Shown: positions 1 to 38,739 of the stretch, piece after piece
How the letters are laid out: each line of letters begins with the position of its first letter
How positions within the stretch are numbered: position 1 is the stretch's first letter
Assembly (NCBI GenBank): GCA_964520205.1
Contig: CAZFOA010000004.1
Coordinates: 1 to 38,739 of the forward strand
Source of the DNA: an uncultured Verrucomicrobiota bacterium
Lineage (GTDB): Bacteria > Verrucomicrobiota > Verrucomicrobiia > Limisphaerales > BOG-1460
Length of the DNA stretch: 38,739 nucleotides
Reading direction: 5' to 3'
The notes under the pieces: generated by a model
Database searches by the model: none
Told to the model about the DNA's origin: nothing
The model's input: the letters and a program-made list of their open reading frames with translations, nothing else
Made by a program: the position numbers and the translations under genes

Positions 1-51
1 CCCTGCGCGGCCATTGCGCCGAATCCCGGGCGCTGCTAAACTGACGTCATC

Positions 52-1599
52 ATGGCAGATATCGTCCTGGCCACGCTCAACGCCAAGTACCTTCACGCGT
101 CGTTTGGGCTGCGTTATCTGTTGGCCAATCTGGGGCCGTTGCAGACCCGCGCGAAGCTGATCGAGTTCGACATTCATCAGCGTCCGCTGGACCTCGCGGA
201 AGCGCTGTTGGCGCAACACCCGAGAATCATCGGCCTGGGGGTTTACATCTGGAACGTCGGCCCCACCACGGAACTCATCGCCGCGATCAAGCGCCTTCGC
301 CCGGACCTCACCATCGTTCTCGGCGGGCCGGAGGTAAGCCATGAAGTCGAGGATCAGCCGATTGTTCGATTGGCCGATTACGTCATCACGGGCGAAGCGG
401 ATTTGAAATTCGCGGAATTGTGCCGGATTCTTCTCGAAGGCTGCCCGCCCGGGGGTCCGCAACCGCAACTGCCGAAAATCATCGCCGCCGCATTGCCCGA
501 ATTTTCCCAACTGGCGCTCCCCTACGATCTTTACACGGACGAAGACATCGCCCACCGGATTATCTACGTCGAAGCGTCGCGCGGGTGTCCGTTCAGGTGC
601 GAATTTTGCCTGTCGTCGCTCGACATTCCCGTGCGGGAAGCTCCCCTGCCCGCTTTGCTCGGGCACCTGCAGCGGCTGCTCGATCGCGGCGTGAAACAGT
701 TCAAGTTTGTGGACCGCACCTTCAATCTGAACCTTCGCCTCAGCGCCGCGATCCTGGAATTCTTTCTGCAGCGTTATCGGGCCGGCCTTTTCGTTCACTT
801 CGAAATGATTCCGGACCGTCTGCCCGAGGCGCTGCGCGCCGTCATCGCCCAATTCCCGCCGGGCGCGCTGCAATTTGAAGTCGGCGTCCAGACCTTCAAC
901 GAAGCCGTGAGCCACCGCATCCAGCGGCGGCAAGACTATGGGCGCCTGGAAGACAACCTTCGTTTCCTGCGGAATGAAACCGGCGTCCATCTTCACGCGG
1001 ATTTGATTGCGGGCCTGCCGGGCGAAACGTTGGAGAGTTTTGCGGCCGGGTTCGACCGGCTGGTGTCGCTCCGCCCGCATGAAATCCAGGTCGGCATATT
1101 AAAACGACTCCGCGGCACGCCCATCGTCCGGCACGACGCCGAGTGGCAGATGGTTTATCATGCGAACCCGCCTTACGAAATTTTGCAGAATAAATTGATC
1201 GATTTCAGCTCCATGCAGAACCTGCGGCGCTTCGCGCGATACTGGGATCTGGTCGGCAACAGCGGCAATTTCATCGACACCACGCCGCTGATCTGGAGTT
1301 CCGCGTCCTCCCCCTTCCACGCCTTTGCGCGCTGGAGCGCCTGGCTGCAGGCGCGCGGGGGCCGCACCGACGGAATTGCCCTGCTGCGTTTGATGGAGTT
1401 GCTCTTTGAATTTCTGACGGGCGAACTCGGGCTGGACGCGCCGCGCGTCGCGGAAACGATGTGGCGCGACTACCGGCGCGGCGGGCGGCACGACAAGCCG
1501 CAGTTTCTGAAGAGCCTGCTGGCCTCGGAAGAAACGTTCCCTCCTTCCCGAAAGAGCCAAACCGGATTGCCGAAACGGCAGGCGCGGCATCTGGTTTGA
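52..1599 (+). CDS. B12-binding-domain radical SAM protein (DUF4080-type C-terminal region)
   Basis: The 515-aa ORF has an N-terminal cobalamin-binding-like region ([28 protein letters not shown]). The radical SAM CX3CX2C cluster motif is present in [16 protein letters not shown]. The long C-terminal extension is typical of this family. Confidence 0.85.
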
Positions 1600-1713
1600 T
1601 CCCAATGACGGGAGACAACCATTGACCTGGGACTCCGCGACCGATAGAAAGGGGGCATGCTTTGCGCGTGCAGATCGAATGAACCTCCGCAACACCTTCG
1701 AGGAACCGACAAA

Positions 1714-2892
1714 ATGAAACGACTGGCTCTGCTATTGATTTTGTGTTTGCCTGCCATGGCTTCCGCCCAGAAATTCCAGGGGCTCGCGCCGACGCCGCCG
1801 ATGGGATGGAACAGCTGGAATACGTTTGGCACGCATATCGATGAAAAGCTGATCCACGAGACAGCCGACGCCCTGGTGTCCTCCGGCATGCAGGCAGCGG
1901 GATACAATTATATCGTGATCGATGACGGATGGGAAGCCGACGCGCGGAACGACCGGGGCGATATTGTTCCGGATCCGAAACGTTTTCCGGGCGGGATGAA
2001 GGCGCTGGGGGAGTATCTCCACTCGAAAGGATTCAAATTCGGCATCCACAACTGTGCGGGGGCCAAGACATGCGCGGGGTTTCCCGGCGGGCGCGGACAT
2101 GAATTTCAGGACGCCAGAACCTACGCTTCGTGGGGCGTGGATTATTTGAAATACGACTGGTGCGAGCATGGCACGGCCAACGCGGAGGAGACCTATAAGA
2201 CGATGCGCGACGGCTTGTATGCGGCGGGCCGGCCGATGGTTTTCAGCATTTGCGAGTGGGGCAACAACAAGCCCTGGCTTTGGGGTCAGGATGTTGGGCA
2301 CCTTTGGCGGACCACCGGCGACATCACCGACTGCTACGACTGCCAGGACATTTATGCGATGGGGTGGAAGTATATCCTGAAAGGCCAGGTTGGCCTGGAG
2401 AAATATGCCGGGCCGGATCATTGGAACGATCCCGACATGCTCGAAGTGGGCAACGGCAAACTTTCGCCGGCGGAGTCAAGGGCGCATTTCAGCTTGTGGT
2501 GCATCGTGGCGGCTCCATTGATCGCCGGCAACGATGTCCGAGCCATGACCGCTGAGGTTCACGACATTCTGACCCGGAAGGAAGTGATTGCGGTGGACCA
2601 GGATCCTTTGGGCAAGCAGGGTTACCAGTTCATGGAGCATCCGGCAAAGGAAATATGGGTCAGGGAATTATCCGGCGGCGGATGGGCTGTATGTTTCTTT
2701 AACACCAGCGACAGCAAAACACAAATGCGGGTGCATTGGCCTTACCTTTCGTTCCTCAATGGCACCTATGAAATCAGGGATTTGTGGCAGGGAAAGAATC
2801 TGGGCAACACCGCCACCGATTTTGTCGCCGATATCCCCACGCACGATGTGATTTTGCTCAAGTTAAGCCCGGTCAAAAAGGGCACGCCTTAG
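1714..2892 (+). CDS. Secreted GH27 alpha-galactosidase (melibiase family)
   Basis: GH27 hallmarks are present: GWNSWN, YNYIVIDDGW and WGVDYLKYDWC. The internal Met at 1714 gives a signal peptide, MKRLALLLILCLPAMASAQ. I trimmed the track ORF (1657) to this start. Confidence 0.85.
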   Translation: MKRLALLLILCLPAMASAQKFQGLAPTPPMGWNSWNTFGTHIDEKLIHETADALVSSGMQAAGYNYIVIDDGWEADARNDRGDIVPDPKRFPGGMKALGEYLHSKGFKFGIHNCAGAKTCAGFPGGRGHEFQDARTYASWGVDYLKYDWCEHGTANAEETYKTMRDGLYAAGRPMVFSICEWGNNKPWLWGQDVGHLWRTTGDITDCYDCQDIYAMGWKYILKGQVGLEKYAGPDHWNDPDMLEVGNGKLSPAESRAHFSLWCIVAAPLIAGNDVRAMTAEVHDILTRKEVIAVDQDPLGKQGYQFMEHPAKEIWVRELSGGGWAVCFFNTSDSKTQMRVHWPYLSFLNGTYEIRDLWQGKNLGNTATDFVADIPTHDVILLKLSPVKKGTP

Positions 2893-2967
2893 GTCCGCGT
2901 CCGGGTCCAACCGCACCAGAACCGACACCGGGCTTGAAACGTCCTGGCGACGGGGTATCTTCGCGGC

Positions 2968-3135
2968 ATGAAATTCCTTGCGACAGTCCTGGCTTATCTC
3001 TTTATCGCCTGGGTCCTTGGCTGGGGCATTTTACTGGCGGTCAAGGGCAACTTCTGGTTGCTCGGCGTCAGTCTGCTGGCCTACGTCGTCGCCTTCGCAA
3101 AAATCGGTTGTCTGCCTCCGACGAAATCGCCTTGA
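2968..3135 (+). CDS. Small hydrophobic protein, 55 aa, two predicted TM helices
   Basis: My own translation is MKFLATVLAYLFIAWVLGWGILLAVKGNFWLLGVSLLAYVVAFAKIGCLPPTKSP. It is below the length cutoff of the ORF track. Its TGA (3133-3135) overlaps the dtd ATG (3135-3137) by 1 nt, which suggests translational coupling. Confidence 0.4.
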   Translation: MKFLATVLAYLFIAWVLGWGILLAVKGNFWLLGVSLLAYVVAFAKIGCLPPTKSP

Positions 3136-3587
3136 TGCGCGCCGTCGTTCAACGTGTTTCCGCGGCGAGTGTCGCCCTCAATGGAATCCTCAAGAGCCGC
3201 ATTCAAAATGGATTGGTCGTGCTTCTAGCCGTTGAAGCATCGGACGGCGCCGAAGATATTGGATGGCTGAGCGGAAAATTGGTCCGGCTCCGGGTTTTTG
3301 ATGATGAAAGCGGGGTGATGAACCGGTCGGTGCTGGAGGTGAACGGCGAAATTCTGCTCATCAGCCAGTTCACTCTGTTTGCCAGCACCAGAAAAGGCAA
3401 CCGGCCTTCATACAGTCGCTCGGCGCACCCGGATATCGCGATCCCGCGCTATGAACAATTCATCGCGCGGCTGACCCAGGACCTGGGCAAACCCGTTCAA
3501 ACCGGTGAATTCGGCGCGCCTATGACCGTCAGCCTGGTGAACGAGGGACCCGTGACAATCATTATCGACTCAAAAGCTCGGGAATAG
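3135..3587 (+). CDS. dtd: D-aminoacyl-tRNA deacylase
   Basis: This 150-aa protein starts MRAVVQRVSAASV and carries the family motifs SQFTLFA and NEGPVTIII. The track ORF 2784..3587 is an upstream in-frame extension that overlaps the GH27 gene. Confidence 0.9.
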   Translation: MRAVVQRVSAASVALNGILKSRIQNGLVVLLAVEASDGAEDIGWLSGKLVRLRVFDDESGVMNRSVLEVNGEILLISQFTLFASTRKGNRPSYSRSAHPDIAIPRYEQFIARLTQDLGKPVQTGEFGAPMTVSLVNEGPVTIIIDSKARE

Positions 3588-4072
3588 ATCAGGATCACCA
3601 GCCTTCCCACAATACCCGGAACCCAATCCGCGTTTGGCGAGTATCCGTATCCACACGGAACAGATTCTCGTCGTAACAACTACGGATCGGAAGCCGGAGT
3701 GCCAAGGCGCCCGGTGACTCAATCTGAACAGCTCGACCAAAAATATTTTGCAGCGTCTCCCAACTCTCAAGAAGTATCCGCTGAACGGGCTCTTGAAGCA
3801 TTCGGCGGCAGCTGTCCGCCCGGTCCGGTCCCGTGTCCGTATCTTCTTAAGCTGGAGTTGAATGCGTGCTTTGAATTCGAAGCAGCCGGCTGGCGCCTGA
3901 CCGCAGGAATCGGTTCGCCTGATTTGATTGAATTGCGTCTCCGAGCGGCACTGATTTTGCTGATGACTTCGCGTAATACATTCAATCAATTCAGAGCATT
4001 CTGGCGAGATACGGAATCGTCCGGAGGGATCAATCCCGAGGCGATTTCAGGCGAATTTATTAAGGCTTGCAT

Positions 4073-4078
4073 TATAAT
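4073..4078 (+). promoter_or_regulatory. Candidate -10 box (perfect TATAAT) upstream of the response regulator
   Basis: A TATAAT hexamer lies 40 nt upstream of the ATG at 4118, in a locally AT-rich stretch. I found no convincing -35 box, and AGGAG at 4108-4112 serves as the RBS. Confidence 0.3.
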
Positions 4079-4117
4079 ACAGGACGACATCTAATCTTAC
4101 GTCGGATCAGGAGTTAT

Positions 4118-4795
4118 ATGAAGAAGTCAACTAACGGTGTCAAAAGCATCCGTGTATTTCTGGTGGACGATCACCCGCTCGTTCGCCAGGCTCTCAAGCT
4201 TGCCATGCGTCACGAGCGCGATATGGAGGTTTGTGGCGAGGCGGATGACCGGGATGAAGCATTGAAAGGCATTGCAGACGCGGAACCGGATCTGGCGATT
4301 GTCGATCTGCGTCTCCGGGATTCGGATGGGCTGGAGCTGGTTCGGGATCTTCGGGATCAGCACCCCAAAGTCCTTAGCCTGGTGCTGTCCATGCAGGACG
4401 AATCCATGACTGCCGAGCGTGCGGTTCGTGCCGGAGCGCGCGGCTATATCTCCAAGCGGGAGGCTCCGTGCAAGATCATAGAAGCCGTCCGCAAGGTTTT
4501 AGGCGGCGAAATTTACTGGAGCGAGAAGGCGGCGGCGCAAGTCGCCTCAAAGTTTGCCTCACCTTCCGGGGCGGCCAATTGTTCCACGATCGACAACCTC
4601 TCGGAGCGTGAATTGCAGGTTTTTGAGCAAGTCGGGCTTGGGAAAAGCACCAACGAAATCGCGGATTCGCTTCACATCGACATAAGCACGGTGGAAACTT
4701 ACCGTTCGCGGATCAAAGACAAACTGAATCTTAAGAGCGGTTCTGAACTGTTGCAAACAGCCATCCGCTGGTGCCTGGCAAGAGCTTATCATTAA
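4118..4795 (+). CDS. NarL/FixJ-family response regulator (REC plus LuxR-type HTH), no adjacent histidine kinase
   Basis: The receiver domain shows the acidic pocket FLVDDHPLV and a phospho-acceptor context DLAIVDLRL. The C-terminal LuxR HTH reads LSERELQVFEQVGLGKSTNEIADSLHIDISTVETYRSRIKDKL. An AGGAG RBS precedes the ATG at 4118. Confidence 0.9.
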   Translation: MKKSTNGVKSIRVFLVDDHPLVRQALKLAMRHERDMEVCGEADDRDEALKGIADAEPDLAIVDLRLRDSDGLELVRDLRDQHPKVLSLVLSMQDESMTAERAVRAGARGYISKREAPCKIIEAVRKVLGGEIYWSEKAAAQVASKFASPSGAANCSTIDNLSERELQVFEQVGLGKSTNEIADSLHIDISTVETYRSRIKDKLNLKSGSELLQTAIRWCLARAYH

Positions 4796-4840
4796 TCCAC
4801 ATTTTCTTCAGATCCCGTTCGTAAGCCCGCTCGGAGCTGG

Positions 4841-5533
4841 ATGCTCCGGCGCCGGGAGCCACAATCACATGCCAACGTAAAAATGGGACGCTCTTTCATC
4901 TCCGCGATGTTGCAGCCGATCGCCAGCCGAACAGGCAGGGAGCGGTTGCTGGTATTATCCGTGATGGGTCTGTTCTGCGGGATGGCCGGTTGCAGCACGC
5001 CGCAGTATAGAGAGCCCGACCTCGATCAAAAGCCGGACCCGATTGTTGTGCGTGAAGGCGACGTTTTGAGGGTAACTTTCCCCGGCACTCCCAACCTTAA
5101 TGCCACGCAGCAAGTCCGCCGGGACGGGAAGATTACTCTCTCTCTGGTTGGCGATGTGGCTGCCGCGGGGAAGACGCGCCCCGAGCTGGAAAAGGACCTC
5201 AAGGAGCTCTATGCCTCCCAGCTTGTGACCAAGGATGTCACCGTCACTATTGAATCTTCAACCTACGAGATTTATGTGACGGGTGCTGTTTTGAGACCCG
5301 GAAAAGTCATCACGAACCGCCAACTCACGGCGCTGGAAGCCATCATGGAAGCGGGTGGCCCGGACTATACCAAGGCCAATTTGAAGGCGGTGCAGGTGAT
5401 TCGGAACAACAAGGACCACGTGGACCATTACAAACTGGATTTGAAGCGCGTACTTAAGGGAGCCGATGTCGAACCTTTCAAATTGAAGCCTTCCGACATC
5501 ATTTACGTCCCCGAGAGATTCTCCTGGTTTTAA
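4841..5533 (+). CDS. Short outer-membrane polysaccharide export (OPX, Wza-like) lipoprotein: Poly_export domain plus one SLBB domain
   Basis: The PES/Poly_export region is VREGDVLRVTFPGTPNLNATQQVRRDGKITLSLVGDVAAAGKT. The SLBB region is IYVTGAVLRPGKV...LKPSDIIYVPE. A lipobox-like LFCGMAGC is present. The start is ambiguous between 4841 (with a GGAG RBS), 4883 and 4907. Confidence 0.85.
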   Translation: MLRRREPQSHANVKMGRSFISAMLQPIASRTGRERLLVLSVMGLFCGMAGCSTPQYREPDLDQKPDPIVVREGDVLRVTFPGTPNLNATQQVRRDGKITLSLVGDVAAAGKTRPELEKDLKELYASQLVTKDVTVTIESSTYEIYVTGAVLRPGKVITNRQLTALEAIMEAGGPDYTKANLKAVQVIRNNKDHVDHYKLDLKRVLKGADVEPFKLKPSDIIYVPERFSWF

Positions 5534-5545
5534 TGCCGGATTCAA

Positions 5546-5568
5546 GCCGCCGCCAGGGCGGCCTTTTT
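5546..5568 (+). terminator. Rho-independent terminator after the OPX gene
   Basis: The stem is GCCGCC (5546-5551) paired with GGCGGC (5557-5562), with loop gccag. A TTTTT tract follows at 5564-5568, 13 nt after the stop codon. Confidence 0.6.
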
Positions 5569-5855
5569 CGCTTTCAAGATCGTTGCGCCAAGCCCCCGGA
5601 TCGCATGGCTTTCCCCTCCTGTAATGCTTTCCACTACACCCTGTCATGGTTGTGTTGATGCCTTGTAACGGGATTCAGGACAACAGAATCATGCCCCCAC
5701 AGGACAGACAAGCCCGGCGATCTGTGCAATTCTTTTGCCCAGGTTGACCCCGATAAAAGCGGCGCGCTGACAACAACAACAATGCGCGCACGACAGAAGG
5801 CAAAGTTAATTCGGCGAGAAGAGATCCTTCACGCCAGGGTCAAACGGGATTTTAA

Positions 5856-6416
5856 ATGAGTATCAATGCAGATTTAGGGCTGGCCTGGTATTGTGCGCGG
5901 ACAAAGCCGAAGCACGAGCACATTGCCGCGGCGAACCTGAGCAAGAATCTCGGGCTGGAAGTGTTCAATCCGCGCCTGCGCGTCGAGCGGGTCACGCGCC
6001 GTGGGGTGGTGCGCTCCGTGGAACCGCTGTTTCCCTGTTACCTCTTCGTGCAGTGCTTCAGCAGCGCCTGGAATGACATCCGTTTTGTAACGGGCGTCAG
6101 CAGCCTGGTGCATTTTGGAGAGAGGGTGGCCCCGGTGCCGGATTCAGCGATCGAAGAATTGAAGGAATGTTTCGAGGCGGAATCGCCATTGGAAGTGGAA
6201 GACCGGCTTGTCCCCGGCGCCGAGGTGTCGATTGCCGACGGCGCGTTTCGCGGCTTTGAGGCCATCGTGTTGAGGATGCTGCCGGCCAAACGGCGCGTGC
6301 AGATTTTGTTGGATATTCTGGGGCGATCCACGTTGGTGGAAGTGGACCGGCAGTCAGTCTTTGTAGAGAACCGGGTCCTGGCGGATTTGATGCCGTCCCT
6401 GGCAGTGGCGGCGTAG
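5856..6416 (+). CDS. NusG paralog (RfaH/UpxY/LoaP-like transcription antiterminator)
   Basis: The NGN domain contains WYCARTKPKHEHIAAANL...EPLFPCYLFVQC. The KOW-like region is GAEVSIADGAFRGFEAIVLRMLPAKRRVQILLDILGRSTLVEV. The gene sits directly upstream of the priming transferase. Confidence 0.8.
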   Translation: MSINADLGLAWYCARTKPKHEHIAAANLSKNLGLEVFNPRLRVERVTRRGVVRSVEPLFPCYLFVQCFSSAWNDIRFVTGVSSLVHFGERVAPVPDSAIEELKECFEAESPLEVEDRLVPGAEVSIADGAFRGFEAIVLRMLPAKRRVQILLDILGRSTLVEVDRQSVFVENRVLADLMPSLAVAA

Positions 6417-6426
6417 TTCATCCAGA

Positions 6427-6570
6427 GCGGCCGTAGAGGGCCGCATCTGAGGATGTCAAACAACGGATTGAGGGTGGAGCGGAAGCAAGTTGGCCGGCAG
6501 AACCGTCGCGGCCAGCAAGTGCGGAGCCTTGCACCGGTTGCGGACTTGATTTTGGCGGAAGACCTCCGCC
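6427..6570 (+). promoter_or_regulatory. Structured leader between the NusG paralog and the priming transferase (two GC hairpins)
   Basis: Hairpin 1 is GCGGCC-gtagag-GGCCGC at 6427-6444. Hairpin 2 is GGCGGA-agacc-TCCGCC at 6554-6570. Neither is followed by a clean T tract. Confidence 0.25.
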
Positions 6571-6610
6571 GTTCGTTCGCAAGGTGCCTTGAGATTTTGA
6601 AATCAGAATC

Positions 6611-7375
6611 GTGATGAATTCGATCCATTCGAGAGAGCCAGGCCGCAAGGATGCGGCGGGCTCGACGACGCCGCCGGGCCTTCCTCTTTGGAAACGCCTG
6701 CTCGATCTCGCGCTAATTTTGCTGATGGCGCCGTTGCTCCTTCCCGTGATGTTCCTCATGGCATTAATCATCAAGGCGGTTTCTCCAGGACCCGCCCTGT
6801 TTCGGCAGGAGCGAATTGGATACCTGGGCCGGCAGTTCACCTGCTTGAAGTTCCGGACGATGGTGGTGAACGCGGATACGCAGTTGCACCAGGGGCATCT
6901 GAACCAGATCATGGACACCAACGTGCCGATGCGGAAGCTCGATTCCACCGGGGATCCCCGCCTGATTCCCTGCGGAAAGTTGCTGCGTTCTTTGGGCCTC
7001 GACGAGTTGCCGCAGATTTTCAATGTCCTCCGCGGCGAGATGAGCCTGGTGGGTCCGCGTCCGTGTGTGCCCTACGAATACCAGAATTACACCCCGCACC
7101 ACCGCGAACGCTTCGAAGCGGTCCCGGGCTTGACCGGCTTGTGGCAAGTGAGCGGCAAGAACCGGACGACCTTTGAGGAAATGATTGATTTGGACGTTTA
7201 CTATGCCTGGAACAAAACCCTGTGGCTGGATTTGAAGATCATCTTCAAAACCATTCCGGCGATTATTTCTCAAAGCCGGGAGATCCACCAGCCGAAACCG
7301 GCCGGGGCTTCCCGCCGCGCCGCCGCCACGGTCATGCCGCCGTCAAAATCGGCGGAAGCCAATTTCACGCCTTAA
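6611..7375 (+). CDS. Undecaprenyl-phosphate sugar-1-phosphate transferase (bacterial sugar transferase, WbaP/ExoY-like priming enzyme)
   Basis: An N-terminal TM helix is present (LDLALILLMAPLLLPVMFLMALII). Family motifs are GPALFRQERIG, DELPQIFNVLRGEMSLVGPRP and PGLTGLWQVSGKN. The start is GTG at 6611 or ATG at 6614. Confidence 0.9.
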   Translation: MMNSIHSREPGRKDAAGSTTPPGLPLWKRLLDLALILLMAPLLLPVMFLMALIIKAVSPGPALFRQERIGYLGRQFTCLKFRTMVVNADTQLHQGHLNQIMDTNVPMRKLDSTGDPRLIPCGKLLRSLGLDELPQIFNVLRGEMSLVGPRPCVPYEYQNYTPHHRERFEAVPGLTGLWQVSGKNRTTFEEMIDLDVYYAWNKTLWLDLKIIFKTIPAIISQSREIHQPKPAGASRRAAATVMPPSKSAEANFTP

Positions 7376-7405
7376 AACTCAATCCTTCAGCAGAAATAAA
7401 TACAT

Positions 7406-8518
7406 ATGACAAAACAAATCAAAATCGGTGTCGTCGGGTGCGGTTATTGGGGGCCCAACCTGATTCGCAACTTCCGGGCTCTCCCCGATTGCAGCTTGAA
7501 AATGATGTGCGATTTGAGCGAAGCGCGTCTGTTGCATCTGAAGTCCCTGTACCCGGAAGTGGAAGGGGTGACGGATTTCAACGGGATGTTGAACAGCGGC
7601 GGCCTGGATGGGGTCATCATCGCCACCTCGGTCAAACATCATTACACCATGGCCAAAGCGAGCCTGCTGGCCGGCAAACATACCTTCATTGAAAAACCCA
7701 TGGCGGCCTCCGCCCAGGAATGCGAAGAACTGGTGGACATTGCGGAGAACAAAGGACTGGTGCTTATGGTCGGGCACACCTTTCTCTATTCGCCCGCCGT
7801 TCGGAAGATCAAAGAACTGGTCGAATGGGGCGATCTCGGCGAAATCCGCTACATCTGCGCCCGCCGCCTCAACCTCGGGCTATACCAGAAAGACATCAAC
7901 GTGGCCTGGGACCTCGCTCCTCACGACATCTCCATCATTCTCCATGTGATGGAGGAATTGCCCTTGAGCGTCAATTGCCGGGGAAGCGCCCACTTGACGC
8001 CCGGCGTGGAAGACGTCACCACCATGTGCCTGAACTTCCGCAACAACCGCTCGGCCATCATTCAGAGCAGTTGGCTCGACCCCCGGAAGACCCGCGAGAT
8101 GACGATCGTCGGCAGCAAACGGATGATTGTTTATGACGACGTGACGCTGATCGAGAAGATCAAGATTTACGACGTCCGTGTGGAGCGGCCGCCGCATTAC
8201 GATACGTTCGGAGAGTTTCATTACGCTTATCATTACGGCGACATGTACGTCCCTTACCTGAAACAGGAGGAACCTTTGAAGTCCGAATGCCAGCATTTCC
8301 TGGATTGCATCAAGGAAGGCATCAGTCCGCTCACCGATGGCCGGCGGGGGCTGGAGCTGGTCAAGATTCTTGAAGCTTCATCCCAATCGCTCAAACTGGG
8401 CGGCGGCCCCGTGACGTTGCAGTCGGGGATCGCCAAGAACGGTGCAAAACTGGCCGGCGCGAAGCCTGTCGGCGCTGCCTTGATCAATGATCCGCAGGAA
8501 AGCGTCCTGCGCGCATGA
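7406..8518 (+). CDS. Gfo/Idh/MocA oxidoreductase, WbpB/WlbA-like nucleotide-sugar 3-dehydrogenase
   Basis: The Rossmann motif is IKIGVVGCGYWGPNL and the catalytic EKPMA motif is present. Overall architecture matches UDP-GlcNAc(A) 3-dehydrogenases. The stop overlaps the next start as ATGA at 8515. Confidence 0.85.
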   Translation: MTKQIKIGVVGCGYWGPNLIRNFRALPDCSLKMMCDLSEARLLHLKSLYPEVEGVTDFNGMLNSGGLDGVIIATSVKHHYTMAKASLLAGKHTFIEKPMAASAQECEELVDIAENKGLVLMVGHTFLYSPAVRKIKELVEWGDLGEIRYICARRLNLGLYQKDINVAWDLAPHDISIILHVMEELPLSVNCRGSAHLTPGVEDVTTMCLNFRNNRSAIIQSSWLDPRKTREMTIVGSKRMIVYDDVTLIEKIKIYDVRVERPPHYDTFGEFHYAYHYGDMYVPYLKQEEPLKSECQHFLDCIKEGISPLTDGRRGLELVKILEASSQSLKLGGGPVTLQSGIAKNGAKLAGAKPVGAALINDPQESVLRA

Positions 8519-9030
8519 ATCAACCCATTCATGTGAGCAACCCAACACAGCCGCTTCAACTCATCGCACCGGATGTCAAACTGGGCCAGGGGGTGCGGAT
8601 TTTTGGCTTCGTCAATCTTTATGGATGTGAAATCGGCGATGAAGTCAAAATCGGGACGTTCGTCGAAGTTCAAAAAGGGGCGAAGATCGGGAATCGCTGC
8701 AAGATTTCCAGCCATACCTTCATTTGTGAAGGGGTCACGCTGGAAGACGAGGTGTTCGTCGGGCATGGGGTCATGTTTACAAACGACCTCTATCCGCGGG
8801 CGACGAACAGCGGCGGTGGCTTGCAAACGGAAGCGGACTGGCAGTGCGTGCCCACACGGGTCAAACGAGGCGCTTCAATCGGGTCCGGCGCCACGCTCCT
8901 CTGCGGGATCACCGTGGGTGAAAACGCCTTGATCGGAGCCGGCAGCGTGGTGACCAGGGACGTGCCGGACTGGGCCGTGGTGGTTGGCAATCCGGCGCGG
9001 GTTGTCAAATCGCTGGCGCCCAAGGGCTGA
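8515..9030 (+). CDS. Left-handed beta-helix (hexapeptide) N-acetyltransferase, WbpD/WlbB-like
   Basis: Hexapeptide repeats are IGDEVKIGTFVEVQKGAKIGNRCKISSHTFI and IGSGATLLCGITVGENALIGAGSVV. The C-terminal GNPARVV is present. It is translationally coupled to the WbpB-like gene. Confidence 0.85.
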   Translation: MNQPIHVSNPTQPLQLIAPDVKLGQGVRIFGFVNLYGCEIGDEVKIGTFVEVQKGAKIGNRCKISSHTFICEGVTLEDEVFVGHGVMFTNDLYPRATNSGGGLQTEADWQCVPTRVKRGASIGSGATLLCGITVGENALIGAGSVVTRDVPDWAVVVGNPARVVKSLAPKG

Positions 9031-9161
9031 GCGGAGCGAAAAATCGGACCAGCGCTGGAAGCCTGACCCGATCCCGGGCAGCGGTCACGGAAGTCAGCGC
9101 GCGCCCCCGGCGGCATTTTTCTCCTTTTTGAACACGGCAAACGCCGCTAAAGTCTATTTGG

Positions 9162-11450
9162 GTGAAGCAGAGCGGACGCAGCGATATGAACGACGGCACA
9201 CCACAAGAAAAACCAGCCGAAGGAATGAGCCTGGACTCGATTTACTTCGTCCTGTTTCGGCGGAAGTGGATCATCCTCATTTGTGCCGCGCTGGGCTTCC
9301 TGGGGGCTGCGACGCTGTTTTCACTGAAGCCGCCGCGGTATCGCTCTGAAGCGAAGTTGTTCATTCGCTACGTGGAGGAAGGCAAATCGCTGAGTCCACC
9401 CGGAGATCATTCCAACTCGCGGCCCCTCAACGAACAGGAGACCAGCATTCTCAGCGCCGAACTGGAAATCTTGCAGAGCGAGGACGTGGCGCGACAAGTG
9501 GTTTCCAACATGGGCCCGGCAAAGATCCTGGCCAAGATGGGAGGAAACACCTCGGATTTCGATCGGGCCGTTGGTGTCGTTTCCAGCTATATGGAAGTCT
9601 ACCTGCCCGCCAATAGCAGCGTGGTTTCCATCATTTTTCAGCATCCGGATCCCGAGGTCGCGCAAGAGGTGCTGGACCAGATCATCACCGCCTACATCAG
9701 GAAACACAAGGAGATGCATCAACCGGTCGGGATGTTTGGTGATTTCATGAATCAGGAGACGGAGCGATTGCGCACCAAACTGGCTGAGACGGAGGGGCAG
9801 CTCCGGGCGGCAAAAGCCAAAGCCGGCGTGACTTCGATTGAGGATGCAAAGCGGGACGACGCGCAGCAAATCACCAGGATTCGCGGGGAGATCCTCGCCG
9901 CCCAGGTGGACCTGGTCCGGCACCAGGCCGCGATGGACGAACTGCCCAAGCCCGCTCCCGTCCATTCCGAGCCGACCAACGCCGAGCCCGGTGTTCCGCC
10001 GGAACGGATCAACGATTATGGGATGATTTGCGCGCGGCTTGATTACTTCACCAAACGGGCGTTCGAGCTTCAGAACGAATTCACAACCAACAGCACGTTG
10101 GTGCTCGAAAACCGGCAGCAGATCGACGACACCGCGGCGCTTAAGAAGAACCTGGAGGAACAATACCCGAAATTGACGACCTCGGGCATTTCTTCGCGGA
10201 TGGCATCCGGGCAATCGGGGGGGGGATCGTTTGATCCGACGGCGGAAGCCATCCAGGTGCGAGCGCTCAATATGACGATTGATGTCCTGAACTCGCAACT
10301 GAGCCTGATTCAGCGCAACCTCGCGAAGGTTGACGACATGGAACCGGTCATCGAGGAACTCCAGCGGAACAAGGATCTGATGGAGGCGGACATTAAGTAC
10401 TTCGCGACGAGCCAGGAACGTTCCCGCATCGAAGGGGCCATGGGATCCGACAAGGCGCCCAACATCGGCATTCTTCAGGGGCCATCGTCTCCCTCCAAAG
10501 GGTGGTCCAAACCCTTCAAGAAAAAAGTTCAAATGGTCGCCGTGGGCGGCTGCCTGGGCGGCATTGCCCTGGCATTCCTGCTGGAGTTGGTTCTGGATCG
10601 CTCCGTGAAGCGGCCCGGCGACGTGACTGCGAAATTGCGGTTGCCGTTGCTCATTTCCATTCCCGACCTCACCTGGAACGGAAACCACAGGCGCCAATTC
10701 ACCACAACGGTGAAGGAATCAATGCGTTTGAAGAGTGGAGATGGGGAGCCGGCCGCCGGCGAAGGAGCACCGGAACAGAGCCTCGGAATGCCGATCGCCA
10801 TCTGGGACCGCGCCCATCCGCTGCGCCGCTTTTATGAAGGATTGCGGGACCGGTTGATCGTTCATTTTGAAGTGGCGAACATGACGCAGAAACCGAAGTT
10901 GGTGGCGGTGACCAGTTGCGGCGCAGGAGTCGGAGTGACCAGCATCGCGGCCGGGCTGGCGGCATCCCTTTCAGAGACCGGAGACGGCAATGTGCTCCTG
11001 GTGGATATGAACAGCGAGCAGGGAGCTTCGCAGCAGTTTTATCGGGGACAGCCCGCCTGCAGACTCGACGATGCTTTGGACAGTGAAACGATGAAAAGCG
11101 CGCTCGTCCACGCAAACCTCTACGTCGCTTCAGAGAGTTCCGGGAGCGACAAGCTCCCCCGCGTTCTGCCCGGCAGGTTCGCCAGCCTGATGCCCAAGCT
11201 CAAGGCGAGCGACTATGACTATATCATTTTCGACATGCCTCCGGTCAGCCAGACGAGCATGACCCTGCGCGCGGCCCGGATCATGGACATGGTGCTGCTC
11301 GTGATCGAAGCGGAAAAGACCGGCCTGGAGGTCGTCAAGCAGACCGCCGTTTGGCTCGAGGAATCCAAAGTGAGCGCAAATGCGGTGCTCAACCGGACAC
11401 GCAGCTACATTCCTTCGTGGTTGCATCAGGATTTTCTGAACGAACCTTGA
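9162..11450 (+). CDS. Polysaccharide co-polymerase (Wzz/GumC-type domain) fused to a degenerate P-loop (BY-kinase-like) domain
   Basis: The Wzz N-terminus with TM1 is FRRKWIILICAALGFLGAATLF. A long coiled periplasmic region and TM2 (VAVGGCLGGIALAFLLELV) follow. The C-terminal ParA/BY-kinase-like domain has Walker A-like SCGAGVGVTS and Walker B-like YIIFDMPP. The start is GTG at 9162 or ATG at 9186. Confidence 0.85.
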   Translation: MKQSGRSDMNDGTPQEKPAEGMSLDSIYFVLFRRKWIILICAALGFLGAATLFSLKPPRYRSEAKLFIRYVEEGKSLSPPGDHSNSRPLNEQETSILSAELEILQSEDVARQVVSNMGPAKILAKMGGNTSDFDRAVGVVSSYMEVYLPANSSVVSIIFQHPDPEVAQEVLDQIITAYIRKHKEMHQPVGMFGDFMNQETERLRTKLAETEGQLRAAKAKAGVTSIEDAKRDDAQQITRIRGEILAAQVDLVRHQAAMDELPKPAPVHSEPTNAEPGVPPERINDYGMICARLDYFTKRAFELQNEFTTNSTLVLENRQQIDDTAALKKNLEEQYPKLTTSGISSRMASGQSGGGSFDPTAEAIQVRALNMTIDVLNSQLSLIQRNLAKVDDMEPVIEELQRNKDLMEADIKYFATSQERSRIEGAMGSDKAPNIGILQGPSSPSKGWSKPFKKKVQMVAVGGCLGGIALAFLLELVLDRSVKRPGDVTAKLRLPLLISIPDLTWNGNHRRQFTTTVKESMRLKSGDGEPAAGEGAPEQSLGMPIAIWDRAHPLRRFYEGLRDRLIVHFEVANMTQKPKLVAVTSCGAGVGVTSIAAGLAASLSETGDGNVLLVDMNSEQGASQQFYRGQPACRLDDALDSETMKSALVHANLYVASESSGSDKLPRVLPGRFASLMPKLKASDYDYIIFDMPPVSQTSMTLRAARIMDMVLLVIEAEKTGLEVVKQTAVWLEESKVSANAVLNRTRSYIPSWLHQDFLNEP

Positions 11451-11521
11451 CCTGACGCCGCGCGCTCCCGCCTGTGGAACCGCTCCGGAAAGGTCTTAAC
11501 CTCAGTATTTCGCCCCCGAGC

Positions 11522-11589
11522 GCCGGGTCAGTGAACCCGGCCTGCAAGCCAGCCACTTTGTCACCGTAGGCCGCGTGCCCTCACGCGGC
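11522..11589. repeat. Two GC-rich perfect hairpins in the 365-bp spacer
   Basis: The first is GCCGGGT-cagtga-ACCCGGC at 11522-11541. The second is GCCGCGTG-ccct-CACGCGGC at 11570-11589. Neither is followed by a T tract. Confidence 0.5.
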
Positions 11590-11666
11590 GCGGTGTCGCC
11601 GGTTCTACATCGGCGTATGAAATGTCCGGGCTAGAGCGGATTGAAAAACTCTGTAGCCGTTTCTTC

Positions 11667-11738
11667 GGAGCGCGGCGTTTACGCCGCTTCAATGCCGCCA
11701 TGCAAAATCACGTTGAAGCGGGCTGAAGCCCGCGCTCC
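11667..11738. repeat. Composite palindromic (REP/MITE-like) element: 26-nt inverted arms, each with its own internal hairpin
   Basis: The left arm is GGAGCGCGGCGTTTACGCCGCTTCAA (11667-11692). The right arm is TTGAAGCGGGCTGAAGCCCGCGCTCC (11713-11738). The arms are complementary at 21 of 26 positions. Internal hairpins are GCGGCG-ttta-CGCCGC and GCGGGC-tgaa-GCCCGC. Confidence 0.5.
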
Positions 11739-11814
11739 AATCGTGGCCACAGTTTTAATTAAATTGCTCTAAGAGTTTCGGCTCCACCCTCGACTGTCAT
11801 TCCAGGCAATTGAA

Positions 11815-13122
11815 GTGATGATCCCATCCCCTTCCCGCGGCAACGCCGCCAATCCCGCCCCGGCCGCGCCCGTGCCGGAGATCAAGCCGCGTTCCGGCGC
11901 GCGGCGGGTGTGCATGATGACGCACTCGGTTTACGAGAGCGACAATCGCGTGCGCCGCTACGCCGAGACACTCGCGGAACGCGGGGACGTGGTCGAAGTC
12001 GCCGCGCTGCGAAGCCGGCCGGAGCTGCCCAGGGAGGAACTCATCGATGGCGTAAGGCTCTTCAGAATCCAGGATCGCTTCGACAAAACCGAAAAATCCA
12101 AGTCATCGTTTCTCTGGCCGCTTTTGCGTTTCCTGTGGGTGGGATCGCGCTGGATGACGCGGCGGCACGCCCGCCAACGCTTCGATCTGGTTCACGTTCA
12201 TAATCTCCCCGACTTCATGGTCTTTGCGGCATGGTATCCCAAACTGACGGGCACGCGGATCATTCTCGACATCCATGACATTGTTCCCGAGTTCTTCGCC
12301 AGCAAGTTCGGCTCGGGAAATCGCTCGGCGCTTGTTTGGGGATTGAAGCTGACCGAGAAACTTTCGGCCGGGTTTGCCAGCCATGTCATCCTGGCCAACC
12401 ATCTGTGGCTCGACAAATACACCGCCCGCTCGGCGTCGCCGAAGAAGTGCTCCGTGTTCATCAACAATGTTGACTCGCGCATTTTCCGGCCGGGTTTGCG
12501 CACCAGAACCGGCGGGAAGCCGGTGATTCTGTTTCCGGGCGGACTTCAATGGCATCAGGGACTGGACATTGCAATCCGGGCGCTTCCCAAATTGCATCGC
12601 CGGATACCGGAGGCGGAATTGCACATTTACGGCGAAGGCAGCATGAAACCGCAATTGATCGCCTTGACCGAAGAACTGGGCCTGAACGGGCGGGTTCGAT
12701 TCTTCAAATCTCTGCCTCTTCCTGAAATTGCCAAGGTGATGGCCAACGCGGACCTCGGGGTGGTGCCCAAGCGCGCGGACTCGTTCGGGAACGAGGCTTA
12801 CAGCACCAAGATCATGGAGTTCATGTCGGTGGGCGTTCCGGTGGCGGTGTCGAACACCCGGGTTGACCGGTATTATTTCAATGACTCGCTCGTGCGGTTT
12901 TTTGAGTCGGGCAACGACGATGCACTGGCGGAGGCGATGTTCGAGATATTGAACAACGGCGAGTTGCGGCGCGGTCTGGTATCGAGAGCATCCGATTACG
13001 TCGCCGTCAACAGTTGGGCGAGCCGCAGGGCGGATTACCTGCAGTTGGTTGACGCACTCGCCGCCCGCAAGGTCCCGGCGCTCAAGGGGCGCGATTCCAT
13101 CCCGCATAGCAGCCCGGCATGA
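11815..13122 (+). CDS. GT4-family glycosyltransferase
   Basis: The protein has a GT-B fold. The C-terminal donor-binding region carries an EX7E-like motif, GNEAYSTKIMEFMSVGVPV. The start is GTG at 11815 or ATG at 11818. Confidence 0.85.
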   Translation: MMIPSPSRGNAANPAPAAPVPEIKPRSGARRVCMMTHSVYESDNRVRRYAETLAERGDVVEVAALRSRPELPREELIDGVRLFRIQDRFDKTEKSKSSFLWPLLRFLWVGSRWMTRRHARQRFDLVHVHNLPDFMVFAAWYPKLTGTRIILDIHDIVPEFFASKFGSGNRSALVWGLKLTEKLSAGFASHVILANHLWLDKYTARSASPKKCSVFINNVDSRIFRPGLRTRTGGKPVILFPGGLQWHQGLDIAIRALPKLHRRIPEAELHIYGEGSMKPQLIALTEELGLNGRVRFFKSLPLPEIAKVMANADLGVVPKRADSFGNEAYSTKIMEFMSVGVPVAVSNTRVDRYYFNDSLVRFFESGNDDALAEAMFEILNNGELRRGLVSRASDYVAVNSWASRRADYLQLVDALAARKVPALKGRDSIPHSSPA

Positions 13123-14315
13123 ACGAGAAGATCGAAAGCAGTTTGAACCGCGTTTCCGGGTGGGTCGAAAACCACGCCTATAAGGCTTACGACCCTGGCG
13201 ACGGCCAGATGTCGTTCCTGAGCGCGCTGACCTTTGGCAGCGTTTTCCTGGAAAGAATCCTGACCGCCGGAGTGCTTCGGTCCCCTTTCAACATCCGCCC
13301 CCTGCTCGGAATCCGTCCTCATACCTCCACCAAAGGCATGGGGTACATGGCGTGGGGCTATCTCCGGAGATACAAGCTGACGGGTGACGAGCGTTTCGCC
13401 CAGCTCGCCACCACGTGCCTGGCATGGTTGATCGAGCATCGTGCGCCCCATTATCCTCAATTCTGCTGGGGCAATGATTTTACCTTTACGACTCGCGCCG
13501 GGAGGATACCGCGCCAGGAACCCACGATTGTCTGGAGCAGTCTGGTTGGCCAGGCCTTTGTGGACGCCTACGAAGCGCTGGGAACCGCGCGGTACCTGGA
13601 AGTGGCCTCGAGCGTCTGTGATTGGATTCTCAAAGTTCCCCGCGAAACAACGAAGTCGGGCCTGTGCCTGAGTTACGTTGCCTATAAACCGGTTTCCATT
13701 CACAATTCAAACATGCTTGGCGCCGCGTTGCTGGCCCGGGTCGGCGCGCTGACGGCTCGGAGCGAGGCTCGGGAAACCGCCCGGGACGCCATGCGCTACA
13801 GCTGTTCCCGGCAGAATCCGGACGGCGCGTGGTTCTATGGGGAGGCTCCCAAGTACCACTGGATCGACAATTTTCACACCGGTTACAATCTGGACTCCCT
13901 CAAGCGTTACCTCCAAAGCACGGGCGACCCGGAGTTCACCGGCCAACTCAAGCGCGGCTTTGCCTATTTCAAAGCCAACTTTTTCGAGCCGAACGGCCGC
14001 CCGAAGTACTACCACAACGAGTTGTTTCCGATCGACATCCAGTGCGCCGCACAGGCGATAGATACCCTGGCTTACTTTTCAGACGAGGACCCGGAGGCGC
14101 TCCCCTTGGCCTGCAGGGTCGCGGAATGGACGATTGACAATATGCAGTCAAGCGACGGCCATTTTTATTATCGGGATCTGGGATGGACGAAAACGCGGAC
14201 ACCCATGCTGCACTGGGGGCAGGCAACGATGTTCAAGGCGCTGGCTCATCTCGTGAGCAAGCTGGCGACAGCCGGTCCGGAGAAAGCAGTTCAGCAGATG
14301 GCGGCGGCCTCTTAA
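13119..14315 (+). CDS. Conserved hypothetical protein, probable (alpha/alpha)6-toroid fold (glycan-acting enzyme, function unknown)
   Basis: This 398-aa ORF is coupled to the upstream GT4 gene by an ATGA overlap. Repeated helical-hairpin signatures (NPDGAWFYGE, SSDGHFYYRD, WIDNFHTGYNLDSL) are reminiscent of six-hairpin glycosidase or epimerase folds. I recognise no catalytic motif. Confidence 0.6.
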   Translation: MNEKIESSLNRVSGWVENHAYKAYDPGDGQMSFLSALTFGSVFLERILTAGVLRSPFNIRPLLGIRPHTSTKGMGYMAWGYLRRYKLTGDERFAQLATTCLAWLIEHRAPHYPQFCWGNDFTFTTRAGRIPRQEPTIVWSSLVGQAFVDAYEALGTARYLEVASSVCDWILKVPRETTKSGLCLSYVAYKPVSIHNSNMLGAALLARVGALTARSEARETARDAMRYSCSRQNPDGAWFYGEAPKYHWIDNFHTGYNLDSLKRYLQSTGDPEFTGQLKRGFAYFKANFFEPNGRPKYYHNELFPIDIQCAAQAIDTLAYFSDEDPEALPLACRVAEWTIDNMQSSDGHFYYRDLGWTKTRTPMLHWGQATMFKALAHLVSKLATAGPEKAVQQMAAAS

Positions 14316-14329
14316 TTCTTTCTTGTCCG

Positions 14330-15313
14330 ATGCAAAAGCCAACCCTGAAATACGCCTTGATCACCCCGGCGCGAAACGAGGAAGCCTACCTCGAAGCCAC
14401 CATCCGCTCCGTGATTGCCCAGACTGTCCGCCCGTCCAAATGGGTGATCGTCAGCGACGGCTCGACGGACCGCACGGATGACCTGGCGAAGGCTTATGCC
14501 GCGCAGCATGACTGGATCGAACTGCTGCGCATGCCCGAACATCGCGATCGGCAGTTCGCCGCCAAAGCCCACTGTTTCAACGCCGGTTACGCCCGCCTCC
14601 AGGGCAGCGACTACGACATCATCGGCAATCTCGATGCCGACATCACGTTCGCTCCGGACTATTGTGAATTTCTCTTGGCGCAATTCGAGGCGATGCCGAA
14701 ACTGGGGGTGGCCGGCACACCGTTCGTCGAGGAAGCGGATCAGGCCGGCCAACACACTTACGCGCATCGTTTCGCCCAGCTCGAACACGTTTCCGGGGCC
14801 TGCCAGTTATTCCGGCGTGAATGCTTTCAAGCGGTGGGAGGTTACGTCCCGATCAAAGGTGGCGCCATCGATTGGATTGCCGTGACCACGGCACGGATGA
14901 AAGGCTGGCGGACGCGGACTTTTCTTGAGAAGACCTGTTTGCACCACCGCAAGCTGGGAACCGGAACGGACAGCAAGCTCATGGTGCGCTTCCGTTATGG
15001 TCAAAAAGCTTATTACGTCGGCGGACACCCGTTGTGGGAGTGCCTGAGAGGCATATTCCAGATGAGGCAGAAGCCGTTCATTGTAGGGGGCGGTTATTTC
15101 CTTGGCGGCTTTTTGTGGGCCGCGCTCACGCGGATGCCGCGGCCTATTTCCGCCGAGCTCATCGCGTTTCACCGCGCCGAGCAAATGGCACGCTTGAAAC
15201 GCTCGTTCACCGGAGGGCGCCGCGAAAACACCCCGGACGATGGGCTGACCCGAACGACCGGAAACGTTCCGCGCAATTCGGCGGCGGCCCAGCCGGAGTC
15301 CGGAAAGCGCTGA
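14330..15313 (+). CDS. GT2-family glycosyltransferase
   Basis: The start is trimmed to MQKPTLKYALITPARNEE. The GT-A signatures are IVSDGSTDRTDD and the DxD-like GNLDADI. The track ORF start (14183) overlaps the upstream gene. Confidence 0.85.
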   Translation: MQKPTLKYALITPARNEEAYLEATIRSVIAQTVRPSKWVIVSDGSTDRTDDLAKAYAAQHDWIELLRMPEHRDRQFAAKAHCFNAGYARLQGSDYDIIGNLDADITFAPDYCEFLLAQFEAMPKLGVAGTPFVEEADQAGQHTYAHRFAQLEHVSGACQLFRRECFQAVGGYVPIKGGAIDWIAVTTARMKGWRTRTFLEKTCLHHRKLGTGTDSKLMVRFRYGQKAYYVGGHPLWECLRGIFQMRQKPFIVGGGYFLGGFLWAALTRMPRPISAELIAFHRAEQMARLKRSFTGGRRENTPDDGLTRTTGNVPRNSAAAQPESGKR

Positions 15314-15351
15314 AAGCCGCGCCGTCACGGAGAGTCTCCCCCCGATTCATC

Positions 15352-16338
15352 ATGGAAAACAAAACTGCAGAAGTGAGCGACCAAGGCAAATCGGCCCAAG
15401 CCCGGGTCCTCAGCGTCGAAGGCCGCAGGCTTGACTGCGGGGGCCGCTGGCTCAAGGTGGCGCGGATACATGATGAACTCTGGCTCGAAGGCCAGCCGGT
15501 CGAAAATCCGGGCGCCTTTCTGCCGGCTTTGGAACATTCCGGTTTGAAGGCCGACCTTTTCACATTCAGCCAGGCGCTGCCGGAAACCGAACCGAAATAT
15601 TCGTATCCGTTGGAATGGGATAATTGGGCGATTGCCGCCACGACGAATTTCGCGGCCTGGTGGGAAGGACTTCCCCAGGAATCGAGGAAGAACGTCCGGC
15701 GCGCGGAACGGCGCGGCGTGGTGGTGAAGCTGGTGGATTTCGACGACGAACTGGTTCGGGGCATCAAGGGCATTTACGACGAGACACCCCTCCGGCAGGG
15801 GCGCCTCTTCTGGCATTACAAAAAGGATTTCGAAACGGTCAGGCGGGAGAATTCGAGTTACGTGGAGCGCAGCCAGTTTATTGGCGCCTACCATCAGGAT
15901 GATTTGATTGGGTTCATCAAAATGGTGTATGTCGGCGCAACGGCCCGCATCATGCAAATCCTGTCGAAGGAGGGGCATGTTGACAAACGTCCGACGAATG
16001 CGTTGCTGGCCAAGGCCGTCGAGGCTTGTTCCCGGAAGGGTGCGTCGCATCTGATCTACGGCCAATATATCTACGGCTCCAAAAGCAACAGCCCGGTGAC
16101 CGTGTTCAAACGCAGGAACGGCTTCCAGCAGTTATTGCTTCCGCGGTATTATGTGCCATTGACCGCCAAAGGCCGGGCGGCGATCGCGCTCCGGCTGCAT
16201 CGTGGCGCAAAAGATCGGTTGCCCGAGTGGCTGGTTTCATCGCTGCTCAACGCGCGCCTTTGGTATTACGAACACGTGCGGTTCCGCCCGAAGCCGGGGG
16301 GCCTCCAGACGCCTGAACTCAAATCCTCAGGCACCTGA
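15352..16338 (+). CDS. FemAB-like GNAT-fold protein (Acetyltransf_6-type domain)
   Basis: The start is trimmed to MENKTAEV. The central and C-terminal region follows the FemAB-like pattern: ESRKNVRRAERRGVVVKL, then LVRGIKGIYDETPLRQGRLFWHY, DDLIGFIKMVYVGATARIMQI and TNALLAKAVEACSRKGASHLIYGQY. The first 90 aa or so match nothing I recognise. Confidence 0.7.
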   Translation: MENKTAEVSDQGKSAQARVLSVEGRRLDCGGRWLKVARIHDELWLEGQPVENPGAFLPALEHSGLKADLFTFSQALPETEPKYSYPLEWDNWAIAATTNFAAWWEGLPQESRKNVRRAERRGVVVKLVDFDDELVRGIKGIYDETPLRQGRLFWHYKKDFETVRRENSSYVERSQFIGAYHQDDLIGFIKMVYVGATARIMQILSKEGHVDKRPTNALLAKAVEACSRKGASHLIYGQYIYGSKSNSPVTVFKRRNGFQQLLLPRYYVPLTAKGRAAIALRLHRGAKDRLPEWLVSSLLNARLWYYEHVRFRPKPGGLQTPELKSSGT

Positions 16339-16402
16339 AGGAATGACCCGCAGATTCTTTAGGTTTGCCCTGATCCGTATCTTTGGATAAGAACGTGTCC
16401 CC

Positions 16403-16428
16403 GGCTGCCGGATCGGCAGCCTCTTTTT
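16403..16428 (+). terminator. Strong rho-independent terminator after the FemAB-like gene
   Basis: A perfect 8-bp stem pairs GGCTGCCG (16403-16410) with CGGCAGCC (16414-16421), with loop gat. It is followed by TCTTTTT. Confidence 0.7.
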
Positions 16429-16430
16429 AC

Positions 16431-16505
16431 GCCGGTGTAGCTCAACGTTAGAGCGGCTGATCTGTAATCAGCAGATGGAGTGTTCAATTCCTCCCGCCGG
16501 CTCCA
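16431..16505 (+). tRNA. tRNA-Thr(UGU)-like gene with encoded CCA and non-canonical core features (possibly non-proteinogenic or decaying)
   Basis: I folded the cloverleaf by hand. The acceptor is GCCGGTG/CGCCGGC, the D stem GCTC/GAGC and the anticodon stem GCTGA/TCAGC. The anticodon loop is TCTGTAA, the T loop TTCAATT, and the 3' end is discriminator T plus CCA. Deviations: the D loop AACGTTA lacks GG, position 33 is C, and the T-stem 5' strand GGAGTG has one more nt than CCTCC. Confidence 0.6.
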
Positions 16506-16571
16506 TTTTGTCCGTTTTATCCAACCCTGAAGTCTTCAGCTCATAGCCTGGTTTCTTTGGGGAAAAGTTCC

Positions 16572-18368
16572 ATGCCCGCCGCCGCCATAAACACACGAAA
16601 TCAAAGCCCTGAGCCTCGGACCGGCCAGGAGCCGGCGCAAGTTTCCGGAGGCCTGACCGATCTGCAAATGGGCTTCGGAATCCGATGGTTGTGCCGGGAA
16701 AATTCCCCCGTAGTCTGGCGAACGGCATGGAATGAACGCCGGGACGTGTGCCTGCATTTCTCGGGTGAACATTTTATCGACCCGGAAAAAATGCCCGGGC
16801 GCACGACGGAAGGACATCGGTGGGACGGAGACGGAACCGCTTATCTGGTCCGACGGTATGAGGAGCTGGGACTCGATTTCCTGGCCGGGATCAACGGCTG
16901 GTTCAGCGGTCTATTGATTGATTTTCGCGTGAAGAAGGCGGTGCTCTTCAATGACCGCTACGGCCTCGGTCGCATTTATTATCACCAAAACTCCGAGGCC
17001 TTCTTTTTTTCTTCCGAAGCCAAGTCGCTCCTCGCGGCGCTGACTCGGACCCGAAGTCTGGATGAACGGGGATTGGCGGAATGGCTGAGTTGCGGTTGCG
17101 TGCTGCAGGACCGCACCTTGTTCTCCGGCATAGCGCTGCTGCCCCCGGGTTCGGCCTGGACTTTTTCGGCGGATGGCAGTCTGCAAAAGGACCGTTACTT
17201 CAGTCCAGAGACCTGGGAGTCCCAACCGCCGCTTTCGCCCACCGAGTACTACGAGCGCCTTCTGGAAACATTCCCCCGAATCCTGAAACGGTATGGCGAT
17301 GGACCGAAGAAAATTGCCATGTCGCTGACCGGCGGGCTGGATGGGCGGATGATCATGGCCTGGTCTCCGTTCGGCCCGGGCGAATTGCCCTGTTACACCT
17401 TCAATGGCCCGGTCCGCGACTGCGCGGATGTGAAGCTTGCGCGCCGGGTGGCGCAGGCCTGCGGGCAGACGCATCAAACCCTCACGCTCGACGATCCATT
17501 TTTCACCGAATTCCCGCAACTTGCCGGGAAAGCGATTCTGGCCAGCGACGGAGCCATGGACGTGACCGGAGCCGCCGAGTTGTATCTCAACCGCCTGGCT
17601 CGGCAGATCGCCCCGATCCGGCTCACGGGAAATTATGGCTCGGAAATTCTGCGCCGCCATGTCGCTTTCAGGCCGCGCGCGCTGCCCGGTGAACTTTTCT
17701 CGCCTGATTGTGGGCAGCTCATTCAGACCGCCGCCCGGACCTACGCCCAGGAAGCCGCCGGCAATCGTCTCGCGTTCATCGCCTTCAAGCAGGTTCCGTG
17801 GCACCATTTTTCACGCTTCGCCGTCGAGCGGTCGGAACTGGCCGTCCGCTCGCCGTTCCTGGACAATGATCTTGTGGCCCTGGCGTTCCAGGCTCCGCTT
17901 GAGTCGGCGGCCAGCCTGGAACCCACGTTGCGCCTGATCGCCGATGGCAATCCCCGGCTCGGCCTCATTCCCACCGACCGTGGCGTGACTTACCCGGCCG
18001 GCGGGGCGGCCAATCGCCTGCACCGTTCCGTGGCGGAATTTCTGGCGAAGGCCGAGTATGCCTGCGATTACGGCATGCCCGGCTGGCTGGCACGAGCGGA
18101 CCGATGCCTGACTCCGCTGCGATTGGAACGATGGTTCCTGGGCCGCCAGAAGTTCTGCCATTTCCGAAGTTGGTATCGCCGCCCGCTCGCCGGTTTCGTC
18201 AAAGAAGTTCTGCTGGATCCGCGTTCGCGCACCCGCTCCTACCTGAACGGATCCGCGCTTGAACCGATGGTTGCCGGTCATATTCGCGGCACCCGGAATT
18301 GCACCGTGGAAATCCACAAGCTGCTCACGCTGGAATTGATCCACCGCCTGCTCCTCGATCCTTCATGA
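16572..18368 (+). CDS. Asparagine synthetase B-like adenylating enzyme lacking the N-terminal glutaminase cysteine
   Basis: AsnB-like blocks are present: FSGEHF (GEIYN-like), INGWFSGLLIDFRVKKAVLFNDRYGLGRIYY and FFSSEAKSLL. The PP-loop-like motif is SLTGGLDG. None of the possible starts (TTG 16557, ATG 16572, ATG 16668) is followed by Cys. Confidence 0.85.
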   Translation: MPAAAINTRNQSPEPRTGQEPAQVSGGLTDLQMGFGIRWLCRENSPVVWRTAWNERRDVCLHFSGEHFIDPEKMPGRTTEGHRWDGDGTAYLVRRYEELGLDFLAGINGWFSGLLIDFRVKKAVLFNDRYGLGRIYYHQNSEAFFFSSEAKSLLAALTRTRSLDERGLAEWLSCGCVLQDRTLFSGIALLPPGSAWTFSADGSLQKDRYFSPETWESQPPLSPTEYYERLLETFPRILKRYGDGPKKIAMSLTGGLDGRMIMAWSPFGPGELPCYTFNGPVRDCADVKLARRVAQACGQTHQTLTLDDPFFTEFPQLAGKAILASDGAMDVTGAAELYLNRLARQIAPIRLTGNYGSEILRRHVAFRPRALPGELFSPDCGQLIQTAARTYAQEAAGNRLAFIAFKQVPWHHFSRFAVERSELAVRSPFLDNDLVALAFQAPLESAASLEPTLRLIADGNPRLGLIPTDRGVTYPAGGAANRLHRSVAEFLAKAEYACDYGMPGWLARADRCLTPLRLERWFLGRQKFCHFRSWYRRPLAGFVKEVLLDPRSRTRSYLNGSALEPMVAGHIRGTRNCTVEIHKLLTLELIHRLLLDPS

Positions 18369-19261
18369 GCCTGCCGCACCTTTGCATTTGCATCTGCACC
18401 TGCGGCCGGCCGCGCCTGCTCGAACGATTGCTGCGCGACATCGCGCGCCAGGACACGCGTGGCGAGTTCACTTTTTCGGTGGTGGTGGCCGACAACGACG
18501 CGGCGCAATCCGCGCGCGCGATTGCCGAGGCCTGCGCCCGCGAATGTCCGCTGGCGCTCACGTATGTCGTCGAGCCCGAGCGGAATATTGCGCTGGTCCG
18601 CAACACCGCGGTAGCCAATGCCACCGGCGATTTCCTGGTCTTCATCGATGATGATGAATTCCCGGTGCCGGATTGGCTTTTGAACCTGTTCCGCACCTGT
18701 GAAGCGCGCCAGGTTGCCGGGGTGCTGGCGCCGGTCATGCCGCATTTCGAACAGACTCCTCCCCGCTGGATCATCAAGGGCGGCTTTTATGACCGGCCAA
18801 CCCATCCCACCGGATTCGTCATGCCGTGGCAGGAATGCCGCACGGGCAATGTCCTGTTGCGGCGGAATATTTTCGACCCGGCCGAACCGCCTTTTCGCCG
18901 TGAATTCGGGACCGGCGGCGAGGATCAGGACTTCTTCCGGCGCATGATTGACAAAGGGCATCGGTTCGTGTGGTGCGACGAAGCCATCGCTTTCGAGGTC
19001 GTGCCGCCCTCCCGCTGGAGCCGGCGGTTCATGGTGAGCCGGGCGCTGCTGCGCGGCAGGAACTCGCTCCGGCACCGCCGCAACCGCGGTCGCAACCTGC
19101 TGAAATCGGCGGTCGCCATACCGGCTTATACGCTGGCTCTGCCGGTTCTGCTCGTCGCGGGGCAGCACCATTTCATGAGATACCTCGTCAAACTGGCCGA
19201 TCATACCGGCCGCCTGCTCGCGTCCGTGGGATTGAACCCGGTTCGGGAACGGCGCATGTAG
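18365..19261 (+). CDS. GT2-family glycosyltransferase
   Basis: The start is trimmed to MSLPHLCICICTCGRP, which overlaps the AsnB-like stop as ATGA. GT-A signatures are VVVADNDAAQS and FIDDDEF. Confidence 0.85.
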   Translation: MSLPHLCICICTCGRPRLLERLLRDIARQDTRGEFTFSVVVADNDAAQSARAIAEACARECPLALTYVVEPERNIALVRNTAVANATGDFLVFIDDDEFPVPDWLLNLFRTCEARQVAGVLAPVMPHFEQTPPRWIIKGGFYDRPTHPTGFVMPWQECRTGNVLLRRNIFDPAEPPFRREFGTGGEDQDFFRRMIDKGHRFVWCDEAIAFEVVPPSRWSRRFMVSRALLRGRNSLRHRRNRGRNLLKSAVAIPAYTLALPVLLVAGQHHFMRYLVKLADHTGRLLASVGLNPVRERRM

Positions 19262-19331
19262 CCGGCATCCGGCGCCCGCACGTCTCGGACGCCATCCCTT
19301 TGGTACCCCTGCTTCTCCTCGATCCGCTGAC

Positions 19332-20753
19332 ATGACTTCCCGGCTGATATTATTCGCGTGCCTCGCGATGTTTTGGTGGCTGATCAAGCGCGACATCGCT
19401 TGGCGCCAGGGACTTTCCAGGGCGATTTGGATTCCGACTTTATGGGTGGGAATCCTGGCGTCGAGACCGCTTTCGACCTGGCTCGGGTTCGGCGGCGTGC
19501 GGGAGGACCTCGAATCCGCGACGGCGGGAAGTCCCATCGACATGCTCGGATATTTGAGCCTGATTGTGGCAGCGGCGGTGGTTCTGAACCGGCGGCGGTT
19601 GAATTGGGGCGTACTGATCAACCGGAACTGGCCCGTATTTCTGTTTTACGGGTATTTGCTGGTGAGCGTGGTGTGGGCCAACAACCCCTTTGTCTCTTCG
19701 AAGCGTTGGTTCAAGGAATTCGGCAACATTCTCGTGGGCCTGGTCATCCTGACCGAGGTCAATCCCGAGCAGGCGCTCCGGGCGGTGTTCGTCCGCTGCG
19801 GCTATCTGCTGATCCCGCTGTCGCTGGTGTTCATTCGCTATTTTCCGGATTGGGGCCGGCGCTACAACGTCCATTCCGGCGAACTGGAAGCCATCGGTGT
19901 GACCTTTCAGAAGAACTCGCTCGGGGCGATGGTGCTGGTCTGCAGCCTGGTGATCCTTTGGGATTGGTTTGAACTGCAGCGGACTCGCCACCAGCAAGGC
20001 GGAAAGAAGCGGCGACTGGATTCCGGCGTCCGCTTGGCCTTGCTGGCCATCGCCGTTTATCTGCTTCATCTTTGTGACAGCAAAACCTCGATCGTTTGCC
20101 TGATGATGAGCGCCGGCATTCTCACCGCCACCCGGTTGCCGCTGTTGCGCAAGCGCCTGGCTGCCCTCTCCGGCCTGGCGGTGGCCGGGATCGCTGGGTT
20201 TTTCATCCTGGATCAAATGTTTGGCATCAAGGAAATGGTGGTGCAAAGCCTCGGGCGGGACATGACGTTCACCGGCAGAACGGACGTCTGGCAGGTGCTG
20301 TTGAAAGTGGGAACCGACCCGTTGATCGGAACCGGATTCTGCAGTTTTTGGGACGACCCGTCGTTCCAATCCAAACTGCCCTATTGGGTCGCCTTCTCCG
20401 CGCACAATGGCTACCTGGAAATCTACCTCGGCGGCGGACTCGTGGGCTTGTGCCTCCTGGCGGTTATGCTGGGCGCGACCGGCGTTCGCATCAACCGATC
20501 GCTGGCCCGGGGCGGCGATTTCGCCGTCATGCGTTTTGCCGTGTTTGTGGTGACTCTCATCGCCAACATTTCCGAATCCAATATCGCCGTCATGACGCCC
20601 GTAGGCTTTCTTTTCCTGCTGGCGGCCATCGGCCAGGCCGGACCGGAGCGGGCCCGGCAGCCGGCCGGAGCCTCCGCTGCCCGCAAGCCGACGGGACCTT
20701 CCGGCGGCGGCGAGGCGGATGAACCCGCTGTTTGCTCGCAGCCATCGCGATGA
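19332..20753 (+). CDS. O-antigen ligase/polymerase family membrane protein (Wzy_C domain)
   Basis: The protein has 10 or more predicted TM helices. The characteristic loop region ends in FSAHNGYLEIYLGGGLVGL. The C-terminal tail is low in complexity. Confidence 0.8.
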   Translation: MTSRLILFACLAMFWWLIKRDIAWRQGLSRAIWIPTLWVGILASRPLSTWLGFGGVREDLESATAGSPIDMLGYLSLIVAAAVVLNRRRLNWGVLINRNWPVFLFYGYLLVSVVWANNPFVSSKRWFKEFGNILVGLVILTEVNPEQALRAVFVRCGYLLIPLSLVFIRYFPDWGRRYNVHSGELEAIGVTFQKNSLGAMVLVCSLVILWDWFELQRTRHQQGGKKRRLDSGVRLALLAIAVYLLHLCDSKTSIVCLMMSAGILTATRLPLLRKRLAALSGLAVAGIAGFFILDQMFGIKEMVVQSLGRDMTFTGRTDVWQVLLKVGTDPLIGTGFCSFWDDPSFQSKLPYWVAFSAHNGYLEIYLGGGLVGLCLLAVMLGATGVRINRSLARGGDFAVMRFAVFVVTLIANISESNIAVMTPVGFLFLLAAIGQAGPERARQPAGASAARKPTGPSGGGEADEPAVCSQPSR

Positions 20754-21568
20754 GCGCCCCCGAAACAATCCCGGCACGGATCATCCAGACGGGGAAGAGC
20801 CGCGATTTGCCGCTCCTCGCCCGGGCGGCGGTGGCCAACCTGAAATGCCTGAACCCGGGATTTGAATATCTCTTCTTTGATGATGCGGAAGTGGATGCTT
20901 TCGTGCAGAAGGAATACCCGCAATATCGCGAGGTTTTCGACCACTTCCGCTTTCGCATCCAGAAATATGATTTTTTCCGCTATCTCGCCGTCTATCACTT
21001 CGGCGGTTTCTACTTTGATCTGGACGTTTTTCTGGCAACCAGCCTGGAGCGGCTCCTGTCCCGCGAGTGCGTGTTTCCGTTCGAAGAACTGACGTTGAAC
21101 CGGCACCTGCGTTCGCACCATGGCATGGACTGGGAAATGGGGAACTATGCCTTTGGCGCCGCGCCGCGACACCCGTTTTTGAAGGCGGTGATCGAGAATT
21201 GCGTCAAAGCGCAACGAGATCCCCAATGGGTTTTGCCCATGTTGAAAGGCGTGCCATTCTTTTTCCGATCCGAGTTCCAGGTCCTGAACACGACCGGCCC
21301 CGGCCTGGTCACCCGAACCTTTGCGGAAAATGCGCGGCTGGCTCAGGGCGTCACCATCCTGTTTCCGGACGACGTTTGCGATCCGCGGAACTGGCATCAA
21401 TTCGGCGATTTCGGCGTTCATTTGATGCACGGCTCCTGGCGGGAACGGGGGAATTTCCTCTGGCGCCGCCTGGCGTGCCTGTGGGAGGCCCGGGTCCAGA
21501 AGCAGTTGATGGTGGAAAGCCGCAAACAGGGAAAGACGCGCACGATCCCGGTGGCGCAACCGCAATGA
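20750..21568 (+). CDS. GT32-like glycosyltransferase (DXD sugar-binding motif family)
   Basis: The N-terminus reads IPARIIQTGKSRDLP. The family signature is FFDDAEVDAFV...YDFFRYLAVYHFGGFYFDLDV. The ATG at 20750 overlaps the upstream stop as ATGA. Confidence 0.8.
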   Translation: MSAPETIPARIIQTGKSRDLPLLARAAVANLKCLNPGFEYLFFDDAEVDAFVQKEYPQYREVFDHFRFRIQKYDFFRYLAVYHFGGFYFDLDVFLATSLERLLSRECVFPFEELTLNRHLRSHHGMDWEMGNYAFGAAPRHPFLKAVIENCVKAQRDPQWVLPMLKGVPFFFRSEFQVLNTTGPGLVTRTFAENARLAQGVTILFPDDVCDPRNWHQFGDFGVHLMHGSWRERGNFLWRRLACLWEARVQKQLMVESRKQGKTRTIPVAQPQ

Positions 21569-22341
21569 AGCTCACGCGTCCCTGGGCCCGAGCGCGGCAA
21601 GCCCTCCAGCGTCGCATGGCGAAATGGTGCGGGCGCCGCTCGTTTACCCTGCCGGAAGGCCGGGCTCTGGTTTCGTTCAGCTTTGACGACTTCCCGAGGT
21701 CGGCGTTGTCCAACGGGGGAAACATCCTGGAACGGTTTGGCCTGGCAGGCACTTATTACGCCTCGTTCGGATTGATGGCGCAAACCACGCCCACCGGCGA
21801 AGCGTTTCTTCCGGACGACGTGAAACCGCTGCTCAACCGCGGGCACGAACTCGGTTGCCACACGTTCGATCATTGTCCCGCCTGGGAAACGGAGCCTTCA
21901 ATTTTCGAAGCTTCCATCAACAAGAACCGGGAGGCTTTGCACCGGCTTGCGCCCGGAACGGAGTGTCACACCCTTTCTTATCCGATCAGTTATCCGCGCC
22001 CGGACACCAAGCGGCGGGCAGCCACGCATTTCGCCTGCTGCCGGGGCGGCGGCCAGACTTTCAATGCGGGCCGGATGGACTTGAACTATCTCTCGGCCTT
22101 TTTTTTGGAGCAAAGCCGGGACCAACCCGGGGAGGTCAAGGCGCTCATCGAGCACAATCGCCGGGCCGGCGGCTGGCTCATCTTCGCCACGCACGACGTT
22201 TGCGAGCGGCCGACCCGTTACGGTTGCACACCCGGTTTTTTTGAAGACATCGTCCGGCATGCAGTGGAGTCGGGCGCGGAAATCCTGCCGGTATTCCGGG
22301 CCTGGGAGGTCATCCGGGCGCGCGCCGGGAAGCAGCCATGA
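21565..22341 (+). CDS. Polysaccharide deacetylase (CE4, NodB homology domain)
   Basis: The start is trimmed to MKLTRPW, with an ATGA overlap. NodB motif 1 is FSFDDF and motif 2 is GCHTFDH. Confidence 0.8.
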   Translation: MKLTRPWARARQALQRRMAKWCGRRSFTLPEGRALVSFSFDDFPRSALSNGGNILERFGLAGTYYASFGLMAQTTPTGEAFLPDDVKPLLNRGHELGCHTFDHCPAWETEPSIFEASINKNREALHRLAPGTECHTLSYPISYPRPDTKRRAATHFACCRGGGQTFNAGRMDLNYLSAFFLEQSRDQPGEVKALIEHNRRAGGWLIFATHDVCERPTRYGCTPGFFEDIVRHAVESGAEILPVFRAWEVIRARAGKQP

Positions 22342-23417
22342 ATGCGGAAGTGCACGAAGCGGCAACGACCGGCGCCGGTTTCTCCGGGCAGCGAACGCCG
22401 TCCGATCCCCGGTTGCCGGCGCCGGCTCTTTCGAACCCGCGCAACGGGGCTTTGGACTTTACCAAGGGAGCGCTGGTGCTTTGCATGGTGGTTTACCATT
22501 GCTTCAACTATTTCTACCGCGATCAGAACGTCCTGAAGTATCTGCACTTCCTGCCCCCGTCATTCATTTTCATCACCGGTTTTATGATTACCGGAATTTA
22601 TCTGGCGAAGTATGACCCCGGCGACGCGCGTCTGCATGGGCGGCTTTTTGTTCGAGGCCTCAAGCTGCTGGCGATTTTTGTCGGCTTGAACCTCGCCGTA
22701 AACCTGCTTTTCCGCTCGAACTACGACCAACGGCAGCTTGGGTTGGCATCTTTTGTAACGCAATGGGAAACGGTCTTCCTCACGGGCGGCAGCCGGGCGG
22801 CGGTGTTCGAGGTGCTGCTGCCCATCAGCTATTTGCTGTTGCTCATGGGAGTCCTGCTGAAGGGGTACCGGTTGATTCCGAATTTTCTGCAGGCTGTGGC
22901 GGCCGTCACGGTGATCGGATGCCTGATTCTGGCCTGGCAGGGTCGATTGCCTGCCAACCTGGATTTGTTAAGCATGGGGTTGCTGGGCATTGTGGCCGGG
23001 TTCGTTCCCCGGCCGCGGATTGACCGTTTCACCAGCCATCTGGCCGCATTGGGACTGGCTTACCTGGCCTATCTGGTGGTCATCAGCATCTGGTATCCGA
23101 CTTACGCCCTGAACATCCTGGGCATCTGCCTGACGCTGGCGCTTTTCTACGGAGTGGGGGTTCAGTCGGGAGAAACGGGGTTGTTTCAGCGCCAGATTAT
23201 CCTGCTCGGCAAATACTCGTTGCTCGCCTATATCGTCCAGATCGGAGCGCTGCAGGGACTGCTTCGGGTTATGCGTCACCTCGATTGGAGCGCCGGCCGG
23301 CTGCCGGTGGCTTTGATCGCGACTTCGCTGCTCATGCTGGCAGCCATCGAAGCGGTGGACTATGCCAGAACCAAATCGGGGACCGTGAATCTGGCCTACA
23401 AAGCGGTTTTCGGGTGA
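22338..23417 (+). CDS. Polytopic membrane protein, acyltransferase-3/DUF1624-like
   Basis: The ATGA overlap marks the start. The N-terminal signature is LDFTKGALVLCMVVYHCFNYF, followed by FIFITGFMI and LGKYSLLAYIVQ. There are about 9-10 hydrophobic segments. Confidence 0.55.
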   Translation: MNAEVHEAATTGAGFSGQRTPSDPRLPAPALSNPRNGALDFTKGALVLCMVVYHCFNYFYRDQNVLKYLHFLPPSFIFITGFMITGIYLAKYDPGDARLHGRLFVRGLKLLAIFVGLNLAVNLLFRSNYDQRQLGLASFVTQWETVFLTGGSRAAVFEVLLPISYLLLLMGVLLKGYRLIPNFLQAVAAVTVIGCLILAWQGRLPANLDLLSMGLLGIVAGFVPRPRIDRFTSHLAALGLAYLAYLVVISIWYPTYALNILGICLTLALFYGVGVQSGETGLFQRQIILLGKYSLLAYIVQIGALQGLLRVMRHLDWSAGRLPVALIATSLLMLAAIEAVDYARTKSGTVNLAYKAVFG

Positions 23418-23420
23418 GTC

Positions 23421-24860
23421 ATGCTTTTTAACTCTCTAAAGTTTGCGGTGTTTTTCCCGCTCGTTTGCTGCCTTTACTTTGCGGCACCGAACCGGGTTCG
23501 GGTGGGGCTGTTATTGGCCGCGAGCTGTGTGTTCTACATGGCGTTCATCCCGATTTACATCCTGATCCTGCTTATCACGATCCTGATCGATTATGTTGCC
23601 GGGATTTATCTCGAGCGGGTTCAAGGCAGGGCGAGGATTGCTTTGCTTTGGGTCAGCATCATCTCCACGTGCTGCGTGCTTTTCGTCTTCAAGTATTTCG
23701 GGTTTCTCACCGGCAATTTTGTCGGATTGGCCTCGTTGGTGGGGTGGCATTTGCCGCTGCCGACCTTGCATTTCATCCTGCCCATCGGTCTTTCGTTTCA
23801 TACCTTCCAGAGCCTGAGTTATGTGGTGGAAGTCTATCGCGGCAAACAAAAGGCGGAAAAGAACTTCATCGTCTACTCCACCTACGTCATGTTCTTCCCC
23901 CAATTGGTGGCGGGACCGATTGAACGCCCCCAAAACCTGTTGCATCAATTCCGCGAGGAGCATCCCTTCGATTATGCGAGAATCACCAGCGGTCTCAAGC
24001 GCATGGCCTGGGGATTCTTCAAGAAACTGGTGGTGGCGGATCGCCTGGCGCTCTATGTCAACGACGTTTACGCCGTCCCGCAGCAGTACAACGGCCTGCA
24101 GTTGTCCGTGGCCACGGTTTTCTTTGCCTATCAGATCTATTGCGATTTTTCCGGCTATTCCGATATTGCGATCGGCGCGGCGCAAGTGCTTGGATACCGG
24201 CTCGTGGAAAACTTCAACACGCCCTATTATTCCTCATCGGTATCCGAATTCTGGAAGCGCTGGCACATCTCGCTGTCAACCTGGTTCCGGGACTATCTTT
24301 ACATTCCCCTGGGAGGCAATCGGGTCGGTGAAGCGCGCCACGTTTTCAACCTGCTCGTGACATTTGGCATCAGCGGCTTGTGGCACGGGGCGAATTGGAC
24401 GTACGTCTTCTGGGGGCTGCTAAACGGATTCTACCTCATCGCCGGAAGAGCCACGGAAGGAACGCGCGACCGCCTGTTCGGCTGGATCGGCATTGCCGCA
24501 ACCGGCCCGACGCGGCGCCTGACAAAAGTCGCAACCACTTTCGGGCTGACGCTGGTGGCCTGGGTATTCTTTCGCGCCCGGAGCTTTGGGGACGCCTGTT
24601 ATGTGATCACCCATTTTGCAAAGGGCTGGGAGTTCGGCGCACTCGAGACCCCACATTTTCAGATGAAGCACTTTCCCGCCGCCGTCGCGGCGATTGTGGT
24701 GCTCGAGATGATTCAGCTCTTCAGGCCGAGGATACCGGACGCGTTTCGTCTGTCGAATATGCCCATCGCCATCCGGTGGGCGACCTATCTCGCGTTTGTT
24801 TTCACCGTCATCCTGTTCGGCGTGTATCAAGCGACGCAGTTCATCTATTTCCAGTTCTGA
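23421..24860 (+). CDS. MBOAT-family membrane O-acyltransferase (AlgI/DltB/PatA-like)
   Basis: The N-terminus is typical: MLFNSLKFAVFFPLV. Conserved regions are FWKRWHISLSTWFRDYLYIPLGGNR and ISGLWHGANW, the latter containing the catalytic His region. Confidence 0.9.
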   Translation: MLFNSLKFAVFFPLVCCLYFAAPNRVRVGLLLAASCVFYMAFIPIYILILLITILIDYVAGIYLERVQGRARIALLWVSIISTCCVLFVFKYFGFLTGNFVGLASLVGWHLPLPTLHFILPIGLSFHTFQSLSYVVEVYRGKQKAEKNFIVYSTYVMFFPQLVAGPIERPQNLLHQFREEHPFDYARITSGLKRMAWGFFKKLVVADRLALYVNDVYAVPQQYNGLQLSVATVFFAYQIYCDFSGYSDIAIGAAQVLGYRLVENFNTPYYSSSVSEFWKRWHISLSTWFRDYLYIPLGGNRVGEARHVFNLLVTFGISGLWHGANWTYVFWGLLNGFYLIAGRATEGTRDRLFGWIGIAATGPTRRLTKVATTFGLTLVAWVFFRARSFGDACYVITHFAKGWEFGALETPHFQMKHFPAAVAAIVVLEMIQLFRPRIPDAFRLSNMPIAIRWATYLAFVFTVILFGVYQATQFIYFQF

Positions 24861-24867
24861 TCTGTTC

Positions 24868-26016
24868 ATGAGCGAGTTGGCGACATCTATAAAACCCGCT
24901 GAATTATTGCAATCTGCGACCGTCGCGGAGAACGCGCCGGTTCCAGCCGGTTCACCTTCACCGGTGAACATGCAATGCGCTGGTGCCTCCGAAAACCCAG
25001 GCCGGGCTCCCTTTCAAGGGGCTTTCAAGATTGCGCTCTTCTTCTTCATCGTGGCCCTGCTGGCCTTTGCCTTGAATCTCGCCATCAACCACGGACTGCG
25101 CAGCATCAAGACGTCAAAGTTCGGCGCCTTCAACCAGGTCATGTCGGGCCGCGTCAACGCCGACATCGTCATCAGCGGCTCGTCCCGGGCGTTGTGCCAC
25201 TATGATCCGCGGACCCTCCAGAAGATGACCGGACAAAGCGCCTTCAACCTGGGGATGAACTCCTCGCAGATCGACGTTCAACTGGCGGTGCTGAAAACCT
25301 ACCTGAAGCACAATGCCGCCCCCAAGCTCGTGATCCAAAATCTCGATTTGTTTACTTTCGTTACCACGCGAAAAGGCGAGATTTACGATCCCGGCCACTT
25401 TTTGCCTTACCTGTATGAAGCGGAGCTCTACGAGGCTCTGGTGCGGATTGATTCGGAGGTATGGAAATGGAAACACATTCCCCTTTACGGTTACGCGGTG
25501 GCGGACATGCGATACACCTCCATTTCCGGCTTGCTCGGGTGCCTGGGTATCTCCGGCCGCGAAGATTACTTTCTCGGATTCAATCCCCGGAACGAAAAGT
25601 GGAGCCGGGATTTTGAGAATTTCCGGGCCAGCAATCCCGACGGCGTCAACTTCCCGGTCGAACCGGAGGGCGTCCGCGCATTGGAAGCGCTGATTCGAAC
25701 CTGTCGCGAGAAAGGCATTCAAGTGATCCTGGTTTACTCGCCGGAGTATTATGAGATGCAAAAGTTGGAGCTGAACCGGGAAAAGATTATCGGCATGTTT
25801 CAGGAAATCTCGAAACGATTTGACGTGCCCTTTTGGGATTACAGCGCTTCGCCCCTGTGCCGGCAAGAGCAACTGTTCCACAATTCCCAGCATCTCAACG
25901 CGGATGGCGCCGCCCTGTTTTCCGCGGATTTCGCCTCGCGCCTGGCCGGCTACAACCCGACCACGGCGCTCAGAAATTCCGGAGCGGAGCATGAAAAAAG
26001 ACCACTCCCACACTGA
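24868..26016 (+). CDS. SGNH/DltD/AlgJ-like partner of the MBOAT (single N-terminal TM)
   Basis: The start is trimmed to MSELATS. The TM helix is IALFFFIVALLAFALNLAI. The block-I-like motif is ADIVISGSSRAL and the block-V-like motif is HNSQHLNADGAALF. Its position directly after the MBOAT gene supports the call. Confidence 0.6.
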   Translation: MSELATSIKPAELLQSATVAENAPVPAGSPSPVNMQCAGASENPGRAPFQGAFKIALFFFIVALLAFALNLAINHGLRSIKTSKFGAFNQVMSGRVNADIVISGSSRALCHYDPRTLQKMTGQSAFNLGMNSSQIDVQLAVLKTYLKHNAAPKLVIQNLDLFTFVTTRKGEIYDPGHFLPYLYEAELYEALVRIDSEVWKWKHIPLYGYAVADMRYTSISGLLGCLGISGREDYFLGFNPRNEKWSRDFENFRASNPDGVNFPVEPEGVRALEALIRTCREKGIQVILVYSPEYYEMQKLELNREKIIGMFQEISKRFDVPFWDYSASPLCRQEQLFHNSQHLNADGAALFSADFASRLAGYNPTTALRNSGAEHEKRPLPH

Positions 26017-26142
26017 GCATCCCCTCCTCGGGCGTGCTGGCGTCGCCGATCTCTGGGTTCGTGTTAACTTCGATTTTGCCGCCTGATGATCTTGTCGCAT
26101 TTTAGGCTGGTCACGATTAAATCTGGACAGGCTGGCGCCGCG

Positions 26143-26165
26143 CAGAAACAGAATTCAGAAACAGA
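26143..26165 (+). promoter_or_regulatory. Perfect 10-bp direct repeat, CAGAAACAGA twice, 3-bp spacer
   Basis: The copies lie at 26143-26152 and 26156-26165, about 180-200 bp upstream of the beta-helix gene. This is a candidate transcription-factor site. I saw no other copy in the window by eye. Confidence 0.25.
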
Positions 26166-26268
26166 TTCACGTCTTTATCGCGAACGATGGAGTTTGCCGG
26201 GCAGTTCCGGGATTTCCAGCAGCCGATTGCGACGCGTTGCGCCCGCCAAAAACCCGACAGCCACACCG

Positions 26269-26287
26269 GCACGCAGCGTGCTTTTTT
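26269..26287 (+). terminator. Weak terminator-like hairpin in the spacer
   Basis: The hairpin is GCACG-cag-CGTGC followed by TTTTTT. The stem is only 5 bp, and it lies about 250 nt after the SGNH-like stop codon. Confidence 0.3.
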
Positions 26288-26345
26288 ACGGATCCGCTAT
26301 GCGGTGGAATTTGACGGATGTCCTTAACGGAACTATCGTTCCAAC

Positions 26346-28088
26346 ATGTTTATACCCCCCATGAAACATACTTACCTTTTTGCGCAGCGTTTGGGTGTGT
26401 TTCTGGCCTCTCTCATACTGTTGATTCACACCGATCCTGCGTCGGGCGTCATCATTCCACCGGCTCGGACGGTGGCCTGGTCCTATAGTACAGTGGGCGT
26501 GCCGGGTGGCATTCCCAATCGGACAACGATTTACCAGACGCTGAATTCCGGCGCCAGTTCCAGCCAGATCAACACGGCGATTGCCAATTGCCCGTCCGGA
26601 CAGGTGGTTTTGCTCGGACCGGGAACCTACTCGGGCGGCATCAATTTTGGACTCAAGAACAATGTTACGCTGCGCGGCAGCGGCACCAACACGGTGCTGA
26701 CCGGAACGATCACCATGGGTTCGGGCGGTTGGTACTCGGGAAACAGCCCTCCCTTCTGGGACTCCGGAACCACCATCACGGCGGGTCTGACCCAAGGCAG
26801 TTCCAATCTCACGGTCTCGTCCACTTCCACCCTCGGCGTGGGCTGGCTGGCGTTGATTGACGAGAAGAACGACACCACCGCGGTCTTTGATGCGGACGGA
26901 AATCATCCGCGTGCGTTGGCGCAGTGCGTGCACATCCAAAGCATCAGCGGCAACGTCGTCACCATCTGGCCGCCGCTCGTCACCACCTTCAGCACGAGCC
27001 TTGATGCCCGCATTAAAGCGCAGGGCGGCATGCAGATCACCGGCGACGGTGTGGAAAATCTGCAGATGCAAGGCGATGGAAGCGCCATCGGATTTTCAAT
27101 AAATAACGGCTACGGTTGTTGGGCTTACAATGTCGGCATGCACAACATGGCCAATTATGATCTGGAACTCATTTGTTGCTGCGCCTGCACCGTATCGCAT
27201 TGCTACCTGTTCGACTCGCCCAGCCACGCCTCCAACCATTACGGAGTGGGATTGCAGCAAAACTGCGGGGGCTGCCTGATTGAAAACAACATCATCTACC
27301 GGATTGGTCCGTCCATTGAAATCAACAACGGATCTTCCTACAACGTCATTGCGTATAATTTCCTCTACGATTCGTGGATCAACGGGGTTCAAGACATGGA
27401 TCTGGATATGAACCATACGCCCCACAACGTGATGAATCTGGTTGAAGGCAATTACATCGGCGTGATCGAAGACGATGGTTACTTCGGGTCCACTGCGATG
27501 AACACACTCTTCCGCAACGTGGTGACCGGAGTCGGTCCGGAATACCACGACAGCCCTTCTTGCATCAGCCTGAAGCGCTGGTCCCGAAATTACAATGTGG
27601 TCGGCAATATCCTCGGCACCAATGGCGTCGCGTCCGTTTACGAACTCACCGCGAGCGGACAGGCCGGGCAGTCGATCTATCAACTGGGGTATCCCAATAT
27701 TGGAAATATCGGTTACAATGGATCGGCTCCCCCGAATGCCTGGAACAATCCGGGGTCGAGTCCCGGCGATAATCAATGGCGCGACCTGGCGGTCGGCACG
27801 ACCATCATCCGCCACGGAAACTACGACACGGTCAATAAATCGATCGTTTGGGACAGCACCATCTCCGATCATTCCATTCCCAATTCCTATTATCTGACCT
27901 CCAAGCCTGCCTGGTTCGGCAGTCTGACGTGGCCTCCTTATGATGTGACCAAGCCGACGGCGACAGGCCTCGCAAACCTGCCGGCCGGCTATCGCTTCAT
28001 TTATGGCGTTGATCCCTCCGGAACGGGAGGGACGCCGCCGCCGCCGGTTTCGGGATTTCATTTTGTTGCGACTACGAATTCCCCGTAG
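26346..28088 (+). CDS. Secreted right-handed parallel beta-helix protein (pectate-lyase-fold; candidate glycan lyase, depolymerase or epimerase)
   Basis: The signal peptide is MKHTYLFAQRLGVFLASLILLIHTDPASG. The N-terminal module reads INTAIANCPSGQVVLLGPGTYSGGINF...NNVTLRGSG. Repetitive Asn/Gly-rich rungs (IENNIIY, YNVIAYNF) follow. An alternative start is at 26361. Confidence 0.8.
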   Translation: MFIPPMKHTYLFAQRLGVFLASLILLIHTDPASGVIIPPARTVAWSYSTVGVPGGIPNRTTIYQTLNSGASSSQINTAIANCPSGQVVLLGPGTYSGGINFGLKNNVTLRGSGTNTVLTGTITMGSGGWYSGNSPPFWDSGTTITAGLTQGSSNLTVSSTSTLGVGWLALIDEKNDTTAVFDADGNHPRALAQCVHIQSISGNVVTIWPPLVTTFSTSLDARIKAQGGMQITGDGVENLQMQGDGSAIGFSINNGYGCWAYNVGMHNMANYDLELICCCACTVSHCYLFDSPSHASNHYGVGLQQNCGGCLIENNIIYRIGPSIEINNGSSYNVIAYNFLYDSWINGVQDMDLDMNHTPHNVMNLVEGNYIGVIEDDGYFGSTAMNTLFRNVVTGVGPEYHDSPSCISLKRWSRNYNVVGNILGTNGVASVYELTASGQAGQSIYQLGYPNIGNIGYNGSAPPNAWNNPGSSPGDNQWRDLAVGTTIIRHGNYDTVNKSIVWDSTISDHSIPNSYYLTSKPAWFGSLTWPPYDVTKPTATGLANLPAGYRFIYGVDPSGTGGTPPPPVSGFHFVATTNSP

Positions 28089-28326
28089 GGACCATAGCCG
28101 TCCCAGGAATCCATGCGAATTTAAAGTGTCCGGGTTTCATCCCGGAAACTGACAGTCGGTTCCAATTTAGCTCTGCTAACCAAGCCTGCGGTTTAACGCG
28201 TTTCATTTCAGGCGAATAACCGAACCCTGACGGTCGCGCCGCGGAAATAGTCTTGGAGCGCAAACCGCCTCCAACCGCCAGCCAAAAACTTGCCGCCGAT
28301 TGGCGGATCCTTCAGCCGCACGATCT

Positions 28327-29298
28327 ATGTGCCAATTTACCGTCGTCATCCCGACTTACAACCGGAGCCGGCTGCTCGATCGCGCCATCGCAAGTGCGCT
28401 CGGTCAATCCTTGCGACCCGGCCAGGTGATCGTCGTTGACGACGGCTCGAGCGACGACACCGCGGAAGTCTGCCGGAAGCACGGGGAAGCCATCCAGTAT
28501 GTGTTTCAGCCGAATGCAGGCGTCGCCGCCGCGAGGAACCACGGCGCCCGACTGGCGCGCCATCCCTGGACGGCCTTCCTGGATTCCGACGATTACTGGG
28601 TCCCGACGCATCTGGAAAAGATCGCCGCCGCCATCAAGAGCACCTCCGGCCGGGCTCGCTTTTATTTTGCAGACATGCAGATTTCAAACGGGGCGGCGGA
28701 CTACACGCTATGGGCCAGGACCGGGTTCAAGCTTGAGGCCCCGTTCCGACTGGCGGAAGACGGGACGGATTGGATGCTCCTGCAGCGTGAACCCTGTTCG
28801 GTCCAATGCAGCGTATTCAACACGGAAACACTGCTGGCCTCGGGTGGTTTTGACGTTCGCTTCCGCGTTTCGGAGGATCGGGATTTATTCTACCGGCTGG
28901 GGATCGGCGGCCCCATCTGCGCGGTGAACACCGTCGGCTGTGTGCAGACTTCGGATGCGCGGCAGGAAAATCGGCTGACCGGAATCATGGACACCCGTTC
29001 CGAGGGCTTTTGGAAACTCGAATGCCTGCTTTGGGCGGGTTTGATGTCTCGCTTTTCAAACCTTGGGCCGTCCCATCGGCGAGTCATGCGCTGCTACCTG
29101 GCCATCGCCCATTGGCGGCTGGCACGACTCTATTGGCGCTCAGGCCGGATTGCCTCAAGCCTCATCCATCTGCTGCAATCACTAAAAACCGAGCCCGTGT
29201 TCGTCCTGGGCTTTTTCCGGCGAGGCACTTCCGCCGGATGGGAAAAGACCGCTCCTTCGGCGGAACCATTGCCCGGGAAAATCCTGTCGCCCTCGTGA
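28327..29298 (+). CDS. GT2-family glycosyltransferase
   Basis: The GT-A signatures are FTVVIPTYNRSRLLDRAIASALGQS, VVDDGSSDDT and the DxD motif FLDSDDYW. The start is ATG at 28327, with an alternative TTG at 28300. Confidence 0.85.
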   Translation: MCQFTVVIPTYNRSRLLDRAIASALGQSLRPGQVIVVDDGSSDDTAEVCRKHGEAIQYVFQPNAGVAAARNHGARLARHPWTAFLDSDDYWVPTHLEKIAAAIKSTSGRARFYFADMQISNGAADYTLWARTGFKLEAPFRLAEDGTDWMLLQREPCSVQCSVFNTETLLASGGFDVRFRVSEDRDLFYRLGIGGPICAVNTVGCVQTSDARQENRLTGIMDTRSEGFWKLECLLWAGLMSRFSNLGPSHRRVMRCYLAIAHWRLARLYWRSGRIASSLIHLLQSLKTEPVFVLGFFRRGTSAGWEKTAPSAEPLPGKILSPS

Positions 29299-29425
29299 AT
29301 CACGCCGCGCGTGCCAGGAGGCCGGCTGCCTTTCGCACGGCCAGGGTTCGAAGGACCCGTCCGATGATCTTTGATTCCTCAAATCGAATTCTGAATCCTC
29401 CCGCGCGCGGCGAAATCCTGGAAAC

Positions 29426-30592
29426 ATGATTGGTCATCACAAAAAGATCGCGTTCGTCAGCACCATGAGCGGCTGCCCGTGGGGCGGATGCGAAGTTTTG
29501 TGGAGTGAAACCGCGTTGCGGCTGGCGCAGGAAGGGCACGCCGTCGCCGCCAGCGTGCAGGGCTGGTCCCCGCGCCCCAAACAATGGTCCGCGTTGAGCC
29601 GGGCCGGCGTGGAAATCGACGAGCGTTTGTTCACGCGGATTCGGCTGCGTTCCCGGGCGGCACGAGCTCTTTTTCAACCCCTGCTTCGCATCGCCTCGCA
29701 GCGCGCGTTCACCCGGTGGGTGGCCCGGCAGAAGGCCGATCTCACCTGTATCTCCAGCGGGTGGATCATTGACGATCTGGGCCTGATGAATCTGTGTTTG
29801 CGCTCGGGCAGACCCTACGCTGTGATCGTCCACGCCAACGCCGAGCAATGGTGGCCGCCGGACAAGCACGCTCCGCTGCTCATCGATATTTACCGGTCGG
29901 CGCGGCGCGTCTTTTTTGTGTCGGAACGCAACCGCCGGCTGCTGGAAACTCAATTAGGCATTGAACTGGCGCACGCCGAGGTGGTTCGGAACCCATGCAA
30001 TGTGCGCCGGAATGCTTCGCCAGCGTGGCCTGCGGAAAACGGATCGGTGCGGCTCGCGTGTGTCGGCAGGCTCGAACCGGAGGCCAAGGGTCAGGACCTC
30101 CTGTTGCAGGTACTCGCCTCCGAACCCTGGCGCTCGCGCCCTGTCTCCGTCTCATTCTTCGGCAAAGGCGATTGTGAGGAAGGACTGCGCCGGCTGGCTG
30201 ATCGGCTGGGCTTGGGCGAGCGCGTGCGGTTTTGCGGACAATCGGATGATGTGGAAAGCATCTGGGCGACCCACCATGCCCTCGTCCTGCCATCGCGCTA
30301 TGAAGGGCTTCCGCTCACCGTGGTCGAGGCGATGCTTTGCGGCCGGCCCGTCATCGTCACAAATGTGGCCGGCAACAATGAAGTCGTGCAGGCCGATGTC
30401 ACGGGTTTTCTCGCGGAAGCGCCCACGGTGGAACACTTGAATTCGGCGATGGAACGCGCCTGGAACCAGCGTCACCAGTGGGAAGCCATGGGCCAGGCCG
30501 CCGCCCGGGCGATCCGCGAACTTATGCCGGCCGACCCGGCCGGCGATTTCGCCCGAAAACTGTTGGATTTGGCCGGCGACAACCGCCCTTGA
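29426..30592 (+). CDS. GT4-family glycosyltransferase (tandem paralog 1)
   Basis: The N-terminus reads KKIAFVSTMSGCPWGGCEVLW. The EX7E motif lies in SRYEGLPLTVVEAMLCGRPVIVT. Confidence 0.85.
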   Translation: MIGHHKKIAFVSTMSGCPWGGCEVLWSETALRLAQEGHAVAASVQGWSPRPKQWSALSRAGVEIDERLFTRIRLRSRAARALFQPLLRIASQRAFTRWVARQKADLTCISSGWIIDDLGLMNLCLRSGRPYAVIVHANAEQWWPPDKHAPLLIDIYRSARRVFFVSERNRRLLETQLGIELAHAEVVRNPCNVRRNASPAWPAENGSVRLACVGRLEPEAKGQDLLLQVLASEPWRSRPVSVSFFGKGDCEEGLRRLADRLGLGERVRFCGQSDDVESIWATHHALVLPSRYEGLPLTVVEAMLCGRPVIVTNVAGNNEVVQADVTGFLAEAPTVEHLNSAMERAWNQRHQWEAMGQAAARAIRELMPADPAGDFARKLLDLAGDNRP

Positions 30593-30628
30593 GAAATTGA
30601 CCGGAAGACCGCGAGACCGCTTCACCAG

Positions 30629-31804
30629 ATGAACCGCGACACCCAACGAAAGATCGTATTCGTCAGCACCATGAACATGGCTTCCTGGGGTGGCTCCGAA
30701 GTCCTCTGGAGCGATGCCGCCTCGCGCCTGCTGAAGTCCGGCCAGGCAGTCTCCGCCAGTGTCTGCCGGTGGCGGGAACGCGCGCCGCAACTCTCCCGGC
30801 TGATCCAGGAAGGAATGCAGCTCAACGAGCGCTGGTTCCCCACGGTTCAAATCCGTCCCCGATTGTTTCGAGGCATCCTCACGCCCGTGATTCGTCGCGC
30901 GTCGCGAGCCGCGTTCACCCGCTGGATCAGCGGTCAACGGCCGGATGTCATCTGCATTTCCCACGGCAGCGTTGCCGAGGACCTGTCCTTGATCAAAGAG
31001 TGTTCGCGAAGCGGTTACCCCTACGTCGTCCTCGTCCATGCCAATGCGGATTGGATGTGGCCGAATGACCTGCGCGGCCAGGAATTTGTCGACCTTTATG
31101 GCAATGCCCGGCGCGTTTATTTCGTGTCGGAAGGGAACCGGGTGCTTTTGGAAACGCAGCTCGGCATTGAGTTCACGAACGCCGAAGTGGTTCGCAATCC
31201 ATTCAATGTGCGCCGGGACGCCGCGCCGCCCTGGCCTGCCGCGCCGGATCCGGTGCGGCTGGCTTGTGTCGGCCGCCTTGAACCCATGGCAAAAGGGCAG
31301 GACCTCCTCCTGCGCGTGCTGGCCCGGGAGCCGTGGCGATCGCGGTCCTTGACGGTTTCGTTCTTTGGCAAGGGGGAAAGCGAGGAAGGCCTGCGCCGAC
31401 TGGCCAGCAGGCTGAAACTGGATGGCCGCGTGCAATTCTGCGGACACATCAACGACATTGAAAGCGTGTGGGCCACGCACCATGCCCTGGTGCTCCCTTC
31501 GCGATTCGAGGGGCTCCCGATCACCACAGTCGAAGCGATGCATTGCGGCCGGCCGGTCATCGTGACCGACGTTGCCGGGAACAGCGAGATCGTCCAGGAT
31601 GGTGTCACGGGATTCATTGCGGAGGCCGCCACCGAACGCCATCTCGATGCCGCGTTGGAGCGGGCCTGGGAACAACGGCACAACTGGGAAACCATGGGCA
31701 AAGCTGCCGCCAAAGCCATCCGCGAACTGGTGCCGGCCGATCCGGCCGCCGATTTCGCGCAAAAATTGATGGCGGCCGCAAGCGAAGGCCATTCCACCCG
31801 CTGA
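30629..31804 (+). CDS. GT4-family glycosyltransferase (tandem paralog 2)
   Basis: The N-terminus reads RKIVFVSTMNMASWGGSEVLW. The EX7E motif lies in SRFEGLPITTVEAMHCGRPVIVT. It is collinear with the upstream gene over its full length, at roughly 60% amino-acid identity by eye. Confidence 0.85.
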   Translation: MNRDTQRKIVFVSTMNMASWGGSEVLWSDAASRLLKSGQAVSASVCRWRERAPQLSRLIQEGMQLNERWFPTVQIRPRLFRGILTPVIRRASRAAFTRWISGQRPDVICISHGSVAEDLSLIKECSRSGYPYVVLVHANADWMWPNDLRGQEFVDLYGNARRVYFVSEGNRVLLETQLGIEFTNAEVVRNPFNVRRDAAPPWPAAPDPVRLACVGRLEPMAKGQDLLLRVLAREPWRSRSLTVSFFGKGESEEGLRRLASRLKLDGRVQFCGHINDIESVWATHHALVLPSRFEGLPITTVEAMHCGRPVIVTDVAGNSEIVQDGVTGFIAEAATERHLDAALERAWEQRHNWETMGKAAAKAIRELVPADPAADFAQKLMAAASEGHSTR

Positions 31805-31830
31805 CCCTCGGAAACGCGATTGTCCAAACT

Positions 31831-32658
31831 ATGAATGAACTGACCATTGAAGCCGGCAAAACGGAACGCCAATACTGGCGCGATCTCTGGAAATACCGCG
31901 AGCTTTTCTACTTTCTGGCCTGGCGCGACATGCTCGTGCGTTACAAACAGACCGTGGTCGGCGTGGCGTGGTCGGTCATCCGCCCGCTGCTGATGCTGAT
32001 TGTGCTGACGGTCGTGTTCGGCAAGATCGGCAAGCTGCCGTCCGGCGGCGTCCCCTACCCGCTCCTCGTTTTCAGCGGCATGCTTCCGTGGCTGTTCTTC
32101 TCCACGGCGCTCACGGAATGCGGCAACAGCCTGGTCAGCAATTCCAACCTGATTTCAAAAATCTATTTCCCAAGATTGGTCGTGCCGGCGAGCAGCGTGA
32201 TTGTCAGCCTGGTGGACTTCCTCATCTCCGCGTTGATCCTGGTGATCTTGTTGTTCTGGTACCGGTTCATACCTTCGACCAACGCCGTGTTTCTGCCACT
32301 ATTCGTGATTCTGGCCTTCGGCGCCTCTTTCGGAGTGGGGTTGTGGATCGCCGCCTTGATGGTCGAGTACCGCGACTTTCGATTCATTGTCCCCTTCGTC
32401 GTGCAGATCGGGATGTATATCTCGCCGGTGGGCTTTCTAAGCAGCTTGGTGGCCGAGCGGTACGCGCGGTACCAATGGCTCTATTCCATGAATCCCATGG
32501 TGGGGGTCATCGACGGGTTCCGCTGGTGCATCCTGGGCGGAGAACAAGCCCTGTATTGGCCGGCGCTGGCGCTGGCGGTGGGCTGGGTGGTGGTGCTCAC
32601 GTTTTCTGGAATCTGGTATTTCCGCCGCACCGAGCGCACCTTTGCCGACGTCATTTGA
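31831..32658 (+). CDS. wzm: ABC-2 type polysaccharide export permease (Wzm/KpsM/TagG-like)
   Basis: The start is trimmed to MNELTIEAGKTERQYWRDLW. The family N-terminus YRELFYFLAWRDMLVRYKQTVVGVAWSVIRPLL is present. There are six hydrophobic segments. Confidence 0.9.
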   Translation: MNELTIEAGKTERQYWRDLWKYRELFYFLAWRDMLVRYKQTVVGVAWSVIRPLLMLIVLTVVFGKIGKLPSGGVPYPLLVFSGMLPWLFFSTALTECGNSLVSNSNLISKIYFPRLVVPASSVIVSLVDFLISALILVILLFWYRFIPSTNAVFLPLFVILAFGASFGVGLWIAALMVEYRDFRFIVPFVVQIGMYISPVGFLSSLVAERYARYQWLYSMNPMVGVIDGFRWCILGGEQALYWPALALAVGWVVVLTFSGIWYFRRTERTFADVI

Positions 32659-32705
32659 GAGCCCGCAAAAGCATTTTCGCCTCACCATCCCCTTCCCTTA
32701 TTGCC

Positions 32706-34000
<1,295 letters not shown>

Positions 34001-34004
<4 letters not shown>

Positions 34005-35116
34005 GCGATCCTTTGGTCAGCTTTGTCGTTCCCTGCTTCAAGCTCGCGCATCTGCTTCCGGAATGCGTCAACTCGATCCTTTCCCAGACCTGCCGCGACT
34101 TTGAGATTCTTATCCTGGACGACTGCTCGCCGGACAACACGGCGGAAGTGGCCCGGTCGTTCAAGGATCCGCGCGTGACCCACATTCGCAACGACCCCAA
34201 CCTGGGATCCCTCCGCAATTACAACAAAGGCATCGGCCTCGCCCGCGGCAAGTATGTCTGGCTGATTTCCGCGGATGACTATTTGCGCCGCCCCTATGTG
34301 TTGCAGCGGTCGGTGGAGCTCCTGGAAAGTCATCCGCGCGTCGGCTACACCTTTTGTTCCGGTGTCGGCGTCCGGAACGGGCGCGAAACCGAAACCCTGG
34401 CGTATGCGACCTACGGCGATCGCGATCAGGTCGTTCATGGCCATGCATTCGTGGAAAAACTTCTCGACCATAACATCGTGCTGGCCGCCTCCGGACTGGC
34501 TCGCCGGGAATGCTACGAAAAGATCAGCCTTTTCCCTTTGGACATGCCCTGGGCCGGCGACTGGTATCTTTGGAGTGTCTTCGCGCTGTTTTGGGATGTG
34601 GGATACCTGGCCGAACCCATGATTTGTTACCGTGAGCATGAACTGAGCATGACCACCCAACTGCAGCAGTTTGTTGAAAGCCGGCTGGAGGAAGACCTGG
34701 CCGTGCGCTGGCGCGTGGGGCATAAGGCCGAGGCAGCCGGATTCCGGCGAATGGCCCGAGCCTGCCTCGAAGCTGTCGCCAAAGATTATGCCCGCTTTGC
34801 CAAATGCAAGCTGTTCGACTGGGCGCCTTCGCATATGACCTTGGAGAAGTTCGAGGAATCGCTCCAGCGTAACACGACCCAGGAAGCGGACCGGGCCTGG
34901 ATCCGGGCTTGGGTCTTCATGGACCTGGGCGATGCCTACGGCTCGCTCGGAGACTCCAATCTGGCGAGGGAATTTTATCGGCGCAGCCACGAGAACAATC
35001 CGTGGATGGCAAAATTAGCCGCCAAAAGGCTGCTCCTGGCGCTGGGACGGCCCGGCGATTCTCTCCGCAGGATGCTGCGTTCGGCACGCGGAACCAACGC
35101 GGCCCCGCGCAGGTAA
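34001..35116 (+). CDS. GT2-family glycosyltransferase with C-terminal helical (TPR-like) region
   Basis: An ATGA overlap links it to wzt. The GT-A signatures are VSFVVPCFKLAHLLPECVNSILSQT, ILILDDCSPDNT and ISADDY. The C-terminal part, DLGDAYGSLGDSNLAREFYRRSHENNPWMAKL, looks like a TPR. Confidence 0.85.
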
Positions 35117-35153
35117 GCTGACACATCGATTGACAATTCGCAGGAGGTTTGAA

Positions 35154-38100
35154 GTGAACACAGAAACATCCGTTTATTATTTGAAATCAGGTCGTATGGG
35201 ACGCGTCCTTTCCGCCGCCGTCTTGCGCCTTCTCCCATTCCTGATCTCGTCAGCCCCGCTTCTGGCGCAAGCCACGAATCCGATTGTCGTCGAGAATGCC
35301 CTGCCCGGAAATCCTTCGAGCCAGTGGGACATCACCGGCGCCGGCGACTCGACCATCCAGGGATTTGCCACGGATATCAGCGCCAATCGGGGCGACACCG
35401 TCCATTTCAAGATCAAGACCACAGCCAGCGCTTACCAGATCAAAATCTATCGCCTGGGTTATTACCAGGGCAACGGCGCCAGGCTGATCGCCACCGTCAC
35501 ACCATCGGCGCATCTCCCCCAAACCCAACCTGCTCCCGCCACGGACAGCACGACCGGTTTGATCGACTACGGAACCTGGGCCGAGTCCGCCTCCTGGCAG
35601 GTGCCGGCCAGCGCGACTTCAGGCATCTATGTCGCAAAACTGGTGCGCACCGACACGGGAGGCGCGAGTCACATCGTCTTTGTGGTTCGCGACGACTCCA
35701 GTTCATCCGACATTCTGTTCCAGAGCACGGACATGACCTGGGAGGCTTACAACGATTACGGCGGCAACAGTCTTTATGTCGGTTCCCCCGCCGGGCGCGC
35801 CTACAAGGTCAGTTACAACCGGCCGTTCAACACGCGCGGCGACTCTTCCCACGACTTTCTGTTCCAAGCGGAGTATCCGATGATCCGCTGGCTCGAAGCC
35901 AATGGCTATAACGTGTCCTATACCTCCGGTCTGGATGGCGATCGCCGCGGCAATTTGATCCTTCAACATCACGCTTTCATCGCCCTCGGCCACGATGAAT
36001 ACTGGTCGGCCGGACAGCGCACCAACGTCGAGACCGCTCGCGCCGCGGGCGTGAATCTCGCCTTCTTCAGCGGCAACGAAAATTCCTGGAAAACGCGATG
36101 GGAACCCTCCATCGATGGATCGAACACCCCGTACCGCACTCTCGTTTGCTACAAGGAATCGCTCGCGAACGCCAAGATTGATCCCACCCCGGCGTGGACG
36201 GGTTACTGGCGCGATCCGCGGTTCAGCCCGCCGGCCGACGGCGGCCGGCCGGAGAACCGGCTCACCGGAACGCTGTCGGTGGTCAACGACAACGGTCAAT
36301 CCTACACGATGCAGGTCCCTGCCGAACTTGGCGCCCATCGATTCTGGCGAAATACGGCCATGGCCTCGCTCCCGCCGGGAGGCACTGGCAATCTGGGCAG
36401 CCAGACACTCGGTTACGAATGGGATATTTCGCCCGACAATGGCTTTCGGCCGCCGGGTCTTGTGGATTTGTCCTCGACAACCGTGAGCGGCGTGCCGGTG
36501 CTGCAAGGGGACGGATTGGACTACGAAACCGGGACTGCAACCCATAATCTGACCCTCTACCGCGACACGAGTGGCGCCCTGGTATTCGGAGCCGGCACCG
36601 TGCAATGGTCCTGGGGCCTGGATACCAATCACGACAACGGCAATCCCCCCGCCAATCCCGCGATGCAACAGGCCACGGTCAATCTTTTTGCGGACATGGG
36701 AATCCAGCCCGCCACTCTGCTGGCGGGATTGACACCGGCAACCGCCTCGACCGACCACACGCCGCCGTCGTCCACGATTCAGACGCCCTCATCGGGCGGG
36801 ACGATTTCATTGGGAACGCCCGTGCTGATCACCGGCACAGCCAGCGACGCGGGCGGTGAAGTTGCCGGTGTGGAGGTTTCGACTGATGGCGGAACGACCT
36901 GGCATGCGGCCACCGGCCTGACCAACTGGAGTTACACCTGGTTGTCGCAGCAGGCGGGACCGGCGACCGTTATGAGCCGCGCGGTCGATGACAGCGGCAA
37001 TTTGGAAACCCCCGGTTCCAGCCTGAGTTTCACTGTACTGGGAAGCCCGGGAACTCTGTGGCCGAGCGCGGCGGTCCCCAACGTCGCGGACTCCGGCACG
37101 GATTCGCCGGTGGAACTGGGGGTGAAATTCCGCTCCGACGTGGTGGGCTTCATCACCGGCATCCGCTTTTACAAGGCCAGCGCGAATACCGGCCCCCACG
37201 TCGGCAACCTGTGGACCAGCAGCGGCACGCTCCTGGCCTCGGCCAACTTCACCGGTGAATCCGCCTCCGGCTGGCAACAGGTCAATTTCACCACACCCGT
37301 AGCCATCACGAACAACAAAATCTATGTTGCGTCCTATCACGTCAACACGGGCCACTACAGCGAAGACGACGACTATTTCCTGCCAAGCGGCGTGGACAAT
37401 CCCCCGCTGCATGCGCCGTCCGACTCCGCGGCCGCCGGCAACGGGGTGTTCGCTTACAACGCCACCAGCGTATTCCCAACCAACACTTTTAATGCCGGCA
37501 ATTTCTGGGTCGATGTCGTGTTTGCGACCAACCCATCGCAACTCGTCATCAACACGACCTCGCTGCCCAACGGAGTGGTCAATTCCGCTTATTCGGCGGC
37601 CCTGGCAGCGAGCGGGGGCACCAACCCATATACCTGGTCGATCCCCGGCGGTGGGCTGCCTCCGGGCTTGAGCCTTAACTCCGCCAGCGGAGCCATCTCC
37701 GGCAACCCCACCAACCCGGGCACGTTCAACTTCGCGGCCAAGGTCAGCGACAGCAGCATTCCCGTCAAAACAGCCACCAATTTCCTGAGCATCACCGTCT
37801 CGCCCCTATCGAACTTGATCTCCATCTGGCCAAGCTCCGCCGTGCCCACACTCCCCGACCAAGGCCCGGACGTCGCCGTGGAGCTGGGAGTCAAATTCCG
37901 CTCCGACATTGCCGGCATTATCACAGGCATTCGCTTCTACAAAGCCGCCGCCAACACCGGCACCCATGTCGGCGATCTCTGGACCACCAACGGCTCGCTC
38001 CTGTCCTCGGCCACCTTTACCGGCGAATCCGCCTCCGGCTGGCAGCAAGTCAATCTCACCACGCCCGTGGCCATCACGGCCAACACTGTCTATGTGGCTT

Positions 38101-38739
38101 CCTACCACGCCGACAACGGCCATTACAGTGAAGATACGAATTATTTCTCCACCAGCGGATTCGATAATCCCCCACTCCACGCGCTGGCCAATGGCGTGGC
38201 CGGAGCCAACGGCGTCTATACTTATGGCGCCGGCAGTGTCTTCCCAACCAACATCTTTAGCGCCGCCAACTATTGGGTCGATGTCGTCCTCGCCACCAAC
38301 ACCGCTCCGGCGCTGCCCCCGCAAACGAATCGTGTCGTCAATGAATTGACAACCCTGTTGGTGACCAACACCGCCACCGATGCCAACGCCTTGACCTATC
38401 AACTCATCAACCCGCCTGCAGGCGCAGGGATCGATACCAACGGCGTCATTTCCTGGACGCCCACCGAGGCACAGGGGCCGGGCACCAATACGATCACGAC
38501 GGTCGTCACCGATAACGGCGTGCCGCCTCTCAGCTCCACCAACAGCTTTACCGTGATTGTCAATGAAGTGAACACCGCGCCGATCTTGCCGGGGCAGAGC
38601 AACCGCACGCTCGTCGGCACCCAAAGCCTCACGGTCACCAACACCGCCTCCGACGCTGATATCCCCGTCAATCCGCTGGGCTATCAACTGACCAGTCCGC
38701 CGGCCGGCGCTGTCATCAGCGCCAACGGCATCATCTCCT
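35154..38739 (+). CDS. Giant secreted multidomain protein, 3'-truncated by the window end (dimethylformamidase-large-subunit-like N-domain, Ig-like, 2x DUF4082, He_PIG-type Ig, cadherin-like repeats)
   Basis: I translated this frame by hand. It is open from GTG 35154 (AGGAGG RBS at 35142-35147; in-frame ATG at 35196) to the last base, so it is not in the ORF track. The signal peptide is MGRVLSAAVLRLLPFLISSAPLLAQA. The N-domain reads IVVENALPGNPSSQWDI...YQIKIYRLGYYQGNGARL. The DUF4082 signature ELGVKFRSD..G.ITGIRFYK occurs twice. Confidence 0.85.
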   Translation, partial: MNTETSVYYLKSGRMGRVLSAAVLRLLPFLISSAPLLAQATNPIVVENALPGNPSSQWDITGAGDSTIQGFATDISANRGDTVHFKIKTTASAYQIKIYRLGYYQGNGARLIATVTPSAHLPQTQPAPATDSTTGLIDYGTWAESASWQVPASATSGIYVAKLVRTDTGGASHIVFVVRDDSSSSDILFQSTDMTWEAYNDYGGNSLYVGSPAGRAYKVSYNRPFNTRGDSSHDFLFQAEYPMIRWLEANGYNVSYTSGLDGDRRGNLILQHHAFIALGHDEYWSAGQRTNVETARAAGVNLAFFSGNENSWKTRWEPSIDGSNTPYRTLVCYKESLANAKIDPTPAWTGYWRDPRFSPPADGGRPENRLTGTLSVVNDNGQSYTMQVPAELGAHRFWRNTAMASLPPGGTGNLGSQTLGYEWDISPDNGFRPPGLVDLSSTTVSGVPVLQGDGLDYETGTATHNLTLYRDTSGALVFGAGTVQWSWGLDTNHDNGNPPANPAMQQATVNLFADMGIQPATLLAGLTPATASTDHTPPSSTIQTPSSGGTISLGTPVLITGTASDAGGEVAGVEVSTDGGTTWHAATGLTNWSYTWLSQQAGPATVMSRAVDDSGNLETPGSSLSFTVLGSPGTLWPSAAVPNVADSGTDSPVELGVKFRSDVVGFITGIRFYKASANTGPHVGNLWTSSGTLLASANFTGESASGWQQVNFTTPVAITNNKIYVASYHVNTGHYSEDDDYFLPSGVDNPPLHAPSDSAAAGNGVFAYNATSVFPTNTFNAGNFWVDVVFATNPSQLVINTTSLPNGVVNSAYSAALAASGGTNPYTWSIPGGGLPPGLSLNSASGAISGNPTNPGTFNFAAKVSDSSIPVKTATNFLSITVSPLSNLISIWPSSAVPTLPDQGPDVAVELGVKFRSDIAGIITGIRFYKAAANTGTHVGDLWTTNGSLLSSATFTGESASGWQQVNLTTPVAITANTVYVASYHADNGHYSEDTNYFSTSGFDNPPLHALANGVAGANGVYTYGAGSVFPTNIFSAANYWVDVVLATNTAPALPPQTNRVVNELTTLLVTNTATDANALTYQLINPPAGAGIDTNGVISWTPTEAQGPGTNTITTVVTDNGVPPLSSTNSFTVIVNEVNTAPILPGQSNRTLVGTQSLTVTNTASDADIPVNPLGYQLTSPPAGAVISANGIIS
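37055..37526 (+). repeat. DUF4082 module, copy 1 (intragenic protein-domain repeat)
   Basis: The module reads LWPSAAVPNVADSGTDSPVELGVKFRSDVVGFITGIRFYKASANTGPHVGNLWTSSGTLLASANFTGESASGWQQVNFTTPVAI...FWVDVVFA. Confidence 0.75.
37824..38294 (+). repeat. DUF4082 module, copy 2 (intragenic protein-domain repeat)
   Basis: The module reads IWPSSAVPTLPDQGPDVAVELGVKFRSDIAGIITGIRFYKAAANTGTHVGDLWTTNGSLLSSATFTGESASGWQQVNLTTPVAI...YWVDVVLA. It is offset 769 nt from copy 1. Confidence 0.75.

Follow-up and report, generated by a model that had tools for sequence, protein, structure and literature searches.

Across about 200 soil-bacterial loci, a gene for a predicted aminoacyl-tRNA-dependent transferase and a deviant tRNA gene were almost never found apart. 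We propose that the two are probably a Fem/VimA-type transferase and its dedicated donor tRNA, which would serve the N-aminoacylation of a glycan with threonine. The pair was studied in a window of 38,739 nt (the whole stretch of DNA that was analysed) on contig CAZFOA010000004.1 of an uncultured Verrucomicrobiota bacterium (GCA_964520205.1; BOG-1460, Limisphaerales). A first-pass annotation had already proposed this gene and tRNA as a candidate transferase and donor for glycan decoration, and the sequence comparisons reported here support that reading. The window represents a Wzx/Wzy-type polysaccharide locus, with WbpB-, WbpD-, CE4-, and AsnB-like genes recognized by Pfam, and its relevant features are the following.

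7406-8518, + strand: WbpB-like oxidoreductase (Pfam GFO_IDH_MocA)
8515-9030, + strand: WbpD-like hexapeptide N-acetyltransferase (Pfam Hexapep)
13119-14315, + strand: cytoplasmic (alpha/alpha)6-barrel protein of 398 aa, sugar 2-epimerase/GH76/GH88-like; frequent partner
14183-15313, + strand: GT2 glycosyltransferase immediately 5' of the transferase gene (Pfam Glycos_transf_2); frequent partner
15352-16338, + strand: Fem/VimA-type tandem-GNAT protein of 328 aa (ORF, translation); predicted aminoacyl-tRNA-dependent aminoacyltransferase
16403-16430, + strand: terminator-like hairpin and U run between the transferase gene and the tRNA; local feature
16431-16505, + strand: tRNA of Thr identity with anticodon UGU and encoded CCA (ARAGORN, Rfam); dedicated, probably non-decoding
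16572-18368, + strand: Cys-less asparagine-synthetase-like enzyme (Pfam Asn_synthase and GATase_7)
19332-20753, + strand: Wzy_C membrane protein, O-antigen polymerase/ligase-like (Pfam Wzy_C); frequent partner
21565-22341, + strand: CE4 polysaccharide deacetylase, VimE-like (Pfam Polysacc_deac_1); candidate source of the free amine

The 328-aa ORF is present where it was first described, and the N-terminus of its product aligned with those of the homologues. Its original label, FemAB-like of the Acetyltransf_6 type, gained support from the homologues and from the Foldseek comparison below, but not from the window protein itself, which had zero Pfam matches even at E ≤ 10, PF02388 and PF13480 included. 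PF13480 (Acetyltransf_6; gathering score 22 bits) was matched by 13 of 24 homologues, and P0090 and P0100 passed the gathering score with 28.0 and 28.5 bits, their matches spanning positions 4-139 of the 143 in the HMM. PF02388 (FemAB) matched nine of the 24 weakly (best E 0.0026), and PF00583 was also matched among the homologues. The sole NCBIfam match of the window protein was a sub-threshold one to rimI. The suggested membership in TIGR03019 (pepcterm_femAB) was not borne out, as the window protein gave no match at E ≤ 10 and two of the 24 homologues matched with an E of 0.031. To our knowledge, TIGR03019-like families are still uncharacterised. A tblastn search against plasmids gave no match.

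The AF2 model of the window protein (pLDDT 87.4) contained two tandem GNAT-like domains. Its top 20 Foldseek matches in the PDB were all aminoacyl-tRNA-dependent transferases (E 1e-11 to 1e-9; TM 0.50-0.56 over 262-331 columns), including Sbb17/Sba18, whose substrate streptothrisamine is an amino sugar, and FemX, MprF, A-PGS, and L-PGS, whereas acetyl-CoA tandem GNATs reached a TM of only 0.36-0.42. Comparison at the level of structure was needed because a sequence profile search of the PDB returned only single-domain GNAT acetyltransferases (PaiA, 8e-5) and missed the Fem proteins. The homologues shared the invariant motifs RKNVRR, YDETPxRQGRxFWHY, HxDKRPxN, and EFKRRNGF. In the segment corresponding to the Q/RxxGxG/A pyrophosphate loop, the window protein reads H209-x-D211-K212-R-P-x-N216-A with no conserved Gly, and the homologues have T, M, I, A, or P where the Gly would be expected. 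Within EFKRRNGF, the invariant pair F252-K253 is part of helix 248-255, a motif that we liken to that of FemX and DhpH-C, in which the helix following beta5 in domain 2 carries a catalytic Phe-Lys pair (F304-K305 in FemX and F328-K329 in DhpH-C; PMC12945691). As modelled, the fold is a better fit to aminoacyl-tRNA-dependent transferases than to acetyl-CoA GNATs, and with the CoA motif not conserved, the original suspicion that this is no ordinary acetyl-CoA GNAT was supported.

We addressed the linkage of gene and tRNA from two directions, using 80 species-representative loci seeded with the protein and 101 metagenome loci seeded with the T-arm/acceptor pattern of the tRNA. A family tRNA was present in 69 of the 80 protein-seeded loci, downstream and on the same strand in 68; as read from the locus table, the distance from the stop codon to the tRNA was typically tens of nucleotides, and in many loci the tRNA began 0-20 nt past the stop codon or overlapped it. 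Conversely, the transferase gene lay directly upstream in 99 of the 101 tRNA-seeded loci, and the additional case of L096, in which gene and tRNA overlap, brought the total to about 100 of 101; L106 had no Fem-like gene upstream of its tRNA. The tRNA was absent from 11 of the 80 protein-seeded loci, two of which were truncated, and in the six acidobacterial loci without tRNA that were examined the transferase gene abutted the AsnB-like gene. Thus, the enzyme is evidently able to work without a neighbouring tRNA. The adjacency was nonetheless conserved beyond chance among relatives in both search directions and in several phyla, as had been anticipated. Use of the tRNA as an integration site was rejected, since it is an intra-operon gene with a co-conserved gene on either side in the same orientation. 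A terminator had also been noted between gene and tRNA, and a hairpin (16403-16421) followed by UCUUUUU indeed ends just 5' of the window tRNA; however, a comparable upstream hairpin and T run occurred with only 4 of 180 family tRNAs, so the element is specific to the window and was discarded as a component of the module. No sigma-70-like promoter for the window tRNA was found.

ARAGORN called tRNA-Thr(UGU) at 16431-16505 (+), and the Rfam tRNA model scored 54.3 bits at 16431-16502 (gathering score 29). The core is deviant, as first described: the D loop reads AACGUUA and lacks G18G19, the T stem (GGAG-u-G/CCUCC) has a bulged U, and position 33 is C, with A at position 37. The tRNA carries G1:C72, C2:G71, G35, U36, U73, and an encoded CCA. 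A second ARAGORN call in the window, tRNA-Pro at 22927-23019, was rejected because it lies inside an ORF and was not seen by Rfam. The family model R1 gave the window tRNA 101 bits versus 39 bits for an ordinary tRNA-Asn, and in the family alignment A2, 99.6% of cells paired with 56 double changes, values reached by none of 500 shuffles, so that the covariation of the cloverleaf is genuine. The acceptor and T arm of this alignment were almost invariant across phyla.

The window tRNA might be an ordinary translational tRNA-Thr(UGU) that came by chance to hold a conserved position beside a polysaccharide operon, next to an unrelated GNAT. Its Rfam score above the gathering threshold, the ARAGORN call, the encoded CCA, and the Thr identity elements agree with such an origin; nevertheless, we consider it extremely improbable, given the linkage in both directions across several phyla and the behaviour of the family. 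Among 183 family tRNAs, position 34 was U in 84, C in 73, and A in 16, and never G; the anticodons UGU, CGU, and AGU occurred between near-identical tRNAs, and the tRNAs of L007 and L008 differed from that of L009 at position 34 only. Among the 56 aligned family tRNAs, position 33 was not U in 9, position 37 was a pyrimidine in 5, positions 32 and 38 formed a Watson-Crick pair in 33, and the D-loop GG was retained in only 4 and missing from 52; the T stem was bulged. Ordinary tRNAs in the same loci were, by contrast, canonical and scored higher (63-67 bits). The elements expected for charging were maintained: G1:C72 and C2:G71 were invariant, G35-U36 was present in 49 of the 56, and CCA was encoded in 149 of the 183. 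The elements counted here as ThrRS identity, namely the acceptor pairs 1:72 and 2:71 together with G35 and U36, follow PMC9976931 and the E. coli set.

The other 7 of the 56 tRNAs carry C35-C36, and 6 of these have G3:C70, which by sequence is a glycine-type identity set, a switch made in one clade. The proteins paired with the Gly-type tRNAs likewise form one clade, marked by K113R and G237C; these two substitutions were rejected as independent evidence of co-evolution with Gly identity, since a single clade amounts to one event. A still larger departure was found in a sister module, in which a paralogous transferase family (33% identical) was followed by a tRNA-Ser-like gene in 10 of 10 distinct loci. 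This RNA has G1, G2, and G73, its variable arm is long and its CCA encoded, but it entirely lacks an anticodon loop, which is replaced mostly by a GNRA tetraloop: the anticodon arm ends in GCAA (five loci), GUAA, GUCA, or a loop of 5-6 nt. SerRS ignores the anticodon (PMC9976931), and so only those parts of the tRNA that the synthetase requires were conserved in the Ser-type class. Judged from sequence, the broken rules at U33, purine 37, G18G19, and the T stem, the drift at position 34, the switch to Gly, and the loop-less Ser-like sister class argue strongly against decoding.

The same observations bear on the explanation that the tRNA-like gene works in cis as an RNA element, such as an RNase P/Z processing site between cistrons, a stabiliser, or a charging sensor, and that the GNAT is an acyl-CoA-dependent N-acyltransferase. 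The intra-operon position between two co-conserved genes, often 0-20 nt from the stop codon or overlapping it, would suit a cis element, and the sequence matches of the GNAT do include acetyltransferases (PaiA, and weakly rimI); VimA was also initially annotated as an acetyl-CoA transferase (PMC7468200). However, processing needs neither G35-U36, U73, nor an encoded CCA, nor would it need a coordinated change of the anticodon and pair 3:70 to the Gly-type set. The retention in the Ser type of G73, G1, G2, and the long variable arm, and not of the anticodon, is the footprint of a synthetase, and the fold is nearer to users of aminoacyl-tRNA than to users of acetyl-CoA, with the CoA pyrophosphate motif not conserved. 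We therefore regard a cis element as quite unlikely and retain the donor tRNA as the preferred reading.

The AsnB-like gene was present in 76 of the 80 loci, at a median of 361 nt past the Fem-like gene, and in 101 of 114 loci. This Cys-less gene, which the first-pass annotation had not mentioned, is the most constant protein partner of the module. The AsnB-like proteins split into two subfamilies, MCGI and MPGI; the AsnB-like protein of the window begins with MPAAAINT (the subfamily consensus is MPGI(A/V)GII) and lacks the Cys2 glutaminase nucleophile, and the PP-loop SLTGGLDG is retained. It scored 81.7 bits with TIGR03108, against a cut-off of about 817 (816.9), and matched the lasso cyclase model with 2.8e-12; the nearest solved structure was 7ylz, a hydroxyamidotransferase (TsnB9-type). 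From its sequence, the enzyme is predicted to form an amide in an ATP-dependent manner on the same intermediate as the transferase.

All neighbourhoods that were examined are polysaccharide loci, with GT2, GT4, Wzy_C, Wzz-kinase, Bac_transf, and sugar epimerase genes. The 398-aa barrel protein was found in 51 of the 80 protein-seeded loci and in 53 of the 114 loci, and its family members share 65-75% identity; Foldseek related its AF2 model (pLDDT 87.0) to glucose and cellobiose 2-epimerases, GH76, and GH88, and inspection of the translation by eye revealed no obvious signal peptide. The GT2 gene was present in 49 of the 80 loci, and the Wzy_C gene in 39 of the 80 and 48 of the 114. The CE4 deacetylase that the first-pass annotation had brought into the scheme has its domain in the window (Pfam), but a CE4 homologue lay within 6 kb in only 14 of the 80 and 17 of the 114 loci, and it was thus dismissed as an obligate partner; YdjC-type deacetylases were found in other loci. 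In the Wbp pathway to 2,3-diamino uronic acid, WbpB and WbpD serve as markers, their roles following PMC7468200. The window yielded no WbpA- or WbpE-like gene, and no T9SS or exosortase gene was identified there.

These neighbourhoods also bear on the acceptor, since a true transferase with a dedicated tRNA might act on something other than a sugar amine: a sugar or lipid hydroxyl (giving an O-aminoacyl ester, as MprF does), a lipid head group, or a protein or peptide. Foldseek matched the O-ester makers MprF, A-PGS, and L-PGS no worse than FemX, the CE4-type gene is near the module in a minority of loci, and relatives of the AsnB-like protein (the lasso cyclase and the TsnB9-type enzyme) act on peptides and small molecules. 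On the other hand, the setting is a polysaccharide locus throughout, the top structural matches use an amino-sugar acceptor, the only characterised glycan system known to contain a related enzyme yields an N-aminoacyl sugar (PMC7468200), and no small conserved precursor-peptide ORFs came to notice in an unsystematic look at the loci. We give a different acceptor a small but appreciable chance and prefer a sugar amine.

That characterised system, the Wbp/Vim pathway described in P. gingivalis and T. forsythia by Veith et al. (2020; PMC7468200), is by analogy the closest known one, because the window holds WbpB-, WbpD-, and CE4 (VimE)-like genes together with an AsnB-like gene. The two share WbpB/WbpD-type enzymes, a CE4 deacetylase, a FemAB-like N-acyltransferase, and an AsnB-like enzyme in a glycan locus. 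The products of the pathway are 2-N-seryl or 2-N-glycyl uronic sugars, and VimA, a TIGR03019-like N-acyltransferase, transfers Ser or Gly onto N-2 of the deacetylated Wbp sugar (PMC7468200); these amino acids overlap with the Thr, Gly, and Ser that the tRNAs suggest here. A de-N-acetylated or 3-amino sugar as acceptor would fit this published pathway (PMC7468200). VimA is TIGR03019-like, whereas the window protein is not matched by that model; WbpS of the pathway has the glutaminase Cys, whereas the AsnB-like protein of the module does not. The Wbp/Vim paper names no amino-acid donor, never mentions tRNA, and describes no tRNA gene (PMC7468200).

Other known systems share parts of the module. 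Staphylococcal FemXAB/FmhB (PMC7826273, PMC9976931) likewise combine a tandem-GNAT aminoacyl-tRNA transferase with a dedicated, non-proteogenic tRNA-Gly, but their acceptor is peptidoglycan lipid II. Their dedicated tRNAs have a normal anticodon loop, whereas the tRNA here lies within the operon, carries Thr (or Gly or Ser) identity, and has a bulged T stem, and the sister class is loop-less. The staphylococcal non-proteogenic lineage is reported in staphylococci only (PMC7826273); the tRNAs described here do not belong to it and resemble it by analogy. Sbb17/Sba18 (PDB 9wqw and 9wqy) and Orf11 were the best structural matches (E 1.7e-11) at a sequence identity of 14%; like the proposed enzyme, they have a GNAT fold and transfer an amino acid from aminoacyl-tRNA onto the amine of an amino sugar, but they belong to a Streptomyces pathway for small-molecule antibiotics, outside polysaccharide loci, and a review of this class describes no dedicated tRNA (PMC12945691). 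The irregular acidobacterial tRNAs and allo-tRNAs of Mukai et al. (PMC5389517) also come from soil Acidobacteria, and some are charged yet unused in translation. These have 8/4 or 9/3 acceptor/T arms and lie near toxin-antitoxin or transposon genes (PMC5389517), in contrast to the 7/5 arrangement with a bulge and the tie to a Fem-like gene observed here, and were set aside as a different kind by architecture and neighbours. The lipocone literature was unrelated. A literature search found no paper on a locus-encoded tRNA beside a Fem-like gene in polysaccharide loci. The XrtA/PEP-CTERM families TIGR03019 and TIGR03108 share with the module a FemAB-like and AsnB-like pair in exopolysaccharide loci of environmental bacteria; however, the window protein is unmatched, two of 24 homologues match at an E of about 0.03, and the AsnB-like protein falls far under the cut-off. 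We know of no tRNA for this pair.

The mechanism that we propose builds on the fold class, the linkage of transferase, tRNA, and AsnB-like genes, the pattern of constraint in the tRNA, and the gene content of the loci, as observed above. The 328-aa protein would be a cytoplasmic tandem-GNAT transferase that uses aminoacyl-tRNA, and the 75-nt gene would encode its private donor tRNA, presumably charged by the housekeeping ThrRS via G1:C72, C2:G71, and G35-U36. The bulged T stem, the missing G18G19, and the irregular anticodon loop may keep this tRNA from EF-Tu and the ribosome, and the transferase would read its nearly invariant acceptor, T, and D parts. The acceptor of the threonine would then be a free amine on a sugar intermediate of the Wzx/Wzy-type polysaccharide, carried by a nucleotide or a lipid; by analogy with Wbp/Vim, a de-N-acetylated 2,3-diamino uronic acid is the likeliest such sugar. 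The Cys-less AsnB-like enzyme may subsequently add another amide to the same intermediate, either as a uronamide from free ammonia or by acylation of the new alpha-amine.

Taken together, the data lead us to favour, with modest confidence, a broader reading in which soil Verrucomicrobiota, Acidobacteriota, and neighbouring phyla hold an unrecognised class of operon-encoded, non-decoding "biosynthetic" tRNAs (Thr-, Gly-, and loop-less Ser-type). Each would co-evolve with its own VimA/Fem-like transferase and Cys-less AsnB-like ligase, which would jointly attach an amino acid to a glycan intermediate. If this is extended to the Wbp/Vim pathway, which makes the anchor of T9SS cargo and may also produce the acceptor in PEP-CTERM/exosortase systems, its VimA-type enzymes would be aminoacyl-tRNA dependent. 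The installed alpha-amine would offer the site for a second amide that serves either as a cross-link or as an anchor.

If correct, this proposal would identify where VimA-type glycan aminoacylation obtains its amino acid, a step left open in the Wbp/Vim paper, and would make the devotion of a tRNA to non-ribosomal chemistry a repeated, operon-encoded solution and no staphylococcal oddity. It would also imply that a tRNA sheds what its synthetase ignores, with a GNRA tetraloop in place of the anticodon loop as the extreme, and these families would constitute a natural experiment that separates the charging from the decoding parts of a tRNA. This module occurs commonly in soil phyla that are abundant but poorly cultured, so exopolysaccharides bearing threonyl, glycyl, or seryl groups may be widespread. 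Annotation mislabels or misses such RNA genes. The Thr type would count as an ordinary isoacceptor, in some genomes with the non-bacterial anticodon AGU; the Ser type was given an odd four-base anticodon by ARAGORN or was missed, and its lone Rfam match, in loci scanned at a permissive threshold, was a sub-threshold tRNA-Sec.

The gene and tRNA of interest lie in a same-strand Wzx/Wzy-type polysaccharide locus (59% GC) of the window, with the following features.

Genes of the polysaccharide locus in the window
4067-4795, LuxR-type response regulator
4841-5533, Wza-like exporter
6611-7375, initiating sugar-phosphate transferase
7406-8518, GFO/IDH/MocA oxidoreductase (WbpB-like)
8515-9030, hexapeptide acetyltransferase (WbpD-like)
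9162-11450, Wzz plus tyrosine kinase
11815-13122, GT4
13119-14315, 398-aa protein
14183-15313, GT2
15352-16338, plus strand, 328-aa protein
16431-16505, plus strand, tRNA
16572-18368, asparagine-synthetase-like (AsnB-like) gene
18299-19261, GT2
19332-20753, Wzy_C
20732-21568, DXD glycosyltransferase
21565-22341, CE4 deacetylase
22338-23417, Acyltransferase-3
23421-24860, MBOAT

The coordinates given in the first-pass annotation for the 328-aa gene, the tRNA and the CE4 domain were all correct, and its observation of a Fem-like gene followed by a deviant tRNA was confirmed. ARAGORN and Rfam agreed on a 7/5 cloverleaf with the anticodon UGU for this tRNA. Four features set it apart from an ordinary tRNA: its D loop (AACGUUA) lacks G18G19, its T stem contains one bulged nucleotide, position 33 is C, and 32:38 is a Watson-Crick pair, with which RNAfold closes a 5-nt loop. 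A second tRNA called by ARAGORN, tRNA-Pro(UGG) at 22927-23019 (plus strand, 93 nt), lies inside the Acyl_transf_3 ORF (22338-23417), has no Rfam match and is probably a false positive. At 23421-26364, the MBOAT gene (23421-24860), a weak DUF1574-like gene (24796-26016) and a 92-aa ORF (26086-26364) follow one another in an order that recalls the gene sets of AlgI/DltB type, which would here O-acylate this polysaccharide. The locus is flanked at 52-2892 by genes for a B12-binding radical SAM/DUF4080 protein (52-1599) and an alpha-galactosidase (1657-2892), for which no link to the module was noticed.

The 328-aa protein had no Pfam match even at E<=10, and among NCBIfam models rimI alone matched, below threshold. 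Its family is mainly found in Verrucomicrobiota and Acidobacteriota and is large, with more than 4,388 90%-clusters matching the protein and 1,321 50%-cluster representatives doing so at E<=0.001 in a library of 1.84 billion proteins. When 24 homologues were scanned singly, 13 matched PF13480 (Acetyltransf_6), 11 matched PF00583 and nine matched PF02388 (FemAB), and two members exceeded the PF13480 gathering score across nearly the full model. Thus, the FemAB-like, Acetyltransf_6-type label proposed earlier was upheld by the homologues and by the fold, but not by a Pfam match of the window protein itself. Membership in the PEP-CTERM-associated FemAB family TIGR03019, also raised in the first-pass annotation, was not borne out; because only 2 of the 24 homologues matched this model (E 0.03), we regard the Fem-like family, on sequence grounds, as a distant cousin of that family and not as part of it. 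The AF2 model was confident (pLDDT 87.4, pTM 0.83), and its 20 best PDB structural matches were all aminoacyl-tRNA-dependent transferases. The top matches included Sbb17/Sba18, which aminoacylate the amino sugar streptothrisamine, as well as Weissella FemX and the synthase domains of MprF, A-PGS and L-PGS, whereas the acetyl-CoA tandem GNATs (VipF, 2wpw) ranked later (TM 0.36-0.42 versus 0.50-0.56). The family segment that aligns with the CoA pyrophosphate loop reads H-x-D-K-R-P-x-N-A and lacks a conserved glycine, and the invariant EFKRRNGF motif contains a Phe-Lys pair that also occurs, as a likeness at the motif level only, in FemX (K305) and DhpH-C (F328, K329) (PMC12945691). The missing glycine and the Phe-Lys pair agree with the fold match. 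An ordinary acetyl-CoA GNAT, the alternative on which the donor-tRNA proposal would founder, was therefore not seen: the fold is closer to aminoacyl-tRNA transferases, and the CoA motif is not conserved.

We addressed the linkage of gene and tRNA from both sides. In the protein-seeded scan, restricted to one genome per species, 275 relatives were found and the loci of 80 of them were taken. ARAGORN placed a same-strand tRNA just 3' of the Fem-like gene in most of the 80 loci, typically at a distance of tens of nt, the extremes being overlap and a gap of a few hundred nt. A covariance model built from 56 distinct tRNA sequences, which gave 81-101 bits for family members against 39 bits for an ordinary tRNA-Asn, found one extra tRNA (locus L014). 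Altogether, the family tRNA was present in 69 of the 80 loci and was immediately downstream of the Fem-like gene in 68. Carriers of the module include Horticoccus sp. 23ND18S-11 (NZ_JBKOKE01, locus L007) and the contigs CAVZKG010000001.1 and CAWJTA010000001.1 (1.8-3.0 Mb). Two of the 11 loci without it are truncated no more than 200 nt from the Fem-like gene; in six tRNA-less acidobacterial loci that were examined, this gene abuts or overlaps the next one. The tRNA-seeded scan of metagenome contigs used only the exact T-arm/acceptor signature and returned at least 120 loci. Among the matches listed with at least 400 nt upstream (n=101), the Fem-like gene was directly upstream on the same strand in 99 and overlapped the tRNA in one more (L096); the sole exception among these was L106, with no Fem-like gene before its tRNA at about 5260-5335. 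Therefore, the family tRNA is located almost only behind the Fem-like gene, and an absence of the adjacency from related genomes, which would have told against the proposal, was not found in either direction. Because 0-50 nt separate the tRNA from the stop codon in most loci, it must there be transcribed together with the gene and then cut out. The terminator claimed before the window tRNA is present as a terminator-like hairpin (16403-16421) with a U run, and because of this upstream hairpin the expression of the tRNA in the window is uncertain.

Several loci depart from the common arrangement. In the tRNA of L106, the D loop contains GG, position 37 is C and the bulged T stem is kept; an unrelated 404-aa ORF precedes this tRNA. 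Tandem duplicates of the family tRNA were observed in L003 (6992-7066 and 7255-7329) and L025 (6997-7072 and 7160-7235), and two tandem Fem-like paralogues in L058 (6001-6930 and 7071-8009) have one common downstream tRNA (8059-8133). In L054, which lacks the family tRNA, the Fem-like gene is closely preceded by a canonical tRNA-Asn(GUU) (5894-5969), and L102 has another further upstream (7162-7233, minus strand); both neighbours are probably coincidental.

The family tRNA is held as a cloverleaf: 99.6% of cells pair, with 56 compensatory double changes, a level that neither shuffles nor register slides approached; changes from A51:U64 to G:C speak for the register in which the T stem is bulged. 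Across phyla, there is hardly any variation in the acceptor stem, U73, the T arm and most of the D arm. The anticodon stem covaries freely, and the anticodon loop is relaxed. In 183 family tRNAs, position 34 was occupied by U (84), C (73) or A (16), never by G, and it is the sole difference between the tRNAs of L007/L008 and that of L009, all of which have U37. Among the 56 distinct aligned tRNAs, position 33 was C or A in nine, position 37 was a pyrimidine in five, 32:38 was Watson-Crick in 33 and only four had GG in the D loop; CCA was encoded in 149 of the 183. G35-U36 was kept in 49 of the 56, and the remaining seven had C35-C36; in six of these seven, pair 3:70 had also changed from C:G to G:C. 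The role of pair 3:70 differs among species. The Gly-type tRNAs (UCC with G3:C70), which replaced the Thr-type (NGU, C3:G70), were those of L028, L032, L035, L036, L063 and L080, and UCC without the acceptor change occurred in two further lineages, L046 and L170. Together with G1:C72, C2:G71 and U73, G3:C70 makes an acceptor typical of bacterial tRNA-Gly (identity sets in PMC9976931). The proteins beside G3:C70 tRNAs formed one neighbour-joining clade of five, with 52-69% mutual identity and K113R and G237C in common, and the change from Thr- to Gly-type was one old switch that has been maintained since. The constraint follows synthetase identity rules, and the pattern fits a tRNA putatively selected to be recognised by its transferase and by ThrRS or GlyRS, not to decode.

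There is a second, independent sister module. In L006, a paralogue (4949-5833, 294 aa, 33% identical) lies upstream, and 37 nt beyond it comes an odd tRNA of 93 nt (5871-5963). The paralogue family (about 292 aa) comprises at least 120 clusters above 52% identity, and a class-II tRNA lay between paralogue and AsnB-like gene in 10 of 10 distinct loci (L006, L202 and L204-L211).

Coordinates of further tRNA-Ser-like genes
L202, 4931-5025
L204, 4984-5076
L205, 4879-4970
L206, 4910-5004
L207, 3401-3497
L208, 3428-3523
L209, 3379-3469
L210, 3560-3654
L211, 3376-3469

The acceptor of these RNAs is GGAGAGG/CCUCUCC, with G73 and an encoded CCA; the D arm, which has GG, and the T arm are normal, and the variable arm is long. 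The "anticodon arm" forms a helix of at most 8 bp that ends in GCAA (five loci), GUAA, GUCA or a 5-6-nt U-rich loop, of which GCAA and GUAA are GNRA tetraloops; with this predicted structure the RNA cannot decode. ARAGORN reported an odd four-base anticodon or missed the RNA (L204). Rfam at a permissive threshold, applied to five loci, gave sub-threshold tRNA-Sec matches in two (37 bits versus 47) and nothing tRNA-like in the other three. The parts read by SerRS (variable arm, G73, G1/G2) are kept, and serine identity does not involve the anticodon (PMC9976931). Both modules agree with a rule in which positions 35/36 would be kept where the synthetase reads them, while 34 drifts, and the loop would be lost where the anticodon is ignored.

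The best-conserved protein neighbour was the AsnB-like gene right after the tRNA, present in 76 of the 80 loci (median 361 nt) and, when 114 loci spanning 6 kb or more were considered, in 101. The AsnB-like cluster contains two subfamilies: canonical MCGI...HRGPDDEG enzymes, usually encoded upstream of the Fem-like gene, and proteins starting with MPGI(A/V)GII, encoded downstream of the tRNA, without the Cys nucleophile and other glutaminase motifs. The window copy (16572-18368; MPAAAINT...) belongs to the Cys-less subfamily and has retained the PP-loop SLTGGLDG; among solved structures, the hydroxyamidotransferase 7ylz is the nearest to it. Further frequent partners were GT2, the Wzy_C protein and the 398-aa cytoplasmic (alpha/alpha)6 barrel, which resembles sugar 2-epimerases, GH76 and GH88. 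The 398-aa family is very conserved (65-75% identical over more than 4,700 clusters), with a fold closest to sugar 2-epimerases and GH76; JGI names the protein "rhamnogalacturonyl hydrolase YesR", yet no obvious signal peptide was seen by eye. CE4- or YdjC-type deacetylases and WbpB-like oxidoreductases occurred within 6 kb in a minority of loci.

The closest known system is the Wbp/Vim pathway of P. gingivalis and T. forsythia, in which WbpA/B/E/D make UDP-GlcNAc(3NAc)A, the CE4 enzyme VimE is proposed to take off the 2-N-acetyl group, N-2 receives serine (P. gingivalis) or glycine (T. forsythia) from VimA, and the AsnB-like WbpS makes the uronamide (PMC7468200). VimA, annotated as an N-acetyltransferase and matching TIGR03019, determines the choice of amino acid, whose free amine is the attachment point of T9SS cargo; tRNA or a donor has 0 occurrences in that paper (PMC7468200). 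Because the window likewise holds WbpB-, WbpD-, CE4-, VimA-like and AsnB-like genes, the deacetylate-then-N-aminoacylate chemistry suggested in the first-pass annotation has a direct precedent, and the glycan chemistry is a variant of a known pathway; what is new is the donor. The proposal came through each of the refuting checks that were run. We propose that ThrRS would charge the family tRNA, while the bulged T stem, the absent G18G19 and the irregular loop would keep it off EF-Tu and the ribosome. The transferase would recognise the invariant acceptor, T and D parts of this tRNA and move Thr onto an amino sugar that has lost an N-acetyl group, at its amine; this sugar, probably a 2,3-diamino uronic acid, would belong to an intermediate linked to a nucleotide or a lipid. 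A further amide might then be formed by the Cys-less AsnB-like enzyme, either as a uronamide from ammonia or by acylation of the new alpha-amine, which is the least supported of these steps. The other comparator is staphylococcal FemXAB/FmhB, whose tRNA lineage has been reported from staphylococci only (PMC7826273; PMC9976931); in contrast, the window-type tRNAs are an unrelated lineage, are operon-encoded and have lost more decoding features. A search of the full-text literature, whose coverage is incomplete so that earlier work is possible, found no description of operon-encoded donor tRNAs, and to our knowledge such putative non-decoding donors, with three identities and one of them without an anticodon loop, are undescribed.

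In L184, an extra tRNA-like gene (3339-3413, minus strand; Rfam tRNA 33 bits) follows a GT4-like gene. Its acceptor is Gly-type (GCGGAGG/CCUCCGC, U73 and CCA), the D arm is normal and the anticodon arm is aberrant; the gene may be another decayed donor tRNA.
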